Shown: positions 1 through 44,540 of the stretch, piece after piece
How positions within the stretch are numbered: the first letter of the stretch is position 1
How the letters are laid out: each line of letters begins with the position of its first letter
Source of the DNA: Methylococcales bacterium
GTDB lineage: Bacteria; Pseudomonadota; Gammaproteobacteria; Methylococcales; UBA1147
Assembly (NCBI GenBank): GCA_050740335.1
Contig: JBOICY010000486.1
Coordinates: 1-44,540 of the forward strand
Reading direction: 5' to 3'
DNA: 44,540 bases
The notes under the pieces: generated by a model
The model's database searches: none
Told to the model about the DNA's origin: nothing
Seen by the model: the letters and a program-made list of their open reading frames with translations, nothing else
Made by a program: the position numbers and the translations under genes

Positions 1-249
1 GGAACCCTGATGGTGGTCAATACGGTCGGGCATTTGGCGGAAGCCGCGTTTCACCATCCCGATCTGACCGTATCCTATGCATTCGTGATCGTCAAACTGA
101 TGAATCACGCCGCAAAAGGAATCACCAATAAGGATTTCGAACTGGCTCGTAAAATCGAAGAGGTCATCATGTGGCAACCGGCGAAAGAAGGCGGTTCCCT
201 CGAGGGAACGCCGGACGACCCGCGCTTCAAGTACATTAAGTACGATTAA
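1..249 (+). CDS. phhB: pterin-4a-carbinolamine dehydratase (PCD/DCoH family), N-terminus outside window
   Basis: Frame is open from base 1 to TAA 247-249. HLAEAAFHHPDLTVSY matches the HHP(D/E) core of PCD proteins. Confidence 0.7.
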   Translation, partial: GTLMVVNTVGHLAEAAFHHPDLTVSYAFVIVKLMNHAAKGITNKDFELARKIEEVIMWQPAKEGGSLEGTPDDPRFKYIKYD

Positions 250-630
250 GACATCGGCCCCGTTTCGAAACGCCGGACATCATCGTATCTCTGGATACGC
301 CACATCTAGTCGTCCTCGGCTTAACGCTGACTATAGCGGCGATTTTTTTCGCCGCCAGAACCAGCCGCAGCAGCTTGGATGTATGGCTGCGTTTCGGGTT
401 GTTTCAACTATTATTGACTGCGGCGGCACTCGCTGGCTGGCTGCTGTATTTGAGTCTGGCGCGCGTGATCGAGGATGCATTGCAGGAATCATTGTCCAAA
501 CCGGAAATCGTCGACGCAAAACAGAAAAAGGTTTCTAACCCTTGTTTCTGAACCCCAATCTATCAGGTTTTGACGCAAGGCATGGATTTCGCTATGTTCG
601 GAAGGACTTTCCTGGAGGATCTACCAGCCT

Positions 631-978
631 ATGACCGCTATTGCCTTCGATACCTTGAAATTCGCCAAACGCCTTAAAGAGGCCGGATTCACCGAGCAGC
701 AGGCCGAGACCCTGGCCGCCGCCGAGGCGGAACTCATTGAAAACAACCTTGCAACCAAGCGGGATCTAAAGGAACTTGAAGTGGCGCTGAAACGGGATGT
801 CAAGGAACTTGAAGTGACACTGAAACGGGATATCAAGGAACTCGAGGTCAAGATCGAACAAAATCACTCGGATCTTGTCCGCGATATGAAAGACCTCGAA
901 TACCGTATGACCATCAAACTGGGGGCGATGCTTGTCGTGGCGGTGGGAGTTACGGGGGTTTTGGTGAAGATCCTATAA
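631..978 (+). CDS. DUF1640-family coiled-coil protein with C-terminal membrane anchor
   Basis: 115-aa ORF. The N-terminal MTAIAFDTLKFAKRLKEAGFTEQQAE is typical of DUF1640/CCDC90-like proteins as I remember them. Charged heptad-rich middle and a hydrophobic tail, LGAMLVVAVGVTGVLVKIL. Confidence 0.6.
   Translation: MTAIAFDTLKFAKRLKEAGFTEQQAETLAAAEAELIENNLATKRDLKELEVALKRDVKELEVTLKRDIKELEVKIEQNHSDLVRDMKDLEYRMTIKLGAMLVVAVGVTGVLVKIL
757..855 (+). repeat. three in-frame tandem copies of a 33-bp unit (KRDxKELEVxL) inside the DUF1640 gene
   Basis: Units at 757-789, 790-822 and 823-855 read aagcgggatctaaaggaacttgaagtggcgctg / aaacgggatgtcaaggaacttgaagtgacactg / aaacgggatatcaaggaactcgaggtcaagatc. Confidence 0.85.
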
Positions 979-1186
979 GGTCGAGGTTGCGTTCCGTTTT
1001 GCTACCCAGTTTTCCATTATAATCATTATAATGAAGAGAGTCCTAACTTGACATAGATAACGACAAAAAAGACCTCAGCAAAACCAATAGCCGCTGCCGC
1101 CAAAAACGTCCACGATCTATATCAGGTTAGGACTCTCCCTGTATTAATAGCGATTATTCCAGATAATCAGAGCAAGAAACCTTTTC

Positions 1187-2659
1187 ATGGATACCTTTGT
1201 GCAGCCGGTAATCTTGTCGGGCGGATCAGGAACCCGCCTGTGGCCGCTTTCGCGTGGCTCCTATCCCAAACAATTCCTGTCCTGGCATGGATCGGACTCA
1301 TTGCTCGCGGCTACCATACGCCGATTCCGCGAAGCGGGAAGTTCGAGTTCCGAAATACGAATTTTGCCACCCCGAGTCATCTGCAACGAAGCGCACCGGT
1401 TTCTGGTCGCGGAGCAACTGCATCTCCTCGGATTCGGTCAGGCATCCATTGTTCTCGAACCTTTCGGCAGAAACACCGCCCCGGCCCTTACGCTGGCCGC
1501 GTTGATGGCACTGGGTGGCGATCAGGATCCGGTTCTCGTGGTCTTGCCGTCCGACCACCTGATCCAGGATGAAACCCGCTTCAGGGATCTGGTCTTGCAC
1601 GGTGCGGAATTGGCCCGCGAAGGCCGCGTAATTACATTCGGTATCGTCCCTAGCCATGCAGAAACCGGATTCGGCTATATCCGGAAAGGTCCGACCATAG
1701 ACGCCGTAACCGCCGAACTCGCTCAATTCATCGAAAAACCCGATCCGGAAAAAGCCGAAGAATTGATCCGCGCCGGAAACGTTCTCTGGAATAGCGGCAT
1801 ATTCCTGATGAAAGCATCGGTCTGGATCCACGAGGTCCAGAAACACTGCCCGGCCATCCTGGGCCATTGCGAGGAATCGCTTGCCAAAGGCCGGCGCGAC
1901 GGGTTCTTTTTCCGGATCGACCCTAGTGCCTTCGAGGACTGTCCGAATATTTCGATCGACCATGCGGTCATGGAGAAAATCGTCGCATCGAAAAACGAAC
2001 CCTTAGCCTGCGTGATTGCGATGGATGTCGGCTGGTTGGACCTCGGCTCGTGGTCGGCGATCCGTGAAGTCAAGGCACGGGACGAGCACGGCAATGTCAC
2101 GCAGGGCGATGTGTTCGCGAAAGATACCCGAAATTCCCTGCTCTATGCGCAGACACGCTTGCTCGCAACCCTCGGAGTGGAAGACCTGATCGTCGTCGAA
2201 ACCAAGGACGCGGTGCTCGTCGCACATAAGAACAGTGCTCAGGACATCAAATCGGTGACCGATTATCTGAAAAATGAAAAACGTCCCGAGCATGAGTTTC
2301 ACCAGCAAGTCCACCGGCCCTGGGGCAACTATGAATCCATAGACAAGGGACCCCGTTACCAGGTCAAGCGACTGACCGTTAAACCCGGTGCGTCGTTATC
2401 CTTGCAGATGCATCATCATCGGGCCGAGCATTGGATCGTCGTGAGCGGAACCGCGCGCGTCACGCGCGGCGAGGAAACCTTTCTCCTGAGCGAAAACCAA
2501 TCGACCTACATTCCTCTCGGGGTCACGCACCGGCTGGAAAACCCGGGAACCCTGACGCTCGAAATGATCGAAGTCCAATCCGGCAGCTACCTCGGCGAAG
2601 ATGACATTGTCCGCTTCGAAGATCGCTATAATCGCGTAGAATCCCCCGCCAAAAACTAA
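1187..2659 (+). CDS. manC: mannose-1-phosphate guanylyltransferase / mannose-6-phosphate isomerase (bifunctional, type II PMI)
   Basis: 490-aa ORF. N-terminal [16 protein letters not shown] nucleotidyltransferase motif. C-terminal cupin with [19 protein letters not shown] ... ENPG. Confidence 0.9.
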
Positions 2660-2675
2660 CCACTTTCCAGGAATC

Positions 2676-3767
2676 ATGGCCTTACACTGCGGTATCGTAG
2701 GCTTGCCGAATGTCGGCAAGTCGACCATCTTCAATGCGCTGACCAAAGCAAGCATCGCGGCGGAAAACTACCCGTTCTGCACCATCGATCCAAATGTCGG
2801 CGTGGTTCCGCTGCCCGATTCGAGACTGGACAATCTTGCCGGTATCGTCCATCCGAAACGAATCGTTCCGGCCGCCGTCGAGTTCGTCGACATCGCCGGG
2901 CTGGTGGCTGGCGCATCGAAAGGGGAAGGGCTTGGAAACCAGTTTCTCGCGCATATCCGCGAAACCGACGCCATCGCTCACGTGGTGCGCTGCTTCGTGG
3001 ATGAAAACGTCATTCATGTAGCCGGAAAAATCCAACCGCTCGAAGACATCGAGGTGATCAACACCGAACTGTTGCTGGCTGATTTGGAGACGGCTGAAAA
3101 GGCTCTTTTTCGGGCCGCCAAGGGCTCCAAATCCGGAAACAAGGACGCACTGATTAAAAAACAACTGCTGGAAAAGCTTGCGGCGCACCTGGATTCCGGG
3201 CATCCTGCGCGTTCGCTGTCCGCCAACGACGAGGAACGCAAGGTGCTCGGCGAGCTGCATCTTTTAACCCTGAAGCCGACCCTGTATCTGGCCAATGTGC
3301 TTTATGACGGATTCGACGGCAATCCGCTTCTGGAAGACGTCAAAAGGCGGGCCGGCGACGAAGGCACCGAGGTGGTTTCGCTTTGCGCGGCGTTGGAGGC
3401 GGAAATCGCCGAGCTCGACGATGCGGAAAAGTCCGAATTTCTAGCCGATGTAAATCTCGAAGAACCCGGGCTCGATCGTGTCGTTCGGGCCGCCTACAAA
3501 CTTCTGAACTTGAGGACCTATTTCACCGCCGGTCCGCAGGAAGTCCGCGCCTGGACGATCCCGGCCGGCGCGACGGCGCCAGAAGCGGCCGGTGTGATCC
3601 ACACCGATTTCCAGAGAGGCTTCATCCGCGCGGAAATCATATCCTACCGGGACTATATCGAACTCAAGGGCGAACAGGGCGCGAAGGACGCCGGTAAATG
3701 GCGATTGGAAGGTAAGGACTACGTAATACAGGACGGCGATGTCGCGCATTTTCGATTTAACAACTAG
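2676..3767 (+). CDS. ychF: redox-regulated ribosome-binding ATPase YchF
   Basis: 363 aa. [19 protein letters not shown]-loop, [22 protein letters not shown], and a C-terminal TGS-like [12 protein letters not shown]. Confidence 0.95.
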
Positions 3768-3795
3768 TAGGCAGTCAACATGAATGGCATGGGTC

Positions 3796-3897
3796 CGTCA
3801 TTCCGGCAGGAATTGCCGAAATCCAGTGCCTAAGGACGGAAACCGAGTCGATCACATCCTTGTGTTCTGAACCCCTGCAATCCCTGCCGGGGTGACG
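3796..3897. repeat. about 100-bp MITE/REP-like element bounded by 21-bp imperfect inverted repeats
   Basis: cgtcattccggcaggaattgc (3796-3816) versus the reverse complement of gcaatccctgccggggtgacg (3877-3897). 18 of 21 positions match. It lies in the ychF/prx intergenic region. Confidence 0.5.
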
Positions 3898-4189
3898 AGT
3901 CACTTCGATTTAACATGACTGACTACAAGGCGGTAGACGTAATTGGTTCGGGAATTATAGTTTCCCTGTAGTTTTTTGGCTTGGAAAGGATATAATCCTG
4001 GCGCAAAGAAACACTGAATTTTCCCGGATGCGGCGGGTCTATTTTTAGGGTTCTGCGGACCAACTTCCACCCTTAGGATGGTGTCATTCCATCCGACATC
4101 CGACGCCCCGTTTTGGAACCGGAGAACCCTACAGACGGTTTTGGATTTTTCCGCGTACCTATACTTTAAATAGAATGAGGAGGGATAAA

Positions 4190-4852
4190 ATGTCACTGCG
4201 AATTAATGATGTAGCTCCCGATTTTACCGCCAACACGACGATGGGCGCGATCCGCTTTCATGAATGGATCGGCGACAGTTGGACGATTTTATTTTCCCAT
4301 CCCAAGGACTTCACGCCGGTATGTACCACCGAACTCGGATATATGGCCGGGCTGGAGTCCGAATTCGCCAAACGTAATTGCAAAATCATCGGCTTGAGCG
4401 TGGACCCAATCGATAGCCATTCGGGATGGCTCAAAGATATCGAGGAAACCCAGGGAAACGCGGTCAGGTACCCCTTGATCGCCGACACCGATCTGGCCGT
4501 CGCGAAACTCTACAATATGTTGCCGGCCGAAGAACCGGGCACATCCGAGGGCCGGACCGCCGCGACCAATGCCACCGTGCGTTCGGTATTCATCGTCGGG
4601 CCCGATAAAAAAATAAAACTGATGTTGACTTATCCGATGACAACCGGCCGGAATTTCGACGAAATTCTGCGCGTTCTCGATTCGATGCAATTGACGGCGA
4701 AACACAAGGTAGCGACCCCGGTCAATTGGCAAAACGGCGAAGATGTGATTATCGTACCCGCGGTTTCGGATAGCGAGGCCAAGGAGATGTTTCCTGAAGG
4801 CTGGCAGACCATTAAACCTTATTTGCGAAAAGTCAAACAACCGAGCGCGTGA
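4190..4852 (+). CDS. 1-Cys peroxiredoxin (Prx6 subfamily)
   Basis: MSLRINDVAPDF ... LFSHPKDFTPVCTTELG carries the peroxidatic Cys motif. GAGGAGGG sits about 6 nt upstream of ATG 4190. The longest ORF starts at 4175. Confidence 0.9.
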   Translation: MSLRINDVAPDFTANTTMGAIRFHEWIGDSWTILFSHPKDFTPVCTTELGYMAGLESEFAKRNCKIIGLSVDPIDSHSGWLKDIEETQGNAVRYPLIADTDLAVAKLYNMLPAEEPGTSEGRTAATNATVRSVFIVGPDKKIKLMLTYPMTTGRNFDEILRVLDSMQLTAKHKVATPVNWQNGEDVIIVPAVSDSEAKEMFPEGWQTIKPYLRKVKQPSA

Positions 4853-4865
4853 TCATCGCCGCGGG

Positions 4866-4899
4866 TCTCTGAACGAACCCATCAGGGTTTGTTCAGAGA
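4866..4899 (+). terminator. strong 15-bp stem / 4-nt loop hairpin downstream of the peroxiredoxin gene
   Basis: tctctgaacgaaccc-atca-gggtttgttcagaga; every position pairs, including one G-U. No U-tract follows, so it could equally be a REP-type element. Confidence 0.4.
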
Positions 4900-5074
4900 T
4901 CCAGGCCGGAAACCTTCACGTTCCGGCCCATGGTTTTCGGAGACAATAAAAAACACTCTTCCTTGAAAATTCGCGCGTTATTCAGACCCATCTCCTGACC
5001 AAAGACCGGGCTGCCGGAGAGCATCTGAAGATATCCTGACACCGAGCCGGATATCAAACCGGCCGGCCAGGGCT

Positions 5075-6106
5075 GTGCCAGAATCGCGCGATAAAATGCC
5101 ATCTTCCAGCATGAATCCCGTACCACTCATTCAGAAATTTAAAGTTCTGGGCAGTTTGACCATTCTTGCCGTCTATTTCCTGATCCTGGTCGGCGGTATT
5201 GTGCGTGCCTCGGGCGCCGGCTTGGGCTGCCCGGACTGGCCGACCTGTTTCGGTCGCTGGATGCCACCAACCTCTGTGTTCGAGCTTCCTCAGGACTACC
5301 AGAAAATTTATGCCGGCTTGGGTGTTGCCAATACCCGCTTCAATGTTACCAAAACCTGGACCGAATATCTGAATCGACTCACCGGGGCCGGCATCGGTTT
5401 TCTGATCTTTTTGACAATGGTTTTCTCGTGGTCCTTCCGAAAAACCGATCCACCGGTGTTTTATCTATCGCTTGGTACATTTTTTCTGGTCGGTTTCCAG
5501 GGATGGCTCGGTGCCGTCGTGGTGGCCAGCCGGCTCCACCCCGGAATGATCACTGTGCACATGATGGTCGCGCTCGTGATCGTCGCGCTTTTAATCTATG
5601 TGATTATCCGCTCTCAGGTCAGCGTCCTCAAACAAAGCGATCCGATTAATCTTCACCCACACTTCAGACCGGTGCTGCTAACCGCCATGGCGATGACCCT
5701 GTTGCAGGTTATAATGGGCACGCAGGTGCGTGAATCCGTGGATACGATCGCGGCGGCCTATCAACTCGAAAACCGCCACCTGTGGAGAAGCCATTTCCCG
5801 GCGATCTTTTACGTCCACAGATCCTTCTCCGCTCTCATCCTGTTCACAAACGCTTGGTTGATCTGGCAGTTGGTGCGGAAAGCGGAAACCCAAATCTACC
5901 TGTTTCGCTGCGGGATTGCGCTCGGGTTGTTCATCGCGACGGGAATCCTGGCCGGGATTACGATGGATCGACTGGACATACCCGCGGTCGCCCAGCCGGT
6001 TCATTTATTGATGGCGACTCTGGTGTTCGGAATGCAGTTTTTTATCTATCTTTCGCTGTCCTACTCGAGTCTCGGACACAACGTTGTCGCTTCCCGAGCC
6101 CCTTAG
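5075..6106 (+). CDS. ctaA: heme A synthase (COX15/CtaA family)
   Basis: Polytopic membrane ORF with GGIVRASGAGLGCPDWPTCFG near the N-terminus. Start is uncertain: GTG 5075, ATG 5096 or ATG 5111. Confidence 0.8.
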   Translation: MPESRDKMPSSSMNPVPLIQKFKVLGSLTILAVYFLILVGGIVRASGAGLGCPDWPTCFGRWMPPTSVFELPQDYQKIYAGLGVANTRFNVTKTWTEYLNRLTGAGIGFLIFLTMVFSWSFRKTDPPVFYLSLGTFFLVGFQGWLGAVVVASRLHPGMITVHMMVALVIVALLIYVIIRSQVSVLKQSDPINLHPHFRPVLLTAMAMTLLQVIMGTQVRESVDTIAAAYQLENRHLWRSHFPAIFYVHRSFSALILFTNAWLIWQLVRKAETQIYLFRCGIALGLFIATGILAGITMDRLDIPAVAQPVHLLMATLVFGMQFFIYLSLSYSSLGHNVVASRAP

Positions 6107-7014
6107 GGCTCACAGTTGCCGTGGTTGACAACATTCAGTTCCGCGGTCGCGAAACCCGACTCAAGCAATTTTCCTTGTAACTCACCCTCCACCGCCAGCC
6201 ATGGGAACAACAGGAAATACGCGGCTTTTTTTGACAATTTTGCTTGGACCTGCGCCTCAATCTGTTTCGCTTCGAGTTCGTTCCGCAGGATTTCGGCCCG
6301 TTCGCGGGTCTTGAAAAATCCCAGGGAAATACTTCCGCGCAGCATTCCGTCATGGATCATCCAAACATCCCGAAGGCCTTGGTCATTCAACTTTTTGACA
6401 TTGGCCTTTGAGGCTTCAAACGATTCCGCTGCCGGATACAGGACCATGAAACCAGTCTCGACGTCGACACGTTCCGCCTTGACCGAGGGTGTCAGTCCGG
6501 ATCGTCTGAAGTCCGCGGCGATCCGCGAAAAGCTAGCCACGGACGATCTCGGTCCCAGTTTGTAGCAGAGTTTTTCGGATGCGGCCAAGGCCGCCGGCGT
6601 CTCACCAGCCTGTACGATAGAATTCGAATCAGGTGTTTCTTGGAGGCCGATCAGGGGTCCATTCTGGTAACGATTGATTTGCCTGATTGCCTCGGACTCG
6701 ATCAAGTCTTCAACCAGACGGGTCGACTGCTGCTCGATGGATTCGAACAAGCCTTGATTAACGGATTCGAAAATCTCAGGCTCCTGGTTGTTGCGGGGTC
6801 GGTAGAACTTCTGCGGCCCGTCCTGATTAGTGACCAACTCGGGTGGGGTTTTTGCTACCGGGCGTTCTCCGACCAGAATAATCCTGTCGATCGACGGGTC
6901 TTCAGTTCGCCGTAGCGCTTCGTCGCTCATCAAACCGGAACGCTCCCGACCAGAGTATTCCCAAACGAAAAGAACAATATTCAGAGATACCAAAATAAAA
7001 AAGATAAACTTCAC
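6103..7014 (-). CDS. SPOR-domain membrane-anchored protein
   Basis: N-terminal TM segment MKFIFFILVSLNIVLFVW, an acidic linker, then a C-terminal region of about 75 aa (CYKLGP...GFMVLYP...ISLGFFKTRERAE) that looks like SPOR. The position downstream of birA-coaX is the usual synteny. Confidence 0.6.
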   Translation of the reverse strand: MKFIFFILVSLNIVLFVWEYSGRERSGLMSDEALRRTEDPSIDRIILVGERPVAKTPPELVTNQDGPQKFYRPRNNQEPEIFESVNQGLFESIEQQSTRLVEDLIESEAIRQINRYQNGPLIGLQETPDSNSIVQAGETPAALAASEKLCYKLGPRSSVASFSRIAADFRRSGLTPSVKAERVDVETGFMVLYPAAESFEASKANVKKLNDQGLRDVWMIHDGMLRGSISLGFFKTRERAEILRNELEAKQIEAQVQAKLSKKAAYFLLFPWLAVEGELQGKLLESGFATAELNVVNHGNCEP

Positions 7015-7114
7015 GCTCGGATCCGATGACTTATGCGAGAATCCGGTGCAAACAGGCCCTTCCGGGGTTCTCTTCCGGAGTATGCTTCCGAGTGAAATCG
7101 AGTACGACGAGCAT

Positions 7115-7894
7115 TCAGTCCTTGGCCGCGGCGGATTCGCCGCTTGACTCGATCACCGCCAAACCTTGCAACACCAGATCCGGAATATGCGTGTACTCAA
7201 CCCGGAGTCTCTGCATAACAAGCTCCGCATCCCCGCCGGTAATCAGGAGCTTCAGTTTGATGTTAAGGGACTGTTCCGCCTCTTCGAGCAATTTTTCGAT
7301 CAACCCAGCTGCCGCGGTCAAGGTGCCTCTGTAAATACCGGACCCGGTATCGAGTCCGAGCAACCCGCCGGGAGCCACTCCTTCAAACGACAGTTTAGGG
7401 GTTCGCCGGATCAGAGCATCCCGCATCAGTTTCACGCCTGGACAGATTACACCGCCCTGATGGCGCCCAAGGTCATCGAGAACATCCGCGGTAATCGCTG
7501 TTCCACAATCCACTACGCAGACCGGAGCCTTGAACATCGCGCGAGCCGCGACAATAACGACCCACCGGTCCACACCGAGCCGCTCGGGATTGCGGTAGCC
7601 ATTCTCGATTCCGTAGCCCTTGCCGCAAGAATGAATAAACTCGACGGACACCGGCCATTGAGCTTGTATCCATTGCCGGAGTATCCGATCGGTCCCTTCG
7701 CCTGAAACATTTGAAACCAGAATCCTTGCGGGCGGCTCAAGATCTTTCCAGATCCGGTCGAAATCGAACTCTCCGTTGAGAGGCAGTAATGGCCTTCCGA
7801 CCTCGAGTCGATCACGGCGCTTGATTGCCCACTTTAATCTTGAATTCCCGATATCAATCAAGAGAGAAGACACGATTAGGAAACCTTTAGCCAA
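7115..7894 (-). CDS. coaX: type III pantothenate kinase
   Basis: LLIDIGNSRLKWA N-terminal ASKHA motif, then VVDCGTAITADV and ITGGDA. The start could instead be GTG 7873. Confidence 0.9.
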   Translation of the reverse strand: MAKGFLIVSSLLIDIGNSRLKWAIKRRDRLEVGRPLLPLNGEFDFDRIWKDLEPPARILVSNVSGEGTDRILRQWIQAQWPVSVEFIHSCGKGYGIENGYRNPERLGVDRWVVIVAARAMFKAPVCVVDCGTAITADVLDDLGRHQGGVICPGVKLMRDALIRRTPKLSFEGVAPGGLLGLDTGSGIYRGTLTAAAGLIEKLLEEAEQSLNIKLKLLITGGDAELVMQRLRVEYTHIPDLVLQGLAVIESSGESAAAKD

Positions 7895-8013
7895 TAGAAA
7901 TTAGATTTTCGACATCAGATTGTTCCGGAGCGTTTGAACCCGGTCCGAGCCGTTACCAGATCATATACCCCGTGGAACCTCAATACGCGTCGTGTTGCTC
8001 CAAGCCGGCTTGC

Positions 8014-8856
8014 TCAATCACGTCCGGGATGAAAGCTGACTTCCCCCGAGGCGTAGCTGCGCAATTCACGATTGGACTGATAAAGCTGGATCAGTCCTTC
8101 GGCACTGATACCCGCGACGATGCCCGGAATTTCGCGCCCGGCCATGTGCAGAACTGCATGTTTGCCTTGCATACAATCCAACGCCCTCCATTCAGAAAGA
8201 AATGGCGCCAAACCGGTGTGGTCAAAACCGGCAACCGCAGGCAGAATTTCATTGATCAGCGACGCCACCAGCCGATTGCGGCCGGGCTTCGATCGATCGG
8301 TAGCGGTATCCAGATCGACCCATTCCTGTTCGATCTCAGCCCCCTCGGCCGGACTCATCGCATAATTCAGACCCAATCCGACAACGACGCTGCACGGACC
8401 CTGCACCTCTCCCCACAATTCGATCAGAATTCCACCCAGTTTCTTTCCATTCCACAAAATGTCGTTCGGCCACTTCAAACCCAGGCCGGTAATCCCGAGG
8501 GCGAACAGCGCACGTGCCACGGCAACACCGACCGCGAGACTTAGACCCGAAACACTCGCAGACCCGCCCGGATATTGCCACCCCAACGACAGATAGACAT
8601 TTTTGCCGAAGGGTGAAATCCAGCGTCTTCCGTTGCGTCCCTCACCCGCGGTCTGTGATTCGGCCAGACAGATTGCCCCATTAAATCCCGGTCCGGGTGA
8701 CACGGAACTCAGAAAGTGGTTGGTCGAATCGATTCGATGGTGGATATAAAATGCGCCGACTCGTTCGATCACCTCGTCTTTGAGCGAGGATCGGATTACG
8801 GATTCATCCAGCAATTCCAGCGCTCGTCCCAGCCGGCAATCGCTTGCGCTTTTCAC
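8014..8856 (-). CDS. birA: biotin--[acetyl-CoA-carboxylase] ligase (class I, no obvious N-terminal HTH)
   Basis: QTAGEGRNGRRWISPFG matches the BirA GRGRxGRxWxSP motif. It overlaps the upstream gene by 4 nt. Confidence 0.85.
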   Translation of the reverse strand: MKSASDCRLGRALELLDESVIRSSLKDEVIERVGAFYIHHRIDSTNHFLSSVSPGPGFNGAICLAESQTAGEGRNGRRWISPFGKNVYLSLGWQYPGGSASVSGLSLAVGVAVARALFALGITGLGLKWPNDILWNGKKLGGILIELWGEVQGPCSVVVGLGLNYAMSPAEGAEIEQEWVDLDTATDRSKPGRNRLVASLINEILPAVAGFDHTGLAPFLSEWRALDCMQGKHAVLHMAGREIPGIVAGISAEGLIQLYQSNRELRSYASGEVSFHPGRD

Positions 8857-9467
8857 CAGCTCTTGGCCACAAACCCGTCCGGAGTTTCGAGCACGAATTG
8901 CTCATCATGAATGCCGGCCATGTAGATTCCCTGCGACAAGGCTTCCTGGCGCAGATCGTCCGGCGCGTCGACCACCGCCAGCATGCCGTAGAGCTTTTTA
9001 TCGTTGTGCTCGGGGAAAAAACGTCTGAAGCGACCGAGGATGCTGCGTAACTGTTCGATCCCATCCGGCCGTAGATGGCTTTTCACTTCCACGACATAAG
9101 CTTCGTTACGATCCGAGTTGGCATAGGCAAAAACATCCAGTTCCAAAGTATCCCCGCCTTTTTTGGCCCTCACCCGAGGAGTAATAACTTCCATGCCGAA
9201 TTGCTCGGTCAGGATTTTGCTCATGGACGGAAAGGCCATGCCTTCGGTGAAGCCTCCGAACTTGTCGCCTAAACCTCCGATCTGTTTACCCAGTTCTTTT
9301 AGTTGCCTGCGCAGTTGGCGGTCGGTTTCCTTGAGTTGACGGTCGGTTTCCTGGATGTGGCGGTCGGTTTCCTGGAGGTGGCGGTCGGTTTCCCTAAGCT
9401 GGCGGTCGGTCTCTTTTTGAGAGGCGGCGAGACTGGCTACGAGTTCTTTTAATTCATCATCGGTCAT
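8853..9467 (-). CDS. DUF3782-like protein: N-terminal heptad repeats plus a PD-(D/E)XK-like C-terminal domain
   Basis: 204 aa. Five ETDRxLx heptads. The C-terminal half has ELDVF ... VVEVKS, consistent with a restriction-endonuclease-like fold. Family assignment is from memory. Confidence 0.5.
   Translation of the reverse strand: MTDDELKELVASLAASQKETDRQLRETDRHLQETDRHIQETDRQLKETDRQLRRQLKELGKQIGGLGDKFGGFTEGMAFPSMSKILTEQFGMEVITPRVRAKKGGDTLELDVFAYANSDRNEAYVVEVKSHLRPDGIEQLRSILGRFRRFFPEHNDKKLYGMLAVVDAPDDLRQEALSQGIYMAGIHDEQFVLETPDGFVAKSW
9316..9420 (-). repeat. five tandem 21-bp in-frame repeats (ETDRQLx heptads)
   Basis: Plus-strand units are tggcggtcggtttccttgagt / tgacggtcggtttcctggatg / tggcggtcggtttcctggagg / tggcggtcggtttccctaagc / tggcggtcggtctctttttga. 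Confidence 0.9.
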
Positions 9468-9707
9468 GGTTATGCGTTCTTCGGTAAAGCTGACTTCTGA
9501 ATGTCATTATAACCTGGATTGAAATGTTACGTCCTCTTTGAGAATCGCAAAACCGGGTTAAAAGGACAAAAAGCAGACTGTTCTGAATTTCATCAGATGC
9601 GATCTGAGAGTTCGTTATACAGGATATACCGATCATCATTGATGGCGGCTCTTGTAAGCATTCGGCTTTTTCCGCCGAAGTAAGAGCCATTATTTGATTA
9701 TCAGACC

Positions 9708-9732
9708 AAAAAAGAGGCGATCTCAAATCGCC
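9708..9732 (-). terminator. small intrinsic-terminator-like hairpin with no obvious upstream gene
   Basis: Minus strand reads ggcgat-ttgag-atcgcc followed by tctttttt. It lies in a roughly 400-bp AT-rich spacer. Confidence 0.3.
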
Positions 9733-9869
9733 GGCACAACCTGATCGGATCACTGGGCTATTTCATCACCGCTTAGTGCTCTCGAAAAAAACACAAAGTA
9801 CGATCGTCCGAAGGTCAGCCTTTGCATAATCCGTAGGCGGGGCCGGTTCAGTTTCTTTTTTGAGGTGCC

Positions 9870-10969
9870 ATGGCCATGATGAACGAACACCAGTCACGAC
9901 TTTTGCAGGCAATTTTCGCATTTTTTCTGGGTGAACCCAACGCACATTTGAGCTTCAGCCAACGCCTGGCGCGAGAGAACCGCTGGTCTCAGAATACACC
10001 CTAAGAGTGATCGTAGAATATCTAAAATACATTTTCCTGGCCATGGTGGTCGGGCGGGACGTGCACTTCGTGCGAGTGAATACCCGCAGCCATTGGTTGT
10101 TGCCGAAGGTTTCGTCAGCAATCGCGGCGGTTGTGCTCGGTCTGGTTCTCGTGATTTTTACAAATAGCGCTTTCGCCCGGGAACTGCCGAATTCGTTGAA
10201 CCTCCTGGATCAATTGGCGCTGGTCGGGGTGTACGCAATTATAGGACTGGTCCTGCTGACACTTGTGGTATCGCGGCGAATATCGAAGACGAGCCCGCCC
10301 TTGGCTGTGGGAAGACCTCTCGACCCGCCCTTGACCGCGGAAGAACTGGCCTACCTGGCCGGCTGGCAGAACAGGCTTGTGGAGACTGTGCTGGTGGGCT
10401 TGGTGCAACGGGGCGGCGTGAGCCTCGATAAGAATGGCCGCACCTTGCAGATCCGCCGGCCGGGCATCAACTACTCGCCACTCGAACAGCGCATCGTCGA
10501 GTCCATTGCTTCCGGCAATACCATCGAGAGAATTGATCTGGCCGATTCAGACACGGCGGATATACGCGCACGTCTGCGAAACATGGGTCTGGTGAAGGGG
10601 TCGTCTCAAACCCGGACCCCCTGGTTCGTCTCCGGCTTAAATTTTGTAACAGCCGGGTTGCTATTCTTCGGACAACCCGTGGGCTGGCTGTTGCCGATCG
10701 TTTGCGTCGGCATTACCTGGCTGCACGTTTTGTTCGACTCCCTGCACCGTAGCGCCTACGGCGACAATGTGTTGGCGCACGCCCAGGGTCAAGCCGTCGA
10801 CAAATAGACGCCGCAGGGTTTGTTGCGGGCAGTGGCGCTGTTTGGCGCAATAGAGGCCCTGCAAAGTACAGCCTTCGCCGAGCTGCGCCAAGCCTTTGAG
10901 AACGGCAAAAGCGGTGCCGGAGGTGATGGCGGTTGCGGGAGCTGCGGAGCTTGCGGTGGTTGCGGTTGA
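9870..10969 (+). pseudogene. TIGR04222-like membrane protein with Gly/Cys tail, disrupted by one frameshift and one in-frame TAG
   Basis: ATG 9870 opens a 44-aa ORF (MAMMNEHQSRLLQAIFAFFLGEPNAHLSFSQRLARENRWSQNTP*). The motif continues in another frame (EYTLRVIVEYLKYIFLAMVVGRDVHFVRVNT...), which is the 10007-10807 ORF. After TAG 10805-10807 the same frame stays open for 53 codons and ends [15 protein letters not shown] at 10969. Confidence 0.55.
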
Positions 10970-11153
10970 GGCTGATCAACAGTGCCGCCTCGATAGACGG
11001 CTTGCCGTGCAAACACCGTGGGAGCGGTTTGAGACCGCGAAAGCGAATCACGTCGATACGCGATCGCGGATGCAATTCGCTCCCGCTTCAACCGGCATAT
11101 GCGTTGGACATCAATACATTTTCGAACTACAGACCGACTCAGGAAAAACGAAC

Positions 11154-12527
11154 ATGCCTACCTTATTCAAACAACTCTACTTTCAAGTTCTTGTCGCGAT
11201 CGTACTCGGCGGTGTGGTGGCGGCCTGGTTTCCCGACTTCGCCGTGAAACTAAACCCGCTGGCGACAGGCTTCATCAAGCTCATCAAAATGATGATCGGT
11301 CCGATCGTGTTCGCCACGGTGGTCCTGGGCATCGCCCGGATGGGCGGGCCGAAGACCGCGGGCCGTCTGAGTCTCAAGGCTCTGCTCTATTTCGAGGCGG
11401 TATCGACCCTGGCTCTGGTGATCGGCCTCGTGGTCGGCAATCTCCTTCAGCCCGGCACCGGCATCCATGCCGATCCGGCCAGCCTGAACGCCGAGGCCGT
11501 GAAAAGCTACACCACAAGCGGTGCCCAGCCTCTGAATCCGGTGGATTTCCTGCTCAATATCATTCCCGCTAGCGCGGTCGATGCCTTCGCCAAGGGTGAG
11601 ATCCTCCAAGTGCTGCTGTTTTCCGTATTGTTCGGCCTGGCCTTGGGCCATTTGTCCGATCACGCCAAAACCGTAGCCAGGGATGCCGAAGCCGCCGACC
11701 GGGAAGGGCACCCCGGGAGAGCCGCCGCTTTACGCCAGCGCAGCCGGTTCATCGGCGAGGCCCGCGAGCGGGTGATCCAGGGCCTGGAATATCTCGAAAC
11801 CGCGTTTTTCGAGTTGATCCATCTGATCACCCGGCTGGCTCCACTGGGCGCTTTCGGCGCAATGGCCTTCGCCTTGGGCAACTACGGGTTGGGTGTGCTA
11901 TGGTCTTTGGGCTTGTTGATGGCAGGCGTTTATCTGACCTGTTTCTTCTTCGTCGTCCTGGTCCTGGGCATGATCGCCCGCTGGACCGGCTACAGTTTGT
12001 GGGAGCTGATCAAATATCTCCGGGAGGAGTTGCTGATCGTGCTCGGCACCTGCTCGTCGGAAACCGTGCTGCCCGCTCTGATGGAGAAACTCGAGGCGCT
12101 GGGAGTCGAGCGCGCAGTGGTGGGTCTCGTGACACCGCTGGGTTATTCGTTCAACCTGGACGGTACCTCGATCTATCTGACCATGGCGGTGGTATTCATC
12201 GCCCAAGCCACCGGGGTGGACTTAAGCCTCGGCCAGCAACTCGGTCTTCTGGCATTGCTGCTGGTGACTTCCAAAGGCGCGGCCGCGGTCACCGGCAGCG
12301 CCTTCGTGACCCTGGCCGCGACGCTGGCCGCCCAAGACACCCTGCCTATCGCGGGACTGGCCTTGCTGTTGGGTGTCGACCGGTTCATGTCGGAAGCACG
12401 CGCGTTGACCAATCTGGTCGGGAATGCCGTCGCGACTCTGGCGATCGCGCGCTGGGAAAATGCGCTGAACGACGAGAAACTGGCCTTATTGAAAACAAAT
12501 GGACGCAGGAGAAAACGCAATGAATGA
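11154..12527 (+). CDS. dctA: C4-dicarboxylate / amino acid:cation symporter (DAACS family)
   Basis: [19 protein letters not shown] ... [12 protein letters not shown] ... [16 protein letters not shown] ... [19 protein letters not shown] are all close to DctA. The ORF extension back to 10896 does not look coding. Confidence 0.9.
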
Positions 12528-12634
12528 ACAAACACCAACCAATCTTTTCAAGGCGGTTGAATTCGGTCATGATGACTTCACTTTGCTAGTGGGACAGGTT
12601 GGCATCGGAGCCCTTCTGGCGCTCATGGTAATGG

Positions 12635-13586
12635 ATGCTGACCTCAAACAATCCGCTCTGGGCTTGGGTTCGATCCGGCGTAGCCCGGCAACTCGCGCTG
12701 ATCGTGCTGTTCGGAGGCATGGCGGTTGTCGACGATCGGACCTGTCCGGTTTTGGATCTGAACGAACAAGACAACTCCGTAAAGGCGAGCGGAGCGGCTT
12801 ACAGCTTAAAAGAACAAGACCACCCGTTAGAGAAGGATGAGGCACTTATCAGTCTGCGCGATACAATTGTTACTGTGGCGGGTTTAGCTCTATCCGTTCA
12901 TCGCGATATTGAAATTGTCGCCGTAGCCAGAACCACGGAAGACGCTTGGCAAGCGATTCAGAAACTCAAACCGGATCTGGTGATCCTGGATATCGAGATC
13001 AGAAGGGAAACCGAGGATGCGGGCCTGAAACTGGCGCGGCAGATAGATGATGAGATCGAGAAGCCACCGCATATCGTTTGCCTCAGTCAACACAAAAATT
13101 ATGCCGACGATGCCTCCGAGTGCCATCCGGTCGTTTTCCTGACCAAACCCGTAAACCCGGACAAACTGGCAAAGTACCTGCAGTGGATTAGCGACCACCG
13201 GGCAGAACGGGGAGGAACGGGCGGGTGTATTTGGGTACCAGGTAAGGTGGATGGGCTACGAGGCGATTTCGGCGTGGAACCCGGAGAAATATTATACGTC
13301 GAAACTCAGGAAGAGCGGCCTAACTTCATGGTGATTCATTTGAGGGAAAGGCGCATCACGGACATCCATAATACCCTCAATGCCTGAAAAGGACTTCTGT
13401 CGCATCCACGATCGATGTCTCCTGAGCCTTAGCTGCTTTGAACGAGCGGGCAAGATTTCGGCCAACGACGACGGAACCTATACACTGAGCCTCTTCGGTA
13501 ACGATCTACCATTCCTCTTAGCCAGGCCTAGAGTGAATCGTTTGAAAAGGGCACTGGAGGACTATCAAAGACAACAGAAAAAATGA
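12635..13586 (+). CDS. response regulator with LytTR DNA-binding domain, split by a frameshift near 13380
   Basis: Receiver-like PDLVILDIEI and VVFLTKP. The LytTR domain starts in ORF 12635-13387 (EILYVETQEERPNFMVIHL) and continues in ORF 13380-13586 (FCRIHDRCLLSL ... YTLSLFGNDLPFLLARP). The true start is uncertain; ATG 12719 gives MAVVDD. Confidence 0.6.
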
Positions 13587-13862
13587 AGCTCGTCTCACTG
13601 CCTCCGGCTCCTTTGGGAGGAAGAAGTCCACGCCATTATCCTACGACCCCATTTTGGATAGAAAATAGATGAAAGAATGAGGTATCCAATCAACATCCCC
13701 CTATGCATGCATCCCACAAAATGCGATCGGAGACTCTGTCGAAATACCGCTTTCGAGTATCCGGGCAAAATAAAAACAGGGTGGATAAGGAACGTAGAAT
13801 CCGACCGGTTCCGCTAAATAGCCCGAAACCAGGGCCGAACTTTACAGAAATTCCTCGGAAAA

Positions 13863-14471
13863 TCAAGTAGAGTTAGGTCGTTTCCTGAGAGCCGCCTTCT
13901 GTTTCTTGAAGACATGGCGGGTCAGCAATTCGCGATCGTAATCGGCAAGACCGATAAAATCGACACCGACATTGAATCCAAATTCAGTCTTGGATTGATC
14001 CACCCGAGTATTGCAATGCACAACCCGCCCAAGCGCCACGATCGCAACCAGCGAAGGCGGCAAAATCATTTTCAGCTCCAGTACCGTACCGGCTTGAATT
14101 TCCGTTTCCGATGCGAATGCCAGCCCGGATGCACTCAGGTCCACTTCCCGTGCAGGCTGACTCGGAAGGGACAGATCGCTGACCAACAGCGCTTGCGCGA
14201 TCAGGTCTATTTTTTTATCGAGGATTGTCAAACAGGAGATGAGTTCGGGATTTCCTTTTTCCAGAATTTTCATCTGCGTTCTACTTTCTTCGCTCAGTTG
14301 ATTCAGCGCGGAGCTTAGAGAAAAGCCACTGACTACCTGGTATTTCAATCCTTGGGCATTTCCGGCATCCGCCTGCGTAACTTCATTGAAGAAAAGAATG
14401 ATTTCATCCTTGACGCGGAAATGACTCCTGCGTTCGGCTTCACTTTGTTTGGAACCTTTTGGAGACATCAC
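13863..14471 (-). CDS. PilZ-domain (c-di-GMP-binding type) protein
   Basis: ERRSHFRV matches the RxxxR motif and DLSASGLAF matches D/NxSxxG. The start (ATG 14468 or GTG 14471) overlaps the fbaB stop. Confidence 0.7.
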
Positions 14472-15520
14472 GCGATGGTTATGGCAGGAGCCAGATAAAC
14501 GTCCTGAATCGCGTTCAACAAAGCGACCCCGTCGGGCATCGACTTTTGGAAGGCCTTGCGCCCTGTAATCAGCCCCATCCCCCCGGCCCTTTTGTTGATG
14601 ACCGCGGTACGGACCGCTTCGGCAAGGTCGCCGCTCCCCGACGACGCACCACCGGAATTGATCAAACCGGCTCGCCCCATGAAACAGTTGGCCACCTGAT
14701 AGCGAACCAGATCGATTGGATGATCACCGCACAATTTGCCATACATGGCCGGGTGAGTCTTGCCGAATTTGATCGCCGTAAAGCCGCCGTTGTTCTCGGC
14801 CATTTTCTGCTTCACGATATCGGCATCGATCGTTGCGGCCAGATGATTGGCCTGACCGGTCAGATCGGCCGCGACATGGTAATCGGTTCCATCCTGTTTA
14901 AACGCGGAGTTGCGCAGATAAGCCCATAATACGGTGGCCATGCCCAGTTCATTGGCTCTGGAAAAAGCCTCGCTGATTTCCTGGATCTGCCTTCGGGATT
15001 CCTCGGAACCATAATAGATCGTCGCCCCGACCGCGACCGCCCCCATGTCGAAGGCCTGCTCGACGCTTGCAAACAGGGTTTGATCGTACTGCTGCGGGTA
15101 GGTCAGTAATTCACTATGATTGATTTTCAGGATAAACGGAATCTTATGCGCATATTTCCGGCATACCGAACTGAGTACGCCGAGCGTCGAGGCCACCGCG
15201 TTACACCCTCCCTCGATCGCGAGTCTGAGGATGTTCTCGGGATCAAAATAAAGCGGGTTCGGCGCGAAGGAGGCCCCCGCGGTATGCTCGATCCCCTGAT
15301 CCACCGGAAGGATCGACAGGTATCCCGTGCCCGCAAGACGGCCATGATCAAACATTGACTGCAAACTGCCCAGCACCCGCGTGGTCCGGTTTTTCTGCGC
15401 GACAACGCGGTCGACAAAGTCGGGTCCAGGCAGATGAAGAAGATCTTTTGAAATCGTTTTACATTTGTAATTCAGCAAGTTATCCGCTTCATCCGCGAGC
15501 AGAACCTCAATGTCGGTCAT
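14468..15520 (-). CDS. fbaB: class I fructose-bisphosphate aldolase (FbaB/DhnA family)
   Basis: 350 aa and nearly colinear with E. coli FbaB as I remember it (MTDI...[15 protein letters not shown]...[12 protein letters not shown]...[12 protein letters not shown]...ITIA). Confidence 0.95.
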
Positions 15521-15546
15521 TTTTACAACACCTCGTCGCTGTTCGA

Positions 15547-15984
15547 TTATTCAGGGTCTGGTTTTTCGATCCGCAGTCCATCCTTGCGCCACTGGGACAT
15601 GTGGCCATCCAATAAGTGGACATCCCGGAAGCCCCGATTCTTCAAACCCCAGGACGCGATATACGCTCGCGGGCCGTGTTCGCAGTAGACGACAACCGGC
15701 CGCTCGGGGTCCGCGGGAATCTGTTCCCGATCGAACCAGGGTGTCCAGAACGATAGGTGACGAGCCCCGGGAACATGGCCGGCATTGTATTCCAGCATCG
15801 ACCGGACATCGAGGATCACGGGTTTCCAGCCCGCGCCGATTTCTTCCACCAACCTCGGACCGGTGAGCGCCGGACGGGCATTGTCCCGGCTGGCGCAGCC
15901 ATAGAACACTAAGCCTGCAAGAACCATCACCAACAGACTCTGTCGGCCGAAACAGCAGTCGGAAACTTTGCATTCAATATTCAT
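15547..15984 (-). CDS. rhodanese-domain protein, probably a lipoprotein or exported
   Basis: N-terminal hydrophobic segment with Cys ([10 protein letters not shown]). Rhodanese motifs [19 protein letters not shown] and active-site loop [10 protein letters not shown]. Confidence 0.8.
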
Positions 15985-16166
15985 ACGCAGACCTCTGGCT
16001 CATTGATCGGGGCCACGCGGAATCGTGACAATATTTACGTGAAAATTATCCAGTACATTTCATCACAATATTGTCCCAATTTCATCTTAAATCCGCCGCG
16101 CCTCAATCAGTTTTCGAAGCGGTGGGACGATGACGGCGGCCCATTCTCGATGTTATGATCGGATCA

Positions 16167-16647
16167 TGGCCAAATTCAATCTCCCGACAGCACGGTTCCT
16201 GCAATTTAATCCGCCAATCCAGACCGGCCCGGTCATTCATCGGACAGGCGCCTCGAACGGATTCTTCGCGAAGGGCTATTTGCGGTAAGGGCCGAACTCA
16301 ACCCGCCCGATTCGGCGCACGCGGAGGATGTCTTACCGCCGCGCCAGGGTCTTCGATGGCTTCATCGACGCCATGAACGCGACCGGCGGCGCCGGAGCCA
16401 ACTGTCCAGTGTCGCGGTGTGCGCCTTGCTGAGCCGGGTCGGATATGCGCCGGTCATGCAGGTCGCGTGTCGGGACAAGAACCGAATCGCGATTCAGGGG
16501 GATGTGCTCGGCGCGGCCGCCTTGGGCGTCTGCAATAGTCTGTGCCTGACCAGTGACAGCGTTCAGGCCGGCGTGCTCGACGGCCGCACGCCGTGGTATC
16601 CGGAACGCGAGCGAATTCCCGGCGATTGCGCTCAGGAAACGGATTGA
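16167..16647 (+). pseudogene. remnant of a MetF-type methylenetetrahydrofolate reductase-like gene: N-terminal third only, with multiple frameshifts
   Basis: Motifs are spread over three frames: FFAKGYLR* / AELNPPDSAHAEDVL / ARVFDGFIDAMNATGGAGAN / SRVGYAPVMQVACRDKNRIAIQGDVLGAAALGVCNSLCLTSD. The reading ends where the convergent MCP-like gene stops. Coordinates are +/-1 here. Confidence 0.5.
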
Positions 16648-17561
16648 GGAACCTCGAATTCCGTTTCGTCAATCACATCCAGGAGACCGTTGGACAGACT
16701 GTCGGCGAGCGCATGCACCTTGGATTCAAGCTCAAGAATCCTTTTAGTACCGCTGTCGAGGTTGGAGATGGATCGAGCCGCGATTTGATCCAGCTTTGTC
16801 AACTCATTTTCAAGTTCGCAGAAACCGTCCAGCACTTCGTCGACTTCCCGCGCCGGTGCTTCACTATTCCGTTGCAGCACCTGAATGATCCTTTCAAGGT
16901 CATGCTGGGTCTTATCCACCAATTCGTAGATATCCATGACCGTATCGGTCGTTTCGCCGGAAAGCCTGCGCATACAATCCGCGAAAACCGAGAAGCCGCG
17001 GCCGGTTTCTCCGGCCCGGGAGGCTTCCAAACTCGCATTCGCGGCGAGTAAATTGACCTCCGCGGCAATACTTCTTACGCGCACCGACTGTTCTTCAATC
17101 TCGCCGAGTGATGTGATTAAATCCTTTAACCATTCGATCGACATCCCGGGCGGTTTGGCGGAGCGTATAAACCGATCGAATTGATCGTGCAGAGGGATCG
17201 CGGACTCCATGATCCGGGTGCGAAAACCCCGCGATTCCTGCAGATCGGAAAGCGATCCCCGCAGCAGCGAGTAAACATTCGTCAATTCGTCCGAAATCAA
17301 TTCGACGCAATGGCTGTTTGCGGCGACCACGTCACCGATCGTGCATTTCCGGCTTTCCCAATGCCCCTGATTCGGGCTCGGAAACGGTTCCGTGTACTCG
17401 GTCTGTGCGCCGGCCGCACTTTCCAGTTCCTTGCGGTGTCTTTCCTTTAGCCGCTCTTTTTCCCGATCGTCAGCACGACGCTGGCAAAATGTCCCGAGAT
17501 ACCAACCACCGATACAGGCAATCAACGAGATAACGAGAATAGTGAAGATTTGATTCAGCAT
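16632..17561 (-). CDS. short methyl-accepting chemotaxis-type signalling protein (one TM segment plus an MCP signalling domain)
   Basis: N-terminal TM segment IFTILVISLIACIGGWYLG. The hairpin-tip motif IAAEVNLLAANASLEASRAGETGRGFSVFADCMRRLSGET resembles the conserved MCP core. Confidence 0.7.
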   Translation of the reverse strand: MLNQIFTILVISLIACIGGWYLGTFCQRRADDREKERLKERHRKELESAAGAQTEYTEPFPSPNQGHWESRKCTIGDVVAANSHCVELISDELTNVYSLLRGSLSDLQESRGFRTRIMESAIPLHDQFDRFIRSAKPPGMSIEWLKDLITSLGEIEEQSVRVRSIAAEVNLLAANASLEASRAGETGRGFSVFADCMRRLSGETTDTVMDIYELVDKTQHDLERIIQVLQRNSEAPAREVDEVLDGFCELENELTKLDQIAARSISNLDSGTKRILELESKVHALADSLSNGLLDVIDETEFEVPQSVS

Positions 17562-17642
17562 CGATCGGACAATTCATAAAGGATTTCCATTCCTAAAGGT
17601 ATAGATCAAACCAACTGGAATTCAACATTTCGAGTAACTATT

Positions 17643-17780
17643 CACCACAGAGAATACAGAGATCACGGAGTTTGTTGAAAAGTTATGCTTTACAGGCTCA
17701 TTACAGACTTTCTGATTAGTCCCGAATGAGGCATCTCTTCGTGATCATTGCGCTTCGTGTACTCTGTGCTCCCTGTGGTG
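17643..17780. repeat. about 140-bp intergenic element bounded by 28-bp imperfect inverted repeats (CACAGAG-rich)
   Basis: caccacagagaatacagagatcacggag (17643-17670) versus the reverse complement of cttcgtgtactctgtgctccctgtggtg (17753-17780). About 21 of 27 aligned positions match. Confidence 0.5.
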
Positions 17781-17859
17781 CATAAAATAGCTAAATTGAC
17801 TCTCGCTGAATGTTACCAATTCGAAATGCCGCCGCATCAAAGCAATACGCGGCGGTCTA

Positions 17860-19497
17860 CTAAGAATCCGCGGTTCGACACTTCATCTCGGCCAAAACGT
17901 CACGATTTTCAGGATGCCGGACCTGTCGTTTAGCGGCCATTAAAAGCTTGATCACCGGCAGGGGATTCTTGGATGCAACCAGAGTCGTTAGAATTCCACC
18001 CATCAAGGCGCCTACAATTCCATGACCCGCGGTATCCGAACCGGTCAGGTAGAGGTTTTTGACCGGTGTACGCGTCCTTAGCCAGCCTGCGGCCAATTTT
18101 TCGGGAGTACCGGGCAGACCGTAAATGCATCCGTCTCGATGGCCGGTAAAATCGGCGGTGGACAAGGGAGTGGAGACCTCGCAATAATCGACGAGGTTGG
18201 CAAAACCCGGAAATCGCAGGTCGACAAATTCAATCAAGGCCCTCGCCAGGTTGCGTTTGACTCTCGCGTAATCATCGCCGCGATGTCCCCAGCGCCGGTC
18301 GCTCCATTTTTTAAACGATTCCCTATCCACGAAAGTAATCAGCTCGGCCGTATGGCCGTCCGCTTCGGGGTCTTTCAGCGACGGGAAGGACAGGAAACAG
18401 CTCTTTACCCTAGCCTCGGGAACCGAATCCCGGCCCGAAACCATCGCGTCGTGATCGTAGCCGCTGTAGATCCAGCAGTTTTCCCCGCGAAATCCGAGCT
18501 TGGACGGCGACTCGCGGAAACCCAGATAAGCACAGACATGAAAAGTTCCCTCCGGGAAATTCCTGAGATCCTCTCTGAAAGATAACGAGAACTCCGCGGG
18601 AAGCAGTTGCTCGTAGGTGATATAGGCACCGGCGCAGGAAATAATTGAATCCGCATAATACTGCCGGATCGTATCCTTGCCTTTCACTGTGGAGACTGTC
18701 TCGACCCCGACCGCACGCCGCCCTTCGAGCAGAATCCGTCGCACACGATGACGGGTAAGCAGTTCGCCACCCGCGGCCTCAATGCATGGAATGATGCTAT
18801 CGGCAATGCTCCCGGCCCCGCCAAGCGGGTAATAGCCTCCATCCAGATAATGGCAGGCGATCACGGCGTGAACCGCGAATGCACTGCGCCCCGGCGGCAG
18901 GCCGGCATTGCCCCATTGCGAAAGCAACACCGCCTTAAGCTTTTCGTCGCGGAAATGTCGATTCAGATATTCGGCTGTCGTCATCATCCCTAATCGACGT
19001 CCGGCGAAGGTCCAAACAGCCGATAAAGGGTACAATCCGGCCGGCAGCAAGCGCGCGAACATCGAGCGACCGTACCATTGAGCCGCCGCAATCAAATCCT
19101 TGAAATATTGCTCGATCGCCCGTTGTTCTGCGGGAAAGCGTTCGATCAGGTCCGCGCGGAAACGACGAATCCCGGAACGCGCATCGAAGGTAAAATCCGG
19201 ATAGACAAAGCGGTCATAGACCTCGGGCATCGGACGCCAGTCAACCCCGGCCCCGGTGATCTGGTCAAACAGGACCCGGTAATGGCTTCCGGGGCCCATT
19301 TCACCCACGTAATGAACCCCCACGTCCCACTCGTAACGTCCCTTGCGCCGAAAGCTGTGGGTGAATCCGCCCACTCTGAAGTGGCGTTCCAGCACCAGCA
19401 CTTTTTTGTGATACAGACGGGCAAACAGACTGGCGCAGGTCAGACCACCGATCCCGGACCCGATGACGATTACATCAAAATGACTTCCGCCCGACAT
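17860..19497 (-). CDS. FAD-dependent oxidoreductase, phytoene desaturase (CrtI)/retinol-saturase-like family
   Basis: 545 aa. N-terminal FDVIVIGSGIGGLTCA ... VLVLERHFRVGGF dinucleotide-binding motif and a C-terminal LYLTGSDTAGHGIVGA. Confidence 0.8.
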   Translation of the reverse strand: MSGGSHFDVIVIGSGIGGLTCASLFARLYHKKVLVLERHFRVGGFTHSFRRKGRYEWDVGVHYVGEMGPGSHYRVLFDQITGAGVDWRPMPEVYDRFVYPDFTFDARSGIRRFRADLIERFPAEQRAIEQYFKDLIAAAQWYGRSMFARLLPAGLYPLSAVWTFAGRRLGMMTTAEYLNRHFRDEKLKAVLLSQWGNAGLPPGRSAFAVHAVIACHYLDGGYYPLGGAGSIADSIIPCIEAAGGELLTRHRVRRILLEGRRAVGVETVSTVKGKDTIRQYYADSIISCAGAYITYEQLLPAEFSLSFREDLRNFPEGTFHVCAYLGFRESPSKLGFRGENCWIYSGYDHDAMVSGRDSVPEARVKSCFLSFPSLKDPEADGHTAELITFVDRESFKKWSDRRWGHRGDDYARVKRNLARALIEFVDLRFPGFANLVDYCEVSTPLSTADFTGHRDGCIYGLPGTPEKLAAGWLRTRTPVKNLYLTGSDTAGHGIVGALMGGILTTLVASKNPLPVIKLLMAAKRQVRHPENRDVLAEMKCRTADS

Positions 19498-19773
19498 GCT
19501 ATTGAACTCAAGCGATGACCCTGTTCCGGGAATCTTATCACACGGTACGAAAGATCCAGGTAATCGAGCTGTCCCCGTCGGGGTGATCCGCCGGGAATCC
19601 CTTTTCCTGGCACTATCGCTTCGAAAAACGGCATGCTAAAATCCTTGGGTACGGAAATCGGAACCGCGCGCGCCGCTGGTTTTTTGCGATCGCAAATCGA
19701 ATAACGAACAGAAATTTTATCACTCCCCCGAACAACGACTGCCTATCTAAGAATTCCAGCTTTCCTAAACGGT

Positions 19774-20280
19774 TTGTTGGGGATATTTTTTTTGAGCGCC
19801 TGCGCCGAGCACCCTTTGGAGAAAGTCACCGTGGCGACCGAAGAGGGCTGTCAACTGCTTCGCCAGTTTATCGCCGACCACCCGTCCCAGTTCGCTTCGT
19901 TCAGACGTGGAGCGCCTTCGAGCAACGCTTGGCGAAATGCCAATATCTGGAACGCAAAACCTCTTTATCCTGAAACGAAATGCCAAATCTGGGGCTGGGC
20001 CAAGGGACGATCCAATTACTCCTGCCAGTGGAAGGAATCCGACCAGGAAGCCGCTCAATCCGCCTATGACCAGTACAATCCGGAAATCCAAAGCTGCCTC
20101 GGCAGCGACTGGAGCGCTTCCGAACCTCAAGCCAAAACCGGTAAAGAAACCGTATTTCGAAGTCAATCGACCGGTGCCGTGGTCTCGATCCGGTATTTTC
20201 AGGACACCCGGCCCCCGTTTTCGAAACCCTGGTATATCTCAATGGTCATCGGCGACCTTATCGAGACGGTAAAGGATTAG
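19774..20280 (+). CDS. hypothetical lipoprotein
   Basis: 168-aa ORF starting at TTG, with a lipobox-like FFLSAC. I recognise no family. Confidence 0.45.
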   Translation: MLGIFFLSACAEHPLEKVTVATEEGCQLLRQFIADHPSQFASFRRGAPSSNAWRNANIWNAKPLYPETKCQIWGWAKGRSNYSCQWKESDQEAAQSAYDQYNPEIQSCLGSDWSASEPQAKTGKETVFRSQSTGAVVSIRYFQDTRPPFSKPWYISMVIGDLIETVKD

Positions 20281-20529
20281 GTACAGGGATTATAGCATCC
20301 CATATCCGGGCTCAGGTTTGTGATCATCAAACTGGTAACTTGTAGCAACCTATCAACGGAAGAGTGATCGACAAAGTTAACCGCTGCCCCTTCCTTTATG
20401 GCGGATCACCGACCCGGCAAAGAGTTCGCGGAAATCCTTTTACATCGGTGGCTTCAATGGAGACCGACATCCGAGCCGAAAAGCTCGTATGATGAAGAAG
20501 TCAACTGACAATGAAAAACTCCAGGTCGA

Positions 20530-20557
20530 TTGACTATCCTCGACCCGGGGAGATAAT
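20530..20557 (+). promoter_or_regulatory. candidate sigma70 promoter for the island operon
   Basis: TTGACT (20530-20535), a 16-nt spacer, then GATAAT (20552-20557), about 135 nt upstream of ATG 20694. AAGGAG sits about 9 nt upstream of that ATG. Confidence 0.35.
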
Positions 20558-20693
20558 TGCCGCTTTTTGCATCGTCTTGCGTTTTCCCCGGTATCGCCGG
20601 ATGCTACTCCCGGCACTGCCTGCGGCATAGAATGATAAACTCCCCATAACTCCCGTCAGGCCAAACTTTCGAAACTAAAGGAGTGAACGACCG

Positions 20694-21653
20694 ATGAGCG
20701 GAAATAAATATACCGAAGTACAATTCAAACGAGAACAAGAAGAAAAACTGAAACTTTTGCAAAGTCTGCAAGGTTTGCGCGCGGAATGCATGGAACTGCG
20801 AAAACAACTGGACGAGAAGGTCAACGACATGTCGGACGGTTTGCGCGCGACCTTCAATACAGAAGTTGCAGCTTCCCGGCAATGGCTAAGTAAAAAAGAA
20901 ACAACTCCGCCCGATACATACAGTATGGGCCACAGCCTGGATGGTTTACATCACGCACAGCGTAGGCAGGAACAAATCAATAGTGACGGGAGAACCTGTC
21001 TGAAAAAATTCCAACTGGCCTTGACCGAGAAAGCCGGCGCCATCGGCCGAGCGATAGCGGAACAACAGGTGACGGTAAATCAGACCCTGCTGCAAAATAG
21101 TGAGGTGCTGCAATTATGGTATGGCCAAGAGGCGGTGGCCGCCTGGAAATCAAGACTCGAACAGGCAGACCAGTCGGCTCACACCGAGCATTACCCTGAA
21201 GCCGAAGCTCAACTCAGTGCTCTGCACAGTGAAGTCCAGGCAAAGGTTACCCAGGCGACAGAACAGGAAACACAACATCAGCGGCGGTTGTATCTGCTCA
21301 CGGCGTTGCGGCAGGTCACTGCGGATCTACACTTTACCGAGATCACCGAACCCAACTTTGAAAAACCCGGCGAGCGCGGCAGCCGCATCGTATTTTCGGT
21401 GGACACCCATGACCGGGGGCGGATCGATTTTCACCTCACGATGGAGGGCTTGGGTTCATTCTCGGCGATGGGCGATAACCAGTGCCCGGTAGAGTTCGGC
21501 ACACTCTCAAAACAATTGAATGATCAATACGGCATTCAAACCCGATTCCGCCCGGCCACCGGTGAACCCGCTCCCGAATTGCGCCGCAAGGGCGAAAAGG
21601 AATTACCCGATGACGGAGCACAGCGAACGACAGGCGCCGACGCTGGGAACTGA
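20694..21653 (+). CDS. island gene G1: coiled-coil protein of unknown family
   Basis: 319 aa and intact. The N-terminal two thirds are Q/E/K/L-rich heptad-like. The C-terminal roughly 100 aa (RIVFSVDTHDRGRIDFHLTMEGLGSFSAMGDNQCPVEFG) look globular. Confidence 0.6.
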   Translation: MSGNKYTEVQFKREQEEKLKLLQSLQGLRAECMELRKQLDEKVNDMSDGLRATFNTEVAASRQWLSKKETTPPDTYSMGHSLDGLHHAQRRQEQINSDGRTCLKKFQLALTEKAGAIGRAIAEQQVTVNQTLLQNSEVLQLWYGQEAVAAWKSRLEQADQSAHTEHYPEAEAQLSALHSEVQAKVTQATEQETQHQRRLYLLTALRQVTADLHFTEITEPNFEKPGERGSRIVFSVDTHDRGRIDFHLTMEGLGSFSAMGDNQCPVEFGTLSKQLNDQYGIQTRFRPATGEPAPELRRKGEKELPDDGAQRTTGADAGN

Positions 21654-21655
21654 AG

Positions 21656-23505
21656 ATGTCCGTCTGGATTCAGAACCTGCGCAGTGCCCTGCAGGACAAA
21701 CCCGTACTCATCCTCTACGGCAACGTTCGGGATCGCTATATCGATCTGGAGGGCCGAGTATACCCCGGGCTCAACGAATTGCTGGAACAGGTCACCCAGG
21801 AGATCGGTTTGTCTTTTACCGAGCAGGTGACCTACGATCGTGTCGGCCACGAGCGCCGTATCCGGCTGACTGCCTCAAACCCGCCCCCGCAACGCCTGTT
21901 TCCGCGCCAACCAATCAGGTTGCTGACGACGGATTATCCAGTACCCGCCCCCGCGTCCAAAACACTGGCGAGCAGGTCCCCCCTCGCGGATATTCGCGAC
22001 CTGGGTGGCGGAAGTGGTAGAGCCGACGACCAATCGACTGTTCCTGCTCTACTACCTGGACAAGGCGATCGCCTATAAGAGCGGGTACCAGGACGATGAA
22101 AAGGAAGTCCTGCTGTGGCTCGAAAAAATCATCGAAAACATCAACTCGAACCACCGCTTGATCATGGTGGCTCTGCAGGATACCCAGCTGCCGCTGGAGC
22201 TTTACACGCACGCGCCCAAAGTCCGGGTTCTGCCCATCCCGTTACCCGGCAAACCCGACCGACTGGCTTACCTGTCCCATAAACTCGGTTCCAGCTATGC
22301 CCATCGCGAATTGGCCGCTGATCTTACCGATGGTTTATACCTGTATGATCTGGACGCGATCGCCAGGGAACTGCACGACCACACCGATGCGGACAGCCGC
22401 GAAGTGCGCCGTTTGGTCAACCGTTACCGGATCGGCGAGCAGGAGGATCATTGGGGTAGTTTAAGTATTACCAAGCTGCAGCAAGGCGAGGACTGGTTTA
22501 CCAACCAGGGAGGTGTCAAGGGCCAGAAAGAGGCCATTGAACGGGTAATCGACATGCTGGTGCTGGCCCGTGCCGGTCTGACCGGCATGGCCGGAGGCAC
22601 GGCGGCCAAACCCAAGGGCGTGCTGTTTTTCGCCGGCCCGTCGGGTGTCGGAAAAACCTATGTCGCGAAAAAGCTCGCGCAATTCCTGTTCAGTACGGAA
22701 CAAGCCTATATTCGCTTCGATATGAGCGAATTCAAGGATGAACACACCGTGTCCAAGTTGATCGGCTCCCCGCCGGGCTATGTGGGCTATGAACGCGGCG
22801 GCATGTTGACCAGCGCGGTGCGGGAGAAACCTTTTGCGGTTTTGTTGTTCTCGAAATTGAAAAAGCCAACCCGAAAATCTTCGATATTTTTCTGCAATTG
22901 CTCGATGAAGGCCGGCTCACGGACAGTCGCGGACAAACGGTGTTCTTTACCGAAACCGTGGTTATTTCACCTCCAATATCGGCGCCCGCGCGCTCGACAG
23001 CCGCGGCAATCCGATTGCCGAGCAGTCGGCCCTGGATCAACTCCTCGCCACCGATGCAAGCGGAGACGAACGGCAACAACGGGTACGGGAACACTTTCGC
23101 TGCGCAGTGGAAGACTTCTTTCTGTATGAAATCGCGCGCCCGGAACTGCTCAACCGCATCGGCAATAACATTATTCCCTTCAATTACATCCACAGTGTCG
23201 AGGTACAGAAGGACATCATCCTCTCCCATCTGCAACGCATCTCCGAAGAATTCGCCGACAAGTACCGCCGCCAGAACCACGGGCTGCATTTCAACGACCA
23301 AGTGGTCGATTGGTTGGTGCAGCGTTACCGGGCGCGCATCAGCCGCTTCGGCGGGCGCGGCATCACCAACGCCATCAACGATGAAGTCATGCTGCCCCTG
23401 GCGCGCGAGGTGCTTCGAGCGGAATATGAGAATGCCTCAAACTGGCAGTTTCGCCTGGAAATATCAGGACGAAGCGGCGCCATCGAGGTCAAGGCGACAT
23501 CATGA
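21656..23505 (+). CDS. island gene G2: Clp/Hsp100 D2-type AAA+ ATPase with a non-P-loop N-terminal region, interrupted by three frameshifts (pseudogene or assembly errors)
   Basis: Fragments are 21656-22078, 22005-about 22850, about 22850-22966, and 22966-23505. Walker A is [18 protein letters not shown]. Other motifs: [57 protein letters not shown], sensor-1 VVIFTSNIGA (needs one extra T at 22965-22967) and sensor-2 [14 protein letters not shown]. Confidence 0.75.
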
Positions 23506-24606
23506 ACCACCCCGCGCCCTGCGAATACATTGGTCGCCTTGAAGGTGACCAGGGTGAAAACCTGATCCTGATTCTGGACGCGTCTGAAAACGCCGCCCCC
23601 CCGGCGCGGCAATCTCATCCGCCTGTGCATCGAAACGCTCGCCGAACTTCCCGCCGATGTGCGCGTCCAGATTTATTTCCTCGGCAACCCGCAGCCCTAT
23701 TCCGCTCACAATCTGGCCACACAAGCCCCGGCATGGTTCAAGGCCAATTCTTTACGCGCGAGTCTGATCAGTCCGGTGCTGGAAATCCTCTCCGCTATGG
23801 AAGATACCTCCCTGGTCGTGCTGGGTGACGGGCCGATCTACGACCTCGAAGATTGGCGGGACTCGCCGTTCCGGGACCGGCTGCGGCTCGTCCACTTCGG
23901 CATTCCTCTGCAACCCACCGGCGCCGGTCTGCCGGAACTCGAGTCTCCCACCGTCCAAATACTCCTGCACTCGCTGTTCGACCCGGTGACCACGATTAGA
24001 TTGCGCGAATCTGGATTTTTTCCGTTAGACTGGGGCGGTTCCGCTTATCGCCTGATCGAGGATCAGGGACACTTCATCCTGCGCGGCGAACGCCCGTCGA
24101 CCGCAACGCTGACTGTTCGCTGCCTGCTGTGCCGGGACGAAAATCTTCATGTGGAACGCCGTCACGCCACGGGCCGTGTCAGCCGCTTAGAAATGCGCCC
24201 GCTGCCCGCCGTTGGCAGGCCGGCAGACGGGCGGCTGACCTCGGTCGAAGTCGCCATTCTCGACTTGGCCTGCCGGAAACTCGATTTTATCTGCCCACAC
24301 TGCGGCGCGGCTCATGCCTGGAATACCCTGCGATGCCGTCCGCATCGCGCGATCATTGACCAACCGGTGTTTCCCAGTCTATCGAATCAGCGCGGATTCG
24401 TTAAAATTTACCGTGACGCCGAAGGCGCGGAATACTGGCTGGAGGGCAAAGCCCTGTCCATCGGCGACGGTCTCGTTGCCCTCCGGGAAGGCGGCCGCGC
24501 CCGCGTGCTTCGCTTCGATCCCCTCAGCGCCCGCTGGTTGCCCGCAACCGGCGAATTCTCCGCTTACCAACCCTTGGGGGCCGGTTGCTATGGACTGCTG
24601 CTTTGA
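23502..24606 (+). CDS. island gene G3: vWA-like domain protein with a Cys-rich C-terminal domain, frameshifted at a C7 tract
   Basis: ATG 23502 overlaps the G2 stop (ATGA). [10 protein letters not shown], then the C7 tract at 23596-23602, then in the +1 frame [28 protein letters not shown] ... [12 protein letters not shown], which has a vWA-like beta-alpha pattern. The C-terminal part has CLLC and [15 protein letters not shown]. Confidence 0.6.
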
Positions 24607-25216
24607 CCGCACCGGTTTTCCCTATGTCGAGTTGAAAGACCCGGCCTTGGCGGTGAGCCTGTTGCCCCTGACCAAGCTCCAGTTCGAGCGCTACCTGGCG
24701 GATCTCACCCCGCACGGAGATCACTGGTATGAGGAACTTCTGAAACTCAATACGCGCGTCTCGCCCCAACACTTTACCCCGGAGCAGCGGGAGCGGCTGT
24801 TCCTGACCGGGTTGTTGCCCGCGGAAGCAGAAGCCTACGCCGCCTGGCTGGGGGAGGGCTATCGGCTTCCGACCGTGGCGGAATGGCGGGGGATCTATCG
24901 GTGTTTTCAATCTACTACATTTACACCGTTCAAAGCTTCGCCGACTGCCGACGTCGACGACCGCGCAGCCATTTTGTTACGACGCCTGGAGGCGCAAACG
25001 CGACCAAGGACACCGTTGGATTTCAGCCTGATGCACGGCGGTGTAGTGGAATGGGCGCGCGACGGTAACGTCTGGACCGGATTGGGCGCGCCGCGGCCCA
25101 GCTTCCAGACTAATCTGTGGAATCCTCTCAGGGACACGGTTCCCCCCATCCAGCCCAATCAACGTCTGGCTTTCTTCGGCGCGAGATTGGTCCGCGATCT
25201 GGCAAAAATCCCATGA
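24590..25216 (+). CDS. island gene G4: small FGE-sulfatase (SUMF1/EgtB/PvdO) fold protein
   Basis: About 208 aa from ATG 24590, overlapping G3 by 17 nt. Matching motifs: LPLTKLQFERYL, AEAYAAWLGEGYRLPTVAEW, MHGGVVEWARD and FFGARLVRD. Confidence 0.65.
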   Translation: MDCCFDRTGFPYVELKDPALAVSLLPLTKLQFERYLADLTPHGDHWYEELLKLNTRVSPQHFTPEQRERLFLTGLLPAEAEAYAAWLGEGYRLPTVAEWRGIYRCFQSTTFTPFKASPTADVDDRAAILLRRLEAQTRPRTPLDFSLMHGGVVEWARDGNVWTGLGAPRPSFQTNLWNPLRDTVPPIQPNQRLAFFGARLVRDLAKIP

Positions 25217-26738
25217 AGAAAACCCATCGTGTGCTTCTCGTCGCTTGCCTGTGGATCGGACTGTGCTTCATGGCTGTCCCCGCGGTATCGGCCCCGCTCG
25301 AGGAAGCACTGCAATCGGGGGATTTGCGATACTGGCGGGATCTTTATGCTACTCCACCGCCCGATGCCAAGTGGTTCTCCGCCTTGCGCGCTTCGCCAAT
25401 CTACTGGCTCCTGTCGCCCATGGCCTGGTGCTGGCTGCTGATGATATGTGCCTGGCTTGTCTACCGGACGGTATGGCGGCTGTCCGCCTACGGTGAGCTT
25501 GGACTCTTGAACCCGATCCTCGCCTTACCGGTTGGCTGGTTGTTTACTTGGACCCTGTGGGCGGGGTTTGTCGCCTTGCTGATGGGTCTAGTCGGCTTGT
25601 TGTCTATCCTTAATTCCTCCCGGTGGGATAACTTGGGGCAGGAGATGAAGTTGGAGGCGATGAATTCGGAGGCGATGAATTCGGAGGCATCTCAGATTGG
25701 ATGCGCATTCGCGGTGATTCTCTGTATGGCAATTGCGTTGATTATTCAGTTGATTATTCAGCAGAACAGCGAGGCGGTTTTCATGTGGATTGGTTTCTTT
25801 ATTGGCGCCAGTATTGGCGCAGTTGAAGGGCCGATTGGCTGTTTTATGGGCGCGTCGATTGTCGGGTGGATTGCCTCGAAGATTGGCGTGTGGATTATTG
25901 GCTTGGAGATTGTCCCTGTGATTGGTGAGTGGATTGTCGCAGTGCCTGGAGTGGTGCTTGGCAGCATGTTTGGCGGGTTTATTGGCTTCGTGATTGGCAA
26001 TTGGATTGGCTTTAGGATTCGCCGTGTGGAAGGCATGGGGATTGTCGCCGTGCCTGGCGTAGTGGGAGGGACCCTTTACCTCGTCCCAGGCAATTTCTGG
26101 ACCCATTACTTTCTCACCACCGCCCTGGATTCCCTTCTTCTGATCGGCGCCGTGCTCCTGACGTGGCTGCTCTTGGGTGCTGTGATTGTGATTGTAGTCT
26201 CGAGTGCCCACTTTCTGCCTTGGCTGAAGGCAAACAATGAGGCTGCCTGGAGGCTGTGTAAAAAGGACTACCACCGGTTTCGATTGGGTGCGGGCCTGCC
26301 TTGGCCGGTCCGCTGGAGCGGGCGGCTGTTGATGGTCGAGGAACCCCGCGCCAGCATCAGAATTTCGCCGACTATTTCGTCTGCCGATCCTGCGGCGGAC
26401 AGGAGGATTTTGTTACTGCCCGGCGACTCATCGGGATCATCGGTGCGATGCATTCCACTACCGTCCCCGACGAACCGAGCGTTTCTCTCTTTAACCCGTC
26501 CACCCGTCAGGCCATAAGCGCAGACATCGACTGCCTCGACGTCTATCCGCCACCACCGGGCCAAACCATCGACTACGACTATGCGGTCAATGCCGTGTTG
26601 AACGCGCTGAGCGAAGACCACCACCGCAGCCGGCGCCTGAAACAAATCCCGGTGCGGGTCCACGGCCATCCCCCGTTGCCCGAAAACACCCGCCGTATGC
26701 TGGCCGACCGCTTCGGCCCAATCGAAGGAGGATCGTGA
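25213..26738 (+). CDS. island gene G5: signal-anchored polytopic membrane protein with a glycine-zipper-like core and the conserved C-terminal module, with one frame disruption near 26349
   Basis: ATG 25213 overlaps the G4 stop (ATGA). Starts MKKTHRVLLVACLWIGLCFMAVPAVSA. The core is rich in G-x3-G and I-G motifs. The C-terminal module continues in ORF 26301-26738. Relative to G8 there are 2 extra nt (cgcgcc versus cgcc). Confidence 0.7.
25653..25690 (+). repeat. 2.5 tandem copies of a 15-bp unit (ggaggcgatgaattc), encoding EAMNS-EAMNS-EA
   Basis: Read directly; each full unit carries a GAATTC site. Confidence 0.85.
26106..26738 (+). repeat. dispersed direct repeat, copy A (3' end of G5)
   Basis: Aligns by hand with 29674-30298 over its whole length. 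Most positions are identical, for example ctgatcggcgccgtgct and gaacgcgctgagcgaagacca. Confidence 0.85.
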
Positions 26739-27359
26739 ATGTACACCGCATTATTGCAAACGCAAGAAATGTTGAACGTGGCCGCCTGGCAGGCCCCTTC
26801 GGTCGTCAACGGTCCCGGGGAGCGCTTCGTACTGTGGCTGCAAGGCTGTCCGAGGCGTTGTCCCGGCTGCATCAATCCCGGGTTCTTGGCCGATACCCTC
26901 CGCGACTTGGTTCCCGTCGAACAGGTGGCGGCCCGAATCCTGGCCGTTCCGGACATCGAGGGCGTCACCTACAGCGGCGGCGAACCTTTTTCGCAAGCCG
27001 CCGCGCTCGCGGTGCTGAGTGCGCGCTTGCAGGCGAAGGGACTCGGGATTGTGAGCTACAGCGGATACACCCTGCGGGAACTGGAGGACCACCCCGACCC
27101 TGGAATTCAGGCGCTCCTGGCGCGGCTGGACCTGCTGATCGACGGGCCTTATATTCAGGCTCGTTCGAGCCCCTTGCGCTGGCGCGGCAGCACCAACCAG
27201 CAATTGCATTTCCTGAGCCCGCGCTATGCCGCGTATGCGGATTGTGAATCGGAGTCGCGCGCCGAGGTCGAATTATCCCTGGACGCGAACGGCCTGGCCG
27301 CGACCGGAATTTGGCCGGAAGACTTGCTGCAGCGGCTGAAACAAATACTCGAGGGGTAG
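26739..27359 (+). CDS. island gene G6: radical-SAM activating enzyme of the NrdG/PflA type (4Fe-4S single-cluster domain)
   Basis: 206 aa and intact. VVNGPGERFVLWLQGCPRRCPGCINP carries the CxxxCxxC cluster motif. Also YSGGEPF and LIDGPY ... WRGSTNQQLHFL, as in anaerobic RNR activases. ATG 26739 abuts the G5 stop TGA. Confidence 0.8.
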   Translation: MYTALLQTQEMLNVAAWQAPSVVNGPGERFVLWLQGCPRRCPGCINPGFLADTLRDLVPVEQVAARILAVPDIEGVTYSGGEPFSQAAALAVLSARLQAKGLGIVSYSGYTLRELEDHPDPGIQALLARLDLLIDGPYIQARSSPLRWRGSTNQQLHFLSPRYAAYADCESESRAEVELSLDANGLAATGIWPEDLLQRLKQILEG

Positions 27360-27363
27360 GCCG

Positions 27364-28347
27364 ATGTTGTGTCCTTTCAATCTATGTCAAGTACGGCAAT
27401 TCACCAAAAACGCTGATTCCGGTTTTACCTGCCCCGAATGCAAAGAGTCCGTTCCTGCCTTATACGTAAACGGTTATTCAGAGTATCCGCCGTCGGTATT
27501 GAGTTCCGTCGGATTCCGCGGACATGGTAAAACCGTCTATCTGGCCGCGCTCTTTCATGTCCTGGCGCATCATGAACTGCCGCGTCATTGGTGGGGTTTT
27601 TATAAAGCTGTCGTTGGCCAACACAGTCAGGAGATTCTGGATAAAAATATCGGTATGCTGAAGGCAGGGAAGTTGCCCGATTCCACCGCCCAGAACTTTC
27701 CCAAACCCACCCTGGTTCAGGTAACTGGAATTCCGACCGGGAAAAGGGCGACTTTGCTTTGCTATGACGCTGCCGGCGAAAGCTTTGAAAAAATCACCCG
27801 AATGGTCACTTATGCAAAATTCTTGGCCGGCGCCACAACCGTCTTGTTTTTACTCAGCATTCCGGATCTAGAACGAGAAGAATATGCCAGCGTAGCCCAA
27901 GAGATGGAAAGACTGTTAACCGTCTACCGAAATGGTATCGAGGAATTGGGCGGCAATACTCGACCTCAGCGCCTGGTGGTAGTGTACACTAAGGCGGATG
28001 AATGGAACGCTTTGGCGCGCCCTGAATACAGTAAGTTGCTGAACTATCTTAAGGGCGGAACCTTCGACGGCCTGGACCATTATTCAAGCTATAAAAAATC
28101 GCTGCTCGCGACGTCTGATCAGTTGAAAAATCTGACAGCCGAACATTTGCGGGCACAGGCTTTTTTGAACCATGCCAAGGACAAATTTGCTGGCGTGGAA
28201 TTTTGTGTGATCTCCGCTCTGGGCGCATCGCCAAAGGGCCAGAACCTCCAGACTGGCATTGCTCCACGCCGGGTGCTCGACCCGTTGTTATGGGTCTTGG
28301 ATAAAGATCTTTCAAGGCGAAACTTTGTTTCCCATCCAGCCAAATAA
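27364..28347 (+). CDS. island gene G7: N-terminal Zn-ribbon plus a TRAFAC-type P-loop GTPase
   Basis: 327 aa and intact. CPFNLC ... CPEC ribbon. G1 is GFRGHGKTVYL, G3 is LLCYDAAGE and G4 is VVVYTKADEW. Confidence 0.7.
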   Translation: MLCPFNLCQVRQFTKNADSGFTCPECKESVPALYVNGYSEYPPSVLSSVGFRGHGKTVYLAALFHVLAHHELPRHWWGFYKAVVGQHSQEILDKNIGMLKAGKLPDSTAQNFPKPTLVQVTGIPTGKRATLLCYDAAGESFEKITRMVTYAKFLAGATTVLFLLSIPDLEREEYASVAQEMERLLTVYRNGIEELGGNTRPQRLVVVYTKADEWNALARPEYSKLLNYLKGGTFDGLDHYSSYKKSLLATSDQLKNLTAEHLRAQAFLNHAKDKFAGVEFCVISALGASPKGQNLQTGIAPRRVLDPLLWVLDKDLSRRNFVSHPAK

Positions 28348-28398
28348 GTGTCCGGCTTTCGTCAGCGTGAGATTGGTACGGGAAGTGACTAAGTACCG

Positions 28399-30298
28399 AT
28401 GCTGACATCCTTCGCCCGGTCCCTGATTTGCTTTGTTGGGGTAGCGCTAGTCCCTTCATCCCTTCTTGCAGGTGTTCTTCCTCGCACCGTTCCCTTCCTG
28501 GTTGAAGCGCTTAAGTATGAACCATATTGGGTACGCGTAGAAATCGTTGATGCACTCTCGGAGGGGGCGAAAGTCGGCGATCCCACTGCTGTTCCTGCTC
28601 TAATCGAAGTGTTGAACGATGACTCTGAAAAGGTACGGAGAAAAGCCGTCGATGCATTCGTTCAGATTGGCAACGCCGCGGTTCCCGCGCTGGTTGAAGC
28701 ACTGAAGAATGACAGTTACACGGTACGGGATGCACTCGCTGGGATTGGTAAACCTGCTGTTCGCGCCCTGATTGAGGCGCTGAAGGACGACTCTGAAAAT
28801 GTTCGCGCGGGAGCCGCTGATGTGTTGGGGAAGATCGGTGATCCTGCTACTGTTTCCGCCCTGGTCGAGGTGGCTTAAGAAGGACCCTGAATGGGTGCGG
28901 AATGAAGCCGCCGATGCACTCGTTGAGATTGGTAGCGCAGCCGTCCCCGCCTTGGTTGAGGCGCTGAACGATCACACTAAAGAGGTGCGGGAAAAAGCCG
29001 CCGAGGCTTTGGGAAAAATTGGCAACCCTACATACCCCGTCCTTGCGAAGGCTGCTCAGTCTGGCAATTTGAACTTCTGGCGGGTTTTGTATGCCAAGCT
29101 TCCCGCGAACGCAGGATGGGTTCGGGTTCTGCGTACCATTCCTACCTATTGGCTCCTATCCCCCATGACCTGGCTCTGGCTGATGATAATATGGGGTGTG
29201 CTTACCCACGACAGGGATTGGGAATGGCGGCTGTCCGGCTTCGGCAGGCTTGAACTTTTGTCTCTAATCCTCGCTTTACCGATTGGCTGGTTGTTCTCTT
29301 GGAGCGTATCGGCGGGGTTTATCGCCTTGCTGGTGAGTTTACCCATCGCGTGGGGGGTTGCCCTTCCTATTCCAAGGCGTAGTAAGTTGGATGAGGATCC
29401 GATTGAAAGCGTGTTGATGCCATTCTTCCTCTTATCCGGGGCACTTGTCTGGTTGACTACTCCAGCGAACAACTCGTTGACTATTAGCGAACAACCTACC
29501 GTGTGGATTGGAATGGCATGGTTTAGCGGGTTAATTAGCTTGGTACTTGCCGCATTCGTTGACTCTACGATTGGCATGCGCAGGGGGATTGTTCCGAGCG
29601 TGCTGATGGGCTTGGCGATTGGCCCGGTGATATTCTACCCCCCCAACAATTCCTCGCCCGATTACTCTGGCGATTACTTTCTAACCACCGCCGGGGATTC
29701 CCTCGTTCTGATCGGCGCCGTGCTGCTGACGTGGCTGCTCTTGGGCGTCGTGAGTGTAGTCTTAAGTGCCCGCTTTCTGCCTTGGCTTAAACTGAGCAAA
29801 GAGGCGACTAATTGGCTGTGTAAAAGGGATTACCACCGCTTCCGATTGGGACCGGGCCTCCCCTGGCCGGTCCGCTGGAGCGGACGATTGTTCGCGGTCG
29901 AGGAACCCCGCCAGCATGACAATTTCGCCGAATATTTCGTATGCCGGTCCTGCGGTAGACACGAGGGTTTTGTTACCGCCCGGCGACTAATCGGAATCAT
30001 CGGTGCGATACCTTCCGCCGTCGCGCCCGACGAATGGAACGTTTCCCTCTTTAATCCGATTGCCCGTCAGACCATAAGCGCCGACATCGACCGCCTGGAT
30101 CTGTACCCTCCGCCATTGGGCAAAACCATTGACTACGACTATACAGTCAACGCCGTATTGAACGCGCTGAGCGAAGACCATCACCGCATCCGGCCCTTGA
30201 AACAAATCCCGGTATGGATCCATGGCCGGCCGCCGCTGCCCGAAAACACCCGCCGCATGTTGGCCGACCGCTTCGGCTCAGTGAAAAACGTCGCGTAA
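28399..30298 (+). CDS. island gene G8: signal-anchored HEAT-repeat protein fused to the membrane region and C-terminal module shared with G5, with one 1-nt insertion near 28873
   Basis: ORFs 28399-28878 and 28799-30298. Removing one G at 28872-28873 restores ALVEVLKKDPEWVRNEAADALVEIG, which fits the repeat consensus. Downstream are the TM region and the C-terminal module. Confidence 0.75.
28486..29035 (+). repeat. six tandem HEAT/PBS-lyase-type repeats (about 31 aa, about 93-bp period) inside G8
   Basis: Recurring units of the form VPAL(I/V)EALxDDxxxVRxxAAxALGKIGxxA. Confidence 0.7.
29674..30298 (+). repeat. dispersed direct repeat, copy B (3' end of G8)
   Basis: See copy A at 26106-26738. 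Confidence 0.85.
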
Positions 30299-30345
30299 CA
30301 CGGGTGCCCTTGAACCAGAAGCGATGCCCCTTGAGGAGATCTCCG

Positions 30346-31960
30346 ATGCCGATCAGTGCCGCTCAACTGATTTACGCCAATGTCGAAAAAGACCGCTCGC
30401 CGCACCGGCGGGGTGGATTTCAAACCCTGTATTACAGCCAGTCGCGTCTCGGCGAGACGCAGGTCGACGCGATCGAGCCGCGCCTGTTTTACGCGCATGG
30501 CGCGGGCAATCCGCCGAAAGGCCTGTTTTTTCCTTTGGGTCAGAAGCAACTGGTTTTGGCGCGCATTGTTCCGCTGGAAGACGTCGATGCCTTTGGCCGG
30601 GAGGGCCGTTATCTGGCCCATGCGCTGGTGTTCGAGCGCAGCGACTGGATCGCCGAGAGTCTGGACCCCATCACCCTGCTCCAGCGGTTGCCCTTTTTAA
30701 CTGATTTGGATCAGGCGCTGGCTTCGGGCGATGAGGCCAGCGGCGATATTGAACCGCTTGATCTGACCCTGGCCGCTACGAAGAGCCTTCAGACGCGATG
30801 GCCGGTAGCGGTGCTCCAACGACTGACCCTTTATGCGCTGCGCGCCGAGGCGATAGCCCGGGAACGCCGCGCCTTGGCCTTGATCGGTCCGCCCGCCGGG
30901 GTCGAGCAGGCGCTGGCCGAGGTGCTCAGGGCGGTGCCGGTGGCCTTGAACCCCACGTGCAGTTTCGACAGCTTTTTTTATGGAGGTAATTTCACCGCCA
31001 CTCCGTTCTGGGCGGTGGGTCTGCCGGAAGCCCCGCCGCCGGGTCGTTTTATTCGGGTGGATGTGACGAAGCGTGCATTTTTCGACGACGAAGCCGCACC
31101 CGTCGCGCGGAGCGCCTTCGAGTGTTGGGTGGTGGCACGGCTGCAAGACGGAGAACCCGGTCTCGAGCACGAGCGTGAAATCGCTTACGACCTCTGCCGC
31201 TGGCTGGAGGGAACCCTCCCGATTGCCGCTTTGCCGACGGAAGTGCCGGAACCGGTTCTCACGGCGGTATTCCATGCGGCCCCGGCGCAGGCTAAAGAGA
31301 GGGTCTATGAACGCCTGACGCACACTTTGCCGGAGGTTTTGGCGGAGTTCGTGTGGACCGATGTCCAACCGCAACGGACCGATCCCGAGCGCTACGCGGA
31401 ATTGCGCCAGGGTTTTGCGGCGCCGATGCTGTCGGAGTGGTTGTGGCTCCGGTTGACCCGAGCCGGTGCGAAACCGCCCATGCCGGCGGTGCAACGCGCC
31501 GTGGCGGAATGGCTGCGACGCTATCCGCATCCCAATCTGACTTTGCTGTCGCTGATCTGGGACGGAAAGTGGCAAACCTTGCAAGCCGAACTGGTTCGTA
31601 TGGAACCGGACGCCTACGAGGCGTTGCTTCCATCCTTGCTGCGCGCCGCCCCTAAGCCTGTTGCTGCCCGAACGCGGCGAGCCCTTCGTGCGCGGCTGGC
31701 TGGCCGAACGCTTCGCCGCACCACTATCCTTGCCGGAACTGGTCAGCGCCCTGCTCCGCCAGCATGAACCCGCCGCCCTCGTTCCGCTTGCCCCGCTGCT
31801 AAAGGATTTGCGTCCACGGGAAAGGCGGTCATTGGAGCAGCTCATCGTCCCGCACGCGGCGGATATCCCCCCCGAATTTGCCCGAGCCCTAAGCGAGGCC
31901 AGGGAAACTCAATCCTCCGGTGGGTTTTTGGCCGGACTGAAACGCTGGTGGCAATCGTGA
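30346..31960 (+). CDS. island gene G9: large mostly helical protein with a GAP1-like (GTPase-associated protein 1) N-terminus, frameshifted near 31645-31660
   Basis: GAGGAG lies 8 nt upstream of ATG 30346. MPISAAQLIYANVEKDRSPHRRGGFQTLYYSQSRL resembles the QLxYTS...GGxQ N-terminal signature I associate with GAP1-N domains. ORF 30214-31767 is continued by 31661-31960 in another frame. Confidence 0.5.
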
Positions 31961-32039
31961 ATTACATTCTCCGGCCACGAACCACCCCGTTGCTTTACGC
32001 ACTGTTGCTATTCACATTCATTTGCCGGCAAGGTTAATG

Positions 32040-32460
32040 TTGCTCTCGTTTCCAATTTTGGTGTCGGAGATCATGCCATTGCGGTGTGCGGCGTTGCCTA
32101 CAACGATTCCGGCTCAACGCCCCTGGTTTTCTACCACGATCCCAACCAACCAATGGTGTTAGCGGCGATGATCTTCACACGTTTCAAGGCGCAACTCAAT
32201 GCCGATGTCGGGCTGGCTTACCTCCCTTGTGGCTCGAAACCTTGTCCGCATCGAGTCGATATCCCATTGATGTAAATGAACCATTGCAAATCGTCGCCGT
32301 GATCTGTGGACCTCATGGTACGGAAAATAAAGGTCCGAGGTACCAATCTTATGTCTGTCAAATGCCCAAAACTGGTGCCTTATAATAAGCTCCACCCCTA
32401 CAACCTGTTGGCATGCTGCCTTGCAGATGCTAGCTGACTATCACGGCTATAACTTGGGTT
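32040..32460 (+). pseudogene. possible fragments of papain-like (C39/C70-type) cysteine peptidase genes
   Basis: 32040-32275 encodes VGDHAIAVCGVAYNDSGSTPLVFYHDPN, which looks like a His/Asp half and has no start codon. 32351-32460 encodes MSVKCPKLVPYNK... and, after a frame change, TCWHAALQMLADYHGYNLG*, which looks like a catalytic Cys-Trp half. The order is permuted and both pieces are truncated. Confidence 0.25.
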
Positions 32461-32515
32461 GACCACGTCATTTTGCCCGCTTATTCAATGGAAGTTTCCA
32501 TCCACACTTTAGTTC

Positions 32516-32542
32516 TTGACACCTCACGCGGGTTACTATAGT
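32516..32542 (+). promoter_or_regulatory. candidate sigma70 promoter of the cob operon
   Basis: TTGACA (32516-32521), a 15-nt spacer, then TATAGT (32537-32542), just upstream of the riboswitch. Confidence 0.4.
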
Positions 32543-32559
32543 TTCTGTGGCACTGCATC

Positions 32560-32765
32560 AGGTGTCCTGACGGTTTCCGCCCAAGGGATGAAACGGGAAG
32601 CCGGTGCATTCCTGACATAGTCAAACTCGGAACCATTCCGGCGCTGCCCCCGCAACGGTAAGCGAGTTTTGCTGCGGATCACACGGCCACTGCGTTTCGA
32701 CGCGGGAAGGCGGTCCGCCGGGTAAACAGGTCGCTCGCAAGCCCGGAGACCGGCCTGAAGCCGTA
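32560..32765 (+). promoter_or_regulatory. cobalamin (B12) riboswitch
   Basis: Conserved core aacGGGAAgccGGTG ... attCCGGcgCtGCCCCCGCAACgGTAAgcg, then GGCCACTG ... GGGAAGGC, then the B12-box-like AGCCCGGAGACCGGCC. It sits directly upstream of cob genes. Confidence 0.8.
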
Positions 32766-32962
32766 GGTAGGCATTACGGAGGGTGATGGCTCGCACACTG
32801 GTTTTCGGTTCCGAGTTGATTCTTTTTTCCTCCGCACATGCAGAACGGTCACCGATAAGCGCGGGTGAGCGCGACGGAGGAAACCAACATGAAGGAATAC
32901 CGTATACCCACGGCTACTCTGGCGCTTTCGGTGACATCCGGAACCGCGGAGGTTGGCCCGGT

Positions 32963-33568
32963 TTGAACACGGTCGGCCCGGAACAGCGCCACCAGGAACG
33001 CATGCGGCGGAAAAAGGCGGTGATCGATGCCGCGATCGAACGCGCCGATCGCGATCAGGGCCTGCTTCTGGTGCTTACCGGAAACGGCAAGGGCAAATCC
33101 AGCTCGGCATTCGGGATGGCCGCGCGTGCGCTGGGTCACGGCATGAAGGTCGGCGTTGCGCAATTCATCAAGGGCCGTTCGGATACCGGCGAGGAGGTAT
33201 TTTTTCGCCGCGAGCCCGGTGTGATCTGGCATGTGCTCGGCGAGGGCTTCACGTGGGAGACGCAGAATCGCGCGCGCGATACCGAAACCGCGCGGCAAGG
33301 CTGGACCGTCGCGCGGAAGATGCTGAGCGACCCGGGTCTCAATCTCGTGATACTCGACGAACTGACCTACCCGCTCAAATACGGTTGGCTCGAGCTTGAA
33401 ACCGTATTGGCCGACCTCAAGAACCGGCCTCGGATGCAGCACGTGGTGGTCACCGGCCGTGCCGCGCCCGAAGCACTCATCGACGCGGCCGATACCGTAA
33501 CCGAGTTGCGCGATGTCAAACACGCGTTCCGGGCCGGGATTCGTGCGCAGAACGGGGTGGATCTATGA
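32963..33568 (+). CDS. cobO: cob(I)yrinic acid a,c-diamide adenosyltransferase
   Basis: QRHQERMRRKKAVIDAAIERA ... LLLVLTGNGKGKSSSAFGMAARALGHG ... VILDE. I prefer TTG 32963, with GGAGG 10 nt upstream, giving about 201 aa. The longest ORF starts at 32783 inside the riboswitch region. Confidence 0.8.
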   Translation: MNTVGPEQRHQERMRRKKAVIDAAIERADRDQGLLLVLTGNGKGKSSSAFGMAARALGHGMKVGVAQFIKGRSDTGEEVFFRREPGVIWHVLGEGFTWETQNRARDTETARQGWTVARKMLSDPGLNLVILDELTYPLKYGWLELETVLADLKNRPRMQHVVVTGRAAPEALIDAADTVTELRDVKHAFRAGIRAQNGVDL

Positions 33569-34848
33569 GACGCTGCCCCGCGCTGTTTATCGCCGCACCC
33601 GCATCCGGTCAGGGTAAAACCACCGTCACCGCGGCGCTGGCCCATTATCACCGGAATCATGGCCGCGTGGTTCGGGTATTCAAGACCGGTCCCGATTTTC
33701 TCGACCCGATGATCCTGGAACGGGCCTCCGGCGCTCCGGTTTACCAACTCGACCTGTGGATGGGCGGCGAGGCACACTGCCGCGACCTGATCCATGCAGC
33801 GGCCGGCGAAGCCGATCTGATCCTGATAGAGGGTGTGATGGGGCTATTCGACGGCGATCGATCCAGCGCCGATCTCGCGATGCTGTTCGGCATCCCGGTG
33901 CTCGCCGTGATCGACGGTTCGGCCATGGCCCAGACCTTCGGCGCCCTCGCGCACGGGCTCGCGACCTACCGCGCGGGACTGCCTTTCGCCGGCGTGTTCG
34001 CGAACCGCGTCGCGAGCGAGAATCACTATGCGATGCTCGCCGAGAGCCTGCCGGCGGGATTAGCCTCCTTCGGCTGGCTCGCGCGCGATCCGAACATCGC
34101 CCTGCCCGAGCGGCACCTGGGCATTGTGCAGGCAAGCGAGATCGCCGATCTCGATTCCCGTATCGCCACGGCCGCCGCCGCACTCAGGGGCGTCGACCAG
34201 GCCTTGCCGCCCCCGGTGTCATTCGCCGCCCCGGAGGAAACCTCCGTCATACCGCTGCTCGAAGGCGTGCGCATCGCCGTGGCGCGCGATGCGGCCTTCG
34301 CGTTTCTATATCGCGCCAACCTCGATTTGTTGCGCGCGCAGGGCGCCGAGCTGGCGTTCTTTTCTCCATTGGATAATGAGCGACCGCCACAGTCCGATGC
34401 CCTCTACCTGCCGGGTGGCTATCCCGAATTGTACCTGGAGCAACTCGCGGCCAACCAGGGCATGAACGCCGCGATCCATGCCCATCACCGCGCCGGTAAA
34501 CCGATCGTCGCCGAATGCGGCGGGATGTTGTATTTGATCGAATCACTGACCGACCTCCAGGGCCACTGCGCCGGGATGGTCGGCCTGTTACCGGGGCGCG
34601 CCACGATGCAGGCAAGGCTCGGCAACCTGGGGCTGCACGGAGCACAACTTCCGGAAGGAGAACTCAGAGGCCACACTTTTCACTATTCGAGCATGACGGG
34701 CGGCTGTGAGCCGATTACGCACTCTCGTTCCGCCCGCCATCACGGCAGCGCTGAGCCGGTCTATCGCATCGGGCGGCTGACCGCTTCCTATCTGCACTGG
34801 TACTTCCCCTCCAACCCGAGCGCATCGGCACGACTGTTCCTGACATGA
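33565..34848 (+). CDS. cobB: cobyrinate / hydrogenobyrinate a,c-diamide synthase
   Basis: 427 aa. FIAAPASGQGKTTVTAALA P-loop, KTGPDFLDP, and a C-terminal GATase domain with AECGGMLYL. Confidence 0.9.
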   Translation: MRRCPALFIAAPASGQGKTTVTAALAHYHRNHGRVVRVFKTGPDFLDPMILERASGAPVYQLDLWMGGEAHCRDLIHAAAGEADLILIEGVMGLFDGDRSSADLAMLFGIPVLAVIDGSAMAQTFGALAHGLATYRAGLPFAGVFANRVASENHYAMLAESLPAGLASFGWLARDPNIALPERHLGIVQASEIADLDSRIATAAAALRGVDQALPPPVSFAAPEETSVIPLLEGVRIAVARDAAFAFLYRANLDLLRAQGAELAFFSPLDNERPPQSDALYLPGGYPELYLEQLAANQGMNAAIHAHHRAGKPIVAECGGMLYLIESLTDLQGHCAGMVGLLPGRATMQARLGNLGLHGAQLPEGELRGHTFHYSSMTGGCEPITHSRSARHHGSAEPVYRIGRLTASYLHWYFPSNPSASARLFLT

Positions 34849-35498
34849 AGCGATTCACGCAAGCGGAAATCGACGCGGTTTATCGCGTCATACGCGAACG
34901 GCGCGACATGCGACACTTCCTGCCCGATCCGGTCGACCCGGACCTGCTGATCCGCCTGCTGCAGGCGGCGCACTGCGCCCCAAGTGTGGGACTGATGCAG
35001 CCCTGGCGTTTCGTACGCGTTGGCGACCCGGTCCTGCGGCGCGAGATCCATACCCTGGTCGAGGCGGAACGCAGAGCCACCGCGCTGGCGCTGGACGAGC
35101 GCCAGGACGAATTCCTGCGCCTCAAGGTCGAGGGCATACTCGAGTGCGGTGAATTACTCGTCGCCGCGCTGATGGATGCGCGGGAACGCCACATCTTCGG
35201 GCGCCGCACGCTGCCCGAGATGGATTTAGCCTCGGTCGCCTGCGCAATCCAGAACTTGTGGCTTGCCGCACGCGCCGAAGGGATCGGCATGGGATGGGTT
35301 TCCCTGTTCGATCCGGAGGCCTTGGGCCGGCTGCTCGCGATGCCTTCGGACGCAAAGCCGGTGGCCATCCTGTGCCTCGGTCATGTGGAAGCCTTCTATT
35401 CCGCGCCGATGCTCGAACTCGAGGGTTGGACCCGGAGCCGGCAATTAGAAACGCTCGTGTACCGCGACGCCTGGGGCAACACCGAGACGCCGGCATGA
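34845..35498 (+). CDS. bluB: 5,6-dimethylbenzimidazole synthase
   Basis: 217 aa, nitroreductase fold. IRERRDMRHFLPDPV ... AHCAPSVGLMQPWRF. Lies in cob operon context. Confidence 0.85.
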   Translation: MKRFTQAEIDAVYRVIRERRDMRHFLPDPVDPDLLIRLLQAAHCAPSVGLMQPWRFVRVGDPVLRREIHTLVEAERRATALALDERQDEFLRLKVEGILECGELLVAALMDARERHIFGRRTLPEMDLASVACAIQNLWLAARAEGIGMGWVSLFDPEALGRLLAMPSDAKPVAILCLGHVEAFYSAPMLELEGWTRSRQLETLVYRDAWGNTETPA

Positions 35499-35758
35499 AT
35501 TTCGATCCCGGCAAAGGTCCCCGGCGCATCGTCTGCCTGACCGAGGAAACCACCGAGACGCTGTATCGGCTCGGCGAGCACTTCCAACCCGAACAGGTCA
35601 AGGCCCGGCCGGGGTGGGAAAAGATTCCCGCGGTTCGGAGCAGTCACCTTTACGAAGTCAAATCATCCGACATCCTGCAGCCGGGTCCGGCCGCATTAAC
35701 CGACGGTGTTCGACAGATTCATGCGATCGTGCTGCGTTGGCTGGAAGAGCAGCGATGA
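35495..35758 (+). CDS. 87-aa mini-ORF resembling a BtuF/TroA-type periplasmic-binding protein with its middle deleted
   Basis: PRRIVCLTEETTETLYRLGE looks like the N-terminal strand and helix. It is fused directly to RPGWEKIPAVRSSHLYEVKSSDILQPGPAALTDGV, which looks like the C-terminal end. ATGA overlaps are present at both ends. Confidence 0.4.
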   Translation: MNFDPGKGPRRIVCLTEETTETLYRLGEHFQPEQVKARPGWEKIPAVRSSHLYEVKSSDILQPGPAALTDGVRQIHAIVLRWLEEQR

Positions 35759-36666
35759 CCAACGCGCTGATCATCTTCCTGGCGCTTGGACTCGATGCCT
35801 GTGTCGGCGAACCGCGCCGTTTTCATCCGCTGGTCGGCTTCGGACATCTGGCCCAGGCGCTGGAACGGCGTATTCATTCCGACTCGGTTGTCCGCGGAAC
35901 AATCGCCGTGTTGTTGCTGATCGCGCCCTTCACCGTGCTCGCGATGCTCATTTCCCGGTTGCCCTGGGGCACCGCGATCGAGGTTATGCTGCTCTACCTC
36001 GCGATCGCCTGGACCAGTCTCGACGAACACGCGGGCCGGGTGCGCGATGCCTTAATCGCCAATGATCTATCCAGCGCGCGGCAAGGGATTGGGCTGCTGG
36101 TCAGCCGCGATACCGCGGCGCTCGACCGTTCAGGGGTAGCCAAAGCGGTTGTCGAATCCGTTCTGGAAAACGGTAATGATGCGATCTTCGGCGCGATTTT
36201 CTGGTTTGTGGTGGCCGGGGCGCCGGGCGTGGTGTGCTATCGTCTCGGTAATACGCTGGATGCGATGTGGGGCTATCGCGATCCGCGTTATCTGCGTTTC
36301 GGCCGGGCCGCGGCGCGCTTCGATGATCTGTTAAATTTTCTGCCGGCGCGGCTCACGGCGCTCAGCTATGCCTTACTTGGTGATTTCAAGCGCGCGGTGC
36401 GCTGCTGGCGCATCCAGGGCGCCACCTGGAAAAGTCCGAACGCCGGACCGGTAATGGCCGCTGGCGCGGGAAGTCTCGGTGTAGTGCTCGGCGGAGCGGC
36501 GGTTTATCACGGATTGGCACAGATACGCCCGGCGCTCGGTGAAGGACAAACGGCCGATGCCGATGATATCGACCGAGCGCTGCGCCTGATCCGGCGCGCC
36601 TTGCTGCTGTGGCTCGCGATTCTGGTTTCGGGAGGGTGGCTTGTCGATCATTGCACGGCAGCCTGA
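35755..36666 (+). CDS. cbiB: adenosylcobinamide-phosphate synthase
   Basis: MTNALIIFLALGLDACVGEPRRFHPLVGFG, membrane protein, about 303 aa from ATG 35755, which forms an ATGA overlap with the preceding ORF. Confidence 0.9.
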   Translation: MTNALIIFLALGLDACVGEPRRFHPLVGFGHLAQALERRIHSDSVVRGTIAVLLLIAPFTVLAMLISRLPWGTAIEVMLLYLAIAWTSLDEHAGRVRDALIANDLSSARQGIGLLVSRDTAALDRSGVAKAVVESVLENGNDAIFGAIFWFVVAGAPGVVCYRLGNTLDAMWGYRDPRYLRFGRAAARFDDLLNFLPARLTALSYALLGDFKRAVRCWRIQGATWKSPNAGPVMAAGAGSLGVVLGGAAVYHGLAQIRPALGEGQTADADDIDRALRLIRRALLLWLAILVSGGWLVDHCTAA

Positions 36667-37684
36667 GCAGCCCGCCCTGTTGCATCATGGCGGCCGGCTG
36701 CGCGAAGCGGCGGCGCGTTACGCGATTCCGCTCGAGCACTGGCTCGATCTCTCCACCGGCATCAATCCCAAGGGTTGGACCGTTCACTCCGTGCCGGCAT
36801 CGGTGTGGGCACGACTGCCCGAGGACGATGACGGGCTCGAACAGGCCGCGCGCGAGTATTACGGGACCGAGCATGTACTACCTGTTGCCGGTTCGCAGGC
36901 GGCGATCCAGGCATTGCCGCTTCTGCGCAAACATTCCAGGACCGGTGTGCTTCACCCCGGCTACGCCGAGCATGCGCATGTCTGGCGGCGCGCGGGCCAT
37001 ACACTGGTACCGCTCACAGCGGAACGAGTGGACCAAACCTTGCCGGATCTGGACGTGCTGGTGATTACCCATCCGAACAATCCCGACGGCGCATGTTTTG
37101 CCATGCAACAGTTGCTGTACTGGCGTGAACAACTCGCCAAGCGCGGCGGTTGGCTGATCGTGGACGAGGCCTTCATGGACTCTACACCCGAATACAGTCT
37201 TGCCCCGCTGAGCCCTCGCGACGGCCTGATCGTGCTGCGCTCCCTGGGCAAGTTCTTCGGCCTGGCCGGCGCGCGGGTTGGATTCGTATGCGCACAGCCC
37301 GACATTTTGACGCGAGCTCATGCCTTCCTAGGGCCATGGACCATCAGCGCGCCCGCCCGCCTGGTCGCCACCGCGGCGCTCCGGGATCGCGCGTGGCAAT
37401 ACGCCATGCGCGATAGTCTTCTCCACGATAGTATCCGCCTGCGCAGCTTACTCGCCCGGCACGGGCTTGCACCCGATGGCGGATCTGCGCTGTTTCAGTG
37501 GCTAGCTACGCAGCGGGCGGGCTGTCTACATGAAGATCTTGCGCGACGGGCGATTCTTAGCCGCCTTTTCACCAATCCTCCTGGACTGCGTTTCGGCCTA
37601 CCCGGAACCGAAGCGGGGTGGGAACGATTGGATACGGCGCTGGCCGACTTCAATAGACTTGCTTGCGCGAATACCCCGGTATGA
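36641..37684 (+). CDS. cobD: threonine-phosphate decarboxylase (class I/II aminotransferase fold; CobD in Salmonella naming, CobC in Pseudomonas naming)
   Basis: [28 protein letters not shown] ... [17 protein letters not shown] carries the PLP lysine motif. TTG 36641 is preceded by GGAGGG. Confidence 0.85.
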
Positions 37685-39156
37685 ATCACCGTACTTTGAT
37701 GATCCAGGGTACTACCTCGGATGCCGGCAAGAGTCTCCTGGTGACCGCGTTGTGCCGCTGGCTGGCCCGTCTGAATGTGCGCGTCGCGCCATTCAAGCCG
37801 CAGAACATGGCATTGAACAGCGCGGTGAGCGCCGACGGCGGCGAGATCGGCCGAGCCCAGGCGGTGCAGGCGCAGGCCTGCGGTCTGGAACCTCATAGCG
37901 ATATGAATCCGGTGTTGCTCAAGCCGAATACCGATGTCGGGGCGCAGGTCATCATACAGGGCCGCGCGCTCGGAACCATGAATGCGCGCGATTACCAGGA
38001 CTACAAACGCACGGCTTGTGCCGCCGTGCTCGAGTCCTACCACCGCCTCGCCGCGCGCTTCGAGGCGGTCATCGTCGAAGGCGCGGGCTCGCCCGCCGAA
38101 ATCAACCTGCGGCATAACGACATCGCGAATATGGGTTTTGCGGAAAGCGTGGATTGCCCGGTGATCCTGATCGCCGATATCGACCGCGGCGGCGTGTTCG
38201 CTCATATTGTCGGTACTCTGGCCCTGCTCAGCGACAGCGAACAGGCGCGGGTTCAAGGCTTCGTGATCAACCGCTTTCGAGGCGACATGGCCCTGTTGCA
38301 ACCGGGTCTCGAATGGCTCGAACAGCATACCGGAAAACCCGTGCTCGGTGTGCTGCCCTATCTGCAAGGCTTGCATCTGGAAGCCGAGGACGCGCTGCCG
38401 CGATCTGCTTCTTCACAGGAAAGCGAAAATAAGTTCCGGGTCATTGTCCCGGCCTTGCCCCGGATCAGCAACCACACCGATTTCGATCCTCTGCGCCTGC
38501 ACTCGCAAGTCGATCTGCGTTTTATCGGTCCACGCCAAACCATTCCGCCCGCCGATCTGATTATACTTCCGGGTTCCAAAAGCGTGCGCGCCGATCTCGC
38601 TTGGTTGCGGGTCCAGGGTTGGGAAAAGGTCATCCGGAGCCATTTGCGCTATGACGGCAAGGTCATCGGGATCTGCGGAGGCTTCCAGATGCTGGGCAAG
38701 CTGATCCATGACCCACATGGTCTTGAAGGCCAGGCCGGCAGCAGCGGGGGACTCGGTCTTCTGGATCTGGAGACGACGCTGGAACCTGAAAAACAATTGC
38801 GCAACGTAGCGGGCAGACTCGCGATCGATAACGCCGCCGTGACGGGCTACGAAATCCATGCCGGTCGAACCATCGGCCCGGCCCTGGAAAGACCAGCGGC
38901 GCGTCTCGGGCAATTTCCGGATGGCGCGCTCAGCGACGACGATCTGATCCTCGGCACCTATTTGCACGGTCTGTTCGAGTCCAGCGACGCCTGTCGCGCG
39001 ATCCTTAATTGGGCCGGACTGTGCGATGCGCAGACACTGGACTACCACCGGCTCCGCGAGACGGCGCTCGAGCGCCTGGCCGATGCCGTGAAACAGCATC
39101 TCGATACCAGCCGTTTGCTGGCACTATTGCGTCTGGAGTCGATGCCGGCGCGATGA
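37681..39156 (+). CDS. cobQ: cobyric acid synthase
   Basis: [18 protein letters not shown] ... [10 protein letters not shown] ... C-terminal GATase with [13 protein letters not shown] overlap with cobD. Confidence 0.95.
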
Positions 39157-39668
39157 ACTTTAAGACCCTGATCCTCGGCGGCGTTCGCTCAGGCAAGAGC
39201 CGGCTGGCCGAACGCCTCGCGACCGAGAGCGGTTTGGCCGTGACCTATCTCGCCACCGCCACGGCGCAAGACGAAGAGATGCGTGCGCGGATCGCCGCGC
39301 ATCGGTCACGGCGGCCGGACCACTGGCATCTGATCGAGGAGCCGATCCACCTTGCCACGGTTCTGGAAGAACACGCGGTAGCGGACCGCTGTCTTGTCGT
39401 CGACTGCCTGAGCCTCTGGCTCACCAATCTGCTCGGCGCGAACGACGCGGCTCTGTTCGGACGCGAGCGGAAATCATTGCTCACGGTGTTGCCAGCGCTC
39501 GCGGGACCGATTATTCTGATCAGCAACGAAACCAACATGGGGATCATGCCCTTGGGTGAACTCACCCGGCGCTACTGCGACGAAGCCGGACTCCTGCATC
39601 AGGAACTCGCCCGATGCTGCGACCGCGTCATTCTGACCGTTGCCGGTTTGGCCCGGGTATTAAAATGA
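39153..39668 (+). CDS. cobU: adenosylcobinamide kinase / adenosylcobinamide-phosphate guanylyltransferase
   Basis: [21 protein letters not shown]-loop, 171 aa. ATGA overlaps at both ends. Confidence 0.9.
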
Positions 39669-40744
39669 GTAGTCGAATCAATAAAGCAGTGGCTTTTGAT
39701 TGGCTGAACGTCCGGGCAGCCGTTCCGGATTCTGATGCCCGGCGGGCCGCCGAGGCACGTCAGGCAATGCTTACCAAACCACCCGGCGCGCTCGGCCGTC
39801 TGGAGGACATCGCGGTCCGCCTGGCGTCGCTTCAGGGTACTGCGCGACCCGGGATCGAGCGCGTACAGATCACGGTATTCGCGGGCGACCACGGGGTGGC
39901 GGCAGAGGGCGTGTCCGCCTTTCCACAGTCCGTCACCGCCGAAATGGTGAAGAATTTCGCGCACGGCGGCGCGGCGATTAACGCGGCGGCCCGAATGATC
40001 GGCGCTGAACTCGAGGTCGTCAATCTGGGCACGGTACGAGATACTGCTCATTTAAAGGAGGTGAAAAACTATACCCTCGGCCCCGGCACCTCCAACTTCA
40101 CCGTGGAAGCGGCGATGACGGAATACCAACTGTCCTGTTCCCTGGCCGCCGGCCGCCATGCCGCCGAGCGGGCCCGGCTCGGCTGCGCACAGTTGTTCAT
40201 CGGCGGCGAGATGGGGATCGCCAACACCACGGCCGCGACCGCGCTCGCCTGCGCCTTGCTCGAAGAAAAGCCAGAGCGTCTCGCCGGCCCCGGCACGGGC
40301 CTCGATCATTCCGGCGTCGCCCACAAGGTACGAGTCATCCAGCGCGCACTGGATGTCCACGCAGGCCATCTCGATTCACCCCTGGAGTCCTTGGGCCGCG
40401 TCGGCGGCTTCGAGATCGCCGCTCTGACCGGAGCTTATCTGGCCTGCGCCGTCATGGGCCTGCCGGTGCTGGTGGATGGTTTCATTACGTCGGTCGCGGC
40501 GCTTGCGGCCGCCCGCCTGTGCCCAACCGCCGAGGCGTGGTTTCTGTTCGCGCACGTCTCGGCCGAACCGGGACATCGCATCGTACTCGAAGCCCTCGAT
40601 GCGCGGCCGCTGCTCGATCTGGGCATGCGTCTCGGAGAAGGCAGCGGCGCGGCCGCAGCCGTGCCGCTGTTACGCCTGGCCTGCGCGCTGCACAACGATA
40701 TGGCCACCTTCGCCGAGGCCAGTGTTTCAGAGCAAGCTACGTGA
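39665..40744 (+). CDS. cobT: nicotinate-nucleotide--dimethylbenzimidazole phosphoribosyltransferase
   Basis: [19 protein letters not shown] ... FAGDHGV ... GEMGIANTT ... [14 protein letters not shown]. Confidence 0.95.
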
Positions 40745-40783
40745 CTCCGACCGGGCTCCCGATCTGATAAAAGCGAGCACACT

Positions 40784-41527
40784 ATGTCCGTGTTTCACCC
40801 CTTCCTTTTAGCATTGCAGTTTCTAACCGTGCTGCCGGTCCAAATCAAAGATCCCCCGGATGGCGAGGCTACGGGGCGTTCCCTGCTCTATTACCCGCTG
40901 GTCGGCCTGCTCATCGGCGGATTGCTCACCACCTTGGCATGGGCAGGGAGCGAACTGCCGGGCAACCTTCAAGCAGCCACTCTGCTTGCGTTCTGGGTCG
41001 CGCTGACAGGAATGCTCCATCTCGATGGATTGGCTGACAGCGCCGATGCCTGGATCGGCGGCTTCGGTAATCGCGGAAAAACACTAGCGATCATGAAAGA
41101 TCCGTATTGCGGCCCCGCGGCGGTAGTCACCCTGGTGCTGGTACTCCTGCTCAAGTTCGTGGCGCTGGATCATCTCATGATGAGCAATGATCGGGACGCC
41201 CTGGTCACGGCTCCGATTCTCGGCCGCACGGCACTGGTGCTGCTTTTCCTGACGACGCCCTATGTCCGCTGCAACGGCATCGGAAGTCGGATCGCGGATC
41301 ATTTACCGCGTCGCGCCTGTATACTCGTTAGTCTTTTCACCTTGGCCGCCATTCCTTTTTTGATTGGATATCAAGCGGTCTGGCTATTCTTGAGCACCGG
41401 GATCCTGTTCTTCGCGCTGCGCACGCTGATGCTGCGGCGTATCGGCGGGACCACCGGCGACACGTCCGGGGCCCTGGTCGAGATCAGCGAAACAGTAACC
41501 TTATTCACCGCGGCGCTGATCGAATAA
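40784..41527 (+). CDS. cobS: adenosylcobinamide-GDP ribazoletransferase (cobalamin synthase)
   Basis: 247-aa membrane protein. LQFLTVLPV, HLDGLADSADA and GGTTGD motifs. Confidence 0.9.
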   Translation: MSVFHPFLLALQFLTVLPVQIKDPPDGEATGRSLLYYPLVGLLIGGLLTTLAWAGSELPGNLQAATLLAFWVALTGMLHLDGLADSADAWIGGFGNRGKTLAIMKDPYCGPAAVVTLVLVLLLKFVALDHLMMSNDRDALVTAPILGRTALVLLFLTTPYVRCNGIGSRIADHLPRRACILVSLFTLAAIPFLIGYQAVWLFLSTGILFFALRTLMLRRIGGTTGDTSGALVEISETVTLFTAALIE

Positions 41528-41621
41528 TGACGCCGGAGTTCTCGATGAGTACGCCGCCCAAATCAAACAACAATAGCGAGGGGGCACTCATCCAGGACGC
41601 CTTTCGCGGTAGCTACTCCGG

Positions 41622-42434
41622 TTATCCGGCGTACATCAGAATCTCACCCTTGTTGAGTTCCAGGGAATCGCCGCTCCACCTTTCATATTGACCATTGATG
41701 AACTCATCTTTGATCGACATGCCCAATTTGCGCAGATGAAATAAATAGAAACGGATGAAATCGGGCTGGATGGTCGAGTTATAGGTAAAGGTCGGCAACA
41801 CTTCGGTGCGCTCCATCGCGATGATGGAACCTCGAACCATCCCGGCGCCGGGCCGCATTCCGAGTCTGCCCAGCACGATGATCGATCCGGCCAGCATATT
41901 CACGCCGGTAAAATCGTGGGTATTGCCGCCGACCGCGATCAGCCCGCGACGCATGCCATTCCCCACTTCATTCAGCGCATTGCCATGGATGATGATTTCC
42001 CCGCCCTGAACGCCGGCGGAACTTCCGCGTATCGCGCTTCCGACCATGTGTCCGGCATTGCCGGTGATGACTATGCGGCCTCCGGACATTTCACGGCCGA
42101 GCCAATCCGCGGCATCTCCGTTGACATGGATCTCCCCGCCTTTCATCGAAGCGCCCAGATGCGCGCCGACACTGCCGTGGATCACCAGACGGCCAGCGCT
42201 CATCGAATGGCCGATCAGCTTGACGCGCGATAAATCTCCCTCGACTTCCACCAAGCCATCGGATTCGTCGACCCGGCCCGATATCTCAAAAAATTCGCCC
42301 AACGAAACCTTTCGGTTGCCGTGGTAGACCGGCAGAAGGGCCGCCTCGGATTCCGACAAGCCCTTCAGCGCATCCGTGGAAATCACCTCGGCTTCCAAGG
42401 GAACTTCGGGTATTGTGTGTAACCTCAGTTTCAT
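41622..42434 (-). CDS. fhcC: formylmethanofuran dehydrogenase subunit C homologue (Fhc complex)
   Basis: 270 aa with repeated GGxIxVxGxAGxxxG beta-helix units (GGEIHVNGDAADWLG, GGRIVITGNAGHMVG, GGEIIIHGNA). Confidence 0.85.
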   Translation of the reverse strand: MKLRLHTIPEVPLEAEVISTDALKGLSESEAALLPVYHGNRKVSLGEFFEISGRVDESDGLVEVEGDLSRVKLIGHSMSAGRLVIHGSVGAHLGASMKGGEIHVNGDAADWLGREMSGGRIVITGNAGHMVGSAIRGSSAGVQGGEIIIHGNALNEVGNGMRRGLIAVGGNTHDFTGVNMLAGSIIVLGRLGMRPGAGMVRGSIIAMERTEVLPTFTYNSTIQPDFIRFYLFHLRKLGMSIKDEFINGQYERWSGDSLELNKGEILMYAG

Positions 42435-43324
42435 GCTGCCCCCTGCACCAGTTCGTTCAGTCTGATTTTGTATTGCCCCAGATTACCGCCATAGTTCCCG
42501 GCCGATATCTGCACGATTCCATCGCGCGCGGCCGCGCGGATTCCGCGCCGCATCGATTCCCGGACGGAGGCTTCAGTCAAACCGTCGATCACAATTTCGA
42601 GTACGCACCGGACATCCTCGGGCAACGCGGTTTTGGGCGCGGAACCCCGAAGACTCGGGCAATAGGCATCATTGGTCGAAGCGGGCAAGGCTTTATATTT
42701 GGAGCCCGGTTTACTCCCGCTTCGAACGATGCCATCCGGAAAGGGTAAAATGACTCCGGGAATTCGCATCACCTCGGCCGCCGCTTCGGCGGCCTCGAGG
42801 GTGGTTCGCGCATCCCGGCCCAGAATCAGAATATTTCCGCCGCCGACAGCGGGTTGAACCCCGAAGGATTCATCGATTAAAAATTCTCCTTCCATGACCG
42901 GTATCCGCCATAACCGGCGGTCTCCGACCAGCTTGCTCGCCTGATAGCCGTCTCCGAAATAGCGCAGTTTCCCGCCCACAACGACCCTTTCACCGCCTTC
43001 GAGCCCGTTGAAACAGGCCGTGGTCGGACAGGTCATCACGCATTGTCCGATGCGTTCGAGCAAACGTTTCCCGACTCCATCCGGACTGAATCCGAACAGC
43101 AGCACGCTGACTCCGGGCCGTCCGTCCGGAGTCCAATCGGGCGCCAATTCGGCTTCGATGCCGGCCTCGCATTTGCAGCCGATCACCGAGGTCGCGAATC
43201 CCGTAACCGAACGCCCGGCCGCCAAGGCCCATTTTTCGTTCTCGGCCGTAATAACCATCCGAGATCCCCACATTTTGAATGCTTCGGCAAAGGTATCAAC
43301 GATTTCCGTGGATTGAATAACCAT
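42431..43324 (-). CDS. fhcD: formylmethanofuran--tetrahydromethanopterin N-formyltransferase
   Basis: 297 aa. VDTFAEAFKMWGSRMVITA ... GFATSVIGCKCEAGIE is typical of Ftr. It overlaps fhcC by 4 nt. Confidence 0.9.
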   Translation of the reverse strand: MVIQSTEIVDTFAEAFKMWGSRMVITAENEKWALAAGRSVTGFATSVIGCKCEAGIEAELAPDWTPDGRPGVSVLLFGFSPDGVGKRLLERIGQCVMTCPTTACFNGLEGGERVVVGGKLRYFGDGYQASKLVGDRRLWRIPVMEGEFLIDESFGVQPAVGGGNILILGRDARTTLEAAEAAAEVMRIPGVILPFPDGIVRSGSKPGSKYKALPASTNDAYCPSLRGSAPKTALPEDVRCVLEIVIDGLTEASVRESMRRGIRAAARDGIVQISAGNYGGNLGQYKIRLNELVQGAA

Positions 43325-43373
43325 GACTTCCCGCGATCTTATTTTGTTGTTATTGAAGAGCCCCTCCCTCGGA

Positions 43374-44540
43374 TCAAGTCATCGAAAGCCTGGCTTTTTC
43401 AATCCGCGGCTGGCACGGTATCACGGTTTCATGATCCCCGAGGTAACTCTCGTCGACCGCATAGTTGTCGAACTGAATCGTGTAATAGTCTTCGAAAAAC
43501 GGGCGCAGCGTATCTTCAATCGAGGGGTCATAGTCCGGCGCGACATGGTATATGCGCCCGTGCTGATCGTTTCGAAATTCGTGGTTATCGATAAATATGT
43601 TTCCGCTTTTCACCACATAACGGGCCGCGTTGAACATTTCTTCGCGATTCTCGTTTTCGTCGTAGATCGTGATATCGGCATCCGCTCCGATCCCGAGGTG
43701 GCCTTTGTTGGTCAAACCCAGGATTTTCGCTGGCCCGGCGCGCGTAATGATCGCGATTTCCTGCATCGTCATTTCCCGGTCGATGTCCAGGAGTTGGGTA
43801 TTCGCGATCGCTTTTTGATTGACCTGTCTGGCCTGCTCGTTACGGAATTCACGGTCCGTCAACAGCCGGATCAGTCTCGGATAATTCTCGAAGGAACCTC
43901 CGTTCGGATGATCGGTTGATAAGACCATTCGCCACGGGTCCTTGGACAACAGAAAGAGTTCGAGTCCGACCGCCCATTGCAGCGCGTGGGTATACACATG
44001 ACCCTGGTAGGAAAAGGGCAGAATTCCGCAGCTACTCTCGCATTCGGTGTCCGAGTTAATCCATTTTTTGTCGGTGATGCTACGCAGCAGCCAAGTCAGT
44101 GGCGCATCGCCGGTCATGATGGTCGCGTTACCGAACATCACCTGGCCGACATCGGCGCTGATATTGGGATTATTATTGATATACTCGGCAATTTCGGCGG
44201 CCTTGGAGGTGGGTTTCTCGCCAAGCTTGCCGCCGTAACTGTGAAACTGGATGTGAGTAATATGGACCCGCCGGCCTTCCGCGGTGCGCATGGTCTCCAG
44301 TGTCGTTTCGTAATTTCCGCTGTGGCCAAGATTGTTACAGTGAATATGAGCGGGATGAGGCAGTTCGAGGTCGTTACTCACATCGATCAGCGCTTTAATG
44401 ATTTTGCGCGGGGTCAGATCGAAACCGCTGATTTTTTGGTCGAGTTGATAGACGTTGGAATTTTTACGGCCTTTCCAGGGCTCATCCCCGCCCGGATTGA
44501 CCAGCTTGATTGCGTAGGCCTTGGTCGCATTCAACCACCA
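43374..44540 (-). CDS. fhcA: formylmethanofuran dehydrogenase subunit A homologue (amidohydrolase fold), N-terminus outside window
   Basis: Frame is open to the window edge. PHPAHIHCNNLGHSGNYETTLETM ... VHITHIQFHSYGG. Confidence 0.9.
   Translation of the reverse strand, partial: WWLNATKAYAIKLVNPGGDEPWKGRKNSNVYQLDQKISGFDLTPRKIIKALIDVSNDLELPHPAHIHCNNLGHSGNYETTLETMRTAEGRRVHITHIQFHSYGGKLGEKPTSKAAEIAEYINNNPNISADVGQVMFGNATIMTGDAPLTWLLRSITDKKWINSDTECESSCGILPFSYQGHVYTHALQWAVGLELFLLSKDPWRMVLSTDHPNGGSFENYPRLIRLLTDREFRNEQARQVNQKAIANTQLLDIDREMTMQEIAIITRAGPAKILGLTNKGHLGIGADADITIYDENENREEMFNAARYVVKSGNIFIDNHEFRNDQHGRIYHVAPDYDPSIEDTLRPFFEDYYTIQFDNYAVDESYLGDHETVIPCQPRIEKARLSMT

Follow-up and report, generated by a model that had tools for sequence, protein, structure and literature searches.

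Operon organization

The window analyzed here is a 44,540-nucleotide stretch of DNA from a Methylococcales bacterium. It raises the question of what is encoded by nine closely packed genes (G1 to G9, positions 20694-31960), which a sequence-only reading could not place in any named system. All nine genes lie on the + strand. The reading frames bear out the coordinates given in that reading, and each junction that it listed was matched on checking, which supports its description of a single-strand, tightly packed operon. The G1 stop (21653) and the G2 ATG (21656) are separated by a 2-nt gap. ATGA overlaps join G2 to G3 (23502-23505) and G4 to G5 (25213-25216), G4 starts at 24590 and overlaps the end of G3 (24606) by 17 nt, and the ATG of G6 (26739) abuts the stop of G5 (26738). 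Gaps of 4, 51 and 47 nt are found at the G6/G7, G7/G8 and G8/G9 junctions, respectively. A sigma-70-like sequence, TTGACT-16-GATAAT (20530..20557, + strand), is located 137 nt upstream of G1 and is a weak candidate for its promoter; it matches at 10 of 12 positions, and such sites are as numerous in the region as expected by chance. As the sequence-only reading also noted, the flanks are housekeeping loci with no integrase, and neither mobile elements nor defence genes neighbor the operon in the window.

The GTPase core

G7 (27364..28347, +), which is intact, is a TRAFAC GTPase of the DO-GTPase2 family (Pfam PF19993, 40.5 bits for a cutoff of 27) with an N-terminal Zn ribbon. It has 195 homologues in the search made. 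On alignment it displays the motifs GHGKT, DxxGE, TKAD and SALG, and the first CxxC of the Zn ribbon is changed to CPFNLC in the window copy. G9 (30346..31960, +), a pseudogene, encodes a GAP1 protein with an N-terminal GAP1-N2 domain (PF20013, 31 bits for a cutoff of 24). Comparative genomics has predicted a class of GTPase-centric conflict systems whose defining pair is a DO-GTPase and a GAP1-N2 protein (Kaur et al. 2020, eLife, PMC7159879). G7 and G9 are this pair, and the island therefore maps to a described class. The claim that it matches nothing known thus fails for these two genes and stands for the accessory ones: the G1/G2/G3/G6 theme is not in the main text of PMC7159879 and found no match in PADLOC or in a literature search. 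The resemblance to NTP-dependent conflict systems, seen earlier in the NTPase, vWA, FGE and HEAT vocabulary, is supported, and the PADLOC run assigned the operon to no system, in line with the same reading. We consider it probable that the window holds an operon of the predicted GTPase-centric anti-invader class, in a recently inactivated copy, with a conserved theme that we found described nowhere. Counting against this reading are the PADLOC outcome, the missing FNIII-repeat component, the failure to find a glycyl-radical domain or substrate for the radical SAM enzyme, and a window free of mobile-element and defence neighbors.

G4 (24590..25216, +) is a small, intact protein of the FGE-sulfatase/C-type-lectin fold (PF03781, 28.9 bits for a cutoff of 23.3), and its sequence has no Cys pair in the region of the FGE catalytic pair. 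Among 71 loci, G4 is present in 46 and G9 orthologues in 53. In most loci the G4 gene is immediately upstream of GAP1, and in some it is fused to G3, GAP1 or the GTPase; its dN/dS is 0.19. The initial domain calls for G4 (FGE fold), G7 (Zn-ribbon TRAFAC GTPase) and G9 (GAP1-like) all score above the Pfam cutoffs. The FGE fold had also been proposed as a sensor module; G4 is instead a conserved core partner adjoining GAP1, not a variable sensor.

G5 (25213..26738, +) is a polytopic membrane protein, one segment of which is rich in glycine zippers, and G8 (28399..30298, +) comprises an N-terminal signal or membrane segment, HEAT repeats and a polytopic membrane region. Both are pseudogenes. They are 49% identical over 477 residues and each has multiple hydrophobic segments; together with the HEAT matches of G8, this agrees with their initial description as membrane paralogues. 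A C-terminal Zn ribbon followed by a small α/β domain is common to both, and this C-terminal domain is found in 41 loci, with 1 to 5 tandem paralogues in each. The N-termini of the family are hypervariable (HEAT repeats, membrane segments), and it is these, not G4, that are the variable modules of the system. The model of the C-terminal domain is a small α/β fold without any structural match, GRE-like or other, and the domain may serve for docking. The core of the system consists of G7, G9, G4 and one to five G5/G8-like proteins.

The accessory genes

G1 (20694..21653, +) is an intact coiled-coil protein with a C-terminal α/β domain, an invariant N-terminal MSGxK motif and a conserved [KR]GExE/DxP tail. 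It has no match in Pfam, NCBIfam or PADLOC. Orthologues occur in 15 loci, and the family has 214 cluster representatives in a search of 1.84 billion proteins.

G2 (21656..23505, +), a pseudogene with four frameshifts, encodes an AAA+ ATPase with a ClpB-D2-type module. It matches AAA_2 and ClpB_D2-small and aligns to positions 524-840 of ClpB, in agreement with the earlier Clp-D2 call. The Walker A motif is GPSGVGKT. An N-terminal domain of about 280 aa precedes the D2 module; it gives only weak p97 D2 matches and is probably a degenerate D1. G2 shares with the class I AAA+ unfoldases ClpB, ClpV and ClpA the D2 ATPase module, the GYVG pore loop (GYVGY, intact in orthologues) and the D2-small lid. 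Unlike them, it has neither Clp_N nor a middle domain, and its weakly detectable D1 is without a P-loop (HGNVRD). The exception is locus L057, where a full Clp_N-D1-D2 protein occupies the G2 position.

G3 (23502..24606, +), also a pseudogene, comprises a vWA domain followed by a β-sandwich, a Zn ribbon (CPHC..H..C) and a C-terminal β domain. Its MIDAS motif is DASEN in the window copy and DASES in most orthologues. The AlphaFold model of an orthologue (P0121, pLDDT 89.5) was compared with known structures using Foldseek, and the top matches were the Sec23/24 trunk, ITIH1, integrin βI and vWF A3 (E 2e-8 to 1e-3), as expected for the vWA-like protein proposed initially. In Sec23/Sec24, the COPII inner coat, a vWA-like trunk likewise occurs together with a Zn finger and a β-sandwich, and their partner Sar1 is a small TRAFAC GTPase. 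However, TM-scores are about 0.3, only the vWA core superposes well, and G3 is without the helical and gelsolin domains. Beyond the vWA fold we take this likeness as an analogy, not as evidence of homology.

G6 (26739..27359, +) is an intact radical SAM enzyme (Fer4_12/Radical_SAM) of the glycyl-radical-enzyme (GRE) activase type. It matches Fer4_12 at 4.5e-28 in Pfam, and its best NCBIfam match is NrdG (TIGR02491, 6.7e-25), at 87.8 bits and so below the curated cutoff of 126. Of its 17 NCBIfam matches, 16 are GRE activases and the other is QueE, and it aligns to PFL-AE structures; the earlier NrdG-type call is borne out. NrdG/PflA proteins, which are its best profile and PDB matches, share its small size, the CxxxCxxC cluster preceded by a GPGxR motif (VNGPGERF...GCPRRCPGC in G6) and the GGEP SAM motif. 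Unlike them, G6 has no glycyl-radical enzyme or domain encoded nearby and is translationally adjacent to the DO-GTPase, lying directly upstream of it in nearly all loci that carry G6. Profile searches recognized no glycyl-radical domain in any operon protein, and no substrate of G6 was identified. The sequence-only reading singled out the position of G6 between two membrane paralogues, but this arrangement is peculiar to the window copy and accidental. Elsewhere G6 is found directly upstream of G7, and genes of the G5/G8 type have other positions.

Conservation across genomes

We surveyed 69 loci around G7 homologues using tblastn, phmmer and iterated HMMs. Orthologues co-localize in dozens of loci across phyla, the point on which the initial proposal had been made to depend. 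Synteny of the accessory genes extends to some 16 other loci, which represent at least eight phyla and several of which are intact, and G6 occurs with G2 in 15 of 16 loci. In two Thermodesulfobacteriota loci (L007, L008), G1-G2-G3-G4-G9-G6-G7 form one intact + strand operon. The order is permuted in Verrucomicrobiota (L032), Planctomycetota (L039, L045), Armatimonadota (L013, L036), an Abditibacteriota complete genome (L052) and Poribacteria (L072), as well as in L053, L056, L059 and L073. This "complex" theme consists of the core plus G1, G2, G3 and G6. The gene fusions G3-G4, G4-G9, G7-G9 and G7-FGE argue for one physical complex.

Decay of the window copy

The sequence-only reading implied, without saying so, that some of the genes are broken. 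G1, G4, G6 and G7 are intact. The five others are frameshifted by eight indels, as judged against the closest intact relatives. G2 carries four (-1 at 21884, -4 at 21977, -1 at 22851 inside Walker B, and -1 at 22966), G3 a +1 at 23596, G5 a +2 (GC insertion) at 26350-26351, G8 a +1 (G insertion) at 28873, and G9 an 11-nt deletion at 31648. We read the window copy as a recently inactivated pseudogene cluster, the inactivation being recent because dN/dS relative to L001 is 0.17-0.37 for all of the genes, G2 with its four breaks among them.

The same low dN/dS would be expected if the operon were functional in the organism and the frameshifts were sequencing or assembly errors. Two indels (21884 and 23596) do lie in C homopolymer runs, and the closest relative, L001, is a contig with a long-read-style name that is also broken. 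Nevertheless, six of the eight indels, including the -4, -11 and +2 events, are outside homopolymers. No frameshifts were seen in the flanks: in each of the eight flanking genes whose Pfam match allowed a length comparison, the match spans essentially the whole profile, and the rest of the flanking ORFs follow one another unbroken. In addition, damaging substitutions have changed S to N in the G3 MIDAS motif and altered the Zn ribbon of G7 at its first CxxC, and the same-clade relatives (L001, L002/L003, L005) have decayed differently, with independent gene loss in L002/L003 and L005. Errors are thus an unlikely explanation, and recent inactivation is preferred.

Possible functions

AAA+/vWA chaperone pairs such as CoxD/E, NorQ/D, CbbQ/O and Mg-chelatase are established, and such pairs often insert metals. 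By analogy with these pairs and with HydEFG, where HydE/G and HydF recall the radical SAM enzyme and GTPase found here, the gene set might be a housekeeping machine for maturation or quality control (metallocofactor insertion, membrane-protein remodelling). The operon adjoins a cobalamin riboswitch and a cob operon, PADLOC gives no match, and searches of plasmid and phage collections did not find the GTPase. However, the cob genes neighbor the window copy only, context not being conserved in relatives, and there is no conserved candidate client enzyme near the operon. The system is patchily distributed over at least eight phyla with shuffled gene order, its tandem paralogues have hypervariable N-termini, its loci frequently decay, and TIR, toxin-antitoxin and nuclease genes adjoin it in relatives (TIR_2/TPR, PemK, DUF559, Uma2, toxin-antitoxin pairs). 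A weak bDLD1 match in one fusion protein adds to this conflict-type context. A housekeeping role hence appears rather improbable compared with an anti-invader one. The idea that G5/G8 receive a glycyl radical from G6 in their C-terminal domain, as the activase type of G6, its place between them in the window and the resemblance of their CRSCG...ARRLIGIIG to the NrdD Zn ribbon and RxxGY glycyl-radical tail might suggest, is very hard to sustain and is contradicted by conservation: the glycine is not kept (most family members have VVAVLD there), "simple" loci without the radical SAM gene have the domain just as well, the adjacency is not conserved, and the predicted fold is not GRE-like.

For the anti-invader reading, we propose a mechanism that is inferred throughout. 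The variable HEAT/membrane proteins would sense an invader-derived or envelope signal and dock, via their common C-terminal domain, on a GAP1/FGE-fold/GTPase switch with a threshold set by GTP binding or hydrolysis. The AAA+/vWA/coiled-coil trio might then remodel or unfold a protein target, and the GTPase-coupled radical SAM enzyme might, in a step that activates or acts as effector, take a hydrogen from a partner protein. The output could be membrane damage or growth arrest, for instance via the glycine-zipper membrane domain of G5.

Comparison with known systems

The operon resembles the GTPase-centric systems of the GAP1-N2 type (PMC7159879) in its TRAFAC GTPase of the DO-GTPase family, which carries a Zn ribbon at the N-terminus and a Walker-B glutamate, its GAP1 with a GAP1-N2 domain and its variable, membrane-associated accessory proteins. 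FGE-fold ("FGS") partners occur occasionally in those systems, where they were noted in planctomycetes, and vWA proteins occur in some themes. Unlike them, the window operon is without the characteristic FNIII-repeat component (Pfam), its variable role is filled by HEAT/membrane proteins with the Zn-ribbon/α-β C-terminal domain, and its FGE-fold protein belongs to the constant core instead of serving as a variable effector. The themes listed in PMC7159879 are tubulin, HSP70/GrpE/DnaJ and kinase/PP2C/vWA; the combination of a coiled coil, a ClpB-D2 AAA+, a vWA-Zn ribbon protein and a GRE-activase radical SAM enzyme is none of the three.

The MoxR-vWA ternary systems (VMAP, iSTAND and FtsH types; PMC7159879) likewise combine an AAA+ ATPase, a vWA/MIDAS protein and further components, with FGS and HEAT domains in their vocabulary. 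No VMAP or iSTAND components were found in the operon, and G2, which has a threading pore loop, belongs to the ClpB-D2/AAA_2 type and is no MoxR. In one FtsH-type subset, peptide modification is the predicted role of a radical SAM enzyme (PMC7159879), whereas the enzyme of the operon is a GRE activase (NrdG/PflA) in type and is coupled to a GTPase. The predicted GTPase-centric class was known already; for the unfoldase and radical SAM accessory theme, conserved in many phyla, we found no earlier account.

Organization and decay of the operon

The ORF map shows nine reading frames on the + strand between 20694 and 31960 (G1 to G9). The nine-gene operon of the sequence-only reading is thus borne out, and its junctions match exactly: gaps of 2, 4, 51 and 47 nt, two ATGA overlaps, one overlap of 17 nt, and a stop codon abutting a start codon. 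Two or more frames are needed to read through five of the nine genes. Indels were placed by DNA and protein alignment to the closest relative, locus L001, whose core genes are 74-84% identical at the amino-acid level, and to the internal paralogue. Eight frameshifting indels were found in the 11.3 kb of the operon, all in + strand genes. Four fall in the AAA+ gene G2, at 21884 (-1, in a C run), 21977 (-4), 22851 (-1, within the Walker-B 'FDEIE') and 22966 (-1). The others affect the vWA gene G3 at 23596 (+1, in a C run), the membrane paralogues G5 at 26350-26351 (+2, GC) and G8 at 28873 (+1), and the GAP1-N2 gene G9 at 31648 (-11). Frame-repaired proteins were made and are the basis of every later comparison.

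Otherwise readable regions show signs of point-level degeneration, in the form of two damaging substitutions. At the MIDAS of G3 the window has DASEN (23574-23594), in place of the DASES of most orthologues, and the first CxxC of the Zn ribbon of the GTPase G7 reads CPFNLC (27364-27400) where nearly all of 21 aligned homologues have CPFC. Every gene has a dN/dS ratio of 0.17-0.37 relative to L001. Purifying selection thus acted on them during most of the divergence, and their inactivation is recent. The window copy is a recently decayed version of the operon.

The flanks are in a different state. The operon is directly followed by a cobalamin riboswitch at 32543-32772 (Rfam RF00174, 108.6 bits), an intact cob operon at 32783-41527 (BtuR/CobO, CobQ-like, BluB-like nitroreductase, CobD, aminotransferase, CobQ, CobU, CobT and CobS), and H4MPT-linked C1 genes on the - strand at 41622-44534 (the formylmethanofuran-H4MPT formyltransferase FTR, a GXGXG protein and an amidohydrolase). 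Taken with the Methylococcales-like MAGs among the closest relatives (L005), these C1 genes suggest a methanotroph or methylotroph as the origin of the window. No breaks were seen in flanking genes by Pfam coverage and ORF tiling within the window: eight of them match their Pfam profile near full length (BtuR/CobO, nitroreductase, CobD, CobU, CobT, CobS, DeoC and FTR), and the remaining ORFs, including CobQ, CtaA, an amine oxidase and a dicarboxylate symporter, tile the window uninterrupted. Upstream of G1, a 1.2-kb spacer (19498-20693) holds a 168-aa ORF with a TTG start (19774-20280) that matches no Pfam family and resembles none of the ORFs in the related loci. Neither gene remnants nor flanking direct repeats were found in the spacers on either side of the operon (1.2 kb upstream, 0.6 kb downstream).

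That the eight indels are assembly errors and not pseudogene lesions is a minority possibility, which we consider unlikely. Two of them do lie in C runs, but six are outside homopolymers, and their density stands against the absence of any in the flanks. Further evidence against assembly error comes from the Ser to Asn change in the G3 MIDAS, the altered GTPase ribbon, and the gammaproteobacterial relatives, whose copies are decayed in differing ways. In L001 (equivalent to L004), a stop codon splits the AAA+ lid, the GAP1 gene is frameshifted, and Uma2, DUF4351, DUF4160 and DUF2442 genes are inserted into the operon. L002 (equivalent to L003) retains only remnants and the radical SAM-GTPase pair, and in L005, from a Methylococcales-like MAG (Ca. 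Methylumidiphilus), the radical SAM gene is lost and GAP1 is truncated. The system appears to be decaying across this clade, in each relative differently, which constitutes a small natural experiment on its cost or uselessness there.

Conservation in other genomes

Running a profile of G7 homologues against GTDB, with a single genome for each species, yielded 69 loci, and these were searched with the repaired proteins using tblastn, phmmer and iterated HMMs. Counts refer to 71 loci, namely the scan loci plus L001 and L002. The GAP1-N2 protein G9 is present in 53 of the 71, adjoining G7 homologues, and the FGE-fold protein G4 in 46, typically directly upstream of G9. About 16 loci add to this core the coiled-coil protein G1, G2, G3 and the radical SAM protein G6. 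In 15 of 16 loci, G2 is found together with G6, whose gene lies immediately upstream of G7, frequently overlapping it by 4 nt.

This complex theme comprises 7-9 genes and spans at least eight phyla. In two Thermodesulfobacteriota loci (L007 and L008), G1-G2-G3-G4-G9-G6-G7 form a tightly packed, intact operon, and a gene for a protein with the putative docking domain described below comes next. Complete permuted sets were found in Verrucomicrobiota (L032), Planctomycetota (L039, L045, L073), Armatimonadota (L013, L036), a complete Abditibacteriota genome (L052), Ca. Kryptonium (L053), Gammaproteobacteria (L056) and Poribacteria (L072).

Several components also occur as fusions: G3-G4 (L037, L040, L046, L067), G4-G9 (L044), G7-G9 (L059), and a G3-like protein with a second GTPase (L054, L062-65, L068, L070). 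The G3-G4 fusion of L037 (4446-7307) has a weak N-terminal match to bacterial Death-like domain 1, and L046 (10001-11929, 13977-16529) encodes two DO-GTPase2 fusion proteins, one joined to a full FGE-sulfatase domain and the other to TPR repeats. These Rosetta-stone fusions tie the components together. Neighbors in the relatives include TIR_2/TPR proteins, PemK, DUF559, Uma2 and toxin-antitoxin pairs. A tblastn search for the GTPase gave no match in plasmid and phage collections.

A housekeeping role, as a maturation or quality-control machine, is improbable in our view: genomic context is not conserved, distribution is patchy, the paralogue arrays are variable, and decay is frequent.

The GTPase, its GAP1 partner and the radical SAM protein

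G7 matches DO-GTPase2 (PF19993) at 40.5 bits, above the cutoff of 27. The D135-x-x-G138-E139 motif, which includes the Walker B glutamate, is invariant in 22 homologues, and the family alignment shows invariant GHGKT, DxxGE, TKAD and SALG motifs and an N-terminal Zn ribbon with one CxxC...CxxC. G9 matches GAP1-N2 (PF20013) at 31 bits, above the cutoff of 24; a GAP1 profile search of PDB sequences returned sub-threshold matches only. G4 passes the Pfam threshold for the FGE-sulfatase family, with a dN/dS of 0.19, and lacks a Cys pair in the region that we take to be that of the FGE catalytic pair.

G6 is a Fer4_12/Radical_SAM protein that could be aligned to PFL-AE structures via its GPGxR-GCxxxCxxC and GGEP motifs. 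Its NCBIfam matches are activases of glycyl-radical enzymes (GREs) in 16 of 17 cases, the remaining one being QueE. The best, NrdG, scores 87.8 bits, below the 126-bit equivalog cutoff, so that by sequence the similarity is at the family level only. No operon protein matches a Gly_radical or NRDD domain. The G1, G2 N-terminal, G3 and G9 alignments were scanned for an R-V-x-G-aromatic motif as radical SAM target, and only loose candidates were found: 'FGIxTxF' in G1, 'ASG' in G3 and 'GRxGRY' in G9. The G9 motif is invariant also in systems that have no radical SAM gene.

The AAA+, vWA and coiled-coil proteins

G2 comprises AAA_2 and ClpB_D2-small domains, and its alignment covers ClpB residues 524-840. 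The Walker A motif and the GYVGY pore loop are present in the window; the Walker B motif 'DEIEKA' is intact in L001 and is disrupted in the window by the frameshift at 22851. The N-terminal 280 residues have no P-loop, carry an invariant 'HGNVRD' instead, and gave weak, sub-threshold p97 D2 matches in a profile search of PDB sequences. This region is probably a degenerate D1, because a full Clp_N-D1-D2 AAA+ protein occupies the same operon position in L057 (6934-9300).

G3 is organized as a vWA domain, a β-sandwich, a Zn ribbon and a β domain. Sequence libraries returned nothing, and PDB sequence profiles gave only a sub-threshold match to the vWA MIDAS region of the anthrax toxin receptor, the DxSxS motif (DASES) being present in most orthologues. 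AlphaFold models were made for orthologues, not for the window proteins. The model of P0121, an intact G3 orthologue, has a pLDDT of 89.5, and its top Foldseek matches are vWA proteins (Sec23/24 trunk, ITIH1, integrin βI and vWF A3; E 2e-8 to 1e-3). In Sec23 and Sec24, the best structural matches, a Zn finger and a β-sandwich accompany the vWA-like trunk; TM-scores are low, at about 0.3. Both work with the Sar1 GTPase. The likeness seen in the model may simply reflect the common vWA fold.

The G1 family alignment shows a long helical region followed by an α/β domain and a tail, [KR]GExE/DxP, both of them conserved; the tail region corresponds to 21560-21653 in the window, and the N-terminal MSGxK is invariant. 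G1 had no match in any profile library searched, and 1.84 billion proteins contain just 214 cluster representatives of this rare family. The conserved acidic tail is a plausible ligand of the G3 MIDAS, or a plausible handle for the AAA+ protein.

A putative docking domain shared by variable membrane and HEAT proteins

G5 and G8 share 49% identity over 477 residues and both contain multiple membrane segments, with HEAT repeats at the N-terminus of G8 and a glycine-zipper-rich segment in G5. G8 is 50% identical to its L001 homologue, well below the values of the core genes. The final ~150 residues of both proteins form a Zn ribbon (CxxC...CxxCG) followed by an α/β domain of ~110 residues. Iterated HMM searches detected this docking domain in 41 loci, always at the C-terminus, in 1-5 tandem paralogues per locus. 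The preceding N-terminal regions are unrelated, most often HEAT repeats and sometimes membrane or glycine-zipper segments. In L048, from a Bacteroidia MAG, five tandem paralogues of ~390-430 aa (13046-19147, - strand) all end in the docking domain, and the array adjoins the DO-GTPase2/GAP1 pair. The AlphaFold model of P0134, a short member, has a pLDDT of 88.7; a Foldseek search gave no PDB match at E ≤ 1e-3 and only weak small-GTPase-like α/β matches, and a profile search of PDB sequences gave sub-threshold matches only. We infer that the domain couples variable sensor or effector modules to the constant core.

The motif 'CRSCG...ARRLIGIIG' in G5/G8 resembles the Zn-ribbon/glycyl-radical tail of NrdD, and was the source of the idea that G6 activates such a tail on these proteins. 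This is now highly improbable: the glycine is not conserved, most members having VVAVLD, the docking domain is equally common in loci that have no radical SAM gene, and the G6 gene is linked to the GTPase, not to G5/G8.

Possible mechanism and significance

A working model can be drawn from the parts list, the tight G6-G7 and G4-G9 coupling, the fusions, and the variable N-terminal/constant C-terminal architecture of G5/G8; our confidence in its specific steps is low. A signal at or near the envelope would be sensed by the variable HEAT/membrane proteins, which would dock on the GAP1/G4/GTPase switch via their docking domain, with a threshold set by the GTPase cycle. The AAA+/vWA/coiled-coil trio would then thread or remodel a protein, hydrogen abstraction by the radical SAM enzyme on a protein partner would serve as activation or effector step, and the output would be membrane perturbation or growth arrest. 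A bolder proposal, which we find doubtful, is that the GTPase/GAP1 switch licenses the radical SAM protein to install a radical on, cleave or crosslink a protein, making this a distinct immune machine. The ClpB-like unfoldase/vWA pair might present a component of the system as the target; alternatively, the target might come from an invader. If so, prokaryotic immunity would use protein-radical chemistry for activation or as an effector, and this would account for decay in aerobic methanotroph lineages.

The DO-GTPase/GAP1 class ranks with the largest of the predicted conflict systems that lack an experimental foothold. The present analysis adds a compact, widely conserved theme with directly assayable enzymology (a threading AAA+, a vWA protein with a MIDAS, and a radical SAM protein of the GRE-activase type that is locked to the GTPase), and a new docking domain that marks the variable sensor/effector proteins. 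A radical SAM activase that has no GRE partner inside an NTPase switch would, if true, represent an unusual biochemical logic. The intact operons of L007 (3135-12511), L008 and L052 (AP024152) are suited to cloning.

Comparison with known systems

PADLOC-DB v2 gave no system-level match, with only generic AAA_2 (PDC-M37B, DolB) and HEAT hits and none for G1, G3, G4, G5, G6, G7 and G9. G3 has the vWA domain with MIDAS of MoxR-vWA ternary systems, as seen in most orthologues and in the model, but G2 is an AAA_2/ClpB D2 protein and not a MoxR AAA+ (AAA_3 gives just 0.029 in an orthologue). It also differs from ClpB/ClpV disaggregases, which combine Clp_N, an active D1, a middle domain and D2, whereas G2 shows only D2 and D2-small. 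G6 carries the activase motifs CxxxCxxC, GPGxR and GGEP of GRE/activase pairs, but the operon encodes no partner with a conserved glycyl-radical motif or domain.

The sequence-only reading could map the operon to no named system. This holds only in part: a DO-GTPase and GAP1 form the constant pair that defines the predicted 'GTPase-centric' NTP-dependent conflict systems (Kaur, Burroughs, Iyer & Aravind, eLife 2020, PMC7159879). That paper assigns to the GAP1-N2 type an FNIII-repeat component and tubulin, HSP70/GrpE/DnaJ and kinase/PP2C/vWA themes, and records FGS-domain partners in planctomycetes. The accessory theme, in agreement with the earlier reading, is undescribed: the ClpB-like AAA+, the GRE-activase radical SAM and the G1 and G3 families are absent from the text of the paper, whose single use of 'radical SAM' concerns an FtsH-type MoxR-vWA system, and radical SAM, ClpB and NrdG were not found in one file of its supplementary material. 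In literature searches, DO-GTPase/GAP1-N2 systems were discussed only there, the terms appearing elsewhere merely in passing; the five component terms combined retrieved no other paper, and no experimental test of any member was found.

The nine proteins and the orthologous operons have no FN3 match, in contrast to the class as described; the HEAT/membrane proteins fill the variable role, their docking domain being a possible functional counterpart of that component or of the GAAD/EAD adaptors (PMC7159879). The GTPase has an N-terminal zinc ribbon as in the class, with one ribbon here, its first CxxC altered in the window, where two are usual (PMC7159879). G7 is a DO-GTPase with the Walker-B glutamate, the GAP1-N2 protein is encoded in the same operon, and the constant core stands alongside components that differ from one close relative to another, here the docking-domain paralogues. 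Judging classification and decay together, we conclude that the operon is probably an accessory-theme variant of this known, purely predicted GTPase-centric class, present here as a recently decayed copy.

What the first reader, a model, noticed from the sequence alone, without database searches (positions are those of the whole stretch)
25213..30298. Two paralogous membrane proteins bracket the radical-SAM/GTPase pair, and about 630 bp of their 3' ends is a diverged direct repeat
G5 and G8 share two modules.

(i) A juxtamembrane and TM module. G5 reads SGDLRYWRDLYA..P..AKW...LRASPIYWLLSPMAWCWL ... LALPVGWLFTW. G8 reads SGNLNFWRVLYA..P..AGW...LRTIPTYWLLSPMTWLWL ... LALPIGWLFSW.

(ii) A C-terminal module of about 200 aa, at 26106-26738 in G5 and 29674-30298 in G8. 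It includes KKDYHRFRLGAGLPWPVRWSGRL / KRDYHRFRLGPGLPWPVRWSGRL, and TIDYDYxVNAVLNALSEDHHRxRxLKQIPVxxHGxPPLPENTRRMLADRFG. By hand alignment, roughly four of five nucleotides are identical.

Between these modules the proteins differ completely. G5 has a glycine-zipper-like core. G8 has a different TM core, plus six N-terminal HEAT repeats where G5 has only a signal anchor.

G5 keeps the last partial HEAT unit (LEEALQSGDL versus LAKAAQSGNL). This suggests one paralogue arose from the other by gain or loss of the repeat array.

Both begin with a hydrophobic signal-anchor-like segment. That would place the HEAT array outside the cytoplasm, which is unusual for HEAT repeats.

I do not recognise the shared C-terminal module as any named domain.
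Basis: seen in the sequence. Interest (0 to 1): 0.75.

Follow-up and report, generated by a model that had tools for sequence, protein, structure and literature searches.

The report
Paralogous membrane subunits, GTPase conflict system
Two related membrane-protein genes share an unnamed zinc-ribbon tail domain that marks a rare, computationally predicted bacterial GTPase-based conflict (defence-type) system, but in this contig both genes, and two of their partner genes, are broken by small insertions and deletions.

Summary
The repeat is real. Window 26105-26720 matches 29673-30280 at 82% over 616 nt (E 4e-179). A second block covers the juxtamembrane module, and a third lies upstream of both start codons.

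Neither gene is one open reading frame. G5 has 2 extra bases at 26347-26348, and G8 has 1 extra base at 28873.

The surrounding genes form a GAP1-N2 / DO-GTPase2 "GTPase-centric conflict system" (Kaur et al. 2020). Here it also carries an NrdG-like radical SAM enzyme, a ClpB-like AAA+ ATPase, an FGS-domain protein and two unknown partner proteins.

The shared C-terminal module matches no Pfam, NCBIfam, PADLOC or PDB entry. It folds confidently (pLDDT 93) as a zinc ribbon followed by a small alpha/beta domain, with no structural relative. A profile search finds it at the C-terminus of 283 protein clusters. Most are HEAT-repeat proteins or multi-pass membrane proteins, and 10 of the 13 loci examined hold system genes beside the C-dom gene.

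My best reading: G5 and G8 are old paralogues (dS about 0.5, dN/dS 0.27 in the tail). Each has an exported N-terminus, a variable glycine-zipper membrane core and a cytoplasmic docking domain.

In this contig the system is decaying: 7 indels in 4 genes.

Verdict: a new variant of a known kind.

The parts
20694..21653 (+). Conserved partner protein of unknown function (319 aa), intact
   Evidence: No Pfam, NCBIfam or PADLOC hit. Orthologue in L006 (71% identity). Distant relative next to a HEAT+C-domain gene in L012 (26%, E 1e-20).
21656..23505 (+). ClpB-like AAA+ ATPase gene (AAA_2 + ClpB_D2-small), broken by four deletions
   Evidence: Pfam AAA_2 1.2e-25 and ClpB_D2-small 3.6e-07. Alignment to L006 shows -1 at 21884, -4 at 21970, -1 at 22851 and -1 at 22966. 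Three-frame read. Homologous AAA+ genes sit next to C-domain genes in L012 and L015.
23659..24606 (+). Conserved partner protein with a CxxC...C zinc-ribbon-like motif (315 aa), intact
   Evidence: Weak Zn-ribbon hints only. Orthologue in L006 (70%). Distant relative after the AAA+ gene in L012.
24590..25216 (+). FGS (formylglycine-generating-enzyme/sulfatase-type) domain protein. Its stop codon overlaps the G5 start codon.
   Evidence: Pfam FGE-sulfatase 4.8e-07, 30.1 bits against a cut-off of 23.3. Orthologues lie directly upstream of C-domain genes in L001, L006, L007 and L009.
25213..26738 (+). G5: signal peptide, HEAT-like capping hairpin, conserved TM module, glycine-zipper core, last TM and C-domain. 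Broken by 2 extra bases at 26347-26348.
   Evidence: ORFs 25117-26517 and 26301-26738. 2-nt insertion relative to G8. Repaired 507-aa protein vs G8, E 3e-124.
26105..26738 (+). G5 copy of the direct repeat: last TM helix plus the zinc-ribbon/alpha-beta C-domain
   Evidence: blastn 82% over 616 columns. dS 0.52, dN 0.14, dN/dS 0.27 over the C-domain.
26739..27359 (+). NrdG-like radical SAM enzyme (CxxxCxxC), intact. The GTPase start codon follows 4 nt after its stop codon.
   Evidence: Pfam Fer4_12 4.5e-28. NCBIfam NrdG 87.8 bits, below the cut-off of 126. The same rSAM-GTPase pair occurs in L003, L006, L008/L016-L018 and L011; in L015 an rSAM gene (3745-4326) is present, but the contig ends before the next gene could be identified.
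27364..28347 (+). DO-GTPase2 with an N-terminal zinc ribbon, intact. Homology to orthologues ends at 28308.
   Evidence: Pfam DO-GTPase2 3.3e-10, 40.5 bits against a cut-off of 27. The sequence shows GFRGHGKT, DAAGE and TKAD. The L006 GTPase aligns only to 27364-28308.
28319..28393 (+). Remnant of the 3' end of an FGS gene directly upstream of G8. This is the duplication scar. The GTPase stop codon lies inside it.
   Evidence: blastn 25145-25197 vs 28331-28383, 81%, E 9e-10. The repeat finder D8 puts the two start codons in register, spacing 3186. tblastn FGS residues 182-206, E 0.002.
28399..30298 (+). G8: N-terminal hydrophobic segment, six HEAT units plus a partial one, conserved TM module, a different TM core, last TM and C-domain. 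Broken by 1 extra base at 28873.
   Evidence: ORFs 28399-28878 and 28799-30298. Frame read. Pfam HEAT_2 2.4e-38.
29673..30298 (+). G8 copy of the direct repeat: last TM helix plus C-domain. The structural model covers 29786-30295.
   Evidence: AlphaFold2 model pLDDT 93.4, pTM 0.86.
30343..31960 (+). GAP1 (GAP1-N2 type) gene, split into two ORFs by an 11-nt deletion at 31643
   Evidence: Pfam GAP1-N2 2.5e-07, 31.2 bits against a cut-off of 24. The single 542-aa L003 protein covers both window ORFs. The deletion is located.

Best explanation
G5 and G8 are two old paralogues of a membrane subunit that belongs to a proteobacterial variant of the GAP1-N2 / DO-GTPase2 'GTPase-centric' conflict system.

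**Shown**
- The locus encodes a DO-GTPase2 and a GAP1-N2 protein, plus an NrdG-like radical SAM enzyme, a ClpB-like AAA+ ATPase, an FGS-domain protein and two unknown partners.
- The shared tail is a domain with no name in the libraries searched. It is a zinc ribbon (CxxC...CxxC in most relatives, CxxDxH...CxxC in this subfamily) followed by a five-strand, two-helix alpha/beta unit.
- This domain always sits at the C-terminus. It follows HEAT arrays, multi-pass membrane regions, or both.
- It recurs next to the same set of system genes. Two or three paralogues per locus is a recurrent pattern.
- The tail is under purifying selection, while the membrane core is unalignable.
- The duplicated unit ran from about 68 nt inside the upstream FGS gene to the stop codon.

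**Inferred**
- The N-terminus is exported. In G8 that is the HEAT array; in G5 it is reduced to one capping hairpin. It acts as a periplasmic binding or sensing surface.
- The variable glycine-zipper core is the membrane-perturbing output.
- The cytoplasmic C-domain docks the subunit to the GTPase/GAP1/AAA+ machinery, so that NTP-dependent switching controls it.

**State of this locus**
- The system is decaying. G5, G8, GAP1 and the AAA+ gene together carry seven frame-breaking indels.
- The rSAM, GTPase, FGS and the two unknown genes remain intact.
For: **System identity**
- Pfam DO-GTPase2 40.5 bits, GAP1-N2 31.2 bits, Fer4_12, AAA_2 and FGE-sulfatase.
- The class is described in PMC7159879, sections 27 and 29.

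**Family**
- The close family has only 10 clusters among 5.8 billion proteins.
- It occurs in 3 of 185,579 species genomes.
- An exhaustive profile search finds 283 clusters at E <= 1e-3, with the match always at the C-terminus.
- 51 of 78 sampled members carry HEAT repeats, and no Pfam model covers the tail.

**Contexts**
- L002/L007: FGS/TIR, paralogue A, GAP1, paralogue B, GTPase.
- L003: GAP1, P0002, rSAM, GTPase.
- L006: same partners as the window, with one HEAT-TM-C-domain gene.
- L009: FGS, HEAT-TM-C-domain, second C-domain gene, GAP1, GTPase.
- L011: rSAM, GTPase, 666-aa protein, soluble HEAT-C-domain.
- L012 and L015: C-domain gene, then AAA+, then the p23659-like gene (L012) or rSAM (L015).
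- L001: three tandem paralogues.

**Structure**
- pLDDT 93.4 with a 39-sequence alignment.
- Best PDB match E 0.12, best BFVD match E 0.047.

**Selection**
- C-domain dS 0.52, dN/dS 0.27. The middle has 24% identity.

**Duplication scar:**

**Export**
- G5 signal-type N-terminus.
- L006 protein starts with a signal segment and a beta-rich segment before its HEAT repeats.

**Decay**
- Indels of +2, +1, -1, -4, -1, -1 and -11.
- Nine of ten housekeeping genes elsewhere in the window match full-length NCBIfam profiles in a single stretch; the tenth (DctA) matches in two.
Against: - No experiment exists for any DO-GTPase/GAP1 system. The 'conflict system' label is itself a computational prediction.
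- Docking of the C-domain to the GTPase, GAP1 or AAA+ rests only on co-occurrence. No complex was modelled.
- Two nearly invariant aspartates (ADID) could mean catalysis rather than docking.
- One HEAT+C-domain gene (L014) has no system genes nearby. The neighbours in L013 were not identifiable.
- TM counts from a hydropathy scan are too crude to fix the topology.
- The FNIII-repeat component that the 2020 paper lists for GAP1-N2 systems was not seen among the window island's gene products.
- The frameshifts could in principle be assembly errors. No reads were available.
Confidence: 0.6

Rival explanations
1. The genes are intact in the organism, and the frame breaks are assembly or consensus errors. 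The locus would then be a working system rather than a decaying one.
For: - The contig comes from a metagenome assembly: the window's own gene P0001 is the sole member of its cluster, on one contig of 44,540 nt.
- Three of the seven indels are single-base deletions, one of them in a C-run (21884).
- The C-domain still shows dN/dS 0.27.
Against: - The indels include -4, -11 (between short direct repeats) and +2, which are not typical read errors.
- Nine of ten housekeeping genes spread over the rest of the window match full-length profiles in a single stretch; the tenth (DctA) matches in two stretches and was not examined further.
- Related loci are also damaged. L006 has an in-frame stop in the AAA+ gene and a frameshift in GAP1.
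- L008/L016-L018 is a heavily deleted version seen on 17 contigs from several samples.
Confidence: 0.2
2. The C-domain is an enzyme, a metal-dependent transferase or hydrolase that uses the near-invariant D-x-D. It would be the effector itself, not an adaptor. The HEAT or TM parts would only localise it.
For: - D100 and D102 are nearly invariant across the 39-sequence wider alignment.
- The best, non-significant fold matches are to the DxD-bearing GT-A domains of LH3 and glycogenin.
Against: - The fold matches are far from significant (E 0.12, TMq 0.28, 71 columns).
- Apart from the zinc ligands and the two aspartates, the wider alignment has only two further near-invariant positions, V143 and F163, both hydrophobic.
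- The domain is small (about 120 residues after the zinc ribbon).
- It is the constant part of proteins whose other parts vary. That is the pattern of an adaptor in these systems (PMC7159879, sections 28 and 35).
Confidence: 0.15
3. The C-domain proteins are clients or substrates, not subunits. The NrdG-like radical SAM enzyme and the ClpB-like AAA+ would modify or unfold them, for example through a radical on the conserved R-(L/V)-I-G-(I/V)-I-G strand, to release a membrane-toxic form.
For: - rSAM and AAA+ genes lie directly beside C-domain genes in the window, L003 and L015 (rSAM and AAA+), and in L012 (AAA+).
- NrdG-type activases act on a Gly in an RVxG-type motif (established knowledge of glycyl-radical enzymes).
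- The tail has an invariant G-x-I-G.
Against: - L002/L007 and L009 have C-domain paralogues with a GTPase and GAP1 but no rSAM.
- The rSAM gene sits immediately upstream of the GTPase gene wherever both were seen, rather than tracking the C-domain gene.
- The motif fits the glycyl-radical signature poorly: I instead of C/S/A at -1, and I/V/L instead of Y at +1.
- The motif is modelled as a buried sheet strand, not a finger loop.
Confidence: 0.1
4. The two conserved ends are kept alike by gene conversion. They serve as recombination handles for swapping the variable membrane core. The direct repeat can also delete the rSAM-GTPase pair.
For: - dS is uneven along the genes: 0.22 in the last TM, 0.52 in the C-domain, 0.80 in the N-terminal module, and saturated in the middle.
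- G5 and G8 are each other's closest C-domain relatives, but only just: 78% against 76% and 72% for L006.
Against: - dS of 0.5 means there has been no recent conversion.
- Uneven dS is also expected from codon or selective constraint and from small samples (37 codons for the last TM).
- In L002/L007 the two paralogues are not each other's closest relatives (68% against 74% to L006).
- No chimeric or deleted derivative of this particular pair was found.
Confidence: 0.1

Closest known systems
GAP1-N2-type GTPase-centric (DO-GTPase) conflict systems, Kaur, Burroughs, Iyer and Aravind, eLife 2020 (PMC7159879)
   Same: - DO-GTPase2 with an N-terminal zinc ribbon and Walker B Glu.
- A GAP1 protein with a GAP1-N2 domain.
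- Several TM-rich variable components, an FGS-domain protein and a neighbouring Uma2 nuclease.
- Frequent paralogue doubling.
- Rapid diversification of the non-core parts.
   Different: - The host is a proteobacterium; the genes in the rest of the window indicate a methylotroph. It is not an actinobacterium, firmicute, planctomycete, verrucomicrobium or chloroflexus.
- No FNIII-repeat component was seen.
- GAP1 is separated from the GTPase by G8.
- The locus adds an NrdG-like radical SAM enzyme, a ClpB-like AAA+ and HEAT/TM proteins with the zinc-ribbon/alpha-beta tail.
- The paper's text does not describe any of these additions for this subtype.
GAAD, the GTPase-associated adaptor domain of GAP1-N1 systems (same paper, section 28)
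   Same: A small domain confined to these systems. It is fused to variable effector parts and is predicted to couple them to the constant GTPase/GAP1 core.
   Different: GAAD is all-alpha and belongs to GAP1-N1 systems. The tail domain here is a zinc ribbon plus an alpha/beta unit and belongs to GAP1-N2/DO-GTPase2 neighbourhoods. No homology was tested or claimed.
Glycine-zipper and SLATT-type membrane effectors of conflict systems
   Same: A TM-rich, GxxxG-dense, fast-evolving core (faint Pfam Gly-zipper_Omp in P0002). It sits beside NTPase switches and is a plausible membrane-perturbing output.
   Different: There is no SLATT or other named effector match. The core has many more helices than the 2-TM SLATT domain. 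It is flanked by an exported N-terminus and a cytoplasmic docking domain.
HEAT_2 / HEAT_PBS repeat proteins
   Same: G8 has six canonical units (HEAT_2 130.7 bits, HEAT_PBS 88.6 bits). Most wider-family members are HEAT arrays directly fused to the tail domain.
   Different: In G8, in L006 and in several relatives (P0014, P0016, P0019, P0023, P0051) the array follows an N-terminal hydrophobic segment and precedes TM helices. It is therefore probably periplasmic, which is unusual for HEAT repeats.

Membership tests
GAP1-N2-type GTPase-centric conflict system (PMC7159879) | A DO-GTPase of the TRAFAC class with a conserved Glu in Walker B | tested here: met
   Pfam DO-GTPase2 E 3.3e-10, 40.5 bits against a cut-off of 27. 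The sequence shows GFRGHGKT, DAAGE and TKAD.
GAP1-N2-type GTPase-centric conflict system (PMC7159879) | A GAP1 protein carrying the GAP1-N2 domain, usually encoded downstream of the GTPase | tested here: met
   Pfam GAP1-N2 E 2.5e-07, 31.2 bits against a cut-off of 24, at 30343-31767. It is downstream of the GTPase but separated from it by G8. The gene is split by an 11-nt deletion.
GAP1-N2-type GTPase-centric conflict system (PMC7159879) | One or two N-terminal zinc ribbons on the GTPase | tested here: met
   The N-terminus reads CPFNLC...CPEC. hhalign places the second C-domain knuckle on CPEC. One ribbon is present, not two.
GAP1-N2-type GTPase-centric conflict system (PMC7159879) | A protein with rapidly evolving FNIII repeats | tested here: not met
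   No FN3 hit among the window island's gene products scanned with Pfam. HEAT/TM proteins with the tail domain occupy the position of the variable component.
GAP1-N2-type GTPase-centric conflict system (PMC7159879) | Variable, often TM-bearing effector components in the operon | tested here: met
   G5 and G8 have many hydrophobic segments, an FGS protein lies upstream, and the membrane cores are unalignable.
HEAT repeat proteins (Pfam HEAT_2/HEAT_PBS) | Tandem units of about 30 residues that match the HEAT profiles above threshold | tested here: met
   G8: HEAT_2 130.7 bits (cut-off 27.7), HEAT_PBS 88.6 bits. G5: no hit. Only the capping hairpin remains.
Anaerobic ribonucleotide reductase activase NrdG | Score above the NCBIfam equivalog cut-off, plus an adjacent NrdD | tested here: not met
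   TIGR02491 scores 87.8 bits against a cut-off of 126.1. No NrdD is in the window. It is NrdG-like (Fer4_12, CxxxCxxC) but not NrdG.
Zinc ribbon | Two CxxC-type knuckles on beta hairpins that bind one zinc | tested here: inconclusive
   The wider family has CxxC...CxxC. The G5/G8 subfamily has CxxDxH...CxxC, invariant in 11 sequences. The model shows paired short strands at both knuckles. The PDB profile search gives only weak rubredoxin and S14 hits (E 0.5-6). Metal binding was not testable.
Known anti-phage defence systems (PADLOC-DB v2) | Significant match of the component proteins to a PADLOC model set | tested here: not met
   Only the AAA+ fragment hits candidate models (PDC-M37B 4e-14, DolB 1.9e-08). 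G5, rSAM, GTPase, GAP1 and FGS give nothing.

The most novel reading that the evidence does not exclude
The zinc-ribbon/alpha-beta tail is a previously undescribed fold. It defines its own subtype of GTPase-centric conflict system: DO-GTPase2, GAP1-N2, a ClpB-like AAA+, an NrdG-like radical SAM enzyme and two unknown partners.

In this subtype the periplasmic HEAT arrays would act as extracytoplasmic sensors. Paralogous glycine-zipper membrane subunits would be switched into a membrane-damaging state through the tail domain. That would make it a transmembrane, NTP-gated suicide or immunity device in Gram-negative bacteria.
Probability: 0.35. Interest if true: 0.7.

Novelty: new variant of a known kind. 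Interest (0 to 1): 0.5.

Why it matters
DO-GTPase/GAP1 systems are known only from one comparative-genomics paper, and none has been tested. This work adds three things.

- **A compact marker domain.** It has no Pfam model, a confident model and no structural relative. It ties HEAT-repeat and membrane proteins to these systems and could be used to find and classify them.
- **A fixed partner set.** ClpB-like AAA+, NrdG-like radical SAM and two unknown proteins. The paper's text does not describe this set for GAP1-N2 systems.
- **A likely case of HEAT repeats working outside the cytoplasm.**

It also shows that such systems decay quickly. The window's own locus is largely pseudogenised, and the two other loci of the close family that hold the same partner genes (L006 and L008) are also damaged. 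This matters when choosing a locus to test.

Tried and rejected
- **Homology of the tail to other system components.** hhalign of the 39-sequence tail profile against the window's GTPase, GAP1 and the 315-aa partner found nothing. The idea that the tail is a truncated copy of the GTPase's zinc ribbon plus P-loop start was dropped.
- **Named domains.** Pfam, NCBIfam and PADLOC scans of repaired G5 found nothing, and Pfam on repaired G8 found only the HEAT repeats.
- **First structure prediction.** With only 10 close sequences it failed (pLDDT 46). It was replaced by the 39-sequence run.
- **PDB and BFVD.** A PDB sequence-profile search and Foldseek against PDB and BFVD gave no significant match.
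- **'Pair of GYF domains fused to a TM-rich region'.** The 2020 paper mentions this for planctomycete systems. I considered it as an identity for the tail. There is no Pfam GYF hit, the motifs are unlike GYF, and the paper's figure could not be seen. It is not supported.
- **Checking the G5 frameshift in other assemblies.** An exact-pattern scan of JGI metagenome contigs across the site, and a protein-based scan with G5, both found nothing.
- **Viral contigs.** No relative of the close family. The wider alignment was too diverse for that tool.
- **Word-indexed protein search with the wide profile.** It returned only close fragments, named 'hypothetical protein' where a source gave any name.
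- **Supplement of the 2020 paper.** The stored part holds only an organism table, with no architecture list.
- **Phase variation at the frameshift sites.** Rejected, because the sites are not long simple repeats.

Full report
**1. Observation**

The six-frame ORF list shows the reported genes on the + strand between 25.1 and 30.3 kb. blastn of the two gene regions gives three collinear matches:

| G5 side | G8 side | Identity | E-value | What it covers |
|---|---|---|---|---|
| 26105-26720 | 29673-30280 | 82.1% over 616 columns | 3.8e-179 | last TM helix and C-terminal module |
| 25401-25590 | 29146-29341 | 75% | 4e-33 | juxtamembrane/TM module |
| 25145-25197 | 28331-28383 | 81% | 9e-10 | upstream of both start codons |

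The repeat finder and a MAFFT alignment agree. The 3' repeat and the two shared modules are real and far beyond chance.

Neither gene is one reading frame.
- The alignment shows 2 extra bases in G5 (CCCCGCGCC against CCCCGCC, at 26347-26348). This splits G5 into ORFs 25117-26517 and 26301-26738.
- G8 has 1 extra base at 28873, inside HEAT unit 5. This puts 28399-28878 and 28799-30298 in different frames.
- After I removed those bases, the 507-aa and 632-aa proteins align at 49% identity, E 3e-124.

**2. What the locus is**

Pfam identifies the surrounding genes:

| Coordinates | Assignment | Score |
|---|---|---|
| 27364-28347 | DO-GTPase2 | 40.5 bits, cut-off 27 |
| 30343-31767 | GAP1-N2 | 31.2 bits, cut-off 24 |
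| 26739-27359 | Fer4_12/NrdG-like radical SAM | below the NrdG equivalog cut-off |
| 24590-25216 | FGE-sulfatase (FGS) domain | 30.1 bits, cut-off 23.3 |
| 21656-23505 | ClpB-like AAA+ | AAA_2 plus D2-small |

The G8 N-terminus is six HEAT units.

DO-GTPase plus GAP1 define the 'GTPase-centric' conflict systems predicted by Kaur et al. 2020 (PMC7159879).
- That paper notes that these systems often carry TM-rich components, and it mentions FGS-domain effectors in planctomycete GAP1-N2 systems.
- Its text does not describe HEAT/TM proteins with this tail for GAP1-N2 systems, nor the radical SAM and ClpB-like partners.
- A full-text search found no other paper on these systems.

PADLOC has no model for any component except weak AAA+ hits.

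**3. The family**

A search of 5.8 billion proteins with G8 (minus HEAT) found only ten clusters. A scan of one genome for each of 185,579 species found three loci:
- L006: an uncultured proteobacterium.
- L007: Candidatus Methylumidiphilus alinenensis.
- L008: another uncultured proteobacterium.

The window itself carries fhcD and a cobalamin operon. This fits a methylotrophic proteobacterium.

All close members share one plan:
- an N-terminal hydrophobic or signal segment;
- the hairpin L..A.QSG(D/N)L..WR;
- a conserved TM module (YWLLSPM.W.WL ... ILALP.GW);
- a length-variable, GxxxG-rich membrane core;
- a last TM helix;
- a tail of about 170 residues.

Within this close family the tail has invariant C-x2-D-x-H-R, a well-conserved PWPVRWSG stretch (invariant R, W and G), invariant C-R-x-C-G, G-x-I-G-A and S-A-D-I-D-x-L-x-x-Y-P, and the conserved AVNAV..ALSEDH.R and LP.N.RR.L motifs.

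**4. The tail is a wider domain with no name in the libraries searched**

An exhaustive HMMER search of 1.84 billion cluster representatives with the tail profile gave 283 proteins at E <= 1e-3 and 99 at E <= 1e-10. Where the target is not a short fragment, the match lies at its C-terminus.
- Profile positions 50-168 are the widespread core. They run from the second knuckle to the end.
- Of 78 sampled members, 51 carry N-terminal HEAT repeats. No Pfam model covers the tail.
- A hydropathy scan sorts members into three classes: soluble HEAT+tail, multi-TM+tail, and HEAT+TM+tail like G8.
- In most of the wider family the first knuckle is CxxC. The element is therefore a zinc ribbon whose second ligand became Asp/His in the G5/G8 subfamily.

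With a 39-sequence alignment, AlphaFold2 gives pLDDT 93.4 and pTM 0.86.
- Two knuckle hairpins carry an inserted PWPVRWSG helix.
- A five-strand sheet with two helices follows.

No relative was found by any route:
- Foldseek finds nothing significant in the PDB (best E 0.12, TMq 0.28) or in BFVD (best E 0.047).
- A PDB profile search gives only weak rubredoxin and S14 zinc-ribbon hits.
- hhalign finds no relation to the GTPase, GAP1 or the 315-aa partner.

**5. Genomic association**

Contexts were read from gene calls and from tblastn with the window's proteins.

| Locus | Gene order |
|---|---|
| Window | p20694, AAA+, p23659, FGS, G5, rSAM, GTPase, G8, GAP1 |
| L006 | p20694h, AAA+, p23659h, FGS, one HEAT-TM-tail gene (712 aa), Uma2, GAP1, rSAM, GTPase |
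| L003 | Uma2, GAP1, P0002, rSAM, GTPase |
| L002/L007 | FGS/TIR, paralogue A, GAP1, paralogue B, GTPase |
| L009 | FGS-like, P0014 (HEAT-TM-tail), second tail gene, GAP1, GTPase, Uma2 |
| L011 | rSAM, GTPase, 666-aa protein, soluble HEAT-tail |
| L012 | p20694-like, HEAT-tail, AAA+, p23659-like |
| L015 | TM-tail, AAA+, rSAM |
| L001 | FGS, then three tandem paralogues |
| L014 | solitary HEAT-tail gene |
| L013 | neighbours not identifiable |
| L010 | too short to judge |

Two points follow.
- The tail domain travels with a recurrent set of genes.
- Two or three tail-domain paralogues occur in 4 of about 10 informative loci.

**6. History of the pair**

*The duplicated unit.* The third blastn block is the last ~70 nt of the FGS gene. 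It is repeated directly upstream of G8, with the two start codons in register.
- Homology of the window's GTPase to its orthologues stops at 28308.
- The GTPase stop codon lies inside this scar.
- The duplicated unit therefore ran from inside FGS to the stop codon of the membrane gene.

*Origin of the gene order.* A tandem duplication of an L006-like operon, followed by complementary deletions, would give the window's order. This is an inference.

*Age and selection.* The copies are old. Nei-Gojobori estimates:

| Region | dS | dN | dN/dS | Note |
|---|---|---|---|---|
| Tail (C-domain) | 0.52 | 0.14 | 0.27 | |
| N-terminal module | 0.80 | 0.32 | 0.40 | |
| Middle | saturated | | | 24% aa identity |

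G5 and G8 tails are each other's closest relatives only narrowly: 78%, against 76% and 72% to L006.

*Direction of HEAT change.* HEAT loss in G5 is favoured because HEAT is the common partner in the wider family, and the capping hairpin persists in HEAT-less members.

**7. Topology**

- G5 starts MKKTHR, then a hydrophobic stretch, then AVSA|P. This is a Sec-type signal by inspection.
- G8 and several HEAT-TM-tail relatives also start with a hydrophobic segment.
- The L006 orthologue has a signal segment and a beta-rich stretch before its HEAT units. That stretch gives only a weak CarboxypepD_reg-like hit, E 0.048.
- The zinc ribbon and the K/R-rich stretch after the last TM argue for a cytoplasmic tail.
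- My hydropathy scan cannot fix the helix number.

An exported HEAT array is therefore likely but not shown.

**8. State of the locus**

Alignment to orthologues places the following indels in the island:

| Gene | Indels |
|---|---|
| AAA+ | -1, -4, -1, -1 |
| G5 | +2 |
| G8 +1 | +1 |
| GAP1 | -11, between short direct repeats; it splits GAP1 into 30343-31767 and 31661-31960 |

- That is seven frame-breaking indels in four genes within 10 kb.
- Nine of ten housekeeping genes elsewhere in the window match full-length profiles in a single stretch.
- L006 has an in-frame stop in its AAA+ gene and a frameshift in GAP1.
- L008/L016-L018 is a deleted remnant seen on 17 contigs.
- The rSAM-GTPase pair is intact in all of them.

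I read this as real decay, with about 0.2 probability left for assembly error.

**9. Mechanism and verdict**

Shown:
- The locus belongs to this system class.
- The tail is a conserved, selected domain with no name in the libraries searched, and it is linked to the system.
- The pair arose by duplication.

Inferred: an exported sensing N-terminus, a variable membrane-perturbing core, and a cytoplasmic tail that docks to the GTPase/GAP1/AAA+ switch.

Rivals are listed separately: an enzymatic tail, a client of the rSAM/AAA+, and recombination handles.

The finding is a new variant of a known, still untested kind of system. Interest is moderate. The domain and its partner set are new and testable, but this particular locus is largely dead.

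Noticed in passing
window 21656-23505: The ClpB-like AAA+ gene of the island is read in three frames. Relative to the L006 orthologue it has deletions of 1, 4, 1 and 1 nt. The L006 copy itself has an in-frame stop codon.
   Followed up: yes
window 30343-31960: The GAP1-N2 gene and the following 99-aa ORF are one gene in L003 (542 aa). The window has an 11-nt deletion at 31643, flanked by short direct repeats.
   Followed up: yes
window 20694-21653 and 23659-24606: These two proteins have no family assignment. They are conserved partners of the system: 70-71% identity in L006, and 26-37% next to a HEAT+tail gene and an AAA+ gene in L012. Their role is unknown.
   Followed up: partly
L008 10001-10417; L016, L017, L018: A heavily deleted version of the same system occurs on 17 contigs from several samples. 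It has FGS in pieces, only the last ~132 residues of the tail domain and about 40 residues of GAP1, but an intact rSAM-GTPase pair. The rSAM-GTPase pair seems to outlive the rest.
   Followed up: partly
L003 84-905; L006 10517-11041; L009 16442-17949; L016 5800-6582: Uma2-family (putative restriction endonuclease) genes recur beside these systems. None is present in the window's island.
   Followed up: no
L007 3672-4988: In Ca. Methylumidiphilus the gene upstream of the first paralogue is an FGS-domain protein with a TIR_2 domain between its two FGS-homologous parts. The same slot can therefore carry a known NAD-type effector domain.
   Followed up: no
window 10896-12527: The DctA-like transporter ORF is 543 aa against a 428-residue profile, and it matches in two stretches. 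This could be an over-long TTG start, an insertion, or another frame problem.
   Followed up: no
window 25834-26064: The glycine-zipper core of G5 contains four ~60-nt internal direct repeats (60-73% identity, each starting ATTGGC). The core probably grew by tandem duplication.
   Followed up: no
window 32783-41527 and 42431-43324: A cobalamin biosynthesis operon (cobO-like, cobB, cbiB, cobQ, cobT) and fhcD flank the island. They point to a methylotrophic or methanotrophic proteobacterial host.
   Followed up: partly
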